Shown here: positions 1-64,000 of the stretch, one piece after another | Layout of the letters: every line of letters starts with the position of its first letter | Numbering within the stretch: the stretch's first letter is position 1 | Source: Perkinsela sp. CCAP 1560/9 | Lineage: Eukaryota > Protista > Euglenozoa: Kinetoplastea | Assembly: GCA_965644495.1 (NCBI GenBank) | Contig: CBFFSA010000002.1 | Coordinates: forward strand, 558,001-622,000 | Reading direction: 5' to 3' | DNA: 64,000 nucleotides | The notes under the pieces: generated by a model | The model's input: only the letters and a program-made list of their open reading frames with translations | Databases searched by the model: none | Told to the model about the DNA's origin: nothing | Translations under genes and position numbers: made by a program

Positions 1-77
1 AATATGAGACAACTGACGCACGAACCCGTGCAAGGTGGATCTCCCAGTGTGGCACGGGAGCGAGCAGCTGGGCCTTT

Positions 78-800
78 GTGACTCCTTCGAAAGACCTTGG
101 GCACGCCTTTACCCCCACACAATTCCGAACTTTGGCCCGTTGGTGGTTAGGCGTGGACATCTACCATGAAGATAGCACGTGCCCCATGCCGAAATGCTCG
201 CTCCCCCTTGACAGCAAAGGGGACCATGCACTGTCTTGCAAACATGGCCATGGTATTGTGACCAGGCACAACGCTGTTACGGACCAGTTCACGGACGTGT
301 GCAGTCGATCCCGCCTCGCCCCTCAACGAGAAAAGAGTCTCGGGAACAGGGGCCCAGGTGGGGCCCTCACTAGACCTGGCGACATATACTTGCCCAGCCT
401 TTTTCTTGGAAATCCCATTGTGCTTGACTTCGCGGTCACCCATGCTCAGCAATTAAAATATACGGACAAAGTCCGAAACGCTAGCTGGGTTGCCGCGGGG
501 TCATTTGCCGAACATTATTCCTCAATGGAGAAGGGCAAGCAGCGTCGAGAAGCCGTAGAAGCAGGATGCGACTTTACGGCCATGGTGGTCGAAAGTTATG
601 GCGCCTGGAGCCCCAGCGCTTCAGCCGTGCTCCGAAAAGTCGGTGAGAGGTGTTCGCACGCCTCGGGGGGTCTACTTTCGGAAGGTGAGGCAACGAGCCG
701 AATCTTCGCTGAACTAAACATAACCCTTATGCGCTTTCAAGCGCGCATGATGGTTGCTCGTTCACCTTCCGAAGACCCCATCGCAACTCTGGAGGAATAG
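78..800 (+). CDS. C-terminal CCHC + restriction-like endonuclease (RLE) domain of the retrotransposon polyprotein (5' end outside the window)
   Basis: Clearly paralogous to the C-termini of ORFs 6071-8431 and 11830-12432. Confidence 0.88.
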   Translation: MTPSKDLGHAFTPTQFRTLARWWLGVDIYHEDSTCPMPKCSLPLDSKGDHALSCKHGHGIVTRHNAVTDQFTDVCSRSRLAPQREKSLGNRGPGGALTRPGDIYLPSLFLGNPIVLDFAVTHAQQLKYTDKVRNASWVAAGSFAEHYSSMEKGKQRREAVEAGCDFTAMVVESYGAWSPSASAVLRKVGERCSHASGGLLSEGEATSRIFAELNITLMRFQARMMVARSPSEDPIATLEE

Positions 801-821
801 CCTCCAGAGCGGCCCGAGGCC

Positions 822-923
822 GATCGAGCCGACAGTGCCTATCCTCACGCCTCGCTTTCACGAGCAAGGTACCCCAATGTGAGACAGGTATGGATTCGGA
901 ATGTTCATCCGAATCCGGCGATC
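822..923 (+). ncRNA. Conserved structured 3'-UTR RNA motif 1 (other copies at 2915-3013, 12387-12477, 12513-12617)
   Basis: Stems CTCAC/GTGAG vs CTCGC/GCGAG and GCCTCGC/GTGAGGT vs GCCTAGCCC/GGGCTAGGT covary; conserved YCCCAR linker and AC(A/G)G junction. Confidence 0.7.
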
Positions 924-932
924 AAAACCCAA

Positions 933-1041
933 CTTCGTGACCGTGCCGCTGTCGGCACATGCCCGCGCCTGCGCCTTCCCGTATAACAAGGGAAGGGTTC
1001 CCAAGCCAGGCCGTGGAGAGGTCGAGAGACCCGGTCCGAAG
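933..1041 (+). ncRNA. Conserved structured 3'-UTR RNA motif 2, multi-way junction (second copy 12622-12732)
   Basis: GTGCCG/CGGCAC vs GTGTCG/CGACAC; GGTC-GAGA-GACC vs GGTC-GAAA-GACC (GNRA loops); closing stem CTTCG/CGAAG vs GTTTCG/CGGAAC. Confidence 0.7.
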
Positions 1042-1319
1042 CGCGCACTGCTGGAAGAAGGAGTGGAGCACGCGCGGATTGATTTCTGGGGGGAAGTGAG
1101 GGAAAGCGGAGGGCAAAGTTTGGAAGGCGCGGATGGATGCTCGGGGGGGGGGAAGTGAGGGAAAGAAGCGGGTGAAGTCGGGAAGTCGCGGATGGTTTCT
1201 TTGGGGGGGGGGGGGAGAAGGGAGAGAAGCGGGCGAAGTTGATAAGGGCGAAGTAAAGTAAGTAGGAAAGTAAGTAAGAAAGTGATACCGTACATTTATA
1301 GAAAGTTAAAAAAAAAAAT

Positions 1320-1355
1320 CTTTAACGATAAAGATACAGTTTCTGTACCTTGTTG
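1320..1355 (+). other. Spliced-leader (mini-exon)-like sequence, copy 1
   Basis: CTTTAACGATAAAGATACAGTTTCTGTACCTTGTTG; contains the kinetoplastid/diplonemid SL core ACAGTTTCTGTAC and ends in TTG. Confidence 0.88.
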
Positions 1356-2066
1356 AATTATTTCTCCTTTTCTTTCCTACAACATCTTCTGGACCATGGG
1401 AGGGCACCCCCCTCAAATTCTCACTCTGTTGCCGGCAACCCTCCTCCCTCTCTCATCCCATCATCCCCTCGCGTCATGTCTCCCCACCTCTTCCTCCCGC
1501 CTCTGCGCGCTCGTTGTTCTTCTGTCTTTCTCTCTTGCGTCCCCCACCCCCGTGCCAGCAGCCCAAAGTATTGTATACTTGCTCACGGGGTGGGGGCAGA
1601 GTTCCAGACGGATGGGCTGCGGCGTCGTTTTCCCTCGTCTCCGCGTCCGTCCCGCCATGTCCCTCTTCCCGCTTTTTGCCCTTGGCGCGACGGCGTCTTT
1701 GCGCTTCGTTACCTCCACGTCTCCCACCCTCGTACAGCAACTCAAAGTATCTGATACTGCTAACGGGGTGGGAGCGGAGGTCACCTCCACATCTCCCACC
1801 CTCGTACAGCAACACAAAGTATCTTATACTGCTAACGGGGTGGGAGCGGAGGCTCTGGACCACATGGGCGCTCGCGCGGACGAGTCGGTATAGGGTAGGG
1901 GGTAAGGACGGGGATGGATGAGAGGGTTAAGGGAAAGTGTGGAAAGTGGGGAGTAAGTACGGTGAAGTGGGGAGAGTAAGTACGGTGAAGTGTGAAAAGT
2001 GTGCGAAAGTGTTCGAAAAGTAGATAAAAACGTTAAACTCAATACTATCCCCCCCCCAAAAAAAAA
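1320..2066 (+). mobile_element. Non-autonomous SL-headed unit 1 (no RT; three repeated long hairpins; purine-rich tail, C9-A9 end)
   Basis: SL head; repeats near 1541, 1720 and 1792 (CCCACCC(C/T)CGT..AGCA..GTAT-nnn-ATAC..TGCT..ACGGGGTGGG); ORF 1396-1893 has no recognisable domain. Confidence 0.7.
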
Positions 2067-2067
2067 G

Positions 2068-2103
2068 CTTTAACGATAAAGATACAGTTTCTGTACCTTG
2101 TTG
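2068..2103 (+). other. Spliced-leader-like sequence, copy 2
   Basis: Identical 36-mer following A9-G. Confidence 0.88.
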
Positions 2104-2143
2104 AATTATTTCTTTTTCCTTTCTCTACTACGTTTTCTGTTTT

Positions 2144-2887
2144 ATGACAGAATCTTTTCCTTGCAGCGAGGATGACTACGAATCTGATTGCAATCTCTCT
2201 GAGCCGTTCGACCCAGGGGACACAGGCACATCTTATGAGGAAGACATCGCATACTATGGTGAACCGGTTTTTCCTCTCTCGCGACGCCTGGCACATTACG
2301 CCAGTAGGAATTGTAACAGACTGGAGGATTGGGTTTGGAATCCTTTCGAGCCACCTCTTTCTGGGGAGACGACTTACGCGTTGTGGTGCGACGACGCTTA
2401 CCACACACTCTCAAGGATTCATACCCAATCCTTGGACCTTTGCCACCTCCTCCTCAGTGAACTTAGAGGTTCCGGGCGTGCCCATCGAAATCTCGCCAAT
2501 GATCTTTTGTGTGAGCTGCCCAGCGCCAAAATACCATTCCCCGCAGAACATACGAACGAGGCTCTAATAAGCATCTGGTATGAGAATGCCATGGATGCCG
2601 TTGGAGAGACCGTATGTTTATTAGAATCCTTCATGGAGAGGGTCGATAAGCTTCGCGTGTCGACTGGTCACCTGAAGACAACGGAGGTTCCTCTGCACCT
2701 AGTAGGCCCGAAAGCCGTCATGGCGATTAGGACCCAGCGGGCGGGTACGTTTACCTTCGACCGGGTAGATGAAGTTACTAATCTCAATCAAAAAATGTGT
2801 AACCTCTCAGCTAACTCGGTGTCAGCGGGCGGCCATGTCAACAAGAACGCGCGAAAGCGGGCAGAACGTCGAAGGACAGGCCGGTAA
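2144..2887 (+). CDS. Hypothetical 247-aa protein (acidic N-terminus, basic NLS-like C-terminus)
   Basis: Uninterrupted ORF starting at the first ATG, 40 nt after the SL; no domain recognised. Confidence 0.65.
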   Translation: MTESFPCSEDDYESDCNLSEPFDPGDTGTSYEEDIAYYGEPVFPLSRRLAHYASRNCNRLEDWVWNPFEPPLSGETTYALWCDDAYHTLSRIHTQSLDLCHLLLSELRGSGRAHRNLANDLLCELPSAKIPFPAEHTNEALISIWYENAMDAVGETVCLLESFMERVDKLRVSTGHLKTTEVPLHLVGPKAVMAIRTQRAGTFTFDRVDEVTNLNQKMCNLSANSVSAGGHVNKNARKRAERRRTGR

Positions 2888-3108
2888 AGGCACCTGGGAA
2901 AGTCCTCGGGGGTTGATCGTGCTGACGGGGCTAATTCTCGCGCCTCGCTTTTACGAGTGAGGTTCCCAGTGCGAGGTAAGTGGGTTTCGAAGTTGTTTCC
3001 GGACCCGGCGATCTGCACCTTGCTTAGTGATCTTCTTGCGCGAATGACTTGGAGGTCGTGGGGAAGTGGAAAAGGAGAGGGGGTAGGGGAAAAAGTTAAG
3101 CGGAAAAC

Positions 3109-3168
3109 GGGTAAAGGGAAAGTGGGTAAAGGGAAAGTGGGTAAAGGGAAAGTGGGAAAAGGAAAGTG
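3109..3168 (+). repeat. (GGGTAAAGGGAAAGT)n 15-bp tandem repeat in the purine-rich tail
   Basis: Three exact copies plus one degenerate copy. Confidence 0.85.
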
Positions 3169-3414
3169 AATAAGTGGAAAGTCGTTAACGGGAAAGCGGG
3201 TAGGTGGAAACGCGTTAACGGGAAAAAGTGGGTAAGATACGGGAATGTTAAGAAATGAAGTAGGAAAGTCGTAGTAGTATAAAAGAAAAGTTAGAATTCG
3301 TACTCAAAAAAAAAAAAAAAAAAGTATAACCACAATACCAGCGCCACTTCGAATTTCCTGAGAACTAACCATACTCTTAATAGAAGCATCCGTATATATC
3401 TGCAAAAAAAAAAT

Positions 3415-3472
3415 CTTTAACGATAAAGATACAAAAAAAAAACGATAAAGATACAGTTTCTGTACCTTGTTG
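3415..3472 (+). other. Spliced-leader-like copy 3, interrupted by A10 flanked by a 12-bp duplication
   Basis: CTTTAA-CGATAAAGATAC-A10-CGATAAAGATAC-AGTTTCTGTACCTTGTTG. Confidence 0.88.
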
Positions 3473-3514
3473 AATTATTACCTTTTTCTTTCATTAATCA
3501 ATTACAAGACACCA

Positions 3515-4765
3515 ATGAATGACCCTCGATCAGGGGGGAAGCTCTGGTGTTGCCACTGTGGCACGCGTTTCGTCCCACAGAGCCCCTCCCATCGCTTTTG
3601 TGTGAAATGTTCACCCAAATTCGTACCCCCTCCTGCACAACCTGTTATCAGGTCGTATTCTCCGTTCAAGACTTCCGCGCCGAAATCTGTTTCCTCCCTT
3701 ACCGTGGCCCACAAAAAAATATGTGTAGCTTGCTCTGCCCCCTTTTCCCCTGCCAGACCATACTTCCGGTGGTGTGAGACATGCTCGCTATCCTTTTCAA
3801 ACGCTCCGTCGGCGTCGAAAACGTGCGAACTATGCGCTTCCTCGTTTTCTCCTTCGCGCCACTACTTTAAACGCTGCGATGAGTGTGATATGCTACCCGC
3901 ACAAAAACGTACCATCGCCTCTTCTCCCAAACCCTCTCACGGTGGGGGTTCGATACTCCCACTTCGTTCCACTGCGCCTTTCAAAGGATCTCACCGACGC
4001 AGTACCTACGCTCAAGCGGTTGGATCACATGGCAGCGACCGCCCGACATCCGCACCTACTCATCTTGGCGCAAATTCAAACGAGCCTAAATCGGACCAGT
4101 ATCGCCCGCTTTCTCTAGAAGAGCGCCTATCCTTAATCGACAAGGCTCAGAAGGAGTCTCAGCCCCAGAGTTCAAAAAGAACCCGTGCGCCCAATGAAGG
4201 ATTCTTGGGGTACATCGCAGCGTGCTCGGAAGCACAGAAGTTTTCCTCGGCGGTGACACAGCTTCTTGCACAGGAGGAACTAGCCCGACACAAGATTTGC
4301 ATAGCAAATCTACAAGTCATAAAGCAGTACTACATTGCCTTGACCCGTAAACTTTCCATCACCAAAAAACAAGGACACGTATGCTCTAAATGTACGAAGC
4401 AGTTTATGGACGCTTCCCTTCTAAACGAGCACCAGCAAACCCATCTTGAGCACGACATCAAGAGGGCCTTCCGATTAGCTCTAGAAGAGAGGGAGAAGAC
4501 CATCCTAGAAGAGAGTAAAGCATTTGAGTCAGTTTTGCTACCCATGGTACGGTACTCTGGCCAATCAGCCCTACGAAACCCCCCCTTCCCTCCTCGAGAA
4601 ATTTGCGACATTCCCATAGAGGAATGGATGGACGACGACGACGTCGAGCAAGAACCAGGAGATACTAGCGTGGACGTCCACCTTCGCTTTTGCCCGAACT
4701 CCGTCACAAGTATTCGAATAAACCAGTTATCTCAGAACCATCCCCTGCAATTTGCACAGTCTTGA
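3515..4765 (+). CDS. ORF1 of unit 3: three CxxC..F.P..CxxC zinc ribbons and a C2H2 finger
   Basis: CCHC..FVP..CVKC, CVAC..FSP..CETC, CELC..FSP..CDEC, CSKC..F.....L..H...H; first ATG 42 nt after the SL. Confidence 0.8.
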   Translation: MNDPRSGGKLWCCHCGTRFVPQSPSHRFCVKCSPKFVPPPAQPVIRSYSPFKTSAPKSVSSLTVAHKKICVACSAPFSPARPYFRWCETCSLSFSNAPSASKTCELCASSFSPSRHYFKRCDECDMLPAQKRTIASSPKPSHGGGSILPLRSTAPFKGSHRRSTYAQAVGSHGSDRPTSAPTHLGANSNEPKSDQYRPLSLEERLSLIDKAQKESQPQSSKRTRAPNEGFLGYIAACSEAQKFSSAVTQLLAQEELARHKICIANLQVIKQYYIALTRKLSITKKQGHVCSKCTKQFMDASLLNEHQQTHLEHDIKRAFRLALEEREKTILEESKAFESVLLPMVRYSGQSALRNPPFPPREICDIPIEEWMDDDDVEQEPGDTSVDVHLRFCPNSVTSIRINQLSQNHPLQFAQS

Positions 4766-7700
4766 TCTCAACTGCACTATCGGACAACTTGCCGGTACCT
4801 CTGTGAGCGCAGCACTTCAGTGTGCTCCTCAATCTAGTACGATCCCAGGCAATAGGACAGCAGTTTTCACCCACCCAACGGGGCGAACCCTTATTGCCAT
4901 CCCTCGAACCACTCCCCCTGACCGGTGCCCTTTCGCCCTCTGCAATCAAATTGGTATCGACACGGAATTTGCCACTGCGTGGAAAGAAATTCCTTCCCCG
5001 GACGGACCGCTCTGGTGTTTCGCCCCGACGCGAGACCTAATTGCTCAATCTGGATGGAGCAAAACACAAATCGATATCGGTCTTATGCGAGGGGGGGTGG
5101 AATGGAACCCAGGCCCTCAATACGTAGCCCGAAACTCAATCCCACCCACCCACGAGCTGGAAGCTAATACAGGATGGACCCAGCGCTCCGCGCAGATGGA
5201 ACTCTTTCGTGGGGGTATAGAACAAAATCCGGGCCCTAAAAACTCGTACTCGGCTCACCGCTCCGTTCTGCTCCAGTCTAACAGCGTCAATGCTGCTACA
5301 CTTTCGAATTTATTGCCTACCGAGACCCGAGAATGCCCGGCCGAAGGCTGCTCCTGGAGCTCAGCGTCTCATGGAGGTCAATGGCAGGCATATTTCAACC
5401 ACGTGGCCCTTCGGCACAGTGATACCGTTTCCGAAGATTGGTGGACATCCCATGGAAGGTTCCTTTGCTCTTCTTGCAGGAAAAACTACGACCTAGCCAA
5501 GAAAACCTCCCACCTCGGCTCATGCCCCGCAGGCACCGACCCTCCTGCTGCCTCTCCCATTGATCCTCAGGTTTCATCACCAGACCACCTTAGGGAGTCG
5601 CCTACCGACTTACCGTCCCTTCGCACCATATGCAGTACCCCGATGAACACCTGTAAAAATGTCCCTTATCGATGTCGGCAACTGTGGGCCTCAGTGCTGA
5701 CAGATGTCCTCTACTAAGCGGTGAAGGACAACACCGTAACCGCCTGGACGTTGTTAGCCATGCTGCCGAAATGTGTACTCCCTGCACCCCACCGCGTCGG
5801 TCGAAAGGGTCACACATCATATTCTAATCATGTAAAGGGGTCGCTTCTGCGGTGGCAGTCAGGGGAATATGCCTCCCTCTGGAAGAATGCGGAGAGCGAC
5901 TTCCTAAAGAAGCGAGACGTCTCCGCTCGCATAGGAATGACGCGAACAGAAGTTCGGGCAGATCTTCTCGCACGGCAAGGCGAACTTTCCCGAGCCATCA
6001 CAGCCCTCATCTCGTCCCCTTTGGCTCCGGACAACGCTGAGTCCCTCGCCAAATTTCAGAAAAAACATCCTTGTCGCCTTCCCACTCTAGCGCCACACAC
6101 GTTTCCCACCACAACAGAGATCCAGGAACACCGAAAAAGCTCCAGGTCACCGAAAAAGAGCTAGAGTCGGTTGTGAAATCCTTTCGTCGTTGCTCCTCGG
6201 GTGGCACCATGGGTCTCCGCCCGGAGCACATCCAAGAGGCCCTGCTGGTGAACATTGATTCAAAGACCAAGCCCCTCGCAGCCCTCACTGACCTTATTAA
6301 TCTCCTTCTGTCGGGTAAGGCTCACCTTGACTCCCACGAATATTTCGCCGGAGCTCGTCTCTGCGCACTGCAGAAAGGCGAACAGGACATCCGCCCAATA
6401 GCCGTAGGTGAAACTATTCGTCGCATCGCAAGCAAGGCAGCCTGTGCGGCAAGCAAGGCGAAAGCAAGTACGTTCTTTCAAGGACAGCAATACGGTGTTG
6501 CCACCGCCGCTGGAGCCGAGCGCATGATTCACCTGTGTCGTCAGACGGTAACCAAGTACGCTGATGATACCGATTTCGTCCTGTGCAAAGTTGACCTCTC
6601 AAACGCTTTTAATAACGTTTCAAGATCCGCCTTTCTTTCCTTGACTCAGGAGCATTTCCCGAACCTCTCTAAATGGGTAGAATGGTGTTACGAAACGGAA
6701 AGCTATCTCACTTTCGGACAACACATAGTGCACTCCGCAGAAGGCGTTCAGCAAGGTGACCCCTTGGGGCCACTCCTTTTTTCCCTGGTAATCCGTCACC
6801 TCGCGGAGATCATCAACGCCGAGCTTCCCGAAGAACTCTTCCTGCATGTCTGGTACCTTGACGATGGAGTCCTCGCCGGAAAGGCAGCACTCGTCAAGCA
6901 AGCCCTCGACATCATCGCACGGGAAGGTCAACAACTCGGACTCCTTCTTAACACTCATAAGTGTGAATTGATTTTAAAGCCTCCATCCGCACACCGCGTC
7001 GCACTATTCCCTGAGATCCCGCAACAGAGAATCCTCCGCGACGGTAATTTCAGCATCCTCGGCAGCCCGGTGGGATCCGCGCAATACTGTAGTGACTACC
7101 TCCGGGAACACGCCTTGGCCCCAGCATTGTCCACACTCAGCGCTATAAAGAAAATCGACGACCCCCAAGTAGCACTAACCCTCATCCGCCAATGTTCTGG
7201 CTTTTGCCAGCTCGTCTTCTCCCTCCGAGCAACACCTACCAAACCCTTATTAGACCTATGCTCAAGCCTCGACACCGCGGTGATACAAGCATTAGAAGAC
7301 GCGCTTTGCTCACTCAATCCTCCCGGACGCGTCCAGGCTCAGAGCAGAAAGGAATATGGCGGCTTCGGTCTTCACTCCTCGTCTCTCTTCTGCTCAGCAG
7401 CATACGTTTCCTCTGTCTCTTTCGCAGCGAGCCAAGACGGATGGGACGCGCTGGATGCAGAAGGTTTCCGCGAGGCAATGGCCCACGTAAACGAACTGTC
7501 CGACAAACCCCTCATCGACGTACATACAGGGTACCTCTCACCAGAGGATCCAGAGTCCCCACCGGCAAGTCCAACTCCGCCTAAGCAACAAACCATTTCT
7601 CGAGCAATAGCCGCCCGAGAATTCTACCGCGCGCTCGAGGCTGCTGATCAGGAAACGAGAGCGAGATGGCTCTCTCAAAGCGGGGAAGCGGCCGCAAACT

Positions 7701-8431
7701 GGGCCTTTGTCCTCCCATCCAAAGAGCTGGGGTACGCCCTTACCCCTACGGAGTTCCGCGCCCTGGCACGCTGGTGGCTCGGGGCAGACGTCTACGACAC
7801 CCCCCGCCCTTGCCCTATGGACAAGTCTAACCAACCGCTAGGATCTGATGGCCAGCATGCCCTCGCATGCAAAAGCGGCTACGGCCTCATCTCCCGGCAC
7901 AACGCCCTTGTCGAGCACTTCTGCGACGTGTGCACCAAGGCACACCTCGCCCCGCAACGAGAGGTCAGTCTAGGCAACCACGGCCCGGGCGGCGGCCCCA
8001 CCAGACCAGGCGATGTCTTCCTCCCAAACTTTGGCCTAGCTACCGGTTTGGTATTGGACTTCTGCGTAACTCACGTTCAGCAACCTACATATACGAACTC
8101 AGTCCGAGGCGCTAACGTGGGAAACGCAGGATCCTTTGCCGAACGGTACGCTACGGCACACAAACGTTTGGAGCGCCTCGAGGCCGAATCCCAAGGGTAT
8201 AGATTCACCGCGATGGCGGTGGAATCCTTCGGGTCCTGGTCGGAGAGCGCGCGGGGAATTCTCCGAGAAGTTGCCGAGCGCCGCTCAGCTGCTTCGCAGG
8301 GCACACTTTCGCGTGGAAAGGCCTTCCAACGCCTCCTCACGGAAATGAACGTGACCCTTATGCGAGCCCAAGCGCGCATGTTGGTACTCCGGATGCCCGC
8401 AGAAAACCTGCGTCCTTCGTTGCGCATGTAA
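4752..8431 (+). pseudogene. ORF2 of unit 3: 2A-like motifs, zinc fingers, RT, CCHC, RLE; in-frame TAA at 5715-5717 and a frameshift near 6130
   Basis: ORFs 4752-5717, 5721-6164 and 6071-8431 are collinear with the unit 4 protein. Confidence 0.9.
5091..5237 (+). other. Two 2A-like (StopGo) motifs, GGVEWNPGP and GGIEQNPGP
   Basis: 5091-5117 and 5211-5237; match (V/I)ExNPGP with G in place of the consensus D. Confidence 0.72.
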
Positions 8432-8535
8432 GGACGCGTAAAGTGTGGAAGTAAGTTGTTGTTGTTGTTGTTGTTGCTAGTAAGGACGCGTAAAAAAAAA
8501 GTATAATTAATATAGCTATTATAAAAAAAAAAAAA

Positions 8536-8571
8536 CTTTAACGATAAAGATACAGTTTCTGTACCTTGTTG
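8536..8571 (+). other. Spliced-leader-like sequence, copy 4
   Basis: Identical 36-mer directly after A13. Confidence 0.88.
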
Positions 8572-8607
8572 ACTTATTTTTCTTTCCCTATTTCTTTTAT
8601 CCGGACA

Positions 8608-11600
8608 ATGAGGGAGGCTGATTCATGCGGCTCGATGACGATACCAGAAGATGACCTTTTTGCCCAAGAGGAGAAAACACACACGCCAGGCTCCTGGGAC
8701 CAATTTGAGGGTAATCAGCATCTTATCGCTGCAACTAGTACATATGATGAATCCCTCTACACGACGCCAATATTACACCGGCCTGGCAAGACAAAATGGA
8801 AACGGCACTACATTCTTTGCACCGAGAGCAGACACCTGACACGGGGATGATTTTATCGGCAGACGAAGAGAGAAATCATTCCAGCGTATCAAGGGACTGT
8901 GCCCCCAATACGTCTGGCAAAGGTCAAGAAGTAACAAGCCAAACCCCAGAGCGGTACGAACCACATTCCATGGCCACAGCGAGGCTTCTCCTACGAAAAA
9001 GCCCTCTTTCTAGCCAAAAGTCGACGCCCAAAATTTTCGAGAGAGGGGTTAGTAAAGATTCCAAGACTCGCCAACCAGCTAGACGAGACACAATGAGACG
9101 TCGCACCTGTCCAGTCGAAGTGTGCAACTGGAGCACCGCAGCACACGGAGGGAAGTGGCAGGCCTACTACCATCACGTCGCAAGCCAACATAGCGATACT
9201 GTGCCTTCGGAATGGTGGGAAAAAGAAGGACGTTTCTTATGCCCCTCATGCGGCAAGCACTATGATCACAATAAAAAAGCTTCCCATGAGGAAAAATGTC
9301 AAGACTCCTTTAGCTCTTACACCTCGTCGCTAACCTGTGAGCCAGAAACCGAAGAGGCTTCCATTTCCCAAATTTACAAGGATTCGCTCCCGTCTCTTGA
9401 TTATGTCTGCTCTTACGCCATCAACACATGCAAAGATGTACCATTCCGATGCAGACAACAGTGGGCCTCCGTTTTGACCCAAACAATGGCTGCAGTGGTT
9501 AGAGAGAACTCGGTTGAGGCCTGGACACGCTTAGCGATGCTCCCAAAATGTGTCCTGCCCGCGCCCAAAAGAGGGGGACGAAAAGGAAATTCGTCCTATA
9601 CCACGAAAACGAGCCAACGCATGGATCGCTGGGAATCCAGGGAATACGCGGCACTGTGGAACGAATCTGTTGCGCAAATGGTAAAGAAGCGGGAGAGGAA
9701 CGACGATGAGGAAGTGGACGAGTCCGGCAAGGCGGCGAAACGAGCCGAGTTGCTGGCCAGACAAGGGGAGTTTTCCCGTGCGATGGCAGCTCTTACAGCA
9801 GCACCGATGGCACCTGAATCCGAAGAAACTTACGAAAAACTCCAATCGAAGCACCCAGGTAGATTGCCTTTATCATCTTCAGTCACATTCCGTCCATAGA
9901 AGGAGAGCCTTTACATCTATCCGAAGGCGAAGTTGAAAAGGCACTACGCAGTTTCCGGCGCGGAACATCGGCTGGCACCATGGGCCTCCGCCCTGAGCAT
10001 CTCCAGAGCGCCTTAGCAGCACACCCTGACGACAAGGTACAGCCGCTTTTCTATCTCAAGGAAGTCATGAACCTCTTGCTGTCCGGGAAAGGTTGTCTCC
10101 AAGTCCAGAAGTTCTTCGGCGGCGCCAGACTATGTGCCTTAGAAAAGGGAGAAAATGATGTCCGTCCTATTGCTGCCGGCGAAACAATAAGGCGACTTGT
10201 GAGCAAAGCGGCCTGCTCCGCAGTAAAGGAAAAGGCAAGCAAACTACTCTGGCCTCATCAATACGGAGTCGCAACACCTGCAGGGGCCGAACGCCTGATC
10301 CACCTGTGTAGGCACGTGATGGCCTCTCAGGCGGGAAGTTCTGATTTCACGCTATGTAAAGTGGATCTGCGAAATGCCTTTAACAACATCTCAAGAACTG
10401 CCTTTGCTGCACTTATGAGGGAGCACTTCCCGGAGCTCTCCCAGTGGGTTGAATGGTGTTACACCACCGAGAGTATTCTCACTTACGGTTTCCGTCAGAT
10501 TTCTTCAAAGGAGGGTGTGCAACAAGGGGATCCGTTGGGTCCTTTACTTTTTTCCCTCGTCATGCAACTGGTTACTACCGAGATAGATCGACAACTTCCT
10601 GGTCTTCTTAAGCTTAATCTGTGGTATTTGGATGACGGCATTCTCGGGGGGAAGGCTCACGACGTCAGACGAGCTTTAGACATCATCGAACGAGTCGGCC
10701 CACAGTGGGGCATCTTCCTAAACGCCAGCAAGTGCGAGGCGATTACACATCCTGAATCCGCCGAACACTTGGACAGCTTCGACAACATCCCGACGACTAA
10801 AAAGACAAGCGAGGGAAATTTTTCAATTTTATGTAGCCCTGTAGGAACGACTGATTTCTGCACAGAATTTCTCCGTGAACACACCCTGTTGCCTGCTGAA
10901 GAATCCCTAGCCGCGATCGAATACATGGAAGACCCGCAAGTTTCCCTCGCACTCATCCGACAATGTGCTGGTTTCAGCCAAATGGCATATTCTCTTAGAA
11001 CCACACCCACCAATTCCGTCCATGAGCTATGCGAAGAACTTGACACAGCAATACTGCATACCACGGAACGCTCTATATGTCCTTTAAATGAAGACGCTGC
11101 CGCACAAGTACAACGTCCAAAATCTTATGGTGGATTCGGGCTGCGCTCTTCAGCGATGCATGCCTCATCGGCGTACGTTTCCTCAGTCTCTTTCGCAGCG
11201 GATAAGGACAACTGGAACTCCCTCGACGCAAAAGATTTTGCTGATGCAATACTGGACGTCAATTCACGAGCGGGCACCAGCGTCCTGGAAGAGAAAACCG
11301 GTCTAATTTCCCCTCAGCACGCTTCCTCTCTCTCTCACCTCAAAAAAGTACTGGGTCTCCGTGGATCAAAACGACCTCTCCCGGCGAATCTTTCCGTAGC
11401 ACCACCCGGAGACACGACGACCACTTACTTTGAACAAACGAAACTCGACCACGAATTTTCATCTTCCAACGACCGAGTCGCACGCCAAAAGGTGCTCAGC
11501 CGTGCAATTTCTTCCCGCGAGTACACCGATGCATATCAGAAAGCTGATCCTCAAACGAGGGCACGTTGGATATCTCAATCTGGAAAAGGGGCAGGTGACT

Positions 11601-12432
11601 GGCTGTTTGTCACGCCCTCCAGGGAAAAGGGGCACGCCTTTACTAAAACGGAGTTTCGCACCCTGTGCACCTGGTGGCTAGGACAAAAAGTATATCCAGA
11701 AACACACCCCTGTCCCGTCTCAGGATGCACGCTTCCGATGGGACCACAAGGAGACCACGCATTGGTCTGTAAACACGACTACGGGATCTCGGCGAGGCAT
11801 AATGCCTTGGCCCTCCAGTTCTTTGACGTTTGTCAAAAGGCCAATTTGTCTCCGAAAAGGGAGCACAGCCTCGGCAACAGAGGTCCAGGGGGGCACTCAC
11901 AAGACCAGGGGATGTGTTCCTTCCGAGCTACACGCTCGGTAAAGGCCTTGTCTTTGATTTTGCGGTGACCCACGTCCAGCAACAGAAATATACGGACCTG
12001 GTCCGTTCTGCTGGCATGGTAGCTGCAGGGGCCTTCGCAGAGAAATATGCGACGAACCACAAGCGTGGACAAAGGCAAGAGGCTCTAGAGGCCGGACATG
12101 ATTTCACCGCCATGGTAGTGGAATCGTACGGATCATGGAGTCCGACGTCCCTCCATATGCTGAAGAAGATCGCGGGAAAAAGAGCCGCAGCATGTAAGGG
12201 TGATATGTCCGAGCAAACGTCAATGTTTTTTCTTCTCCAGGACATGAACGTTACGCTCATGCGGTCTCAGGCACGAATGCTTGTAAGACGCATGGCAGAC
12301 GTGGATATCCATGCCAGTCTCGCTTTACTGCACGAGGCACCCTCTGACACCACACCGAATCGTGCCAGCTGCGGACCGGCAGGAGCGATCGAGCCTACAG
12401 TGCCTATTCTCACGCCTCGCCTTCGAGAGTGA
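8608..12432 (+). pseudogene. Unit 4 polyprotein (LsmAD-like, zinc fingers, RT, CCHC, RLE), frameshifts near 8770, 9900 and 11890
   Basis: ORFs 8566-8850, 8796-9899, 9980-11968 and 11830-12432; WDQFEGN..STYDESLYTT at the N-terminus. Confidence 0.85.
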
Positions 12433-12957
12433 GGTACCCCAATGTGAGATAGGTAGGGATTCGGACTGACAGTCCTATTTCAGCACGAAGACACCATGGT
12501 ATCCAGGACGGGTGCTGGTCGGGTCGACAGAGTCTATACTCACGCCTAGCCCGCGAGGGCTAGGTACCCCAAGTGAGGTAGCACACGGGTAGTGAATCTC
12601 CTCCCCGTCGGCCAGCATCCTGTTTCGTGACCGTGTCGCTGTCGACACAGGCCCGCGCCTGCGCCCTCCCATATAACAAGGGAAGGGTTCACAAGTCAGG
12701 CCGTGGAGAGGTCGAAAGACCCGGTCCGGAACGCGCGAATGGATTGGGCATGGATTGCTTGTTTTAATTTTTACTGTTTTTCTTGTTTGTAGTATATACT
12801 TAGGGGAGACTAAATTGCTAGTTTTGGGCTGAGAAAAAAGGTACATCTGTGGAAAGAAAAAGAATTGCTAATTTGATTGCTTGTTTTCAACTCGTATCCC
12901 CCCCCCCAAAAAAAAAAGATCAACCTTTTTGTAAGCAAAAAAAAAAAAGAAACATCA

Positions 12958-13660
12958 AGCCGCTCGCATGTAGTGTAGAGCCGCTGTTGTTACAGCGTTG
13001 AGCCACTCATGCTGATGGAATGGAGCGTTGAGCCGCTGTCAATACAGCGTTGAGCCGCTCGCATGTAGTGTAGAACCGCTGTTGATACAGCGTTGAGCCA
13101 CTCATGCTGGTGGAATGGAGCGTTGAGCCGCTGTTGATACAGCGTTGAGCCGCTCGCATGTAGTGTAGAGCCGCTGTTGATACAGCGTTGAGCCGCTCGC
13201 ATGTAGTGTAGAGCCGCTGTTGTTACAGCGTTGAGCCACTCATGCTGATGGAATGGAGCGTTGAGCCGCTGTCAATACAGCGTTGAGCCGCTCGCATGTA
13301 GTGTAGAGCCGCTGTTGATACAGCGTTGAGCCACTCATGCTGATGGAATGGAGCGTTGAGCCGCTGTCAATACAGCGTTGAGCCGCTCGCATGTAGTGTA
13401 GAGCCGCTGTTGATACAGCGTTGAGCCACTCATGCTGATGAAATGGAGCGTTGAGCCGCTGTTGATACAGCGTTGAGCCGCTCGCATGTAGTGTAGAGCC
13501 GCTGTTGATACAGCGTTGAGCCACTCATGCTGATGAAATGGAGCGTTGAGCCGCTGTTAATACAGCGTTGAGCCGCTCGCATGTAGTGTAGATCCGCTGT
13601 TGTTACGGCGTTGAGCCACCCAAAGCCGGTTGAGTCGCTGCACGAAACAGTGTTGAGCTA
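12958..13660. repeat. Compound minisatellite of alternating 43-bp and 52-bp units (95-bp higher-order unit)
   Basis: Core CAGCGTTGAGCC(G/A)CT; recurrent mini-hairpin GCTGT-TGAT-ACAGC. Confidence 0.95.
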
Positions 13661-13807
13661 CTCTATGGTGCATGCAACAGTGTGAATATAAAAAGGAAGG
13701 GATCTGTCATTTCAATGGAAAATGGGAAGACATAAAGGAAAATACGGGGGGTTTCAGGCCTGCCTGGCACTTGTGGGCTTGTCCTCGTTATCTAGGTATC
13801 TACGGAG

Positions 13808-16798
13808 ATGGTTTGCTTGTTGTTGCTTGTTGTTTATTTTCCCCTACTTTTACGACCCTTCATGACCTCGCCACATGCCAGAAGTGGGGAAATCTCACAG
13901 GCGTTGCAGGACTCTCATAAGAGACTAGGCAACGTAACTAGCCGATCCGCCACCTCTCTGACAGGTGCTGAACGCGAGGCCAAGGAACATGCAGCTCAAC
14001 ATGCAAACTCCTACCGAGTCAGCTCCAAAGCTCCTATGAGAGGTTCACTGAAAACAAACACTGAAAAGAAGGAAACCGCAATAAATACGACCCGGCGATG
14101 TAAACATACTTGTAAGGAGAAAACAAAATGCGGCCATCCCTGCTGCAAGACTGCGCCGAATCCGCCGTCCACTCAGCCCCTTAACATTTCACAATGCAAG
14201 CATCCCTGCAAAGACAAGAGTCTGTGCGGCCACCCATGTTGTAAACGACATCTTCTTCCTACCTGTGTTCCCGAAGATAGTACCACACATGTATCCCAAG
14301 GGAATACTGTTACCGATGTAACGAGGAGGACGGAAACAAACACAATGTCCTCTGAAGCCCCACCATCTGAAGGAGTAAAGGATGTACCTGAACCTATCGC
14401 CCCGTGCAAACATATCTGCAAGGATAAGGCGAATTGCGGGCACCCCTGTTGTAAACGTCACCTCCACACCACTTGTACGAGCGCCGGTAGTGCACCTAGA
14501 CTAGATCCACAAAGCAGTACGCGCGACAATGGGAGTCAAAATCTGGCAGGAGACTCTGGGGGCTTTATGGTGAAAGTACTGCGCCACTTGACCAAGCCCA
14601 TATTTCAATGTGCGGGCAAACCCCAAACTGCGCAGAACTCCTCGAACACGGAAGTGTTTTCACCCAGCGGCAGATCCACAAGCGAGGGCTCCAACCACTA
14701 CGAACGCTCAAGGAAACACGTCGAGGGAGAAATGTCGGCGAAGAGAAAATTGATTGCCCCAGGAATCGCAAGATCAAACAGCGACAACCCTGCTACAACG
14801 CATGCCAACAGAGCTGATCAGCGTGAAGCAAGTAAGGTGCCCACCTTTCGGAAATCCCCTTCTTCTCCTCCGGAAGGAAAACAACATACTATCTCCTCAA
14901 CAGCTATCAATCTTGCGTATGAATTATGTAAAGGCCTCCTTGGCATCCCTCCCCCGGAAGCACGAGCGAAACCACCGCCTCTCAGAAAGATGACTCCCAA
15001 GACCGTAAACCGAGGGTCCCAACTATCTCCCAAGCGAGAATCTCCCGAATTCGCTATAGAAAAGCTGCAGGAAGGACCGATATTGCGCCTCAGCGCTCGA
15101 CAGCCCGAACCAGAGCCTCAGAACCCATACAATCTACCATGTAAACATCCCTGTAAGGACAAAACCACGTGTGGCCACCTTTGCTGCAAAAGAGGGCTTA
15201 CCCCTGGCATCACAACATCGTCACCCGCACGTATCTCTTCCTCTGATACCGAAAAGCACCCCCCAGACCGGATAACTGATGAACCATATCGCGACCATCC
15301 CAGCAGCACGCCCGAGCACGACGCAGGGGTGGACACTTCCGACAACTCCAAAGCAGAGAAAGTCCCGTACCTCCCTGCCCCTTTATCGCCGCCACAGAAT
15401 CTTTCGATAGTGCCGGAGTCCTGGAACGTCTCGTTCACGCCTAGTCCCACACGCCGCGGCGTAGAGAAACTACTTATTAATCGTATAAAGTCACCCCACC
15501 ATACCGACGACTCAGAAGGACTCTTGACAGAACCACCGTTCCCTCTCTGCACTGCGGACGACGAAGTTCCGGAATGGGTATTCGAGAAGGTCCCTCACGA
15601 CGTGCCTTCTGGGAATTCGGGGGTCCCTGTAGAAAGACGTCGCTCGACAGAGAAAGGGAAACAATGCCTACATTTTATACAATCCCGATCAAAGCCTCTG
15701 AAACTTCGCCTAGCAAGTGCCCAAGAATGGTTATATTTTCCGGACGTACGAGCTGCCTGCGAAAGTCAAATCACACGCAGCAGGATTAGCTCCCTGCAGG
15801 GAGCGCAGGCAGCCATTTCGAAGGCGCTGAACTCTGGCAACCCCACGCACGACATCATAGTAAGAGGATGTTCCGTAGAAGAACTGATGGACCATGGGGC
15901 GTGCGATTTCATTACAATTCACAAAGTCGGAAGCCCGGACAAGTCTTCGCGCCACTCCAGTTGGGTATCTCTGTACCAGGATGCAGCCCTAAAACTTTCA
16001 GATTACTATTCCTCTCCGGGTACTCTCAGTAAAGCCGTTCTTAAGAGACTAAACGGCTCCGAAATTCCCGGGCTTGCAGATTATGTGATAACCCTACATC
16101 GACACACACCCATCGACGAAACTCCGCCGGTCTTAGAAGCTATTCCGGAGCTTCCAGCATATCGCATAGCAGACCCACCCAGTCGTGTACCCTCTTTGCA
16201 ATCCTTTGCACAACCCTGCCGCCACACCTGCCGCGACAAACTCGGGTGTGCTCATCGTTGCTGTAAAGTCTTCGGTCCCGCTGCTCCTCCAACTGCAGGT
16301 TCCACTGCCGCCGAGACCAGCTCTGCCCAGGAATCCAAAGTACCTCGCTCGGCGGTTCCACCAGACCTGCAGGAGTATAAAGAACAGGATCTCGATTACC
16401 TACTCCGAACAGCCAGGTACATCCAAGGGGGAAAGATATGTATCAACTTAACGGACGCACAGTGGCACGACGTTGAGACCAAGGCTCTCAAAAGGTGTAG
16501 TGCATTACTCACTCCTGAACAAGACATAGATTCCGCCGTTAGGAACGCCGAACTCCTGAGCTCCATACTATCTGTCTCTACCTACGAGGTTGCTCGCGAC
16601 GTGAATCCCACGAAAGGCTTTTTAATCCGCACAAAGAAAGGTCACGCAAAGACCCGATGCAGACCCTTGGAAAGCGAAAAAATAGCCTCGTCCTTCTCCC
16701 GGCACCTAAAAGAACTGCAGACAAAACTACGCTATACACATGGAAAGGCAGACAGGAACGCCTTAAAACGAACGATCAAGGAAACCAAAAAAAGGTGA
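13808..16798 (+). CDS. Long N-terminal ORF with five CxHxCK(D/E)KxxCGHxCCK motifs
   Basis: Motifs start at 14099, 14195, 14405, 15140 and 16217; probably joined to the RT ORF before lesions at 16790-16940. Confidence 0.8.
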   Translation: MVCLLLLVVYFPLLLRPFMTSPHARSGEISQALQDSHKRLGNVTSRSATSLTGAEREAKEHAAQHANSYRVSSKAPMRGSLKTNTEKKETAINTTRRCKHTCKEKTKCGHPCCKTAPNPPSTQPLNISQCKHPCKDKSLCGHPCCKRHLLPTCVPEDSTTHVSQGNTVTDVTRRTETNTMSSEAPPSEGVKDVPEPIAPCKHICKDKANCGHPCCKRHLHTTCTSAGSAPRLDPQSSTRDNGSQNLAGDSGGFMVKVLRHLTKPIFQCAGKPQTAQNSSNTEVFSPSGRSTSEGSNHYERSRKHVEGEMSAKRKLIAPGIARSNSDNPATTHANRADQREASKVPTFRKSPSSPPEGKQHTISSTAINLAYELCKGLLGIPPPEARAKPPPLRKMTPKTVNRGSQLSPKRESPEFAIEKLQEGPILRLSARQPEPEPQNPYNLPCKHPCKDKTTCGHLCCKRGLTPGITTSSPARISSSDTEKHPPDRITDEPYRDHPSSTPEHDAGVDTSDNSKAEKVPYLPAPLSPPQNLSIVPESWNVSFTPSPTRRGVEKLLINRIKSPHHTDDSEGLLTEPPFPLCTADDEVPEWVFEKVPHDVPSGNSGVPVERRRSTEKGKQCLHFIQSRSKPLKLRLASAQEWLYFPDVRAACESQITRSRISSLQGAQAAISKALNSGNPTHDIIVRGCSVEELMDHGACDFITIHKVGSPDKSSRHSSWVSLYQDAALKLSDYYSSPGTLSKAVLKRLNGSEIPGLADYVITLHRHTPIDETPPVLEAIPELPAYRIADPPSRVPSLQSFAQPCRHTCRDKLGCAHRCCKVFGPAAPPTAGSTAAETSSAQESKVPRSAVPPDLQEYKEQDLDYLLRTARYIQGGKICINLTDAQWHDVETKALKRCSALLTPEQDIDSAVRNAELLSSILSVSTYEVARDVNPTKGFLIRTKKGHAKTRCRPLESEKIASSFSRHLKELQTKLRYTHGKADRNALKRTIKETKKR

Positions 16799-16964
16799 AA
16801 GGGTTTATCATGCGGAGGCCACCGCACAGCGGCAAACACTCGAACAACGCCGGGCACTGAAACGCTTTAACAGAAACCCATGGACCGCCGCTAGCGAAAC
16901 ATTGGACAAACCTCGGTCTTGAAACATCGGTCTTGAAGCCCCAGCCTCCTATCCTACATGCGAT

Positions 16965-19355
16965 GTGCACAGCGTGGAAAAGCACTTTGGTGATACACTT
17001 TCTGCTCCTTCAGAGGAATACCACATTCCTCCGTCTGACTCGCTTGGGACCCGTCCTCTTGTCGACATGTCATGGGAAGAGCTGACCCCGACCGAAATAT
17101 CCGACGCTCTAATCTCGAAAAGGAATGGCAGTGCCCCAGGTCAAGACACCATCACATATACCATCCTAAAACGGTGTCACAGCGTACACTCACACATCGC
17201 TACAGTCTTCAACGCGTTGCTCAAGTATCGCACTTGCCCACCTTCCTGGAAATGCTCTGTTACCCGCCTAATTCATAAAAATGGAGCTCACGATCAACCC
17301 CAAAACTGGCGCCCCATCAGTCTCATCAGTGTTCTAGCTAAGCTTCTCCATTCGATCATAAGTCGCAAAATAAACCGCCATCTGGTCGAGGCAGCAGTAA
17401 TTGATCCATCAATCCGAAAGGGTTTCCTACCGGCCATCAACGGGACACTGGAACACACTCAGACGCTGGATGCAATCTTGCAGCACTACAGAAAGAACAA
17501 GCTCCAATACTGCTTAGCCCAACTGGACCTATCCAACGCATTCGGTTCAGTCCCACACAATGTTATATTTGAGGCGATGCAATGGGCCAAGATCTCCCCG
17601 ACTCTCCTCGGGTACATCAGTAGTTTATATAACGGAGCGTCTACGCAAATAAAGTGTTATGAAGGTCTCTCCTCTACAATTCCTGTGCAACGTGGGGTAC
17701 TCCAAGGCGACACCCTCTCCCCGTCTATATTCCTTATCGTCATGGAAGTAGTACTGCGTTATATGACACTTAACTTTCCCGCGTACGGACTCGATCTGCC
17801 AGGCAATGCGAAATGCTTTATAAAGGCCTACGCTGACGATCTCACTGTCCTCACCAGCAACCCGAAGGAGTCACAAATCGCACTTGGAGCCCTATCCTCA
17901 ATCCTCCGCAAAATAGGTTTATCTATAAACGTGAAAAAGAGTAGGGTACAATGCATGGCCGTGCGACCGGACGATGAACACCCAGGTTACATGACACGCC
18001 GTCCACAAATTCTGGTCAATCACATTCCCATTCCCCAAATCTGTGATGCAGGTAGCACCTTTCTGGGCATGATCATCGCCCCTGGAGCACAACAGTCCCG
18101 TGCGCTGTTCATGAAGCTACGTCCTCTCATTAATTCATGGCTCAGAAATATCGATAAGAGCGCCCACGACCTCCCTTCGCGACTATGGATATATCAGCAT
18201 GCCATTATCTCCCGCTTGCGCTTCTCGCTTACGATCCACCCGTGCATCACTATGAACTTTGTCCTCCGACTCCAGAAACTCTGTACCAACTTCCTGCGGC
18301 GTTGGATTAACGTGGCGCGTGGCTCTAGTCCCGAAGCAATTTACTCATCGCGCGGCTGGGGACTGAGGAGCCTGTCGCAACTGTGGCATGAATGTACTGC
18401 AGACCTTATGTGCCAGTTAAAGAAATCCAAAGATCCGGCTGCCGCAGCTGTGCTTCGGAACAAAATACGGGAAGAAGAGGAGAGACGCTTGAAAGGACAA
18501 ATACGGCCCGCAACTCACATAACGCACTGCTTGAACGACCGATCTCGCGCCAGGAAAACTCTCATTGACCTGAACGAGGAGCGTATGATTAACGCTCTGC
18601 GACGCCGCACCACGGTTGCCATACAGTGGTGGGACACGAACACGGAGGAAGATCAGGCGAAAGATTTTGCAGCTGCCATTAACGGCCTTAGGAGCACTTC
18701 ACTGAGCAGATTCGCTACACATGTGATGGTCCAAGCCCCACTTCCTACCCGGACCATGCTCAGAACATGGGGGAAGAATGGTGCAAATAGTGTGTCTTGC
18801 CGTATCTGCAACTCAGCACCCGAAACCTTAAGGCACCTGCTCTCAGGTTGCAGGACATCCTTAGACCAAGGACGCTACACGTATCGACATGACAGAGTGT
18901 TGAGCGTCCTTGCGAACGCGATCGTCGGCTCCCCCAACACCTCCTGGGCCTCATTCGACCTCGAGGGCCTCCGTAACCTCCCAAGTTGGTGGGCAGACCT
19001 AGAAACCACTCGGCGTCCAGATGGCCTGGTCAGGCTTCACGATGGAACTGAATTTATCGTTGAACTGACCGTACCCTGGGAAGACAACATCGCGGAGGCA
19101 CACTGCCGCAAAACGGAAAAATATCAGAATATATTGCATCGCCGCAGGATGGATCACCCGAACACACATCTGCTGTGTATGGAGGTGGGTGTAAGAGGAT
19201 TGCCGGCTTCCTCTCTTCGGCAGGTAGCCCGCCTTTTTGGGAGTGACAAAGGGCTGTCCACGGAATGCCAACTTGAAGCCATACGCGAAGCAATTCGTAG
19301 TAGCTTTGTTATTTGGCTAAACCGGGAATCACCCGACTGGAAAGGGGGCGGCTAG
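16965..19355 (+). CDS. Reverse transcriptase + CCHC + RLE endonuclease
   Basis: Motifs as listed for the element; reading frame open for 796 aa. Confidence 0.92.
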   Translation: MHSVEKHFGDTLSAPSEEYHIPPSDSLGTRPLVDMSWEELTPTEISDALISKRNGSAPGQDTITYTILKRCHSVHSHIATVFNALLKYRTCPPSWKCSVTRLIHKNGAHDQPQNWRPISLISVLAKLLHSIISRKINRHLVEAAVIDPSIRKGFLPAINGTLEHTQTLDAILQHYRKNKLQYCLAQLDLSNAFGSVPHNVIFEAMQWAKISPTLLGYISSLYNGASTQIKCYEGLSSTIPVQRGVLQGDTLSPSIFLIVMEVVLRYMTLNFPAYGLDLPGNAKCFIKAYADDLTVLTSNPKESQIALGALSSILRKIGLSINVKKSRVQCMAVRPDDEHPGYMTRRPQILVNHIPIPQICDAGSTFLGMIIAPGAQQSRALFMKLRPLINSWLRNIDKSAHDLPSRLWIYQHAIISRLRFSLTIHPCITMNFVLRLQKLCTNFLRRWINVARGSSPEAIYSSRGWGLRSLSQLWHECTADLMCQLKKSKDPAAAAVLRNKIREEEERRLKGQIRPATHITHCLNDRSRARKTLIDLNEERMINALRRRTTVAIQWWDTNTEEDQAKDFAAAINGLRSTSLSRFATHVMVQAPLPTRTMLRTWGKNGANSVSCRICNSAPETLRHLLSGCRTSLDQGRYTYRHDRVLSVLANAIVGSPNTSWASFDLEGLRNLPSWWADLETTRRPDGLVRLHDGTEFIVELTVPWEDNIAEAHCRKTEKYQNILHRRRMDHPNTHLLCMEVGVRGLPASSLRQVARLFGSDKGLSTECQLEAIREAIRSSFVIWLNRESPDWKGGG

Positions 19356-19729
19356 GCTAGTAAAACAGCCTATGCGGGGTCGTCGTATGCGACCGTAGCA
19401 TAGGTAGAAATTTACCTCTGCAGATCTAAATATGATTCTGCATTCAATAAACACAATGGTAGGGTTGGTTACCCTAGTCTAGACGCAGCCTAGTAAGGGG
19501 TCACCAACCCATCATTATCACGGCGTAGTATACACGCCTTGGCAGGCCTGGCACCGAGTAGACGAGAAAAAAAAAGGAGGAAAAAATAAGGATGATTCGA
19601 TTAAGACATAGTCTAAGCATCGTGCGTATTTGCATGTATTGGCAACATTATTTCCTTTTAAAATTTATTTTAATCATGATGCGCCGAAAGGGGTCGGCTT
19701 CAAGCTAAGAAGGCGTTAATCAAATTGAT

Positions 19730-20719
19730 TTGCCCGAAAATGGGCCACTGGAATGTGAGCGATCCTTACCAGTAGCTTTCGCCGAAGCCACTTGGGACGC
19801 TTCTCGTTTTTTACGATATGATATGCCCTTCGAGCTTTCCTTTATCGTATCACTCCTCCACGGAGCCCCAGAACTCTCCATTCAGACCACGTTCCTTGAG
19901 TTTGTGGACAAGGAGTTCGCTCATAAAGCGAAGCATGAACGCTCCTTGATTGCGCAATCTCTAATGAAAGCACGGAAAACGAAAAATCATGAGCTTCTGG
20001 CATCGATACTTGATGACCAAGTCAAGAAACGTTCGTTGGTAGAACTTATTCTTGAGCCACCTAAGCCAACAAAGAAAGTAGATTGTCGCTCGACCGACGG
20101 GGACACAAATGAACAACTCATCGGATGGATTGGGACAAAGCAATGCCCATGTATTGACGGGGCGTTGTGGCATGCGCTGAATGAAGATATGTTGTTTAGG
20201 AACTTTTCGAACCCCTTGCTCAGTACTGCCTTTGGTGAGCACTTCGGTGGTCTTTTTGTTAGCTCGGGGAAAGGACGCGTTCCTCCAGAAATTCGAGGCA
20301 ACGAAAGTTTAATTATTGCGGCGAATTACTTTGTTTCTGAGCTGGCAGCTCTTTTTCTCGCGTTCAAAAGTGGATGCAAAGAGGCCACCGGAAATCGATG
20401 CATTGCACCTTGCCGCACGAGTGTTGGACTTATTCATTCTCAAGATAAAATACATATTCCAGCTGAAGTTCATGCGTCGTTGGAGACGGAATCAAGTGAA
20501 AAGAAAATTTTTAATCGGAGTGAAGCAGCAAAAAACTATCCTAAACGACAATATCGTCGGGACAAGCATAAGAGCTTTGTCGGCCACTCTCATCCTTATA
20601 AATTTCAGCGTCTGCCGCACTTAAAATATGTGCGTGCCCACGAAGAACCTCGGTCAGGAACAGTGGTGCGGGGGGAACGGAATGCCCGAGGTTTGTTGAC
20701 TCGTCAGCATGCTAAGTAG
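19730..20719 (+). CDS. Putative gag-like ORF1 of the YR element
   Basis: Position only; basic C-terminus; no diagnostic motif. Confidence 0.45.
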   Translation: MPENGPLECERSLPVAFAEATWDASRFLRYDMPFELSFIVSLLHGAPELSIQTTFLEFVDKEFAHKAKHERSLIAQSLMKARKTKNHELLASILDDQVKKRSLVELILEPPKPTKKVDCRSTDGDTNEQLIGWIGTKQCPCIDGALWHALNEDMLFRNFSNPLLSTAFGEHFGGLFVSSGKGRVPPEIRGNESLIIAANYFVSELAALFLAFKSGCKEATGNRCIAPCRTSVGLIHSQDKIHIPAEVHASLETESSEKKIFNRSEAAKNYPKRQYRRDKHKSFVGHSHPYKFQRLPHLKYVRAHEEPRSGTVVRGERNARGLLTRQHAK

Positions 20720-21282
20720 CATTCAGGCGAATGGAGTCGACTTGGTAGCTTACGGAGAAGTTTTAAAAATATTTCTGAATCTGTTTGCTTTCTCTTTCAT
20801 AATAATGCATATTTTCGACTTAGCAGGAATAGTTATTTGTTTCAGACGAATGCGGCGAATATATTACGCGACTTATTAAGGGAAAGGAAAGCAACGGCTC
20901 ACATCTATTTTCTCTATCAATATCGTGTGGATTCTTCTGGGGGTAGAATTATGGAGTAACAGAAAAATATGTATTAGGTATGATGTGCTTCAATCAGTCA
21001 TCATTTTTTATATATTGATTATCGGACAAATTTCTTGATAGAATCAGTGCAGTGCGCACCATTCTGGAATACAGAGTTTGAATCTAAACAACAGATCAGG
21101 TAAGAAAACAGATCAGTTAGAAACAGAAATACGAACACTTAGTAGACTTTGTAAGTTTCAAGAGTGAGAGTAAGCAAGATTCCAATGACTTACACTGATA
21201 CATAGTGTCTGTAAAATAATACTAAAGCCAAAGCTCTAAAGTTCTCTATAAAAGAGCATACTGCATATTCGGCGCTACTCTC

Positions 21283-22182
21283 GTGACTGAACCGGCGAAC
21301 GAGCTGGTATACAAACAAAAAAGTCCGCACCCAACTCTTGACGAGCTTGCCATTGTTTCTATAGCACCCTCTACCCTCTCGTTATACACTAACCGCATCG
21401 AAATTATAAAACAGCACTGTAGAAAGACTGGTCACCTTTTTATTACTATGGAAGCCTTCGGGGGGTTTCTCAACCACCTGGCAGTAACAAGTAAATCTAG
21501 CTCAACAATCCAAGGATACCACAGTGCACTCCTTTTCTTTCAAGAAGTACACAGATTGGACTTGGGAAAAGAGGAACAGCCATGGGCAAAAGACCCTATT
21601 GTCATGCGTGCGGTTGAAGGTGCAAAATGTCTAAGTAAAAGGAAGTCCACCGATATCCAGCCTAGGGGGTACGTAACCGAGAGCATGTTAACTCAACTTG
21701 TAGCATGGTTCGCTGTTCGACGTGACGGCCTTCAACTCGCTGATGCATTGAAGGTACAATATTATGCTGCACTGAGATCTTGTGAAGTTGAATTATTACG
21801 TGGAGGTGATTTATGTGGGGAAGGTAATAGGATGTATTTGGTTGTAAGGTGTGATAAAACACAGAAGTTTAGCACGGACCGTCTTAGGAACAAACCATTA
21901 CACCCCTACGCGATCAGCATTATTCAACCAATTATGAATACTGTTCCCCATGGTTATTTAGCCTTTCCGGCTTACAAAAAGCGAAACGTTAGTAAATGTT
22001 TGAAGCAAGCAGCAAAAGAACTTGCTTGGCCACCCGGTGTGCGCTTTGATGGCACACATACTTTGCGTCACGGGGGGACGGAGGTGGTAGTAAATGAAGC
22101 ATTGGATGTAATGATGGATGCCTTGTCGGGAATGAGTAGCCGAGTAAGGGAAAGACATTATATGCGGCCGCGAAATCAATAA
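21283..22182 (+). CDS. Tyrosine recombinase
   Basis: ALRSCEV (R), DKT (K), HTLRHGG (HxxR), RERHY (Y); N-terminal APSTLSLY..STIQGYHSAL. Confidence 0.9.
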   Translation: MTEPANELVYKQKSPHPTLDELAIVSIAPSTLSLYTNRIEIIKQHCRKTGHLFITMEAFGGFLNHLAVTSKSSSTIQGYHSALLFFQEVHRLDLGKEEQPWAKDPIVMRAVEGAKCLSKRKSTDIQPRGYVTESMLTQLVAWFAVRRDGLQLADALKVQYYAALRSCEVELLRGGDLCGEGNRMYLVVRCDKTQKFSTDRLRNKPLHPYAISIIQPIMNTVPHGYLAFPAYKKRNVSKCLKQAAKELAWPPGVRFDGTHTLRHGGTEVVVNEALDVMMDALSGMSSRVRERHYMRPRNQ

Positions 22183-22331
22183 AATGTTTGTGATACTAAT
22201 ATAATTAGTAGGATAATAAAGGGTAATACCAGGGGATGGAAGTAAATGGTATTAAATGATGTCATTATTCCGTATTTTGCCTAGACTGTTAGCTGGAAGC
22301 GCAACAGTAAGAGTTTTACCCATGTTTTAGG

Positions 22332-24110
22332 GTGCGCGCAAGGCAAATCTGGTACCACATTGTATTCAACAAACACTTTACTTCTGTTTTTAGCTATATT
22401 ATTGTAATGGAAGAACCTTTGCACGAACTCCCATACGAAGTGTTTCAGGCGAGCTCTGCTAAAATAGAGAAACATAGAGTGGGTATGCGACCACTAGACA
22501 AGATAAATGTAGCCGCCAAATTAAACTTAAAAGCTCTTAGTACCATCTCATTGGTGCAAGAGCATGGGTGGGCTCATCTTTGCGTTGCTTCTCTACTAAA
22601 CGCTAAATCTTTTCTCTCAATGATTAAGTTAGACCCCTTAGGGGATAGCTGTGGGGACCAATCACACGAACAGTGGATGCCCCATCTTCAAGAGCTACGT
22701 GAAGCGGATGTTCTTGACCACGTAAGGATTCCGCACAAGGTTCCACGGGTTTTCTTAAGATATTTTGAAGTAGAGAAAACAAAGTCATTAAGTAGGAGTA
22801 TTGTTGATGGCACACCTCTTAACCAGTTGTGCGAAAAGCCTCATCCTATAAATCTTCCTTCAATAGAAGAAATTATTTATGCACTATCATGGTTTCCTTC
22901 AGGAATTGTGGTAACGGGTGACATTCGCCACTGGTTCCATCACATTCCGTTACCGGATGGAATAAGGAATATTTTCTCCATCAAGTGTGCAAAGCAAGTC
23001 TTTGAGCTAAAAGTTTTACCCATGGGGTTTTCATGGGCGCCATATATAGCACAATGTCTGGGGTGGATCATTGTCCTGAATGCTCTTCCCATCGGTTATA
23101 CTTATGTTTTAGTAAGGGAACAAATTAATGTTCCTCCATCATACATTTGGATAGCAAGAAAACGTGATCAGCAACGCTGTGGTGTAGTTTTCTTGTGGGT
23201 TGATAATATACTAACAATATCAAATAATCGTTGTGTTGCGGAAGAAATATACAACAAGCTTCGAAGAGCAGCAAAGAGTGCCCCACTCGGCTTTAGCATT
23301 AACTGGAAGTTCTTAACGTCCCCCACCACAACGGGTTCATTTCTAGGATTTGACTTTCGATGGTGTGAACAGTCGCTTCTTTGGAAGCACTCTCTTGAGA
23401 ACATCAAAAAATGGTCTTTGTTACAGCCATTGACGTGCCAGACTGTACAAGAAGTCCAACACATAATAGGGGTCATTATGTGGGACACTCTGGTAAGAAA
23501 TGCACCTTTCGCATCGGTCTACGACATTCATACGCTGGGAAGGGCTGTCTTTAACAAACAAACGCGCGATAAACACGGTCTTTCCAAGGACCAACTAGTC
23601 CTTTTACTTAATGCGTTTATACAGGTACTACAGAATTGTGAAAACTCCCGTGTATGCCCCAAAGCTATCAATGATTATGTGATTGCCTTTTCAGATGCCT
23701 CACTATCGCACTTGGGTTATTGCATATGCTCCCGGGAAGGGCGCATTTTGGTGGAAAAAACTATTCCTGCCAGAGAATGTGCTGACATCTACAAATTAGA
23801 ATTTCAAGCTGCCTCTTTAGCCCTAACGAGCGCGTGGACACTTGCTGAGCATGTCCTCCTCGGCTGTGATAATACAGACACAGTTCATGCTCTTATGAGA
23901 CGGACTTCCAGCAGAGAAGATATTTGTCAGCAACTTTTAGTTCTGGAGGACGCGTGTACCTCAAGCCAACTCACGAAACAAGTCTTTTATATCCCGTCCC
24001 AATGCAACCCTGCCGATGGATTAACTAGAAGCGAACACGGATTTTGCGTCAAGATGGACATTTTAAGTTCTGCCATCGAATACGCAAAGCGTCATCTACC
24101 GATGGGTTAA
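22332..24110 (+). CDS. DIRS-type reverse transcriptase + RNase H
   Basis: GDIRHWFHHIPL, LPMGFSWAPYIAQ, WVDN, FLG; RH FSDAS, LE, GCDN, NPADGLTR. Confidence 0.92.
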   Translation: MRARQIWYHIVFNKHFTSVFSYIIVMEEPLHELPYEVFQASSAKIEKHRVGMRPLDKINVAAKLNLKALSTISLVQEHGWAHLCVASLLNAKSFLSMIKLDPLGDSCGDQSHEQWMPHLQELREADVLDHVRIPHKVPRVFLRYFEVEKTKSLSRSIVDGTPLNQLCEKPHPINLPSIEEIIYALSWFPSGIVVTGDIRHWFHHIPLPDGIRNIFSIKCAKQVFELKVLPMGFSWAPYIAQCLGWIIVLNALPIGYTYVLVREQINVPPSYIWIARKRDQQRCGVVFLWVDNILTISNNRCVAEEIYNKLRRAAKSAPLGFSINWKFLTSPTTTGSFLGFDFRWCEQSLLWKHSLENIKKWSLLQPLTCQTVQEVQHIIGVIMWDTLVRNAPFASVYDIHTLGRAVFNKQTRDKHGLSKDQLVLLLNAFIQVLQNCENSRVCPKAINDYVIAFSDASLSHLGYCICSREGRILVEKTIPARECADIYKLEFQAASLALTSAWTLAEHVLLGCDNTDTVHALMRRTSSREDICQQLLVLEDACTSSQLTKQVFYIPSQCNPADGLTRSEHGFCVKMDILSSAIEYAKRHLPMG

Positions 24111-24547
24111 TCTCTTGTTTATGGGCCCTGCATGCCTAGAGTGCTGACGTACAAAAGAATTGTTTGACTCTTACCGTGTACTGCTACTTCTCCCGGTGTG
24201 GTATATTCATGTAGAATACACAATGTATTTAAATACATTTATTCTATGTCCTATGTGTATGGTGTGCGGTTTAACATCACCCAAAAAGGTAACACAATGA
24301 ACAATAAAATAAGTGAATACCCTTTCTACTAGTGTCTGTAATGTTAGATTTCACCTTTTATTAAAGTATGTATATCAGCCTCTTGTTCGGATGCGTATAT
24401 ACAAAATCGTATATACAGGATCCTATCCCGGCTCCGAACGAAGGCCTCCTCGACATGCGTTGAATCGTATGCTGGGGAGATCACCATCGTACGGTAGACA
24501 GCCCCTTAAGTGGGATGTGCTTGCGCATCGCAGCTAGCCGCCAGATA

Positions 24548-24666
24548 TTTTTTTTTCTGGTCTACTCGGTGCCAGGCCTGCCAAGGCGTGTATACTACGC
24601 CGTGATAATGATGGATTGGTGACCCCTTACTAGGCTGCGTCTAGACTAGGGTAACCAACCCTACCA
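24548..24666 (-). mobile_element. Inverted ~119-bp copy of the 3' terminus (19457-19575) of the HERO-like element, including poly(A)
   Basis: Near-exact reverse complement. Confidence 0.9.
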
Positions 24667-27429
24667 ATATATTGCACCAGAGGGCTATGTGAGAGCTCTC
24701 GAATGCGCTATTATTTTCCAAAACTGGTCAAGTATTAACATTTTTAGACCGCCTCCAGATCGAGCTGATCCCCCCTATATGACCTGAACTCGCAAACCTA
24801 AGACTCCGTGCATGTAAAAAATCAGCATTTCATTATACCGTATACCCCCCAAGTAAGAGAATGGGTTTTGGGTCAAAATGGCCAAATCTCTCTTACTGGG
24901 GGGTATACTTTTTTGGCCAGTTTTATCTTTTCCTCCAACATTTTAGACAAATTTTAATTTTTTGCTTCTGAAAGCGTGTTAAAACGCTTATTTGGGTTAC
25001 CCCCGAGGCCCCCGACGTGCGGACACTCACCCCCTACCCCCTATACGCTTCCTGTGGGGGTCCCGATCCGAATTTCTCTTACTGGGGGGGGGGGGTACCT
25101 TTCTGGGGGGTATACGGTAATAGGCTATCGAAAGCCGACATCTTGACTGCAAAGCAACCCGAGCCACCAAACTCCAGCCGGATTTGCATTTCAAAAGGAC
25201 GGTACGAAATATACAAATGTGGGTGACGACAGGGTGGGGGTCTAAAATTCGTAAAACTTTGCTCTCAAAACTTGCCTTCAAAAAACCTTTCGAAAGTAGT
25301 ATTGCCTTCAAAACTTTAGGAAATTTTGCGCGTATCAAAAGAAGGCAGAGTGGCGTCTGATTTAAAGTACGTTTTCGCAAAACCTATGACCTACACTGCA
25401 TACAACCTAAACTGTATGCAAACGTCATTTCATACATTATTCATACATTAATGGCGGTCCAACATTTGAAATAGTCGAAAAGGAAGATTGTCATAAATCA
25501 ATACCAACAAAGAATATAAAATACTCTACTTCTACTTTTATGTTTTTCAGCCCAACCATGAAGCGTGACACTTGAAGATATTTTTTATTTACTTATGTAG
25601 GTGTGATCAACTCCAGCCGGATAAACTCAGGGCAGAGGATTTAGGCATTCAAGAATTGCTGTACAAAGACCTCGATAAGATAGATCTGCATATACATATG
25701 GGTGTACTTGAGCCCTTCTACCGTCCTCAAGTGTTAGATACGCGTGGCGAAAAATTGCGTCATATGATGCAACACAGTGTGAACGGTTTTCAGCGACCAT
25801 GGCGACGACAGCACTACTGACCAGCATGCAAAGAGGTATTACATACTTTATTCTATGAATACGTTGACCTACAGTAGGAGAACCATACGAAATCATTTGC
25901 AGGAAGAATACGAGAAAGTTTTTAAGGAAAACTTTTAATAGATAAAAGGCTTTGAATCACATGGATAAAATTGATTGTCACGCACTTAGGTTTAAAGCAA
26001 AAAAGTATTTACAGTGTTATATTTAATTACGGTATTATTTAATTACGCTTTTAAGGTTATTTTTGGCTAAAAATAATCTTAATTAAATTAACCGTAATAT
26101 AACCCACTCGTAAATTAATATTTTTTGAACACACTTTTTGAGTAACTTTTAAGCGCTCAAGCCATTGGATTCGTCTGTGATGATTTTATAAAGGTTTCTG
26201 TTTCGTATGAAGGTGAGGTCGATGGTGATAGACATGAAAAAAAGTATTTTTTTTCGCGGCTAAAAATAATCTTAATTAAAAATAACCGTAATGAAAAATA
26301 ACCGTAATATAATCCACTCGTATTCGAATACTTCACTGTAACTAAATTTAAGCTGCAGAATAGATTTTTGTACATTATGTATTCATTACGATTGTAAAAA
26401 TAATCTCTGAACCCTTATCTAAAAAACGAAAAATGAAATTATCCAGGTTGCCTCTTACGAACATTTGTATTGCTGCTGTATTGCTATCTAAGGAAGCTTG
26501 TCGGGGGTTATATTTCCACCCCATGATAGAGAGGAGAGAACCACACGCAGTGACTATTGGGGGTACCCACAAGTAGAGCTTAGCAGCATGATAAATTGAA
26601 GGAAACCTTTCTTTCCCTACATCTTCCTACCACGTCTATGAAGATGTGTGTACAGAGGGTTTCCATTCATAATTTTTGTATTCTACGTAATTATTCCACT
26701 CTTCTTCAGTGATGTGAAATAAAGGTTCGCCGCTCCGAAAAAGATCATTCGCGACCTCCAGATCCTCATCTGCTTTTTGCTGCTGAAAAATACATGCATT
26801 GATGAAAACTTCATCACCCCCCTCCAGTAATACATATACATGCATATGTAGCATACATATGCATGCTTTGTGCTCAAGTCTTTTTTTATGCCTTTCTAGA
26901 GACTCTTTCAACACCGCATTTCCGCCTTCTTTGTCTCCCTCAATTTTTAATTTTTGAATAATTGGATGTGGCAACAAAGCCATGGGCTCTTTCGGCATAT
27001 CTGACAAAGGCTTGAGCGAGCTGTGTACAACATCGAGACGAAGTAATAAAATTATATATCCTAAGTCTGTTTTCTGAGAATATCGTAGTCTGCCTCCTGG
27101 ATCACTTCAGCACATTGCTTAACTGATTCTGAAGCCGTTCCAGAAGTAATTTCATCAGACACGAAACGAATAATAGTGGGCAAATTATCAGCGATATAGT
27201 TCAAGCTGTCGAAGTGTCCAACACACCATCTCGTAGGTCCTCCCAGCTTCGGCGCTGGAATTCTATTCATATGCTTAGCACGTTTTAGGGCTTCCATGAC
27301 TATTGGACCGTGCTCAAGTAGCTGAGGATGTTTCTCTGCAAGAGATCCAGTGCTCCGTAACGCCGATAGAAGAGCTGTCACAGGCTCCACAGAAATACCT
27401 TTTAGCTTTTCTATAGCATTACATAGCTA

Positions 27430-28018
27430 CAGGGGCGGTTGTTGATCTTGCCCCCTCCTGGGAATTTTAAATTTTTCTATCCGTTTTCGCTCATCTTTGC
27501 AGCATTGAAGAGATCTCGTTCCCCTAGCGAAGCGCTTTGCCGCCTTTTTTTCATAGAGACCCCCTGATGCCCTGTCGGGACTCGAAAGTTTACAAAAATC
27601 GGAAATTTTGGATTTTTAATCATATTCAGAAAAAATGACTTCAACAAAAAAAATGTTTGTCCTAGAAGAAACCCACAACGAATCAATATCCAGGTCCTCC
27701 ATTGTTTTGCAGTACGTTTCGAAGCCTATTGGGAACCGAATCAATGGAGTTTAACACTTTTTTTTTCTGTGCGATATTAGGGGGTATTTTTGCCTATTAG
27801 CTTTCCACCCTTCTACATATTCACCACTTTTAGGGTTAGTCGGTCTTGATTGCGTGTTGTTGAGGTTTGAAAATTTCTATTAAGCAGCTATTGATGTTTC
27901 TACAGAAATATTGCTTGAGCATAAAGAAATTAGAAGACTCTCTTCAATGCTGCAAAGATAAGCGAAAACGGATAAAAAAAAAATTCCCAGGAGGGGGCAA
28001 GATCAACAACCGCCCCTG
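27430..28018. mobile_element. MITE with ~80-bp TIRs and TA flanks (Tc1/mariner type)
   Basis: CAGGGGCGGTTGTTGATCTTGCCCCCTCCTGGGAA... and its reverse complement. Confidence 0.88.
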
Positions 28019-28203
28019 TATGTGACATGTGACAAACGAGATTCTTCCGGTAAATTGCCATCACCCAATATCTGATACCACTGGGAAAAGAATTCGATTG
28101 CATCGTGGGTTTCTTCGACTACTGAACCTAATATTTCCTCTATACTCCCCCTTTCATAATTCTTTATAAGTTCGAGCCCAAAATGATTCATGGTTTTATA
28201 TAA

Positions 28204-28582
28204 CCCGGGGAACGGAATATTATTTAATAACGCTATAATATTTAAATGACACTATATTATTTAAATAGCAAAATTCATCCCATTTTCCCACTATGGCGGG
28301 CCTACTTGTTGAGAAATTTTTTTGGAAATACCTAGAATTCTTTGGTAATAGAATTGCACGCTAAAATCATTTTTTACAACTTTTTAAGTGCCCTATACCA
28401 ACTTAGAAGCCCCTTAAACTACCGTACTTACTTCTAAAGGCCACATTTTTGCTTGCGTTTTTCCCCGATTTAAATATTATAGCGTTAACGCTATATTATT
28501 TAAATAGGAACTTTAACACTATATTATTTAAATAACACTATATTCTTCAAATAGCGATTTAAATAATATACCGTTCCCCGGG
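28204..28582. mobile_element. MITE, piggyBac-like ends
   Basis: CCCGGGGAACGG / CCGTTCCCCGGG, flanked by ATAA and TTAA; internal TATTATTTAAAT repeats. Confidence 0.7.
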
Positions 28583-29072
28583 TTAAATTCATATAAAACT
28601 TTGACACGCCTGAAAAACGCCAAAAGAGCAGGTTAAAAAACGGAGCTCGCGGCGCTGCGCGCCGCGTATTTCTCATTCTGATTCGCGTATCAAATGCATA
28701 TTTTGAATTTTCTTTTTTAGACATCAAGCAGTCTAATAGTTTTAGAAACTTCTTTATCGGTTCTTCGTTTCGGTCCTCTTTTTTTATCAAATTCATCAAT
28801 GTGGTCAAATGTGTGTGACTTTACATATCAAATTCGGTCACCTATTTATGCAAACACCCCATCAAAGCGCATAAGAACTAGTAGAACTAATGATCATAAT
28901 GTATATTAATAAGTAAATCCATCTCGGTACCAAACACTTATAAAGCTTTATATAATATAAATATGAATCGCCGAAACATTTACAGTTTATATTTATAAAG
29001 AATTATGAAAGGAGGAGTAGCACGGCCCATATATTTCCCCTTCTTTGCACTTGGCTTGCCCCCTGACCAAAA

Positions 29073-30019
29073 TAAACCCCTCCGCACCAATAAGGCACCC
29101 ACCCTTAACTTTTCAGACAAATGTCCGTTTGGGCTAATCTTTGTTGTATTTTTCAGATCTCAACGTAAAAACTTTGCGCGTGAAGAAATGAGACAAAAAG
29201 AAACGAATACGTATACTTTAGAGAGAGATTACCATTTTGTCACCATTTCTCCGTTACTCGCTACGCAAACTTTGAGGCAAGCATCGAAGTTCAAAACCGA
29301 ATCATAAATATAATCTTGAGACAATTTACGCCAAGCTTTACGTACGGTTTTTATGAGATCTTCTTTATTTGCAAGATTGTATTCATCTACAAGATTTTGT
29401 ACCATGCTCCACACGTTTTCTATTGGTGAGAGATCGGGGGAGTTGGGCGGCCAATTTTTCAATAATTTCATGTTGCCGTCCTCAAGGTACACTTTTGTTT
29501 CCTTCGCAATGTGAGGTGTTGCCCCATCTTGCTGAAAAATACAGTTTGGGGTGAATGGTACTTTTTTTAATGTTTTAATGTACGAAACACATGTAATTGA
29601 GATGGATGGGAGAATAACAAGGTGTCCTTGGATTCCTTTTTTTTACTTCAGGGCTCAGAGTGTAAATTTTCAGGCGAATTGTTTTTCAAACATTTTCGAA
29701 TATGTTTCACATTATATTCGCGGGTAATTAAACTCGCGGGCTAGTTGCCTTATCGCAACCCTTTGGCCAAGCCTCATGCGCAATAACACTTTTCCACTTT
29801 CTGTAAGACCACCCCTGGGGAGTCGATACGCATTTCTTGGTATGAAAAGTGCGTTTTTCAAAAAAAAACATCCAACTCTTTTTTAGTTTTCGAAATGACC
29901 TAAAGACAACGGGAACGTACAGATCTCAAAATTTTGCACGATAAAGTGGTGCGATAACCCCCCTAGCCCCCCTCGTACAAAAAATAAGGGTGGGTGCCTT
30001 TTTGATGCGGAGGGGTTTA
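29073..30019 (-). mobile_element. Internally deleted Tc1-like transposon (TAAACCCCT TIR family)
   Basis: TIRs at both ends; WPPNSPDLSPIENVW fragment; near copy at 51438-52374. Confidence 0.88.
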
Positions 30020-31140
30020 CATGCGTAAAAGTGTTTCGGAGGCGCATAACTGCCATCGATTGAAAGTGTCCCGCGCGACGAGATTCAATATGTGCCCAAA
30101 GCACGACAGTTCCCTAACACAAGGAATCATCATGCGTATGCCATTGCACATACTATTATTTATTTATACATATTATTTGTGTCTTCCGCCCCCACAGGTG
30201 AAATACGATCGTAAAGATCTTTCAATTCACGCTCTGTAGCAACCCGTACAACGTGGTTTACACCGCAACCATCGACCATTAGGTATCGTAATTTTTGTAT
30301 CGAGTCTCCGAGACCACTCCGAAGCATACTGAGTATTGATTTTGACATTTCATTGCCGTTAAACGCCCTGTAACGTTTATGGTAGATAGGTGGGAGGACA
30401 AAAGACTCACTGCCTGCGTACAAAACACTAATTAAAACGTTTTGATGCTTGACATTATGAATTCTATTGCTATTCCGAAAAACGTAGCCTCCGATACGGT
30501 CTTATAAATTCTCCCAAATTTCGGTTGCCAAGGTTTTCTCGTTACGATGTTTTGGCACATGGAAGACGGCGCAGTATGATTTGTGGTTCTTTGTGCGGTC
30601 GCATTTCTTCATACACGTAGAGACAAATTTCAGCAACCCTTCAGTTGATAAATTCGTTTTCGCACCGAGACACGGTAGTGACCTTTCAATGAATGATGTC
30701 GCATCGAAATCACGAGACGACTTGCCCTCACTATGCTTTTGTTCTCTCGCACCGATTTGCAAAAGTCGTTTTTGTGTGCATAGTATGTTTATTTACATCG
30801 GCTGTGAAAAATCATGGAACAGCATCGACAAACTACATGTCGCCGCTGATGAGCGTCATCTTTTAGAAAGGAGCCCGAGGCCTGACGATGGTCCATTTCG
30901 AGGAAGCGTTATCCGTATGCTTAAAATCGCACGACTCATAATAAAAGTATTTGGATAGATCCCCATACTTCAGTGGATCATCCACGTTTCCGGAAGGCTT
31001 ACTTTTCTTGTTTTTTTCACCCAACGTGATGGCTTCCCGAAGGGTGGATAGACTTACAACTGTAGCTGCCGCGGTCCTTCCGCCACACGCTCTGCAACAG
31101 CATCGCAGATAGCACTGTCCATGCGGTTGCTCGCCCTCTT
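30020..31140 (-). pseudogene. Degraded hAT-like transposase
   Basis: Minus strand reads YLMVDGCGVN and SCFGHILNLVA (CxxHxLNL signature); truncated by the Tc1 copy. Confidence 0.55.
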
Positions 31141-31549
31141 CCGTGTTCTTAGTGTCTTATCTTGGGAGTTATAAAGAAATTAATCGTGCGTTGAAGAGTG
31201 AACCTCTTGAGAAAAAAATACTTCCGATGAAGAGGTGGTAATTGTAACATCATGTACCTTACGGATTGACCGGGAAGAGTGTCGAGGTGGAGAAAGTGGA
31301 GAAGTTGGAGCAGGGGGAGAAGACGCGTGATTAATTTGTCGGGAAGAGTCTTTTTCGACATTGGACTTCTTACAAATACTCTCTGGCAGAGGAAACCCCT
31401 GTGGAAGAGAAATGGGAGGAGGAGGAATGCGAAATCCTCCCGTAGGCCCTCTACCTCTCATTTTGCAAGTTAAGAATAAGAAGTTGATATACTTCGTCGT
31501 TATTCGACATTATTTTGATGTTCATGCGCTCGTTGGCGCAGAGATACAG

Positions 31550-32089
31550 CCCTGGATGCGACAGCCGATATCATCGGCACAATCCGTATTGACGGATGTC
31601 GCACCAAGGGGGTTTAGCTCGGACTCTGTCGGTAGAGGGGGTCCAGGCAACTCGCCCTCTCTTTACGCAGCCGGAGGGGCGCACTGCAACCGACTCGGTC
31701 CCAGTCGGTAGAGGTGGTCCAGGCAACTCACCACCTCTTTACGCAGCCGGAGGGGCGCACTGCAACCGACCGCTGCCTCGCGATAATGCGAGGCAGAGCC
31801 ACGCCCAGTGGTCCTCAAGGGAGGCCACCATGGCGCATGGCTCCCCGGGAAGAAAAGGGCGCGAAGGGAAGAAAGCCGGGGAGGGAAGAAAACCCACTCA
31901 AGGAGTGAGCCGGGGAGGGGTGATGGGGTGGAAGCGCGTCCCCTACTTCGCCGAGAAAGAGGGACAGTTTCGGCCTTAGTGCCGGCCGGCAACGGGCATA
32001 TAAAACAGTAAGATTATGCCCGTTGCCGGGGAAAGAAAAGATGAACTAAAGGGAAAATGTACCAACAAGGTACAGAAACTGTATCTTTA
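31550..32089 (-). ncRNA. SL-headed, densely structured non-coding element
   Basis: 27 nt of SL + GT, pyrimidine tract, 15-bp hairpin 31986-32029, duplicated 67-nt three-way junction (31628-31694, 31704-31770). Confidence 0.55.
32063..32089 (-). other. 5'-truncated spliced-leader copy followed by GT
   Basis: Minus strand TAAAGATACAGTTTCTGTACCTTGTTG-GT. Confidence 0.85.
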
Positions 32090-33429
32090 GTAGTGTAGGG
32101 AAAATCAGACGCTACAATTTATTCAACCAACCGCCTTACAGTACTTTGTTCCCAAAATATCGTTTCAGAAAACAAGCAAAGGTAAACAACATATTGGGTG
32201 GTAATAGGAAGTAATGGGAGGTAATTACCTCATTACCACATCCAGGGTTTATAATAAACCCCTCGACACGATAAGACACCCCCCTCTAAAATCATTATGG
32301 TAAGTCCGTTTGAGCTAATTCTTGTGTCATTTTGAAGATCTCAGTAAATAGACTTTGCGTACCTTGTAAACTTATCGTGGGGTGAGTAAGGTAAAATATG
32401 AATGGGCGATTACCATTTTTTTACATTTTTACTCCTATGCTTTTTTGCTTATATAGTCCAGGTCACAATAATCTAATCAGGCCACAGAGTGTAGCGTAAG
32501 AGCTTTTGATCTAATTCCTTCGGCATTCGACAGAACTGGAATCAAAAAATCATTTCTCGTATTTGTTTCGTCTGTATAGACCCCTAGACCCCCTGTGTGC
32601 ACCTCCTAGGTCATAATTTTCTTCTTAAAAGATATACTCTGTCTCTCATTGATTTTTATAAATGGCGTGACAGAATTTTCGAAAAAAAAATTATAAAAAT
32701 TGTGAAATTAATAAATTTGATTCTGTTCGCACAAAACTTTCACGACATGCTTAAAAATATTGAGGGAGGCACTATTCCCTCGGTACCGTAGGTTAATTCG
32801 TCGTGCCCGATTTGTGGCCTGATTTCGTGTCAGGTGAGTTTTCGAAATGAAAACCTGAAAATTCGTGGGTGAAAATAAAAGGATCCCAAATTAACTCCTC
32901 GAGCGTATTTGGACAGTTTGGCCCCTGATGTACCTGTATGCGCTTTGGTTTCGTTAGATACTTCTTCAACCTGTTCTGGTAATGCACGTGCAAAGGCCAA
33001 TTTTTACCTGGTCGTGTATGACGCTCAAGACCTTAGAGGAAGGAGAGGGCGCAAGGACGAGTATCTCCGTCGTCCACTTTAGCCTGGGTTGTTTTGATTA
33101 AATGCTCCTCCCCCTTCTACAAGTAGTCGTTATATCACATTTATCGCACACACGTCTTCGAAAGCGAGTTGAACTCGGTTTCCCACTCTGTTTAAGACCT
33201 CTTTTACTCATGCGCGCATTGATTTTCTGTCCAGACAACTTCGTACCACAGCCATCACAGCCCTCCCAATAACCTTCACCTCGCTCACCCACCCTTACTC
33301 GTCCAACAACCCCCGCCCGCTCAGCCCCGCCAACCAGCCAGCCTCCCGAGCCAATCTCTCTTACCGGAGGTCGTTTACTGACGGGTCTCCGGTATCTTTG
33401 GAAAGCATTCTCACTGATTTTTATAATTA

Positions 33430-34421
33430 TACTGTCACCCCCCCTTTATACTTCCGCCGGTTTCGGTACTTTTGGAAGTATAAAGGGGGGGGTCTGACTT
33501 TCGGAAGTATAAAGGGGGGCGTCTGATTTTTTAAAAAATCCGCGAAACAAATATTTTTGAAAAAGGGGCAAAAAAAAAAGCGCGCCACTTCGCGGCGCTG
33601 GTTTCCTATTATTCTAGCTAAAAATCAATCATCTAATCTCCAAACATGCAGGGCATAATGTTTGCTTCCGTGTTCCTCTTGCACATAATCAACATACGCT
33701 GTATATTACGCTGTAGTGAATACGTGTCGGGACGATCCACCATTAGAAGCTTCATGGGACAGTCCTTGAAACGAGGTACATTCGCCTTTGCTGCAGCAGG
33801 CGCATGTCCGCGCTGGCTGTCATCCCGCCCAGTTCGCTAAGGAGGAGTTCGTCAATTTTTTCGCATCTGGACATGTTTGTCCTTGGGCAAACCCCATCGC
33901 GCTTGCGACTACGATAGATTTACTTTCTTCTGGAAAAATCCGACACCATTTTTCCGGATGGAGCGGATGGTTCGAGATCAGACGCCGTACTTCTCGCTGA
34001 TTTGTGGAGCACTGTACTCGAATGACACACATTCAACTTCTCCTACATTGTTGGGCTCTTTCCTCCCTGGGGTAAACCGACGGACACTGGCAATGTCGCA
34101 GGCTCCGCGCTTGAAACAATTATTTCGTCGGGGGCCCGAACGCGATGAAAGCTTAACCCACTGTGAGTATTGACATGGGAAAAAATACGGCAAATAATTT
34201 AAATGTATATCTAGCAATATCTCTACACACATCTCTAACGTTTATTAAAAACAATATAGAAAATTGTTATTAAAAAAAAATGCGCCGCTTCGCGGTGCAT
34301 TCTTTTTGGGACCGGAAGTATAAAGGGGGAGTGCTGATTTTTTATCTGGATGAAAACGGAAGTATAAAGGGGGGGGGGGGTTGACCCCCCTGAAGTACAA
34401 AGGGGGGGGGGGGTGACAGTA
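33430..34421. mobile_element. Non-autonomous DNA transposon with TACTGTCACCCCCC TIRs and GGAAGTATAAAGGGGG subterminal repeats
   Basis: Inverted ends; a related solo end at 37660-37726. Confidence 0.75.
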
Positions 34422-34429
34422 ATTATAAA

Positions 34430-34526
34430 TACTGTCTCCCCCGTTTAAGCGCACCTCGTTTTCCGTGAAAAGTGCGCTTAAACGGGGGGGTCTGACCGGG
34501 TGCGCTTAAGGGGAGGGGGGACAGTA
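34430..34526. mobile_element. ~97-bp mini-MITE
   Basis: TACTGTCTCCCCC..TTAAGCGCAC / GTGCGCTTAA..GGGGGACAGTA. Confidence 0.65.
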
Positions 34527-35658
34527 TAAATTTTCTTTTTTGTTATAATTTATATTTATAAAAATTAATGAGAGGAGGAGTACTTTTTTTGCAGAAATAA
34601 AAATGAAGAAACGCACCCGCAATACTCGTTCGAAAAGGTTAACCAGGGGGAAATGCGCCTGTTTTTGGCTCATCTTCCTGCCATGTATCTAACGCTGCAG
34701 TTTCCATCAATATCTTTAGTAACAATGATTCGTCTATATTTTTTGTTCGACATAAATTTTTTTCTTCTCTGTCAACTTGTTGTCTATTTGGTGTCTTTTC
34801 GCTTTCGGATATCTTCGCATGTACATGGGGGATCAGCTAAATCTGGGGGGGGGGGTAAAATTTGTAAAAAGCGGTCAATTTTGAAAAATAATAGCGCATT
34901 CGAGAGCTCTCGAATAGCCCTCTTGTGGAATCTATGTCGTTTCCCGCATAGATAACATTTTTGTAAAATGACAGGTGGCTCAAAAACATCAATTACAAAT
35001 TTTTCTAGAAAACTGCAAAAAGGCGAAATGACTAATCTTGAACGAAAAAACATTCTATGCGTTAGTTTTGTTTTATCTGAGGGTGAGAAACGGCTCTCCG
35101 AAAATTTCCTTCGAGAAGAATGTGAGTGCACCAGTCTTTGTGGCATGAATGCTCCAAAGGGAAAAAACAGGCAAAAAAGTAAGAAAATGAGAAAAAATAC
35201 AAATTTTGCACCACGAAAAAACGTAATTTTTATCTAAAAGGTGATGTGCGTAAAAGCACGGGAAACGGCATAGATTCCACAAGGGGGCTACCGTTACCCC
35301 CCCTTAGTTATCCAAGTACGCTACTTATCTAAAAAAATCCGATTTTTCGGACAAGTAGCGTACTTGGATAGGTCACTGACTTATCCAATTTTTTTGTGTT
35401 CACGGAAAAAGAGTTCGAAAATATGGAAGAAAAAACGAATTTCGTTTTCGTGCTACTTTTAACTAGTTTTTTTGTGCCAAAATTTTCTTCTTTTGTACTC
35501 TCTTCTTTCGCTTTTCCACATGCCGGCATTAAATCGATTAATTTTCAATGCCGAGCAGGTTCGTAATGCTCATCTTCCGCAAGAGCCAGTTGTTGTTATT
35601 CCCCATGCAACCGCGGTCACTACCGTAATTCCGAATGCGCAGCTCTTGACAGAAGCTC

Positions 35659-37043
35659 ATGCGCAAAGAGCGTCGCCGTAAAACTCGGGTGGAGCTCACC
35701 ATTCAGCAAAAACTGGACATTTGTTCTTCGATAGGAGCGATGAAGCCCGAATCTGTAGTGGCTCGCGAGTACGGCGTGAGTCTTTCTACAGTTTATAAAA
35801 TTGCAGAAAAAAAGAAGGAACTGCTGGAGTTGGTGAAGCTCGGTTACGGTCGAGCGTACCAGTACCATCCCCCACGTGAGAACCGAGACTTCTACATGGC
35901 AGGTGCTCGCACGATGACGGCTATGCGTGAGGCACTTGTTGGAGTCACGAAGCAGATGATGTTTCATTTTTTTGGAACATTCGATCACTTCAATCAGCTT
36001 ACAGAAAATGGTAAGGAGAAATTCTGGCAGCGCTTCTGTCGGTTTGCTAATGTAACCCACCGCCGTGTGAACGGTTGCACGCAACTCATTCCGACGGACG
36101 CTGACGAACGAATCCGAGACTTTTTCGAGTTGATGACTCTGATGAGTGCCTCTCGCAACGGTTACACTGTCACCCTCACTGGTGATGAGACCGGAGTCGT
36201 GCGTGAACCTGCTGTGAACACAACTCTTGAGATTCGAGGAACGTCGCGGGTGCGTGTACGTACGTTGGGCACTGAGCGCCAAATGACGACTGCCTTTCTT
36301 GCCGCACGCTCTGTCTGAAACGGCGAAGGTCTCTGGACCCACCAACTTCTTCCCCCGCATCTCCTCTGGCAGGCGCAGTCCGATTCAGGGCCCATATTTC
36401 GGGAAGTCCGCGGTGCAGCTGACAAGTACAGTTGCACTGCTACTACCACAGTGTCTGGCTGGGCTACAGGCGATTCTTTTCTGGCTTGGTTGAAGGAGGT
36501 TTTTTTGGACCACAACACGTACACGTATGATACGTGTTGTTTTGTTGGTGGATACGGTATCCGTCACGGAAGACGCTGCTCGTAGTCGATCTCTACGCAC
36601 CGCATCGTTTCGAGGAAGTTCTCTCTTTCCTTCGCGGACGTGAAGTGGACTGTCTGTTTGTTCCTGCCGACTGCACTTCCCTTGTTCAGCTTGTGGATGT
36701 GTCGGTCAACCGACAGTTCAAGCATCACTATCGCGAGAAATTTTCGGCGTGGCGTGGACTGCAGAGTGAGCTCCGTCGACCAACACGGAAAAAGATTACG
36801 CGTTTCGTAGTTCATGCACTACGTGCGTTTCGCGCTGAAGACGCTTACTCTGAAGCCTTTGAGCGTCTGTTCCTTCCTGCTTTACAAAGGAACGTTAACA
36901 CTGTCCCAGTCCGAGGTGTGCAAAGCCTTCGCGCAAACACCCTCGTTGTTCCTGCAACAACTGTGGAAGCGCAACGCGAGAAAGAACTTGTGTCCCGCGT
37001 GTTCCAGGAGATGCATGTAGAGGGAATTTCTGTTGACGAATAA
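35659..37043 (+). pseudogene. pogo/Tigger-like transposase, frameshifted
   Basis: RVELTIQQKLDIC (psq-type HTH), GDETG, LLVVDLYAPH, PADCTSLVQLVDVSVNRQFK. Confidence 0.85.
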
Positions 37044-37835
37044 TATTTTGTTTTTCAATTTTTGCTTGTTTTACATACATTTTGCTTGTATTTGCTACCT
37101 ACTGCTATGTGGGCTTCTAGTAATTCGCTGTTCTTGTGTTGTTGTCTCGTATTATCCTATGTTTTTTGTGCTCGAGAAAATCACTCCTCACATACTTATG
37201 AAACTTTTTTCGAATCTATTGTTCCTGTTTGCATAAAACATTGTTTACCTTATTGCAGCGTACTCATCACAACACATACGATGTATAGCGTAGTTTACTT
37301 TATTTTTCAAAGGGTTTCGTATGTTCATGCTCACTGATGCTGCAGCGTGTGGTGTCAAAAAACTTGAAGCCTCCAGCAGATATGCCATTTGCTTGTTCGG
37401 GATACCGTCCTCGAAGATTTGGCACAATAATATTTTCCCCACGGTATCATCCTCCCCTTGGTGGACGGTACTTGGATTTTTACAAAAGCTATTCTCAAAA
37501 ATTATATTCTCAAACTATTTTTTTCGAATTTTTAAAACAGGCTAAAAACCCCAGGAACGCACAGATCTCAAAATTTTGAACGAAGAAGTGGTGCTGCAAC
37601 CCCCATGAGTCCCTGCACGCGAAAAACAAGGGGAGTGCCTTATTCTTGTCGAGGGGTTTAAAGGGGGGGTGCTGATTTTTCGTCTGGACGAAAACGGAAG
37701 TATAAACGGGGGGGGGGTGACAGTATATAAAATTTTATTTGTGTATATTGGTATCACTTACACTGTATGGTGAAGAGATTATGGAATAACAAATTGTGCA
37801 TCCACAACCAAAATACGTTAATGCATACATGTATA

Positions 37836-39246
37836 CAGGGGGGGCCACGAAAACTGACAAGGTCCGCATTTTAGCGTCCTGAGGCCGTTTGAGCTGATTT
37901 TTGTTGCAAACGAGAGATCTCGTTCTGAATATCGTGTCTACGCTATTTGGAGCCCGTTTCTGCTAATCAAAAAAAAAATATTTACAAAATATTGAAATTT
38001 TGGGCAAAATATTTTGCAAAAAGTATCGAAAAACGTAAAAAAGGCTATTTTTTCTTCTTTTTACCTTACTATGGGCAAACGGAATAGACTAAACCGTCGC
38101 CAGCTATCACCAGAACAGTGTTCATATCCTGTGCGCATTGTCTGCGCACACGAAAGACACCGTGGGACATCTATTCCGGATACGGCACGTATGATGAACT
38201 GTTCAGAGAGCTCTGTCTCTCGGTACAAAGCGCGTTTCGATGAGTCAGGTGACGTGGCACGTGCACCCTACTCGCGCGATAACGGCGTTGATACGGAGGA
38301 GTTCCGAGCCATGCTCTGTGCTATTGTTGATGCTGAGCGAGACACACAATTCGGGTGTCCGGGGTTTAAATGGGTACATAAGAGAGTGGATAAAGTACTT
38401 TATCCATGTAGTCTAAACACCGTGAAACGGAGTTTGAAAAAGATGGGATACGTCATTAAGACGATGTCGCACAAGCCTTTTTTAACAGCTGAGCACAAGG
38501 CTGCTAGACTACAACTTGCTGATTACTTTGAGGGATTCAGCCCAGATCAGCTCTCGTATCATGTGGTGCGACGAAAAAATCTTTCGATGCGGATCACACG
38601 GTAAAAAAATTACGTACCTTGCAAAAATGATTGACCCCCCCAAGGAAACACCAGTACAATTAGATAGGTGGTACGGGGGGAAAGGAGTTCATGTATTCAT
38701 GGCCACCAGTCTCCGTTGGGAAGTGCCTGATGCGTGTTTCCATGAGTTCGCACAAAATGAAACTGTTACAAATGAGGTCTTTTTGAATGCAATGAAAAAA
38801 CGAAATGGGTTTTTCAACTGGATGCATCGCCGCCCCGGGGCTACAATTGTCCTTGACAACGCGCCAGGGCATGGGGAAGCCAGGAGAATAGGTAAGTTGG
38901 AAGACATCAAAATTATTGATTGGCCTTCGAAATCTCCTGATCTCAATTTGATTGAGAATTTGTGGAGCATGATAGAGGGAATACTGGCTATTAAGACCTA
39001 CTTTCTGGGTACTTTTTGGGCCGCGGTACGTAAAAATTACGAATTTTAGACCCGTTTTTCAATTTGCAAAATCTTTAAAATTTCACTTTTGTAACTCATT
39101 GGAAATGTTTTCCGGCGAACGTTTTTGTATTTTAAATAGCGTAGACACGATATTCAGAACGAGATCTCTCGTTTGCAACAAAAATCAGCTCAAACTGCCT
39201 CAGGACGCTAAAATGCGGACCTTGTCAGTTTTCGTGGCCCCCCCTG
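37836..39246 (+). mobile_element. Tc1-like transposon with ~113-bp TIRs and TA flanks; transposase frameshifted near 38550
   Basis: CAGGGGGGGCCACGAAAACTGACAAGG... TIRs; WCDEK, VLDNAPGH, WPSKSPDLNLIE (D32E). Confidence 0.9.
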
Positions 39247-39536
39247 TATAGTATTTAATTGCCTGTTTATACGTTAAAAAAATGAAGAATGCGAAGGTGT
39301 ATATACAGGTAAAAGCATGTAGTGTACATACAGTACATACAGTGTAGGTATGATGTAGGTGGTAATGTAGTATCTATAATTTTTGTATGGAATTAGTACA
39401 GGTATACAAAAGTACAAGTATACATGTACAAGTATACAAAAGCATAATTCGAAAAGAATAATTCGAAAGCGCTAAACAGACAACACAAACGTGCGCTGAA
39501 GAAAATGCACGAAAAATAGCTAGCATCCTCTAAAAC

Positions 39537-40799
39537 CTAGTTGTATTCGCTATGCTGTGACGCAACAGAGTGGCCGTGTTTTCGAGCAATATCTTGACGA
39601 TAAAATTTGCACTGTCGTCGGAGTGGATCGCCATTCTCTATCGTTCGATTCACCCCTGGCCAAACCTCATTCTCACGACCTACGGGAGCTGAAAGGAGAT
39701 ATCGATAATCAAAGTATGGTTGGTGTACGGAAGGATTAAAGCAAAGTAGTTCATATGCTGTAGGATTAGTGGTAAGCTTATTGGCTCTGCTCAATCCACG
39801 GCCTCGTTGTGTAGTAATTTTTCCTGAGTAAATACGCCGGTTAAACTCTTTATTATCATGAATATCAGACCTTGTTCGTAGGGCCCACAATATCCCTTTA
39901 TTATTTCCTGTTGACGAATAATACTCTTCAGCACATTGTAGCAAAGTATCCATAAGAGCAAAACATCTGTCCGAGTCGTATGGCGAATAGTGAATCCAAC
40001 GAGTTTCGAAAAGCTGTTGATTATATTTTACGGTTCTCGGAATAAGTCGTGAATATCTTTCCGAATTCGATAAATCGTGATGTTGCAGGAAAACGCGAAC
40101 GGAAATATGACACAAATTTTCAATTAAACTGGAGCCGTATCCTTCGTTGACAAGGCAAGATGGAAGTATATTTAGGAAACTGTTTAGCTCACTTCTTGTA
40201 ACCTGATTGATAACCCTGATTTGCTGTAAAAAAGCATCCAAAAAATCCTCCAACCCGAATTCGGCTTCCGGATGAAGCAATTTATGTAGTGCTGCACAGC
40301 TAGCACGGAAAGCACCACGCACAAATCCTGCGGCTTGTAGTGCCTTCGACAGTTTGACCAATATCCTTACAACATCCTGTTCAGGAGATTCACAGCGGAT
40401 GGTGTGCCATAAAATCCCTAATAGTTGTGATGCCATTTGCGCGTTTACTTTGCCTCCACATTCGAGGAGATAATCAGCTTGAAGTTCAATATTGGCATTC
40501 ACTCGAACATTCTTATGAGCAATTGGCGCAGATTTGTTTTTTTCTTTACAATATTGTGAGAACTGGCCTTTAATATCTTGCTTGGATTCGTAGCTTGGTT
40601 CCTTCAAGTCTTGCCAATTTTTGATGTTCTCGCTTCGTATCACAGTGCGGGGATGGTACATTTGGTTCGGCCACTGTAACCCACTATAATAAGAGGTGTA
40701 CAAATGTAATGAGCCAATGTAAGCTGTCTTGCGCATTTTATGAAAGGAAAGGTTGTCTAAAGATGTATACAGTTGTGCTACAGACGGGTTATATTGCAC
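39537..40799 (-). CDS. Hypothetical 420-aa protein, probably helical; possible host gene or fragment
   Basis: Long open frame in AT-rich DNA; no motif recognised; non-ATG start as called. Confidence 0.5.
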   Translation of the reverse strand: MQYNPSVAQLYTSLDNLSFHKMRKTAYIGSLHLYTSYYSGLQWPNQMYHPRTVIRSENIKNWQDLKEPSYESKQDIKGQFSQYCKEKNKSAPIAHKNVRVNANIELQADYLLECGGKVNAQMASQLLGILWHTIRCESPEQDVVRILVKLSKALQAAGFVRGAFRASCAALHKLLHPEAEFGLEDFLDAFLQQIRVINQVTRSELNSFLNILPSCLVNEGYGSSLIENLCHISVRVFLQHHDLSNSERYSRLIPRTVKYNQQLFETRWIHYSPYDSDRCFALMDTLLQCAEEYYSSTGNNKGILWALRTRSDIHDNKEFNRRIYSGKITTQRGRGLSRANKLTTNPTAYELLCFNPSVHQPYFDYRYLLSAPVGRENEVWPGVNRTIENGDPLRRQCKFYRQDIARKHGHSVASQHSEYN

Positions 40800-41057
40800 C
40801 TATTCCTAAAAAATATATTTAAAAAAACCTGATCATGCATTTTTCAGACATAAATTCATCTTTTAACACAAAACTTTGTTTTATACCATATTTTCGAGTA
40901 CAAACCTCCTTAGGACTTGACTTCTGTCACAAATAATTATGAAAATCATAAAAGTTGACCACGTCTTCACCATACATCCTAATTCACACCCCTTAACTTA
41001 ACAACACTCCTTAACTTAACAACGCTCCTTAAAACCCCCCTCACTTCACACATTCCT

Positions 41058-41549
41058 TCACAGATTCATGAAACTCTGGATCATGTTCCATGTTTCTGTG
41101 TCTTCTGCCTCCGTTGCTGCTTCTTCCTCCTCTTCCATAAATTGCTCACATTGTTCCTCTTCTTCTGTTTCACTTTCATTGTCCTCTTCTTCTATATTCG
41201 GCAGGCATTGCCCAAATTTTAGACAGAGAAGTAATGATTGCAGACGTTCCTGCCACGTGGTTCTTTTGAACCAAAGTGTATATAGGGCAATGCATTTCTC
41301 TGCTTCTCTCGGCTTCATAGACAACCTTCCTTGCCTTCGGACTGAGAGCTTCACCGACGAGTGAGCTGATTCTGCATGATTCGTGTGCACCCCCTCCTCT
41401 GTGACAAACCGGTATTTTCCGCTTCTGGAATGGTTCACAGTTCGATGTCGCACTGTATCGCCCAGGCCTCTATGAGCACGCCATCCATCGGTGTACACTA
41501 CTGTTCTTTTACTCTGCACAGTGTGTTTTTTGCAAGCGCACTCGGACAT
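41058..41549 (-). pseudogene. Merlin/IS1595-like transposase C-terminal fragment
   Basis: VVYTDGWRAH, HRTVNHS, FV..EGVHTNHAES; acidic tail. Confidence 0.85.
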
Positions 41550-42122
41550 AGATTTTTAACTGAAATCAAAATAACAAAGTTTCACAAGCCGAAAAAAGGA
41601 AAAGAGGTGATAAAAGCAAGGAATTATTTTTTGGGTGCAATATAACCCGTCATTAACCCAGTTGTTTGTAGAAGAATTTAAGGGGCTATACAAGACATAC
41701 TGGGTAGAAAAAACTTTCGAACTAAAAAAACATTGATCTCTTATAACTTTTAATTGAAGAAACGGCAATATGGCAGTTTCGATCAGTACTCATCTAAACC
41801 ACATTATGCCCTTACGGTACAGAACACTTTCGACGAGCATCTACATTGAATGCAGTTCAAGAAGGTAGCACATTCTTTTGAACGATGAGAGCGACAACAA
41901 TTTAACACAAGCTCATCGCAGAACGACCAACTTTAAGGTCCACTGCAATAAAAAATATTCTGTATTTTGTCACTCAATGCTTCGTCCACTATAGGTGATT
42001 TTTTTATCAAGTTCATTATGCGTACATGACGGAGAATTGTTACCCGTCACTGTAACTAAGTTATTAATTACACTGTTATTCTAATAGTGTTGTTATTAGC
42101 CATGGTAATCTACATCATATAT

Positions 42123-43109
42123 TTACACAAGTATATTTGTTTCGGAAAATTTTGCCATTGCTAAGTGATTCTCAATCAAGAGTCCTTCACGACGAACAAT
42201 CTTCATAAGCTTTTCAGCGTCCTTTCTGCTATAGAATTGCACCTGGCAAGCGAGGCTATTGGATACCATACTCAATTTTTTAACCTCCACCCTCCCCTTC
42301 AATGCTTTCGTAATGCTTCGAATGTTAAATTCTTCAGTGGAAAGATGCGGAACTTTTAGCAGCACAAAATTTTTATGGTTTCTAGACGTATAGTGCACCC
42401 GCTTTTCTATGGTACACTTCTCTGGTGCATTCAAAGTGTCCCTATACGATTGTTCCTTATTTTTTCGACTGTGATACGAGTCAACAGGTGAGTTCGAGGA
42501 GTATCCTTCATGCTTTGGCAAGGTTAGTTTATTGGTTTCCTCATCTTCTAAAGGTAATTTCTCAGTGATGACTTCTACCAGTGTAGAAGAAAGATGAAAC
42601 GAGTGATAATTACGATAGAGCATTAGCATATCTCCAGCAATACGAAAACTTTTGTTTTGGTTCGTAGTCGTTCGATCGAGAAGCAGAACCACTTGGTACA
42701 AACTGCTATTTTCGCCTATTAACGCTTCAATTCGAAGTAGGATACATGCCCCGTTCGGTGCTTCCCGAGCATCTTTGTGTAAGGAGGTAGAAACGTTGAT
42801 CGCCTGCAGAGATTGGATAGAAATGGAACTTTCTGTAAGGAGCAAGTTCGATAAAATACTTATTCGGTAGGTCAAGGATTCGTTTTCGGATTCGGGTGGC
42901 GATCGATCTGATTCTCTCAAGCCGCTGGAGCTATCAGATACTTTCGTACGAATTTGACAATTCGATTCGTACATAGACATAAGCTTGTTTTTGGCATCCA
43001 GAGAGAAACGATTATCAGCGATCGTGGCGTTCGAAAGATGTCTATAATAGTTCACGCAAAACAGAGATGCTGTGTGATCAATAAAGTCTTGTGACATTCC
43101 TCTAAACAA
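42123..43109 (-). CDS. Hypothetical 328-aa protein with an RRM-like C-terminus
   Basis: FVLLKVPHL ... CQVQFYSRKDAEKLM..GLLIENHLAMAKFS. Confidence 0.5.
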   Translation of the reverse strand: MFRGMSQDFIDHTASLFCVNYYRHLSNATIADNRFSLDAKNKLMSMYESNCQIRTKVSDSSSGLRESDRSPPESENESLTYRISILSNLLLTESSISIQSLQAINVSTSLHKDAREAPNGACILLRIEALIGENSSLYQVVLLLDRTTTNQNKSFRIAGDMLMLYRNYHSFHLSSTLVEVITEKLPLEDEETNKLTLPKHEGYSSNSPVDSYHSRKNKEQSYRDTLNAPEKCTIEKRVHYTSRNHKNFVLLKVPHLSTEEFNIRSITKALKGRVEVKKLSMVSNSLACQVQFYSRKDAEKLMKIVRREGLLIENHLAMAKFSETNILV

Positions 43110-43613
43110 GTATAAAATAGATGTAACTACACTGCTTTACTCATAATTAACCAAAATTCGATTCATAAAGATTCGAGCGTCTTTTGTGTGTCTGTCTTAC
43201 TTTAGAATACAAAAACTTTGGCTCAACTGCAGTCAAAATGTACCCTAAAAAAATATTTTTTCAAAAATGTATATTTGCATCAAAGACGACTTCGTTTCTT
43301 GTTTTTAGGTTCTTGCAAGGTGCAATTCGACATAAATAAGACAATTTGTCGATGGTTTCCACCTCGTTAACAACAAGTTAGATAGGCCTTTTGAAGAGAA
43401 TTTAGGGTACAGTTTGTTAATTGTTAATTGTCAGAGCTGTTTGTCTTCGAAAAGATATGGCTCCCTAGTTCCAGCCTAGGTACGCTGTGCGGGTGCTGAT
43501 GTGCAAGACATCCGTATCGACATGAGAGTAAAACTCGACCATAGAAGATACACACCCGACTTGTTCGTGCTAACCTAACATACAACATAAAATAAAACGG
43601 GGGGGCATACCAG

Positions 43614-44195
43614 TTACTTAGTTTGGCGGTATTCGTATATTGCTTTATTCCATATCTTTCTATTTTGACTTTGAAGCTTCCATGAGAAAGGCTGAAATTC
43701 TGCTCTCTCAGCTGCTTGGGCGATTGTTTCATGCATGGATTGTTGTTTACGTCCCCTTTTTTGCCCGTCGCAGCTTCCGAATAGTAGTCGGTTTGGGATT
43801 CTTTCGGGGCCCATGCGTGCCACATGCCCCGCGTAAAATAGTATTCGGGTATCCGATCTTTCTTGCATTGTAGGCGTGTGTGTCACCTTGAGAGATTCTT
43901 CATAGGAAATGTATAGTTTCTGGTTTTCTCCTTTTGGGTCGCTGGGCTTATGTATAATAGTTACATTAGGTAATTTTAGCACATACCTGACCATCTTTAC
44001 GTATGTCTGGTTGATCCTCCTGAACTGTGTCGGTGACAGATTCCATGTACAGCATTCGTACATAAGAATAGACATAACATGTGCTTCGAATAGAGTAGTT
44101 TGTGCTTTTCTAGATATGGCTCTCGCTTTCCAGACTGGTTTCATTTTTTTTGTCGCTTCGTTAAACGCGGTGTTTATTTTCAACCTAGAAGGCAC
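43614..44195 (-). pseudogene. RTE-like LINE C-terminal fragment
   Basis: AF..MKPVWKARAISRKAQ..LFEA.VMSILMY.C.TW, YAGHVARM..RIPNRLLFG..KRGR. Confidence 0.8.
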
Positions 44196-44934
44196 TCATG
44201 CTGCGCGCTTCGTGTTGAAAACTACCTCCGCGTTTAATAAAGCGAGTAAAAGAGAAATATCATGAACAAACTCCTTTTTTGGGTGAAAAGACCAATTTTT
44301 AGGTGAAAATAGCGAAATTTTACTCCAAAATTTGGGACGTTTTTAATGCCTTACCAGTAGGGGTAGGAGGCGAATTTTCCGAAAAAAACGTTGCAGAATG
44401 GTAGCTGAGGTCCAAAACTCTTAAAATACGTTTGAGTAGTCGATTTTGGAAAAATTATATTTTACTTTTTTAAAAAAAGTAAAAAGTACTTGTTAGACAA
44501 TGTTAATTTGGGTCAAATTTTTTTTGGGTCACCCAAAAAATTTCGGAAATTTCGAACTTGGTTGGACCCATCCTGCGCGTATCAGGGGGGGTCACCCCCA
44601 GGTGGAGGGGTGGAATATAAATTTAATTGCCACGGCATACTCTATCACTTCCCTGCGCTCGATTTTGAAAAGCAAAAAATTCGTAAAAAATATTCGCGAC
44701 GTATGTCCCCCCCATGGACCCCCCTAGACCGCCCATTTTTTTCAAATTGTTTTTCAGCTTTGGACCACCGGGCCCCCCTTTTATATTTTTTTCTTCTATT
44801 ATATTACCGTCAAAACACTAATAATGGTAATTAAAATTAAGGTACCAGAAATTAAGGTACTGAGCTCCCCGACACTTATAGTGCCGCGGTTTTCGACCAA
44901 ACGGCACTATAAGTGGGGGGCGGGTAGTATGTTT

Positions 44935-46529
44935 CTTTAATAAAGTAAAATAAAGTTTTTTTTGCGAATAAAGTTACTATATAGTACTTTATTGACTTTA
45001 TTTTACTATAAAACTTTAAAAAACTTTATTTTTCATTTTTCAAAAAAAGCGACAGAATACGGCTGCCTAGTGGAACAGTGGACTTTACTGACGGGTGGCG
45101 TGTCCAAAAATCTGTCGGGGCAACACTCTGGACTGTAGGAGTCTACAAAACTCCATGAGGAGTTACGGTGTATCAGTAATGGCTCTACAGGAGACGCGTT
45201 TGTTGTTAAAAAGTGGGGATCCGATTCTTCATCGTCGGCTTTACCTTGCTGGAAAAATCTATCTATCTTGTTATCTAAAAGGGGTCGGGGAGAAAGCCCT
45301 CGTCAACCTTTTGTTATTCTGACATATTTCATGCCCCCTGGCGCGATCGCGCGGCTCGTCCCGTCGAAGAAGCTGGCCAGAAGAGTGGGGAAGTTGGGGG
45401 GAAGCCTCAATGGAGGACGCGAATGTGACAGACAGTCAAATGCGATGTATGGTTCAGCGTCTCGGGCAAGTTTCGCACTAGTGTTGAAGCATCGTGAAAT
45501 TTCATATTTGTGTCCTTTGATCGCCGAAATCCCCTTTCTGATCAGGTCTCAGAAGTATAAATTCTCAGCGCATCGATGCTTGATTTCCGACGAGAGAGAG
45601 ACCGCAGCGTTTGAGCTATTAAACTCTTTTTCTGCTCGTGCTGCGTGCTTCGTTTTCGTCAGAAATGCGGAGACATGTCGCGGGTCATCGTCGAAATGCG
45701 TGCCAGGCCGTAAAAATACACTCATCCAGGAAGCATTGAAATTGCTCTTGTGAATCTAATTCGAATAAACCTTTCTGGGGATCTCTTCGCAATGAAAATA
45801 TAAGGGACACGTTTATTAACAACATTGCGAGCTCAATGCAAGGGAGCAGCAAAAGACAGAGAGACAGTGTAATGGTTCATGTAATGTGGGATAGACTCTC
45901 GAGTGCGATAAAAAGAGCGTCAGAACAGCTACCAAAGCGCATTTCTAACACAAAGAGAAATCAAGGAGAAGATTCAGATACAGATATGTTTGACATGAAA
46001 TCCATCGTTAATATAGCCAGAAATCGTAAGGCATTTGACCATTTTTGCAAGAACACACGAAGATAAAATTACTCAATGTGTAGAAGAAGAGTGCGAAATC
46101 CTAGGAGAAGACTTGTCCAAGCACTCTAAAAGCGCTTACCAAGCTATTAGATGAGCAGGTGTTTTTCTGGAGCCATGTAGTCGGTCTCACAGACCTCTGG
46201 CGATCAAAAAGCGTTTACGTCCACCTTCAAGACACAACTTACACTCTGCTACTTGCTTGTCGGCTTCAGCGCTCTTCATTTCAATGAAAAATTCCTTGCA
46301 GAACTTTCCTCGGATGAGTTATCCATAGGAAAGGGAAAGGAAAGATGAAGGAGACAATAAATACAAGATTATGTACATTGGATGTGTACGTTCAAAAGTA
46401 AATGTGCTAAAGAGCCGTCAGCCTCCTTAAAAAGTGAAAGGGAAAAATAAAGTAAACTAAAGTTTTTTTTAAAAAATAAAGTTACTATAAAGTACTTTAT
46501 TTAAAGTTTTAAAGTTTCCGCGAACCCTG
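44935..46529. mobile_element. hAT-like non-autonomous element (left TIR eroded) enclosing a degraded LINE APE fragment
   Basis: Flanking direct repeat GTATGTTT(C); right end CCGCGAACCCTG; TAAAGT subterminal repeats; internal VMALQETRL. Confidence 0.5.
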
Positions 46530-47090
46530 GTATGTTTCAGGTTGAGGTGAAAATTTTCCACTCAAAAAAAAAAAAACGCGCCGCTTCGCGGCGCTCTTCT
46601 TTCTATTATGTGGTTTTGAGCGCCTAAGCGCTGTAAATGGCGTTTATGTTCCAGTGCTGCGCATGGGTAATCGCGTGATGGGATGTTCAGGGGGGCATAA
46701 TACAATAATGCGCAAAAGAAGAAGTCTGGATGTGTAATATAATGTCTGTATGTGGCAGAACACACAACACTCTGAATCAGTCCGTTGACGCATCGTACAG
46801 GGGTGCGAAAAGATGCTGGGGGGTCTAAAATTGGCATTTTTTGCGCAATTTGGAAAATAATAGCGCACTCGATATGTTTTGGCGCTATTATCAAGTTAAA
46901 AGAAAACAAATTTGAAAAAGATATTTTTTAAAGGTTTTTTACCCCCTAAAAGTTGCAGCTTTTTCAATTTTTGCAGTTTTTTCCGTATTTTTTTGTTTTT
47001 CAGCTATTAACTATTATGCCGCAAAAGCGATCCCGCTCTAAGCAAAACAGTAAAAGCTTATCTGATAGATCACATGAACCCCCGGGGATT

Positions 47091-47750
47091 CTGAGGAACA
47101 ACATCAGCAACGCCCTCGCGGCGCAGCTGAGATGATACCTCTCGCGCAGAATTTCCGGAGAACACAAGTCGTCGCACACGGCGTGTGCACGGCTCGGAAA
47201 GCTTTCGAGGGCGTCCACCCTGCATCCTGAGAGTATCAGGCCTTTCTTTTTTAATATCATAGAAATTGTTGAGATACTTAAATTTACTGTATCAGAGATG
47301 GACCTCATAGACACACCGCTGTCGTAGAGCTCTGCAATTTGTTTCTTTACGTAACGTGGTGTGGGCCTCATATAGAGTGCAAAATGTAACTGTGTAAGAT
47401 AAACAATGTAATAGTGTAAGATAAACTCTATAACCTAAAATTCTTCTTACCTAAAATTCTTATTTTCTATGAGGCCCACACCACGTTACGTAAAGAAACA
47501 AATTGCAGAGCTCTACGACAGCGGTGTGTCTATGAGGTCCATCTCTGATACAGTAAATTTAAGTATCTCAACAATTTCTATGATATTAAAAAAAGAAAGG
47601 CCTGATACTCTCAGGATGCAGGGTGGACGCCCTCGAAAGCTTTCCGAGCCGTGCACACGCCGTGTGCGACGACTTGTGTTCTCCGGAAATTCTGCGCGAG
47701 AGGTATCATCTCAGCTGCGCCGCGAGGGCGTTGCTGATGTTGTTCCTCAG
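47091..47750. repeat. ~282-bp inverted duplication of a transposase 5' end with ~95-bp spacer
   Basis: 47091-47372 is the reverse complement of 47468-47750 (one indel in an A-run). Confidence 0.95.
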
Positions 47751-48792
47751 TCTATCCGAGTTTCGATGCACCGCTTCGGACACAAAGGTAGAAAGCGTGT
47801 CCGCAAGCCCTACCTGTCCAAGCGCCATCGCAAGCTTCGGATGGACTTTGCCACGGCACATGAGCACTGGACAGTGCACGACTGGGCTCCAGTTGTATGG
47901 TCGGACGAGACGAAGATCTCGCGCTTTGAAACGGGGGGAAGTCTTTGGACATGGGGGACCCCGGGGGAGGAACTGGGTGAAAAAGGGGTAATTCCCACGG
48001 TAAAGTACGGAGGGGGGCACATCATGATTTGGGCGTGCATGTCCCGAAGCGGTGTGGGGCATGTGCGTCTAGTTCAGGGAACCTGAACATGTGCGTCTAG
48101 TTCAGGGAACCTGAACGCCACACAGTACGTCGAGATTCTTGAAGAGAATCTTGCCCCCTCCATCGAAACTATGGGTCTAGACCCCCCAATGGTCATCTTC
48201 CAACAAGATAATGACCCCAAGCACACAAGCCATTGTGCGCAACGGCACCTCCGGGGTACCGGGTTTGAAGTCATGCGGTGGCCCCCGCAGTCCCCTGACT
48301 TAAATCCAATCGAAAACGTTTTGGGGGGAACTCAAGCGGCGCCTTGCAGCGCACGATGATCCACCAAGCGGGGTCCGAGAGTTGTGGGAGAGGGTAAAAA
48401 TGGAATGGGCGAACATACCACCCTCAGTATGTCGTGCCCAGGTGGACAGTATGCCTGCCCGTATGAAGGCAGTGCTGAAGGCTCGTGGGGGGAATACTAA
48501 ATACTAATTTTACGGGCATAATCTCTCTTGGGCGATTACGTTTCATCTATTTTTTGGGACAAGATTTTCTCTATAATAGGTAGCAAAAAAACCTTTCGAA
48601 TGCTAAACGTTTTTATATTTATTCTTATTTCTTTGGTAGAACGAACTGAGGTGAACTATCTACGGGTACTATTAGGTGACACTCATGCCTACACTACTAG
48701 CACACATTACCAGCGCAACGGTGATATTTAATCAATAGCTCTATACAAAAGAAGAAAAAACCGAAACATTCGAACGGTTTTTTTGCTGACTG
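47469..48792 (+). mobile_element. Tc1 DD34E transposon, disrupted by a 28-bp tandem duplication at 48060-48115; right TIR present
   Basis: VWSDET, TVKYGGG, FQQDNDPKH, WPPQSPDLNPIE; right end ...TTTTGCTGACTG-TA. Confidence 0.9.
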
Positions 48793-48820
48793 TATATACA
48801 TTGCTGACTGTATATATATA

Positions 48821-50149
48821 TAAACCCCTCGACACAATAAAGCACCCCCCTCTAAAATTTGTATGGTAAGTCCGTTTGAGCTAATTCTTGCGGCATTTTG
48901 CAGATCTCAGTGAATAGACTTTGCGCACCTTGTAAAATTGTCCTGGGGTGACTAAGGTAAAATATAAGTAGACGATTACCACTTTTTCACTTTTTCTCCC
49001 TTGCACTTTACGTAGGCTTCTAGTCGACGATCGAAGCTTAAAACAGTTTTATTTATTTCCTTCGGGGGATTTCTTTAAATGCTTTTTTTACACACCTAAT
49101 AAGCGAAGTAGTACTGGAGGGGTTCATTCCACATACTCGCTGCTGTATCATTTCCCATACATTTTCTATAGGATTGAGGTCAGGTGAGTTGGCAGGCCAA
49201 TTTTTGATATACTGAATTTCTAATTCAAAAAGATAAGACTTTGTCATTTTTGCAGTGTGTGCGCCTGCTCCATCTTGTTGAAAAATAAAATTACGGGGGA
49301 AAGGAGTTTTACGCAGGGTTTTAATATACGTTTCGCTCGTAATTGAGCTGTCATTGGGAAGAATAGCTAGATAACGCCACCCAACTCCAATGGCACCCCA
49401 CACATGGCATTTTGGGGCTCAACGCATTTTCTGCCTTGGAGCAGCCTTTTCGCCCGGGGCAACCCAAATTTTTTTAGGCATATCATTAGTATCAATGATT
49501 TTTTCATCAGAAAATACAATTATGCGTGAATCCCCATTCCATGCTAAGGCAAACTCAACCCTTTTAGCCTTCTGACGTTCGGTCAACGCCATAGTAACCG
49601 GGCGTGGGGAATAAGTATATTTCATTGCTTTTAAGTCACGTTGAACAGTGCGTTTTGTGACATGTACCCCCTTTTTACTCAATCTCCCAGCAATGCATCT
49701 AGCGCTGCTGTGTTTCGGCACTCCAGCAAGGTCTTTTGGTGAAATAATGGTTACTATTTTTTTTCTGCGACGTAAGATATTTTTTTTCGGTGTAAATATT
49801 TTGGTTTTATTGGTTTCTTTTGCTTTCAAATATTGCCTCACATATTTTACAGAAATATTAAATTCTCGTGCAAGTTGCTTCTTTGGGACACCGTCCTCGA
49901 ACCTCAGGCGCAATAATGTCTTACCTATAGGGGTCATCCCCCCCTTTGGGGGACGGTACTTGGATTTTACCATGAAATTTTAGAAAAAAATATTTCTGAA
50001 ACTGATTTTTTTAAAAGTTTTAAATGAAGCTAAAAACCCCGGGAACGTGCAAATCTCAAAATTCTGGACGATAAAGTGGTGCTGCAACCCCCATGGGTCC
50101 CCGCACGCAAAAAATAAAGGGGGGTGCTTTATTCGTGTCGAGGGGTTTA
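48821..50149 (-). mobile_element. Tc1-like DD35E transposon (TAAACCCCT family), frameshifted
   Basis: TIRs at both ends in (TA)n; VFSDEK, FQQDGA, WPANSPDLNPIE. Confidence 0.9.
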
Positions 50150-50553
50150 TATATTATAAAATATATATATATATTTATAAGAATATATAATAATATATAT
50201 ATGAGGGGCTGCGGGTGTGCATCACCGAACCCGCACCGAACCCGCGCTTTGCATTTGAGGTCGAACGAGGTCTATTTTAGACCCAAAAAATGGGTTGTAC
50301 ACGTACAAAGTAGCTTAAAGTGTAGTTTTTTTAGTTTGTTACCGTACATAGCCGCCTTACTGTGAAAATACGGTGTACGCTGTATGCGGTGCTGTATACG
50401 AACGGTGTATGCATTACACAAATCAAATGTACAATTAATATACCCTCCACAATACATGCATAATTCTTTTACATTATCCTCCTTTTTATATGATGAGCCC
50501 TGTTGAGAGCAACGAAGATTTCACTTCACGTATGAAAGTAACATCTGCGAGGG

Positions 50554-51156
50554 ATGATGACGTATACGACGTCATTGTCGCATCGCTTATGCGCACCTTC
50601 ACGAAGCGCAAAACTCCTTTCGCCCCCCCCAGCGCTCGTTGTCACTGAGGAGGAGTTGGGGGCCAAGGTGGAAGAATGCGTGAGGCGCGGATCGCGCACG
50701 ATGGACAGCTACTTACATGCCACACGCTCTGTGTGTGGCGTGGAGGTTAGCTCCCAAGTGCTGCAGCGTGTCATCTTCCACCTTGTGGAGCGCCGAGGAC
50801 ACCTTCTCTTGTATTGTCTGCCACGAGGGGTCTACTTCCTTGCAGAGGCGACGCGTGATCTGGAAGCTTTCTTGGAACAGAACCCTCTCTACGCCCCTCC
50901 TCATGAAGGAGCTGTGGGGGAGTTCGTGGAGAACGTGTGGCGTTCTGTTTCAGGAAAGCGTTCCAGATCATGCACTCTGTGGCGCAAACGGAAGAGTGGC
51001 CAGGGTAAAGAAAATGTAGCAGAGGAATCCCTTTCTTCTACGGTGATCTCTTCACCCAACTTGCGCACTCAACCTTCCTCGCTCCCTCAACCTTCGCTTG
51101 GGGAAGCCCCTTTGAAGCCACGTTCCTCTCGCGTGATGCGCTTTCCTTCCCTTTAG
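50554..51156 (+). CDS. Hypothetical 200-aa ORF inside the TIR element
   Basis: ATG-initiated GC-rich ORF in AT-rich flanks; no motif recognised. Confidence 0.35.
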   Translation: MMTYTTSLSHRLCAPSRSAKLLSPPPALVVTEEELGAKVEECVRRGSRTMDSYLHATRSVCGVEVSSQVLQRVIFHLVERRGHLLLYCLPRGVYFLAEATRDLEAFLEQNPLYAPPHEGAVGEFVENVWRSVSGKRSRSCTLWRKRKSGQGKENVAEESLSSTVISSPNLRTQPSSLPQPSLGEAPLKPRSSRVMRFPSL

Positions 51157-51305
51157 TTTTCCCTCGCAGAAGCGAACGTTTCCCGCACAAAGTGTACGTA
51201 AGAGAAAAAGAGTTCTAATTCAAGAGAAGTGATAAGCACGTTTTTTTTGAAGTTTGAAGTGCTAACCTTTATATCATTCATTTTTTAGATATCATGCATC
51301 TTGTA

Positions 51306-52418
51306 TCATGTATAAGTTAGGTATCTTACCCATGAATGTCATCTTATATGTATCATGAATAAGTTAGGTATCTTACCCATGAATGTCATCTTATATGTAT
51401 CATGAATAAGTTAGGTATCCTACCCATGAATGTCATCTAAACCCCTCCGCACCAATAAGGCACCCGCCCTTAACTTTTCAGCCAATTGTCCGTTTGGGGT
51501 GATTTTTGTTGCATTTTGCAGATCTCAACACAAAGACTTTGCGCGTGAAGAAATGAGACAAAAAGAAACGAATACCTATATTTTAGGTAGAGATTACGAT
51601 TTTCTCACTTTTTCTCCGTTACTCGCCACACAAGCTTTGAGGCGAGCATCGAAGCTCAAAACCGAATCATCAATATATTCTTGAGGCAATTTACGCCAAG
51701 CTTTACGTACGCTTTTTATGAGATCTTCTTTAGTTGCAGGATTGTATTCATCTACAAAATTTTGTACCATGCTCCACACGTTTTCTATTGGTGAGAGATC
51801 GGGGGAGTTGAGCGGACAATTTTTCAATAATTTCATGTTGCCGTCCTCAAGGTACGCTTTTGTTTCCTTGGCAGTCTAAGGTGTTGCCCCATCTTGCTGA
51901 AAAATACAGTTTGGGGTGAATGGTACTTTTTTTAATGTTTTAATGTACGAAACACATGTAATTGAGATGGATGGGAGAATAACAAGGTGTCCTTGGATTC
52001 CTTTTTTTTACTTCAGGGCTCAGAGTGTAAATTTTCAGGCGAATTGTTTTTCAAATATTTTCGAATATGTTTCACATTGACATTAAACTCGCGGGCTACT
52101 TGCCTTATCGCAACCCCTTGGCCAAGCCTCATGCGCAATAACACTTTTCCACTTTCTGTAAGACCACCCCTGGGAAGTCGATACGTATTTCTTGACATGA
52201 AAAGTGATTTTTTTAAAAAAAAACATCCAACTCTTTTTTAGTTTTCGAAATGACCTAAAGACAACGGGAACGAACAGGTCTCAAAATTTTGCACGATAAA
52301 GTGGTGCGATAACCCCCCTAGCCCCCCTCGCGCAAAAAATAAGGGTGGGTGCCTTTTTGATGCGGAGGGGTTTATGTATCATGAATAAGTTAGGTATCTT
52401 ACCCATGAATGTCATCTT
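51306..52418. repeat. 47-bp tandem repeat split by the Tc1 derivative
   Basis: CATGAATAAGTTAGGTATCTTACCCATGAATGTCATCTTATATGTAT at 51354 and 51401, resuming near 52375. Confidence 0.85.
51438..52374 (-). mobile_element. Internally deleted Tc1-like transposon, sister of 29073-30019
   Basis: Same TIRs and same internal deletion junction (GGAGAATAACAAGGTGTCCTTGG). Confidence 0.9.
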
Positions 52419-52733
52419 ACTTTTTGTTTTCTCTCTAGGCGTCCTGCAATTCTATCATGTACGGCATTACCAGAGAGCAACTCACAGATTTTTTTCTTGA
52501 GCTACAGAGAGCAAGTCCTCTTGTCGCCACGGACACTGATCTCAGACGCCTTAGCTCTTCCTTAGCTATGTGCGCTTTGAACTGCACATGGGAGCAACTG
52601 TAAGATTTACAGCCCATGTGGATTGCTCCCGAAACTCCTCCTCTATCCATCAGGATAGAGGCCGAACCCGCACCGAACCCGCGCCGAACCCGCACCGAAC
52701 CCGCGATCCGCAGCCCCTCATATATATATATTA

Positions 52734-54077
52734 TAAACCCCTGGCCACCAATAAGGCACCCCCTCTTATTTTTTGCATGAGGGGGTATGGCAGGGTTATC
52801 ATACCATGTTTTCGTTCAAAATTTTGAGATCTGTACGTTCCCGCTGTTTTTAGCTCATGAAAAATAAAAAAATAAAAAAATATTTTACCACTTTAACATT
52901 AGGGTCGATTTATGAAAAAATCATTCCGCAGGCCTCCGAAAGGTGGCCTCAGCCCCCTGGGGAAGGAACTCATGCTTTTAAGGTTTCAAGATGGCATCCC
53001 AAAGAAACGAATAGCACGTGAATTGAATGTAAGCGTGAAATACATTCGAAAATACCTCCGTGATCACCCCAAAATTGAGACGAAAAAAAGCCTAAAGAAA
53101 TCCCCACAGAAAAAAAAAATAAAGTCTCGTAAAAAAAGGATTGAAACCATTCTTTCTAAGAAAGATGCGGCAGGGGTGCCAAAGTACAACAGTTCAAAGC
53201 GTATTTCTGTTGTTTTGTGCAGAAAGGGTGTTACTGCAAGCCCTCGAACTGTTCGTCGAGATTTGAGGCAAGCAGGGCATCAATATAGGCCACGCCCAAT
53301 TTCACAAGGGCTCACCGCTGTACAAAAAGAAAAACGCGTACAGTTTTCTTTAAATTACAAAGAGGACACATCGAAATTGATATTCTCAGATGAGAAGGTG
53401 TTTGATACAAACGATAATCGAATGAAAATGTGGGTAAAAAAAGGAGAGACCCCTGCAAAGAGACTAAAGGTGCGCTGGGCGCCTAAGTGTCAGGTGTGGG
53501 GTGCTATAGGAATTAACTGGAGATGCTTAAAAATTTTATCCAGCAGGACCTCTATTACCCACGAAACATACATAGACACACTAAAACATGTTTATTTCCC
53601 CCGCAAAAGAATATTTCAACAAGATGGTGCCACCGCTCATACGGCCAAGGCCACCATAAATTACCTGAACAAACGAAAAATTAATCTACTAAAAAATTGG
53701 CCCCCAAATTCTCCCGATCTTTCTCCCATTGAAAACATATGGTCAATGGTACAACAAGACGTAAATGAAAAGCTACCATCTACAGTTTCCGAACTGCAAA
53801 GGTGTATTCTAAACACATGGAGTTCTTTACCTACTGAGATGATAAATGATACCATCTTAAGCTTCGATCGTAGACTGAACGCCTGCGTCGAACTAGGTGG
53901 CGAAAAGGTAAAAAAGTGGTAAATAGTTTCCACTTTATAAATAGCTATAGGACTAGTGACCAAGTGTGGGATGACATAAATCCCGAACTGAGATCTGCAA
54001 AATGCCATTGAAATTAGCTCAAACAAACAAAGCATCGAATTTTTAGAGGGGGGTGCCTTATTTTGGCCAGGGGTTTA
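52734..54077 (+). mobile_element. Apparently intact Tc1-like DD35E transposon
   Basis: ~30-bp TIRs TAAACCCCTGGCCA..AATAAGGCACCCCC in (TA)n. Confidence 0.95.
52912..53922 (+). CDS. IS630/Tc1/mariner transposase, 336 aa, DD35E
   Basis: HTH, IFSDEK, FQQDGA, WPPNSPDLSPIE; 35 residues between the second D and E. Confidence 0.95.
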   Translation: MKKSFRRPPKGGLSPLGKELMLLRFQDGIPKKRIARELNVSVKYIRKYLRDHPKIETKKSLKKSPQKKKIKSRKKRIETILSKKDAAGVPKYNSSKRISVVLCRKGVTASPRTVRRDLRQAGHQYRPRPISQGLTAVQKEKRVQFSLNYKEDTSKLIFSDEKVFDTNDNRMKMWVKKGETPAKRLKVRWAPKCQVWGAIGINWRCLKILSSRTSITHETYIDTLKHVYFPRKRIFQQDGATAHTAKATINYLNKRKINLLKNWPPNSPDLSPIENIWSMVQQDVNEKLPSTVSELQRCILNTWSSLPTEMINDTILSFDRRLNACVELGGEKVKKW

Positions 54078-54094
54078 TATTATATAATAATAGG

Positions 54095-54138
<44 letters not shown>

Positions 54139-54139
54139 T

Positions 54140-54499
54140 GAATCCAGATATTGGAGTTCTATATGATGTCACAGTTGTCCACACACTATGCAGCAGTTAC
54201 CAAAAACAGACCAGCAAAGCCCTGTTAGAGAGTGCCGTAGAAAGAAACATCGGAAATACGTTGTAGAGAAGGGATTAGAACCAGAGTATTTTCGTTGCAT
54301 CGCTTTAACGGATTGTGGAATGTTACATGAAGATACCAAGGTCTTGATCAAAGCCCTTGCAAAACGAGCGGATTCTGACCCAAAAGTTATACGTGAAGCT
54401 TTTCAATTGGAAAATGAAAAGTTTGCGGCTTACACTATCGTATCGCAATTGCGGAACCACATACAGGGTGAAAAATGGCTAGGTGGCATAAGCCTTTGA
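54140..54499 (+). pseudogene. C-terminal RLE fragment of another CRE/SLACS-like element
   Basis: YDVTVVH..CSSY then K.RKY..F.CIALTDCGMLH. Confidence 0.55.
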
Positions 54500-56232
54500 A
54501 GTCAAATAATCTTCTAGTCTCCAAAGTCAAGTCTATCTCGTATTATTCAACATGGGCACAGATACAGTAGAAGTTCACGGAAGGAAATTTAGGAGGGGCT
54601 TTATAGTGATGAAAATTGGCCGACGGGCATTGTACGTTTTATTTATGAATAGTTTCTATAGTGATACATGGAAATAAATATTTTATTTATTTTGATAGTA
54701 GTCTTCAAGTTTTGCTAAGTGCTACGAGTTGTCTGGTATCGTTGATGCGGTGCGACGGGCGGTGTCGATGACACGAGCTGAAAGTCCGCCTCCCGTCGCT
54801 CCTGATCCTCCTGCATCTCGACGTCGAGGGCCACGACGCGAGCGCAGGGATGGAACGCTGAATCCCGAGCAGGTGGAAGACCGCGAGACCCGTTTAATGA
54901 CTGATGTCGAAAAAGGAGAGTTCCAAGCTCGAATAGTTGATATTTTGCGAGCGAAGCGAAAGGTTAGGATCAAGGCTGTGTGGGCGGAGCAGGGGGATGA
55001 TTTTCAGCAGGTCGTCGAAGGGTCAGTCTCTTTTAAGTTCCCCAAAAAAACGAAACAATGATGAGTTGGTTGCAAAGTGGGATGACGAACCTAACAAAAG
55101 CTATCCTTTTCCTCATCCGCGAATTCGATATTTTGCCCTTGAGATCGTGCAGGTTGATAGCTGTATGCCGGACGGTACTGAAGACGGTTCCCTCGCGGCT
55201 CAGCAGGCAGAGATGGACCTACGCGCTGTGGTTCCCGATGACCCAAAGAATTTCTCCCCGTACGATCCGACTACGTGGGGACCTTGGTTGAATGCTGGCG
55301 ATGAGTTTAAAGCAAGAGATTTGATTAGGGAGCTGCGGGATGCACCCCAGTTAGGAGTCCGATTTAATCCCCCACCGCAACGCGAACGACTTTTCAAGCT
55401 CTTGATCGAATGAATTTATTCTGCCCGTGAGTGGCAGGACTGGCGGGATGGTCATTTTCTAAACATGGCAGTGATAGTTGTAGAAGAGCTTCGCAGCCAC
55501 TACTGGGCCGCCGCCGGAGTGGAAGTTGAACGTGTTCATCAAAAGCTGTACAAGGAGGAGAACCCGGGAGACAAATACGGTCAAGCCATGATTGAAGAGC
55601 ATTTGCGTGCTACACAGCTAAATCGCACGCGCGGACGGACATTCTGTCAACGAGTCTGTTATAACTGTCGGCAAACTGGACATTTTCGGGCCGACTGCCC
55701 CGCCTTGAATCGATCGGGTTTCGGGCGAGGGGTGGCAAGCAGCACCGTGACCAGCACCGCGGCAACGACGATGCGTGGTGCTCGCGGCGAAAGACGGCCT
55801 TACTAGGAAATGGCCCCCACCCCGAATACTGCTTGTGCCCAGCCGTTGAAACGACGGCGGGTGATTTTATTAAACACGTCCTATCATTCTTCGAGACAAG
55901 AACTCACGATGCATCGTGCCGTGCAGCGACAAATTCGTCCATCCAACAACACGATTCGGCAAAACACCTCGACTATGCACAGTCTGACCTCCAAAATTCA
56001 TGAAACCCAACCACAGCGACGGGGCGAATAGTGGTAACGGCTGTACAGCCTATGTGGACGCAAGGGACCTGGCTTTCGAGAAGTCGACTATGGACGAGGA
56101 TGGAAGAATTTTGTCGAAAGCAGCGACACGTCACACCTCGACACGTCACAGTTATGTGAAAAACCTGCAGTCCGTACTCAACCTGATGTCGTACGAAGTG
56201 ACCCCGCTAAAATTCTACTCAAGAGCTCTTCA

Positions 56233-56668
56233 GAAGAAGAAGAGAAGAAGAAGACACGGAGGGATCTGCAGCGCCAACCGTTAGGGTAGAGTCTCAAGTC
56301 ACTGACCTTCATTGTCTTGCTACCCCCTTCCCGGACGGCACTCGACGCCTTGCGGCCCGAGAACGGCTACCCAACCGTAGCTCCCAGGACGGGCGTCCAA
56401 CCCCGTTGCATCGTGTAGGCTGTGTCTCAAGCCTCCTTTGCGTAAGCAGCTCGCAATTTAGCGGGTGCGCTGGAGCCTGGTTCAGCCCGGCGGTTCCGGG
56501 TCGGTCCTCCAGGGGAGCAGGGTTTGGTTGGGCCTTGAAGGCACTCCTGATCGCTCTCCCTTTGTAGTGAGGCAGCCAGGTTGCGAGTTTTGTCGATAGC
56601 GGGAATCGAACCCACAACCTGCAGGTTATAAGGCCCATCGTCTACCAACTACGCCCGCACCGCTCCTG
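56233..56668 (-). mobile_element. tRNA-derived SINE with (TTC)n tail and GAGCTCTTCA target duplication
   Basis: Minus-strand head TAGTTGGTAG..CTTATAA..GTGGGTTCGATTCCCGC; removing it restores the YR frame YSRALQ-AQGALEP. Confidence 0.75.
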
Positions 56669-57198
56669 GAGCTCTTCAAGCCCAAGGCCTCCTAGAGCTC
56701 TTCAAGCCCAAGGCGCACTGGAGCCACAAAGGCAGATGCTGCCCGTCACGCCTTATTTACTAAAGAAGCTAGCTTGTCGAGTTACAGCGTCGGAATGGAT
56801 GGCGATACTAATTTGTTGGAAGGCGGCAGCCAGGTGGACAGAGGTTACGCAGCTAACAAGAGTGAACTTCGTGCTGATACATCCGGAAGAAATTGTCATT
56901 TATCGGGGAAGGACGACGAAAAGCACGCGACTCAACCCATATCGACCGTTTGATTTTTGATTTTTTTAGGCATTATATCTCCGAGGAGATGTTACCTCCC
57001 TAGAACAAGCCCCCCCTTATCGCTTGCTAGGAGCTGTGCCACGCAGCACGCAAGTCAAATCCGAAGATTTCACCAGATCGAGCGCGAGCAGCCAGCTTAT
57101 CTTTTTTTTTAACCCCTTTCATATACTACAAGATCTTCTTTATGAAAAAAACACTTCTTTTGAAGTGAAAAAACACAACACACTCCAAAGATTATGCT

Positions 57199-57396
57199 GA
57201 ATGACACCCACCCTAGTTCCTTAGTACCTTGTTATATCCGGTACCGGGCGGTGTCATTCTCACGCTGCGATGTCTGGGTGACCGTTACCCTAGTTATTTT
57301 GTGCCTTGTTTTGCTGGCACCGGGTAGTGTCATCCGCGGGGCCTTGATCGTACCCACCCTAGGTATGTAGCGTCTTGTTGTGCGACGCCGGGTGAG
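57199..57396. ncRNA. Three tandem covarying stem-loop modules
   Basis: ACCC-TAG-N7-stem-TTGTT-N4-6-stem-C-GGG with stems GTACC/GGTAC, GTGCC/GGCAC, GCGTC/GACGC. Confidence 0.65.
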
Positions 57397-58714
57397 TTAG
57401 CTAGGGAAGCTGGGGTCGCTACGCCCCATCATTCGACAAAAGTCGAATGCTCTGACTGAATATATCATGTCGACCGTACCTATACGCAATCATCACCGGC
57501 GAGGGTACACAAGAATTGGCAAGCTACCTGATCAATCTACCCCAACGTCAACCAGTATGCCGAACGAATGTGCGACAGATGGATCTTCACATGCGAAACA
57601 TACTGGGAAATGGCACCGGTTACGGCACTCTTTCCATCAAAAGGGGGGCAGTCACGTAATTATTGAATGGCACCTGGGGTGCAGCGATGCCCCATTGTTA
57701 TTGTTATTGTTAATAAAACCGTTTGGCCAACGAGGGCTATGGTTTCCCCAGATTAGAGCTGAGGTGCCTCTCGGCGCTCAACCCGCCCGAGAGCAGATCA
57801 TCGCAGCAAGGGTTGTCAGTCGTGCGCCTAAGCTAGGGAGGTGGGGTGCGCTATACCCCTGCGCCTTAGGTAATGCAAATAACGCGCCCCTTGACCAAAA
57901 AAACCACTCTATCTTTTGAGGGTGGACATTCTGCATGTGACGTCTACGTGGATGGCATCCGCTTTGTGGGCACGGATGCTGAGGCGAATAAATTCGCTAG
58001 CTTTGTGGATACCCGATGCCGGGTCGTCGGAGGGGCTTTCAAGGATGTGGGGAAAACTCCGCTGAAGCAATACGTCTTCAACGGCGTGCGTTATGATCAC
58101 GGGATGCATCGGGTAGCTTTGGGTCCGAAGGTAGTGTCGAAGCTCGTAACCGATCAATTTCATCACCCGACTTTTATAGACTTTTATTTGGAGGCGACGG
58201 TGGGGCGTCTCATATAGAAATTCACGCCTCGTTCATTGATAAATATAACCGAAGTAACAAACGAAATCAAAGAATATTGTTGAAATATAACCTGAGCTAA
58301 TTATCAGATCAAAACGTACCTTTATGATATATAGTATATAGCACTCCTTGTAGATATTTCAAAGGCCTTATTATAGAAACGAAACTAATCAACATCTCCT
58401 ACAATATACTTTGTGATCGGGGAACCCATCCCCGACCCGCGGCCAACCACCCGCTCACTCGTCACACATCACCCGTACACCAGTCACCTAATCCGTCGCT
58501 CACCACAGAAAACCTCCTTTTGAACCAAATCGGTCCCACATCCTGAGGGAGCCGGCCTCAGTATGCGAAACCTATTCACTTCAAACATATTCGCGTCTTC
58601 CTTTCCTATGCTCTGCTTCTTCTTTAGTTTTTTTTTTTTGGTTTCTAAATATAACACACAAGACGTAATGACTCGTTTTTGTACTCCAAGCACACAAATC
58701 AATCTTCCCTATTA

Positions 58715-59570
58715 TCAGAACTCTCTGCTGATCGGATCTGCCGGATTTTCTTGACTCTTAACATATGTCGCCTGTAGGCGAATACCCTTGCGCTTAGAAT
58801 GATCCAAAACCTGCACAAGTTCTCCTGCGATCCCGTCGGACTTCGCGATCTTCCTATTAATAGCGGCTTGACAACTCGTGTTGTCAATAAATAGATCGAG
58901 ACACGTTCCCTTAACCAGGTGAGCGTCAAATTTCTCCAGCGCGAGTCGTACCGCCGCCGCCTCTGCCTTGTTAACCTCATACGTGGCGTTGGGCTTCCAC
59001 TTACTCCCTGCGACGAGCATGTCGCCATAATCACAATACATAATGGCCCCCCAACCTTTTCGCGAGGCGTCTGTGTACAGCCTATGACGGTGCTGTACAC
59101 AATCTGGGTGTGGCGGTGGTATGATTGGCTTGTTTTCAATGATTTCGTTACGCCATTCCGCGAGCATGGCCCGAGTTCGAATAGGAAGGTCGACCAGACG
59201 TGTTACCATCCAGGGGCAACGATTCATTAGATTAATCGGTCGTTGGACCAATTTCAAGTCAAAATGATATTGAGGGATAACAATCCCAAGTACAGCCGAG
59301 CAATATACGAGACGCCCCACCGCCGCCTCAAGCTCTGCAAAAGTCACCGAGTAAAACTTGTCCATGCTCAATTTGTGGACGACCTTAGGTCCGAGCGACA
59401 CCTTATGACCAGCATGGTCATAGCGTACACCATTAAATATGTAGTCTTCCGACGGTGCGCTCCCAGCGTCCTTAAACAGCGCCCCCGCTTCCGTACATTT
59501 GCGATCAATAAATGTTGCGTATTCGGCAGCCTCACGACGGGTTCCAGCAAATCTCACCCCGTCGATATAT
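58715..59570 (-). pseudogene. TATE-like RT/RNase H 3' fragment
   Basis: YIDGVRF, LYTDASRKGWG, EVNKAE, FIDNTS, ENPADPISR; paralogous to 57915-58214. Confidence 0.88.
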
Positions 59571-59891
59571 TAATATATAGGGTAGGGGGAACCTCCGATG
59601 AAGCCTCATCGAAGGTGTTTTTGACTTCTTTTTAATTTTTTGAAATCTTCACGGAAAGGTTTTTCGCGGATCCATATAGACATTCTGACTTTTTTGGTGC
59701 TTCATCGAAGTGTTTTGTGAAGCCCCGTAGAGGAATTTCACTGTTTTTTCTGTTTGTCTTCATCGAAGCGTTTTTGACTGATCCATATAAATATTTTGAG
59801 CGACAATCCTGCGGAAGGGGTAAACACAGGTTCTCAGTGCGCGACCCGCGCGCTCCAGCGCGCGGGTCGCCGAAAAATATTATTATGTCCC

Positions 59892-60012
59892 AGGGCTACG
59901 CTCACAGTTGGGCCTTGCTCGCGAACGGGGGCTTTTGCCTCCAGAAGTGGGCTTCGCTCAACGTTGGGCCTTGCTCGCAAACGGCGGCTTTTGCCTCCAG
60001 AAGTGGGCTACG
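59892..60012. repeat. ~54-bp tandem duplication
   Basis: GTTGGGCCTTGCTCGC(G/A)AACGG(G/C)GGCTTTTGCCTCCAGAAGTGGGCT present twice. Confidence 0.8.
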
Positions 60013-60193
60013 GAAACTGAATCTTTAGCTGGAGAAGGATTCAATCCTTGCATGCAGTAATTTTCCGCGCCCAAAACTATTTTTTTTTATTTTTTTTTAT
60101 TTTTTTTTGTTTTCTATTGTTTTTATTTTAGCCAGTCAGATTCATCTCTGAGTCCCAGCAAACTATATAGTTATGTACAAAAAAAAGGAAATA

Positions 60194-60870
60194 TTAATTG
60201 TCTTCCATTGTAACACTGTCAGTCTCACTTGGAACGAAATCATCTTCGCTCATGTAATCTGACGGACAACTACTCAAACTGACGCTGTCCTCAAAATCAT
60301 CTACATCACTTCCGTAATATTCCAGGAAGCACGTGAAAAGGTTTGCCATGCGAACTTGCCACGCGGTCTCTCGCCCGTTGTGGACGTCCCCCAACTTCAC
60401 ACACTGAAGGGCCACATTTCGCATCAATTCCAAGGACGTGGCACCAAAATTGTAGTGCTGTTTCCGCACCCAGTCCTTTATGATGCGATGTGACCCTTCA
60501 GCGGTGTTCGTGTGGTACCCTTGGGAGTTCACAAACTCCACGCTGTGATTCACAGCGTGGTGGCGACAAAAGTCACCCAAAGTGGTGTACGCCCCCCAAC
60601 AGTCGCTAACCACGACAGCCCTCGCACTTGTCAAGTGAGGAAGAATAAAGTTATGACGAGTTTCCGTATCTCTTCGTTTCACTAGCCATGGGTTCTTCCC
60701 ATTTCTTGACCTCGAATCTCGGTAACTGTCGCAAACCACCACCCCCGTTTGCGCTGTCGCCTCCCCCGCTGATATTTCCGTTTCCCTATAAAGGTTTCAT
60801 CAACCTGAATTCGGGAAAATTCGTATTGCTCCATCTGCTCTTGAGCAAGGGCTGCATCCGCCGCGGAGTG
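60194..60870 (-). pseudogene. Merlin/IS1595-like transposase, 5'-truncated and frameshifted (copy 1)
   Basis: VDETFIGKRKYQRGR (other frame), VSDCWGAY, VNHSVEFV..HTNTAEG. Confidence 0.85.
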
Positions 60871-61762
60871 CAGAATAAAAATTTAGTTTATGCGGATCAT
60901 TAATTTTTATAAATCAGAAATTAATCGAACGCAATTTCTTAATTTTTTTCTAAACCAAAGAATTTTTTCTTTTACTCTACTTAAGATGGATTATTTTGTG
61001 AACGTGGATGGACGCCCTTCGAAGAAATTTCTTACAGAAAAGCGCAAATGGTTGATTTCTATGCTGGAGGCAGATGGTGAGAAAATACAAACTTATTTGG
61101 TAATTTATGGGAAGACTATCTCCGTTCAACACGTGCTGCCATGTTTAGTGCAGAGAAAGTATGATGGAGGGGATACATGGCCAATGCTTTATAGAACAAA
61201 GAGAAGCTTTTTGCTCATTGCAGTGCAGCGTATATGCCACTGTATTGTTTGCTAAGGGGGCTTAAGGGGTTCCTGTCTTCTGGGATAAGCAGAACCGTCG
61301 ACTTATGTGGTTTTGCGATGCCAATGGGGCCATTCAATGGCATAAACTCACAGAACAATTTCAAATTTTGAGTCCTGATAGCGCAGAGTCAGGTAACGAA
61401 GAAGAATCGGACTCCAGCGAAGAGGGGTCGACCCTGTCGTTAAAAAAACAGTTATCAGTTTCAATCAAAAACGTAGTATGCGACGCTGTGGACGCCTTGT
61501 CGAAACAATCAGTGAAATATACGAGGCGTGGAAAATCTCTAGGCTCTGAACCGAATTTCAGCACTATCGTTTTGTGCTTACGCGAATTATTTCCAACAAT
61601 TTCCCTGGCACTACCATCTTACAGATCGTACTAACGCCGACCTTTTTTTGAAATAGCGGTCATTTATACGGGATCATTAATTTTTATAATTATACCGTCC
61701 CCCCCTATTTAGTGTTTAGTAGAATTCGGCAAAATTAAACACTAAGTAGGGGAGAGGAAAGA

Positions 61763-62562
61763 TCAATGAAAAAGACGTGAAAAAAAGATAAAAAATGAAA
61801 AAATGAGCGGAAAAAAACGGTGCCGCTTTGCGGCGCCATATTCGTTGATACCGAAACTACACTCGAAAACTTTCGAAACGAACCGAAAATTGTCTTCCAT
61901 TGTAGCACTGTCAGTCTCACTTGGAACGAAATCATCTTCGCTCATGTAATCTGACGGACAACTACTCAAACTGACGCTGTCCTCAAAATCATCTACATCA
62001 CTTCCGTAATATTCCAAGAAGCACGTGAAAAGGTTTGCCATGCGAACTTGCCACGCGGTCTCTCGCCCGTTGTGGACGTCCCCCAACTTCACACACTGAA
62101 GGGCCACATTTCGCATCAATTCCAAGGACGTGGCACCAAAATTGTAGTGCTGTTTCCGCACCCAGTCTTTTATGATGCGATGTGACCCTTCAGCGGTGTT
62201 CGTGTGGTACCCTTGGGAGTTCACAAACTCCACGCTGTGATTCACAGCGTGGTGGCGACAAAAGTCACCCAAAGTGGTGTACGCCCCCCAACAGTCGCTA
62301 ACCACGACAGCCCTCGCACTTGTCAAGTGAGGAAGAATAAAGTTATGAAGAGTTTCCGTATCTCTTCGTTTCACTAGCCATGGGTTCTTCCCATTTCTTG
62401 ACCTCGAATCTCGGTAACTGTCGCAAACCACCACCCCCGTTTGCGCTGTCGCCTCCCCCGCTGATATTTCCGTTTCCCTATAAAGGTTTCATCAACCTGA
62501 ATTCGGGAAAATTCGTATTGCTCCATCTGCTCTTGAGCAAGGGCTGCATCCGCCGCGGAGTG
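61763..62562 (-). pseudogene. Merlin-like transposase, copy 2
   Basis: Same motifs and same frameshift. Confidence 0.85.
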
Positions 62563-63454
62563 CAGAATAAAAATTTAGTTTATGCGGATCATTAATTTTT
62601 ATAAATCAGAAATTAATCGAACGCAATTTCTTAATTTTTTTCTAAACCAAAGAATTTTTTCTTTTACTCTACTTAAGATGGATTATTTTGTGAACGTGGA
62701 TGGACGCCCTTCGAAGAAATTTCTTACAGAAAAGCGCAAATGGTTGATTTCTATGCTGGAGGCAGATGGTGAGAAAATACAAACTTATTTGGTAATTTAT
62801 GGGAAGACTATCTCCGTTCAACACGTGCTGCCATGTTTAGTGCAGAGAAAGTATGATGGAGGGGATACATGGCCAATGCTTTATAGAACAAAGAGAAGCT
62901 TTTTGCTCATTGCAGTGCAGCGTATATGCCACTGTATTGTTTGCTAAGGGGGCTTAAGGGGTTCCTGTCTTCTGGGATAAGCAGAACCGTCGACTTATGT
63001 GGTTTTGCGATGCCAATGGGGCCATTCAATGGCATAAACTCACAGAACAATTTCAAATTTTGAGTCCTGATAGCGCAGAGTCAGGTAACGAAGAAGAATC
63101 GGACTCCAGCGAAGAGGGGTCGACCCTGTCGTTAAAAAAACAGTTATCAGTTTCAATCAAAAACGTAGTATGCGACGCTGTGGACGCCTTGTCGAAACAA
63201 TCAGTGAAATATACGAGGCGTGGAAAATCTCTAGGCTCTGAACCGAATTTCAGCACTATCGTTTTGTGCTTACGCGAATTATTTCCAACAATTTCCCTGG
63301 CACTACCATCTTACAGATCGTACTAACGCCGACCTTTTTTTGAAATAGCGGTCATTTATACGGGATCATTAATTTTTATAATTATACCGTCCCCCCCTAT
63401 TTAGTGTTTAGTAGAATTCGGCAAAATTAAACACTAAGTAGGGGAGAGGAAAGA

Positions 63455-64000
63455 TCAATGAAAAAGACGTGAAAAAAAGATAAAAAATGAAAAAATGAGC
63501 GGAAAAAAACGGTGCCGCTTTGCGGCGCCATATTCGTTGATACCGAAACTACACTCGAAAACTTTCGAAACGAACCGAAAATTGTCTTCCATTGTAACAC
63601 TGTCAGTCTCATTTGGAACGAAATCATCTTCGCTCATGTAATCTGACGGACAACTACTCAAACTGACGCTGTCCTCAAAATCATCTACATCACTTCCGTA
63701 ATATTCCAGGAAGCACGTGAAAAGGTTTGCCATGCGAACTTGCCACGCGGTCTCTCGCCCGTTGTGGACGTCCCCCAACTTCACACACTGAAGGGCCACA
63801 TTTCGCATCAATTCCAAGGACGTGGCACCAAAATTGTAGTGCTGTTTCCGCACCCAGTCCTTTATGATGCGATGTGACCCTTCAGCGGTGTTCGTGTGGT
63901 ACCCTTGGGAGTTCACAAACTCCACGCTGTGATTCACAGCGTGGTGGCGACAAAAGTCACCCAAAGTGGTGTACGCCCCCCAACAGTCGCTAACCACGAC
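63455..64000 (-). pseudogene. Merlin-like transposase, copy 3 (partial)
   Basis: Same motifs; truncated by the window end. Confidence 0.85.

What the first reader, a model, noticed from the sequence alone, without database searches (positions are those of the whole stretch)
1..12917. Self-stacking array of spliced-leader-headed retroelements with autonomous and passenger members
Seen: five co-oriented units joined as poly(A)-SL-unit. The four visible heads carry the same 36-mer (copy 3 with an internal insertion), followed not by the GT donor but by A(A/C)TTATT, a pyrimidine tract and an ATG 36-42 nt later. Three units encode mutually diverged CRE-clade RT/RLE proteins; two encode no RT. No SL RNA intron or SL repeat spacer lies between the units. 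Known: CRE/SLACS/CZAR elements insert into SL RNA genes. Inference: each unit carries its own SL, which gives it an mRNA-like 5' end and also regenerates the target for the next insertion. The result would be an expandable cassette array independent of SL genes that also mobilises non-RT cargo.
Basis: partly seen in the sequence, partly recalled or inferred. Interest (0 to 1): 0.9.

Follow-up and report, generated by a model that had tools for sequence, protein, structure and literature searches.

The report
Spliced-leader-headed retroposons stacked at poly(A) tails
This is a real head-to-tail pile of retro-copied, trans-spliced and polyadenylated RNAs (three retrotransposons and their non-autonomous riders), but the pile grows at poly(A) tails and not because the spliced leader is a landing site.

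Summary
Window 1-12917 is a co-oriented chain of units, each ending in poly(A) and beginning with the 36-38 nt spliced-leader (SL) exon. The chain extends 3.26 kb upstream of the window.

The 36-mer is the organism's SL. The assembly has two canonical SL RNA genes (exon + GTATGAG intron, beside 5S rRNA).

Three units encode RT plus an R2-like endonuclease and are 50-57% identical. Two units are non-autonomous retroposons: one has at least 40 copies; the other has 2 full and 5 truncated copies.

- SL heads mark RNA-derived copies. Genome-wide there are about 260 full SL 5' parts and about 640 SL 3' parts.
- In the sample read, poly(A) tails are followed about twice as often by 5'-truncated, SL-less element bodies as by SL heads. 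Two thirds of SL heads do not follow poly(A). Stacking is therefore directed by poly(A), not by the SL.
- No element sits in an SL gene.

Still open: every 5'-complete copy carries the SL, and none has an AG acceptor (76:0). How source copies regenerate SL-headed RNA is unknown.

Long-read confirmation was not obtained. Other first-stage notes of this scan report SL-headed elements elsewhere in this genome.

The parts
1..1318 (+). Unit 0 (3' 1.3 kb in the window). RT/RLE retrotransposon whose SL head lies at G000:C2:554736, 3262 nt upstream of the window. It has an RLE coding end (78-800), 3'UTR motif 1 (828-895), a purine-rich repeat tail and A11 (1308-1318).
   Evidence: (P0128 aligns in one frame from -2487 to 776), 57/58
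1319..2066 (+). Unit 1. SL head (T + 1320-1355) plus a ~700-bp non-coding, SINE-like retroposon ending in A9. The family has at least 40 copies (79-99% identical). Eleven matches were cross-checked and all start about 20 nt after the listed SL 5'-part match, that is right after an SL head.
   Evidence: (no Pfam), 54, 27/28
2067..3323 (+). Unit 2. SL head (G + 2068-2103), a 247-aa orphan ORF (2144-2887), 3'UTR motif 1 (2918-2985) and A18. Genome-wide there are 2 full-length copies (98% identical, the other also SL-headed after poly(A)) plus 5 5'-truncated copies.
3324..3413 (+). Unit 2b. An 80-nt fragment ending in A10, with no SL head. It is read as an extremely 5'-truncated retro-copy.
3414..3472 (+). 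Disrupted SL head of unit 3: T + SL nt 1-18, an A-run of about 10, then the SL from nt 7-9 to its end. The A-run is flanked by a 12-14 nt duplication (CGATAAAGATAC).
3473..8535 (+). Unit 3 body. N-terminal Cys/His-rich ORF (3515-4765), two 2A-like NPGP motifs (about 5090-5237), RT (PF00078) plus RLE ORF (6071-8431) with frame breaks, a short 3'UTR and A13.
8536..12917 (+). Unit 4. SL head (8536-8571), ACTTATT leader, LsmAD-like N-terminus (8608-8850), RT (9980-11968) and RLE (11830-12432), with about 3 frame breaks. Two copies of 3'UTR motif 1 (12393-12460, 12523-12590). It ends at an early alternative poly(A) site, A10.
12918..12948 (+). Unit 4b: a 19-nt fragment plus A12, the last poly(A)-ended piece of the chain. 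A satellite of about 130-bp period (estimated by eye) follows from about 12950 to 13620.

Best explanation
The region is a head-to-tail pile-up of DNA copies of mature RNAs, that is RNAs that were SL-trans-spliced and polyadenylated. The copies were made by restriction-like-endonuclease (R2-type) non-LTR reverse transcriptases.

Each full-length copy keeps the whole 38-nt SL because reverse transcription ran to the capped 5' end of the RNA. The RT-less units are non-autonomous retroposon families copied in trans. At least one of them shares a structured 3'UTR element with the autonomous families.

The units are chained because new copies preferentially join at the poly(A) tail of a copy already there. 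The most likely route is target-primed reverse transcription primed on the T-tract opposite an existing tail. A less likely route is the RT jumping from one RNA to the poly(A) end of another.

On this reading the SL is a passenger mark of RNA origin, not the insertion target.

Shown: SL identity, RNA-type ends, family membership, and the statistics of what follows a poly(A) tail.
Inferred: priming on T-tracts, trans-mobilisation through the 3'UTR motif, and the order of insertions.
For: (1) The SL is genuine.
- Two tandem genes at C1:661295 and C1:661592 have the same exon, then a GTATGAG intron. The RNA folds into three stem-loops (z = -6.4). A 5S rRNA gene is adjacent.

(2) The copies come from RNA.
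- Heads lack the intron.
- The unit-4 family uses at least 5 alternative poly(A) sites.
- Extra untemplated bases (CT, GACT, GGGGT) sit between tail and SL.
- The base before CTTTAACG is T in 19 of 21 distinct flank contexts that are not A-rich. The two exceptions are the SL gene itself (A; its two tandem copies count as one context) and a retro-copied unspliced SL RNA (G). So it is T in 19 of 20 retro-copies.
- 5'-truncated copies are common: 411 candidate 3' ends against 11 5' ends for the unit-4 family.

(3) The phenomenon is genome-wide and crosses families.
- 262 exact SL 5' parts and about 637 SL 3' parts, followed by many different sequences.
- Of the 86 SL+GT sites, nearly all those listed are heads of another retroposon family, not genes.

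(4) Stacking follows poly(A), not the SL.
- Of 126 distinct poly(A) junctions, 17 lead into an SL and about 30 lead into truncated bodies of known units.
- About 32% of 186 SL heads follow A-runs.

(5) The enzyme is R2-type.
- PF00078 is present. The best PDB sequence hits are R2 proteins.
- A C-terminal model (pLDDT 85.6) matches the R2 proteins of Taeniopygia and Bombyx (E = 6.6e-7, TMq 0.59).

(6) A 3'UTR motif is shared by units 0, 2 and 4 and by other families.
- 92.8% of cells are paired, 6 of 16 pairs covary, and 0 of 500 shuffles reach the score.
Against: - No read or contig from independent runs spans any junction. The runs on hand are short-read contigs that break at the SL and at poly(A), so the exact order of units rests on the assembly alone.
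- No target-site duplications were found for six solitary insertions, so the integration mechanism is not demonstrated.
- Sequential insertion and one-event template jumping were not separated.
- The sample of poly(A) junctions came from loci chosen by unit-4-family ends. It is therefore enriched for repeat islands.
- About 13% of full SL heads are preceded by a partial SL, which this model does not specifically predict.
- The model does not explain how SL-headed copies are re-expressed with the same SL/leader junction.
Confidence: 0.7

Rival explanations
1. First reader's model. The SL carried by each unit is the recognition site for the next insertion. The array is then a self-renewing target, a CRE/SLACS-like SL specificity transferred from SL genes to element heads.
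For: - About one third of SL heads follow a poly(A).
- An A-run with a 12-14 nt flanking duplication sits inside the SL of unit 3.
- About 13% of heads are preceded by a partial SL.
- The elements carry an R2-like endonuclease, and such enzymes are usually site-specific.
Against: - Poly(A) tails are followed about twice as often by SL-less truncated bodies as by SL heads.
- The last unit here, and many unit-4-family tails, are followed by unrelated DNA.
- Partial-SL ends scatter from nt 12 to nt 21.
- Both SL RNA genes are uninterrupted, and no other SL copy has SL-gene flanks.
- Most SL heads lie in unrelated, non-A contexts.
Confidence: 0.06
2. One-event concatemers. During a single integration the RT reaches the capped 5' end of one RNA and jumps end-to-end onto the poly(A) end of another RNA. 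Several unrelated RNAs are thus laid down as one chain.
For: - Unrelated families and tiny poly(A)-ended fragments are joined with a few untemplated bases at the joints.
- End-to-end template jumping is an established in-vitro property of R2 RT (my own knowledge, not tested here).
- Partial or inverted SL pieces just upstream of full SL heads look like re-copying at the 5' end.
Against: - Many joints lead into 5'-truncated bodies. That requires leaving a template internally and is more typical of separate abortive insertions.
- No duplication flanks the array as a whole.
- Unit 4 is 98% identical to many copies, whereas the nearest relative of unit 3 is only 69% identical. This gives no sign of a single common event.
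Confidence: 0.17
3. Artefact. The chain is a mis-assembly of repeats or of cDNA-like molecules and does not exist as such in the chromosome.
For: No independent contig bridges a junction. All short-read contigs end at the SL or at poly(A).
Against: - The same architecture recurs at dozens of loci on many contigs, with different tail lengths, joint bases and partners.
- The array lies inside a 1.53-Mb contig, between a Tc1/mariner-like remnant and a satellite.
- Depth of DNA-run contigs over unit bodies is like that of low-copy sequence.
Confidence: 0.04

Closest known systems
SLACS / CZAR / CRE1 / CRE2 (SL-gene-specific RLE retrotransposons of trypanosomatids)
   Same: Non-LTR elements with an RT followed by a CCHC plus restriction-like endonuclease, Cys/His fingers upstream of the RT, poly(A) tails, and physical association with SL sequence in an SL-trans-splicing organism.
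   Different: From my own knowledge, those elements sit inside SL RNA genes, between nt 11 and 12 of the exon, and are flanked by the split gene. Here the whole exon heads the element, no intron or gene flank is present, both SL genes are intact, and insertion sites are diverse. Phylogenetic placement in the CRE clade was not tested.
DinoSL-relic retrogenes of dinoflagellates (PMC5585692, PMC6050394, PMC8045281)
   Same: The DNA-encoded spliced leader at the 5' end marks copies made from trans-spliced mRNA. The phenomenon is genome-wide.
   Different: From my own knowledge, dinoflagellate relics pile up as a full SL followed by 5'-cut older SLs, because copies are re-trans-spliced at an AG inside the SL. 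Here nearly all heads have one full SL, and only one or two such relics were seen. The carriers here are mainly retrotransposons and their riders. I found no report of this for Euglenozoa.
Head-to-tail non-LTR arrays: HeT-A/TART/TAHRE of Drosophila telomeres (PMC5537684), GilM/GilT of Giardia, Zepp clusters of Chlorella
   Same: Co-oriented chains of non-LTR elements joined tail to head, mixing autonomous and non-autonomous members.
   Different: Those arrays are telomeric or use other endonuclease types. This array is internal to a 1.5-Mb contig, next to a satellite, and each member carries an SL. GilM/GilT and Zepp are cited from memory.
L1Tc/ingi of trypanosomatids (Pr77 5' module, 2A peptide; PMC1874656)
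   Same: Retroelements of a polycistronically transcribing lineage that need their own 5' solution. A 2A-like NPGP motif occurs in the ORF, and a conserved short 5' leader is shared by autonomous and non-autonomous members.
   Different: L1Tc/ingi are APE-type elements whose first 77 nt act as an internal promoter giving unspliced RNA. Here the 5' module is the SL plus an AATTATT-pyrimidine leader, and its function is untested.

Membership tests
RLE-type (R2-like) non-LTR retrotransposon | Reverse transcriptase domain | tested here: met
   PF00078 in units 3 and 4 (E = 4e-16 and 5e-18) and in the intact relative P0128. The best PDB sequence hits are R2 proteins.
RLE-type (R2-like) non-LTR retrotransposon | CCHC motif plus restriction-like endonuclease C-terminal to the RT | tested here: met
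   Near-invariant C, C, H, C and D residues in 23 aligned C-termini. AlphaFold model pLDDT 85.6. The top 7 Foldseek hits are all R2 proteins, E = 6.6e-7 to 7e-4, followed by PD-(D/E)xK nucleases. A sequence-only search found nothing.
RLE-type (R2-like) non-LTR retrotransposon | Poly(A)-type 3' end and frequent 5' truncation (target-primed reverse transcription) | tested here: met
CRE clade (SLACS/CZAR/CRE) | Site-specific insertion into SL RNA genes | tested here: not met
   The SL-gene promoter-proximal flank plus SL occurs only at the two intact genes. Upstream contexts of 186 SL heads are poly(A), unique DNA or other repeats.
CRE clade (SLACS/CZAR/CRE) | Phylogenetic grouping of the RT with CRE/SLACS/CZAR | not testable with these tools
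   No reference CRE/SLACS sequences could be obtained. The nearest named homologues are unnamed proteins of a sponge at 33-41% identity.
Retro-copy of a trans-spliced mRNA (SL-tagged retroposition) | 5' end equals the SL exon of the organism's SL RNA gene, without the intron | tested here: met
Retro-copy of a trans-spliced mRNA (SL-tagged retroposition) | SL shown at the 5' ends of mRNAs | tested here: inconclusive
   One small run guessed to be RNA has high-depth contigs in which the SL is followed by different sequences. Its nature is uncertain, and the SL is internal in one contig.
Retro-copy of a trans-spliced mRNA (SL-tagged retroposition) | Target-site duplications flanking single copies | tested here: inconclusive
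   No duplication of 7 nt or more was found for six solitary insertions.
   17 SL-type junctions against about 30 truncated-body junctions among 126.

The most novel reading that the evidence does not exclude
The SL plus the conserved AATTATT-pyrimidine leader has become a heritable, DNA-encoded 5' module of several retroposon families. SL-headed copies would themselves be the sources. They would be transcribed from about SL position 1, either by an internal promoter (as Pr77 does for L1Tc) or by a promoter in the 3'UTR of the upstream neighbour (as in HeT-A arrays). These elements would then escape the need for a trans-splice acceptor, and stacking would have a function.

Basis:
- All 8 readable 5'-complete unit-4-family copies are SL-headed.
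- 76 of 76 genuine AATTATTTT leaders are preceded by the SL's TG and none by AG.
- No SL-gene promoter is attached to any element.
- The families look recently active: copies are 97-99% identical, and an intact 1338-aa ORF exists.
Probability: 0.3. Interest if true: 0.8.

Novelty: new variant of a known kind. Interest (0 to 1): 0.55.

Why it matters
In organisms that transcribe genes polycistronically and cap every mRNA by trans-splicing, it is unclear how mobile elements obtain a translatable, full-length RNA. In this genome several unrelated retroposon types have hundreds of copies that begin with the complete SL, and no copy with a splice acceptor was found.

- This gives a natural tag for RNA-derived DNA in a kinetoplastid-like genome. 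So far that kind of tag has been exploited only in dinoflagellates.
- It records how the RT treats the cap-proximal nucleotides: the base before CTTTAACG is read as T in the copies but is A in the two SL genes.
- It sets up a clean test of whether a DNA-encoded SL can serve as a 5' module.
- For annotation: SL matches here are mostly not SL genes, and poly(A)-SL chains are not cDNA contamination.

Tried and rejected
- **Rfam.** A scan of the window at gathering scores found nothing, and the SL-gene locus gave only 5S rRNA.
- **Reads.** Only short-read contigs were available and none bridges a joint. The array is neither confirmed nor refuted.
- **Target-site duplications.** A search at six solitary heads found nothing convincing.
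- **Endonuclease by sequence.** A sequence search of the endonuclease domain against the PDB found no hit. The fold comparison was needed.
- **Relatives elsewhere.** Contigs from other samples showed no kinetoplastid-type SL core. One contig looks chimeric. One (L082) shows the element starting 70 nt after an A19 run.
- **First-stage lead: a 3'UTR loop complementary to the SL 3' end.** The AACAAG loop is present in units 0 and 4 and two other families. It is changed to AGCAAG in several young copies and absent in other families. I do not rely on it.
- **An extended SL variant that includes AATTATT.** Rejected, because leaders differ by indels among families and no SL gene has it.
- **Literature.** Searches found no description of SL-headed retroelements in Euglenozoa.
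- **Organism.** It was not identified. 'Kinetoplastid-like' rests on my recollection of the conserved CAGTTTCTGTAC core.
- **Limits reached.** The tandem arrays on C30 and C62 and the unit-1 copies could therefore not be read.


Full report
**1. What is there**

The window is G000:C2:558001-622000 of a 21-Mb, 110-contig assembly. An exact 32-nt core of the proposed leader occurs four times on the + strand at 1324, 2072, 3441 and 8540, against 0.00 expected by chance.

Reading the sequence gives this chain:
- the 3' part of unit 0, ending in A11 (1308-1318);
- T + SL (1320-1355) + unit 1, ending in A9 (2058-2066);
- G + SL (2068-2103) + unit 2, ending in A18 (3306-3323);
- an 80-nt fragment ending in A10 (3324-3413);
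- a disrupted SL (3414-3472) + unit 3, ending in A13 (8523-8535);
- SL (8536-8571) + unit 4, ending in A10 (12908-12917);
- a 19-nt fragment + A12 (12918-12948);
- a satellite.

The chain continues upstream. Unit 0 begins with A8 + T + SL at C2:554736, 3262 nt before the window, and is preceded by unrelated AT-rich DNA and a Tc1/mariner-like remnant.

After every SL come AATTATT (ACTTATT in unit 4, AATTCC in unit 0), a pyrimidine tract, and an ATG 36-42 nt downstream. No GT intron or SL-gene spacer lies between units.

**2. The 36-mer is the organism's spliced leader**

- Two tandem copies, 297 bp apart at C1:661295 and C1:661592, carry the exon AACTTTAACG...CCTTGTTG followed by a GTATGAGAAGC... 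intron.
- The 119-nt RNA folds into three stem-loops, the first across the exon-intron border (-48.9 kcal/mol, z = -6.4).
- A 5S rRNA gene lies beside them.
- Two further loci (C2:801555, C1:410085) are retro-copies of the unspliced SL RNA, ending in A-rich tails.
- The exon contains the CAGTTTCTGTAC core that I recall as typical of kinetoplastid and diplonemid SLs. This is from memory, and the organism was not identified.
- Direct RNA proof is weak. One small run of uncertain type shows high-depth contigs in which the SL is followed by different sequences.

**3. The units**

Units 0, 3 and 4 encode RT (PF00078). Their best solved relatives are R2 retrotransposon proteins. They are 50-57% identical to each other.

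A related intact ORF of 1338 aa from the protein collection (P0128, 50-55% identical to the units; its source genome is not given) shows the full plan:
- an N-terminal LsmAD-like motif (below Pfam's threshold, E = 1.4e-4);
- Cys/His fingers;
- RT;
- a C-terminal CCHC plus PD..D..K region.

A model of that C-terminus (pLDDT 85.6) matches only R2 proteins with confidence (E = 6.6e-7 to 7e-4), then PD-(D/E)xK nucleases. The elements are therefore RLE-type non-LTR retrotransposons. Whether they belong to the CRE clade proper could not be tested, because no reference sequences were available.

Units 3 and 4 carry frame breaks. Unit 0 aligns to P0128 in one frame over about 1060 residues.

Unit 1 is a roughly 700-bp non-coding element.
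- It has at least 40 copies at 79-99% identity.
- For eleven of these, the match starts about 20 nt after the listed SL 5'-part match, that is right after an SL head.

Unit 2 has one other full-length copy (98% identical, also SL-headed after a poly(A)) and five 5'-truncated copies.

Units 0, 2 and 4, and several other families, share a 3'UTR element: CTCAC, then GCC, a hairpin, GGTWCCCCAAT, then GTGAG. Its pairing is kept by compensatory changes:
- 92.8% of cells are paired;
- 6 of 16 pairs change on both sides;
- 0 of 500 shuffles reach the score;
- slid controls reach only 27-50%.

This is the likely handle by which an RT-less unit borrows the machinery. That is an inference.

**4. SL heads are a genome-wide mark of RNA-derived copies**

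- The exact 5' 15-mer of the SL occurs 262 times.
- The 3' 16-mer occurs about 637 times, allowing one mismatch including an anchor base. It is followed by many different sequences.
- Of the 86 SL+GT sites, nearly all those listed head yet another retroposon family (GTAC(A/T)TTTT...), with the SL cut at variable 5' positions. They are not genes. One such head lies in this window at about 32041-32078 on the minus strand.

Four features point to RNA templates:
- alternative poly(A) sites within one family;
- untemplated bases (CT, GACT, GGGGT) at the tail-SL joints;
- massive 5' truncation, with 411 candidate 3' ends against 11 5' ends for the unit-4 family;
- a systematic difference at the cap-proximal end. 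The base before CTTTAACG was tallied in 21 distinct flank contexts that are not A-rich. It is T in 19. The two exceptions are the SL gene itself (A; its two tandem copies share one context) and a retro-copied unspliced SL RNA (G).

That T could have three sources, and I cannot tell them apart:
- misreading of a modified nucleotide;
- an untemplated addition by the RT;
- an SL gene variant missing from the assembly.

**5. What drives the stacking**

I collected 126 distinct joints after A-runs of 10 or more in all sequence fetched.
- 13 lead into a full SL and 4 into a partial SL.
- About 30 lead straight into 5'-truncated interiors of known units, with no SL at all.
- Several of the 71 unassigned joints read like interiors of diverged RT/RLE genes.

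Conversely, I classified by eye the 186 full SL heads whose upstream 20 nt were listed:
- about 59 follow an A-run;
- about 24 follow a partial SL;
- about 24 sit in one constant repeat context;
- the rest lie in unrelated DNA.

The last unit of this array is followed by a tiny fragment and a satellite, not an SL.

Stacking is therefore real and far above chance, but it is a property of poly(A) tails, not of the SL. Co-orientation fits priming of the RNA's tail on the T-tract of the opposite strand. The many truncated bodies at joints fit separate abortive insertions better than end-to-end template jumps. I could not separate the two routes, and no target-site duplications were found for solitary copies.

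The sample is biased towards repeat islands, because loci were chosen by unit-4-family ends.

**6. The disrupted SL of unit 3 and the partial SLs**

At 3414-3472 an A-run of about 10 is flanked by a 12-14 nt duplication of SL sequence. This looks like a poly(A)-only abortive insertion.

Elsewhere, partial SLs (the 5' part of the leader, ending anywhere from nt 12 to nt 21, once inverted) sit directly before full SLs. The scattered end points argue against a site-specific cut. Re-copying or switching at the capped end is an alternative explanation. This remains unexplained.

**7. No SLACS-like behaviour**

The promoter-proximal flank of the SL gene joined to the SL occurs only at the two intact genes, even when 3 mismatches are allowed. 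No element is inserted in an SL gene in this assembly. The assembly may under-represent SL genes.

**8. The open problem**

All 8 readable 5'-complete copies of the unit-4 family start with the SL. Seven follow tails of A13 to A31, and one has a cut SL in unique DNA.

Among 80 genomic matches to (A/T)G + AATTATTTT-pyrimidine leader, 76 have the TG of the SL. The 4 with AG are T-runs, not leaders. No source copy with a trans-splice acceptor exists in the assembly.

Yet copies are 97-99% alike, and an intact ORF exists among close relatives. The encoded SL/leader border is TTG|AA and cannot be a normal acceptor. Relics of re-splicing inside the SL, as in dinoflagellates, are rare: one or two cases.

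Either SL-headed copies are transcribed from about SL position 1, or the sources escaped detection.

**9. Reads**

Four DNA-type runs and one possible RNA run of the same organism label are held only as short-read contigs. These end at the SL and at poly(A), so none bridges a joint. The recurrence of the architecture at dozens of loci with different tails, joint bases and partners makes an assembly artefact unlikely, but the order of units here rests on the assembly.

**10. Comparison and verdict**

The elements work like other RLE-type non-LTR retrotransposons.
- The SL tagging parallels DinoSL-relic retrogenes (PMC5585692, PMC6050394, PMC8045281).
- The chains parallel HeT-A/TART arrays (PMC5537684) and, from memory, Giardia GilM/GilT and Chlorella Zepp clusters.
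- The closest kin by name, SLACS/CZAR/CRE, differ in the defining feature, which is insertion into SL genes.

I found no report of SL-headed retroelements in Euglenozoa.

Other first-stage notes of this scan describe the same phenomenon on other pieces of this genome and several sub-features of this window. They are unchecked notes and were not used as evidence.

Verdict: a real and interesting variant of known kinds. The SL-as-target mechanism is not supported. The question of how SL-headed copies stay active is open.

Noticed in passing
window 5090-5237: Two 2A-like motifs (GGVEWNPGP and GGIEQNPGP) 39 codons apart in the N-terminal ORF of unit 3, an RLE-type element.
   Followed up: no
window 8608-8850; P0128 residues 40-98: The N-terminus of the element protein resembles the ataxin-2/Pbp1 LsmAD domain (SWDQF..N....STYDE.LYTT). 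Pfam PF06741 gives E = 1.4e-4 on P0128 and 0.012 on the window copy, both below the curated cut-off. A relative (P0019) carries a PABP MLLE domain.
   Followed up: partly
window 32041-32078 (-), and about 80 loci genome-wide: A different retroposon family starts with an SL (often 5'-cut) followed by GTAC(A/T)TTTT and a strongly structured region. These copies account for nearly all the listed SL+GT matches, which could be mistaken for SL genes.
   Followed up: partly
all SL heads held (33 distinct); canonical genes in L057: The base before CTTTAACG is T in 19 of 21 distinct non-A-rich flank contexts. The exceptions are the SL gene (A; two tandem copies, one context) and a retro-copied SL RNA (G). 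So it is T in 19 of 20 retro-copies. Close sibling copies differ: G in unit 2, T in its 98% twin. Possible causes are misreading of a modified cap-proximal base, an untemplated addition, or a missing SL gene variant.
   Followed up: partly
L040-L042 (G000:C36:3400-4100, C36:13700-14400, C52:2400-3100); L045 (C21:4500-5100): An SL is embedded between two copies of the first 25-35 nt of an exon: splice-acceptor AG, exon start, SL, exon start again, then GTATGAG in the C36/C52 case. This looks like a cDNA of the trans-spliced RNA rejoined to its own gene. It remains unexplained.
   Followed up: no
L046 (G000:C2:801350-801950), L047 (C1:409850-410350): Retro-copies of the unspliced SL RNA (exon plus intron, A-rich end) that share a common downstream flank.
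   Followed up: no
G000:C1:661295-661671 (L057, L002): Only two canonical SL RNA genes are in the assembly, 297 bp apart and next to a 5S rRNA gene. This is very few for an organism that trans-splices, so an SL array may be missing or collapsed.
   Followed up: partly
about 25 loci, e.g. L048 (G000:C10:74300-75300): An SL head with the leader ATTATTTAC always follows the same upstream sequence (...AGAAGCACACGTACAATAAT). This SL-headed unit is therefore embedded in a larger repeat that has itself multiplied.
   Followed up: no
G000:C30:267-11689, C62:27148-45418, C1:2477612-2492924: Regular tandem arrays of SL-headed units with constant periods of about 2.28 kb (at least 6 and at least 9 copies) and 5093 bp (4 copies). 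They suggest DNA-level amplification on top of retroposition. They could not be fetched.
   Followed up: no
window 12950-13620: A satellite of about 130-bp units (period estimated by eye) directly flanks the array.
   Followed up: no
window 13808-24110, 52912-53922, 58715-59557: The rest of the window is also a repeat island. It holds another non-LTR element (RVT_1 + zf-RVT, 16965-19355) with a 996-aa upstream ORF, an RT with an RNase H-like domain (22332-24110), a Tc1/mariner transposase and an LTR-type RT-RNaseH fragment. No housekeeping gene was seen.
   Followed up: partly
L082 (Logan contig, 4924 nt), positions 721-810: A relative about 40% identical, from another sample, also begins 70 nt after an A19 run that ends an upstream sequence. 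Tail-to-head stacking may therefore be a trait of this element group beyond this genome. This is a single case.
   Followed up: partly

Follow-up and report, generated by a model that had tools for sequence, protein, structure and literature searches.

The CRE clade of trypanosomatid retrotransposons (SLACS, CZAR, and CRE1/2) is characterised by a single ORF in which a reverse transcriptase (RT) is combined with a C-terminal restriction-like endonuclease (RLE), together with zinc fingers, a poly(A) tail, and an association with the spliced leader (SL); its members insert site-specifically into SL RNA genes, with duplication of the target (PMC12278014). In a limited search of the literature we found no account of how CRE-like elements choose their RNA template, nor of any RNA fold located in their 3' UTRs. 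R2 proteins choose theirs through 3'-UTR stems or a pseudoknot (PMC12180492; 10.1101/2023.04.07.536001). In Perkinsela, TG acceptors are reported to be as frequent as AG and the genome to be littered with SL fragments, some of which are tied to retrotransposons (PMC5601477).

The retrotransposons described here come from a 64-kb stretch of Perkinsela DNA, analysed as a whole and hereafter called the window. They resemble the CRE clade in having a single ORF with an RT and a C-terminal RLE, zinc fingers, a poly(A) tail, and an association with the SL, being CRE-like by domain order, and differ from it in that their copies are not located in SL genes, 5'-truncated copies lie directly behind poly(A), and SL heads are found only on full-length units. 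An earlier note on this DNA had described a folded RNA element in several of these units, here called motif 1. Motif 1 is not a free-standing unit, only half of an element. By comparison of its copies, it is the 5' domain of an RNA made of two duplicated domains (~220 nt in all), which lies within the 3' UTR of SL-headed CRE-like RT-RLE retrotransposons, and motif 2, located downstream, is its paralogue (Table 1).

Host units and their spliced-leader heads

In the first 12.9 kb of the window, units are piled up head to tail, every one with a poly(A) at its end, and those units that start inside the window are headed by a copy of a kinetoplastid-type SL. An RT and/or a C-terminal RLE is encoded by units 1, 4, and 5, and genome-wide there are 448 candidate endonuclease matches. 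The RT-less unit 2 has a second full copy in the genome (99% identical). Two further elements adjoin the pile (window 13808-19355 and 21283-24110, + strand), a second RLE-type element having a long ORF1 along with zf-RVT, and a DIRS/VIPER/TATE-like element in which a recombinase is combined with an RT; the motif is absent from both. The genome is rich in chimeric chains of units, and motif-less families are chained too. Many ORFs begin with an LsmAD-like (ataxin-2/Pbp1) stretch, a weak Pfam match (window 8608-8793 (+); loci L031, L036, L037, L041-L043, and L045), and a distant relative of these ORFs at locus L053 has an MLLE domain. A link between the LsmAD-like N-terminus and the presence of the motif was looked for and none was found.

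Table 1. Position of the units, domains, and helices within the window.
Feature	Position	Strand	Remarks
Unit 1 ORF, C-terminal zinc-knuckle/RLE part	78..800	+	Open frame of 1341 aa, starts before the window; RLE motifs from translation
SL copy heading next unit	1319..1355	+	Directly behind the poly(A) of the previous unit; others end at 2103, 3472, 8571
Unit 2 orphan ORF, 247 aa	2144..2887	+	No RT/RLE similarity, no Pfam match
Unit 5 RT-RLE coding region, in pieces	8796..12432	+	
Domain 1, type A (copy 1)	822..923	+	From sequence, folding, and covariation
Copy 1 P1	822-826/919-923	+	
Long-range (pseudoknot) 8-bp helix, 5' strand	828..835	+	
Copy 1 P2a	836-842/884-890	+	1-nt bulge at 843
Copy 1 P2b	844-848/879-883	+	
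Copy 1 P3	849-857/862-870	+	Invariant G.U pair opens the helix
Copy 1 3'-side bulge	871-878	+	Ends AA(N)
Copy 1 P4	892-900/908-916	+	
Domain 2 (motif 2), type A	934..1040	+	Same C-G / G.U / bulged-AA core as domain 1
Long-range helix, 3' strand	949..956	+	Alternatively loop and 3' arm of local hairpin 943-958
Domain 1, type C (copy 2)	2915..3013	+	Solitary, no domain 2; 3' UTR of RT-less SL-headed unit 2
Domain 1, type A' (copy 3)	12387..12475	+	Junction reduced to two-way stem; overlaps unit 5 stop codon; without partner strand
Domain 1, type B (copy 4)	12510..12620	+	Core from 12517; 12-bp P1; long-range strand 12523-12530
Domain 2, type B	12624..12731	+	Long-range partner strand 12639-12646

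The SL copy is the head of the putative element RNA and not the target site, because copies truncated at the 5' end lie immediately behind poly(A) and SL copies precede the element 5' UTRs; for the same reasons (46 truncated copies directly behind poly(A), element 5' UTRs after the SL) we dropped the idea of target duplications in SL genes. The SL heads (window 1319-1355, 2068-2103, 3436-3472, and 8534-8571; L031-L050) differ between copies immediately upstream of AACG, which looks as though the RT stumbled on modified cap nucleotides. Partial SL duplications in some heads start after AG or TG, consistent with re-splicing at acceptors of the Perkinsela type.

Several other repeated features were seen in and around these units. 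An SL-headed non-coding unit (window 1538-1854 (+)) has three long hairpins with a 5'-side bulge, (A/G)CNCAA, that is the mirror image of the motif 1 bulge. A unit of ~436 nt with subterminal inverted repeats (L038:8656-9092 (-); L036; L044) is found in tandem dimers and also inserted precisely into RT ORFs, with many junctions at one position. Rfam gave no match to it, and it may be Helentron-like or an RNA that processes itself. A tRNA-like stretch, for which ARAGORN gave no call, heads a further repeated element (window 56590-56660 (-); L002). Whether or not the motif is present, a short word of the form TTGCTNGTT or TTGCTAATT recurs in the 3' UTRs of many families, e.g., at window 12750-12890, and is a possible processing or protein-binding signal.

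A covarying arm and a second domain

All four copies of motif 1 listed in the earlier note were found where it had placed them, and the substitutions it had described (CTCAC/GTGAG to CTCGC/GCGAG and others) are present in the sequence. A covariance model built from the four copies, as the note had proposed, matches only these within the window, the score falling from 80 bits to 15 bits below them, and at least 150 places in the genome (21 Mb, 110 contigs). Alignments were drawn from ~410 kb of DNA, comprising the source genome and three contigs of a second assembly with near-identical elements, in which the distinct motif types A, A', B, B', C, D1, and D2 were recognised. Across 16 distinct copies, the arm formed by P2a, P2b, and P3 is paired in 93% of cells, as compared to only 31-46% in slid controls, and 8 of 20 pairs show two-sided changes, as compared to 3.7 in shuffles (a value reached by 0 of 500). 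RNAalifold recovered the same arm without prompting. The proposal that the fold is kept while the sequence drifts was thus borne out for its inner part, which covaries beyond the shuffled controls. One-sided changes are mostly to G.U, so that the sense strand is the folded one, also in agreement with that note. At the 5' edge of P1 conservation drops upstream of the edge (15 upstream contexts), and variation in the 5' strand of P1 is mostly pair-preserving. The copies are related, and kinship alone makes 4.9% of the variable column pairs in the two-domain alignment appear covarying; the case for structure therefore rests on whole helices and not on single pairs. Motif 1 is supported as a selected RNA structure common to autonomous and RT-less units, and unit 2 indeed carries copy 2 in its 3' UTR.

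Two other features of the original description needed correction. Of the linker reported as a conserved YCCCAR, all that stays constant is the terminal AA (AG in copy 2), along with the C-G and G.U pairs on either side; the middle varies in both domains. This variation, with no change in any partner, led us to reject a pseudoknot through the bulge, and likewise the use of the bulge as a template (a telomerase-like word). The distance from the stop codon, described as at or just after it, varies: copies 1 and 2 lie 21 and 27 nt beyond the stop, copy 3 overlaps it (12430-12432), copy 4 follows ~80 nt downstream, and a non-coding family (family D, see below) has no ORF.

Motifs 1 and 2 share a core made up of a C-G pair, a GCC paired with a GGU that opens with G.U, and, on the 3' side, a bulge of 5-8 nt whose last two nucleotides are AA. 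Applied to 412 kb, a descriptor of this core, composed after inspecting both domains, matches copies of the two motifs and nothing else (shuffles give 0.002 matches per strand-kb), and a model made from motif 1 only matches motif 2 from end to end, weakly (10-17 bits). The comparison shows each domain to be, in its predicted fold, a multiway junction with a bent arm, i.e., a helix, a 3'-side bulge ending in AA, and a helix opened by G.U.

A long-range helix connects the two domains. What had been taken for an unpaired AC(A/G)G junction and a separate GC(C/T)G closing stem belongs to one 8-nt strand that pairs with motif 2 wherever motif 2 is present. Over six strand combinations, 47 of 48 pairs are kept, and the cognate partner strand is the best, or tied for best, by pair count in every type. 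Considered with P1, the helix is 100% paired in 14 aligned cassettes, with five pairs changed on both sides (0 of 500 shuffles); considered alone, its 8 bp are complete in 14 of 14 sequences, with three two-sided changes, and no longer helix is complete in all of them. A local hairpin of domain 2 that shares a strand with the long-range helix, and hence competes with it, is kept as well, with compensatory changes of its own, the long-range duplex being predicted to be the stronger in all 14 sequences. Two mutually exclusive pairings apparently under selection suggest a switch or a folding intermediate. Copies 2 and 3, where no partner strand is present, use local stems instead, and this is the fold that the first reading had described.

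Such a switch might work by RNA-RNA kissing, the 4-nt loop of the domain-2 hairpin nucleating on domain 1 and extending to 8 bp, either within one RNA or between two. Besides the compensatory changes in both exclusive pairings and the greater predicted strength of the long-range duplex, in four of the five strand types the domain-1 strand opens with 6 self-complementary nt, and chimeric chains abound in the genome. However, cis and trans pairing are indistinguishable from sequence and an intramolecular partner exists, the strand of type A is no palindrome, a partner strand is missing in copies 2 and 3, and motif-less families form chains too. We regard the kissing switch as doubtful, and equally so its extension to pairs of RNAs, which would make it a dimer-initiation-like signal in a non-LTR retrotransposon. 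If true, two templates could be co-loaded on one RT, leading to serial template jumps, exchange of 3' UTRs, and capture of non-coding passengers.

Another kind of pairing would link the 3' UTR with an SL, either the head of the same RNA or that of another RNA bearing an SL. Most variants have their best perfect match to the SL in the last 12 nt of the leader, copy 1 could form 10 bp including G.U (p about 0.01-0.02), and the P3 loop of domain 2 could pair with the final 8 nt of the SL over 7-8 bp, with wobble-tolerant changes; a third hairpin family reaches 11 bp, and domain 2 of the SL-less family D does not have this loop. Against it, the complementary stretch of motif 1 is buried in P3, copies 2, 3, and 4 pair no better than with a shuffled SL (p 0.3-0.9), and the test, made post hoc, relied on variants that are not independent of one another, so that we consider SL pairing hardly credible. 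The third family just mentioned consists of three tandem bulged hairpins (window 57195-57405 (-), also L038, L040, L047, L048, L078, and L079) with the loop word AACAAG, as in motif 2, and it is its last unit that has 11 bp with the 3' end of the SL (p about 0.003-0.007 vs. shuffled SL).

The earlier note had named an existing Rfam family as an outcome that would count against it; in the comparison with Rfam 15 there were no matches in the window at gathering score, and at E values up to 10 the motif copies and family D gave only unrelated chance matches. Pattern scans returned 22 matches in viral contigs and 19 in metagenome contigs, in both cases about the chance estimate. None of the viral matches was found by the covariance model, and the metagenome contigs gave only partial model matches of at most 16 bits, without the fold. 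No motif was seen at the 3' ends of four RT-RLE genes that come from other samples and are related at 41-44% identity, two of them on contigs that run out shortly behind the stop. One related RT-RLE element from a metagenome (L052:3395-3694) has a 3' UTR with hairpins of its own and a word like a tRNA T-arm, which is not the motif. The fold is real and uncatalogued, and is known from one species.

An exchangeable cassette and its possible role

The two-domain cassette does not follow the phylogeny of its hosts. Type B (~190 nt) has 96% identity between families whose adjacent coding ends are 57% alike in protein and 61% in DNA (174 pairs), and is scattered over the endonuclease (RLE) tree among motif-less families. 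A near-identical cassette on divergent ORFs, dispersed in this way, indicates that it has been exchanged recently between families. Intact SL-headed ORFs exist both with the cassette (1196, 1266, 1288, and 1338 aa) and without it (1187, 1329, and 1360 aa), from which it follows that the cassette is not required; among the intact ORFs compared we found no protein feature tracking its presence. No copy was detected outside retroelements in the 412 kb scanned. The cassette is placed 200-450 nt from the poly(A), and in family D near the 5' end. This last family, which is non-coding and lacks an SL head, has the two domains ~57 nt downstream of a 5' end that is fixed: the copies found (48/48) start there, right behind poly(A) like CRE insertions, with 84-100% identity among them. 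Since family D carries the cassette and has no ORF, the element needs neither a stop codon nor an ORF. Its copies (e.g., L004:2296-2944 (-) and L038:8656-9764 (-)) often stop at a fixed position, behind which stands part of another element that is truncated at its 5' end.

The simplest explanation for structural selection, retention by passengers devoid of coding capacity, and spread between families is a raised chance of the RNA being copied. The best reading, to which we give about an even chance, is an optional and swappable RNP-docking element working like the R2 3'-UTR structures. The fixed bulge and the wobble face would offer a docking surface for a protein, most likely the element's own ORF protein, possibly by means of a host RNA-binding protein, and the contact face would be the invariant wobble and the bulged adenines. 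Docking would keep the RNA in the retrotransposition particle, and RNAs with the cassette would be copied more often. A signal both generic and optional could spread between families by RT template switching, and RT-less and non-coding passengers would steal it. Of the functions suggested earlier, a cis-element for RT recognition is still the best guess insofar as it means an element aiding RNA copying, but strict RT specificity is weakened by the presence of the same cassette on very different RTs and by intact families that do not have it. It also counts against docking that the cassette does not co-evolve with one RT, unlike the clade-specific 3' UTRs of R2, as do its distance of 200-450 nt from the poly(A), its placement near the 5' end in family D, and the failure of any protein feature to track it.

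The generic and optional pattern would be matched almost as well by a stability or localisation element, in which a cellular RNA-binding protein binds the fold and prolongs the life of the RNA or holds it where it is copied. A swappable cassette suits a host ligand, non-coding family D keeps it, and other, unrelated passengers have tandem bulged hairpins exposing CAA. The absence of any copy outside retroelements in the 412 kb scanned speaks against a host factor, which we judge fairly unlikely.

The two remaining functions that had been put forward, an unclassified ribozyme and a nuclease-resistant fold, gained no support from the mapping of 5'-truncation junctions. The 46 junctions mapped genome-wide are spread over ~130 nt with no dominant site, i.e., neither a cleavage hot spot nor a pile-up at the 5' edge of P1, and the largest class (five copies) is found at a poly(A) microhomology. 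A hot spot at the P2 bulge, suggested by three copies, disappeared in the genome-wide map.

A self-cleaving ribozyme made of two docking domains is suggested by the invariant G.U, the bulged adenines, and the interdomain docking, which recall catalytic RNA cores in general. HDV-like ribozymes are nested double pseudoknots with P1.1 and with P4 placed between the 3' strand of P1 and J4/2, twister has a UAA cleavage strand in L1, an L4 closed by P4, and the two pseudoknots T1 and T2, and hammerheads have three stems around their core. The likeness to the first two is limited to short superficial words (GCC...GGU, CCCAA) and to occurrence in retroelements, their helices and core residues being absent here. 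An alternative register gives an HDV-like P1-/P2-like pair, without a P1.1 GG or a P4, and what would be L3 is a hairpin that covaries; the stretch resembling CCCAA forms a bulge and not a P4-closed loop, and varies without partner change; the hammerhead core (CUGANGA and GAAA) is missing from all aligned copies. With these defining features missing and no Rfam match, the lack of fit to HDV, twister, and hammerhead consensus noticed earlier was upheld. Ribozymes are common in retroelements (L1Tc/ingi Pr77; PMC12278014). Nevertheless, no Rfam ribozyme matched at E up to 10, the position is within the 3' UTR and not at a unit boundary, the junctions have no dominant site, and full-length elements with an intact ORF and the motif still multiply, which efficient cleavage between ORF and tail would prevent. 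All this makes a ribozyme quite improbable.

Flaviviral exonuclease-resistant RNAs (xrRNAs) come in pairs, as tandem junction folds with a pseudoknot at the start of the 3' UTR. Here, too, tandem junction folds with a pseudoknot open a 3' UTR, and an xrRNA-like fold would give stable 3' fragments. However, retrocopies starting at the 5' edge of P1 do not pile up (DNA copies serving only as a proxy for the ends of RNAs), family D has its fixed 5' end ~57 nt upstream of the fold, there is no local pseudoknot, the bulge middle varying without partner change, and no Rfam xrRNA matched. We assign this reading a very small probability.

The docking element that we favour would be directly testable, since natural compensatory variants, single-domain versions, and motif-less families are all available for what is a compact and well-bounded candidate.

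Comparison with retroviral signals and R2

Retroviral dimer-initiation and packaging signals contain a self-complementary hexamer, kissing extended by strand exchange, and tandem stem-loops. The cassette resembles them in a hexamer that is self-complementary in four of the five strand types and in the tandem stem-loops within a retroelement RNA, and would do so in kissing extended by strand exchange; it differs in that the strand is located in a junction and not in an apical loop, has an intramolecular partner, and belongs to a non-LTR host, dimerisation being hypothetical here.

The 3'-UTR elements of R2 (stems in Bombyx, pseudoknot-hinge-stem in birds and turtles) are likewise structured, partly pseudoknotted RNAs in the 3' UTR of an RT-RLE non-LTR element, apart from the priming end. 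A conserved structure at this position and its retention by non-autonomous partners (unit 2 and family D) are common to both systems. Specificity to a cognate protein clade, and presence along with it, is where they part, with 96% identical cassettes on 57% identical proteins and intact families without any, and on these grounds we do not class the element as R2-type. The fold is also another one, a tandem duplication with an interdomain helix, which is optional and has been swapped between RTs ~57% identical. A-clade R2 proteins reject a D-clade 3' UTR, whereas the cassette, as judged from sequence, rides on divergent RTs. A 3'-UTR module portable among many divergent RTs would, if true, be unlike the cognate pairing of R2 and of interest for RNA-templated insertion tools.
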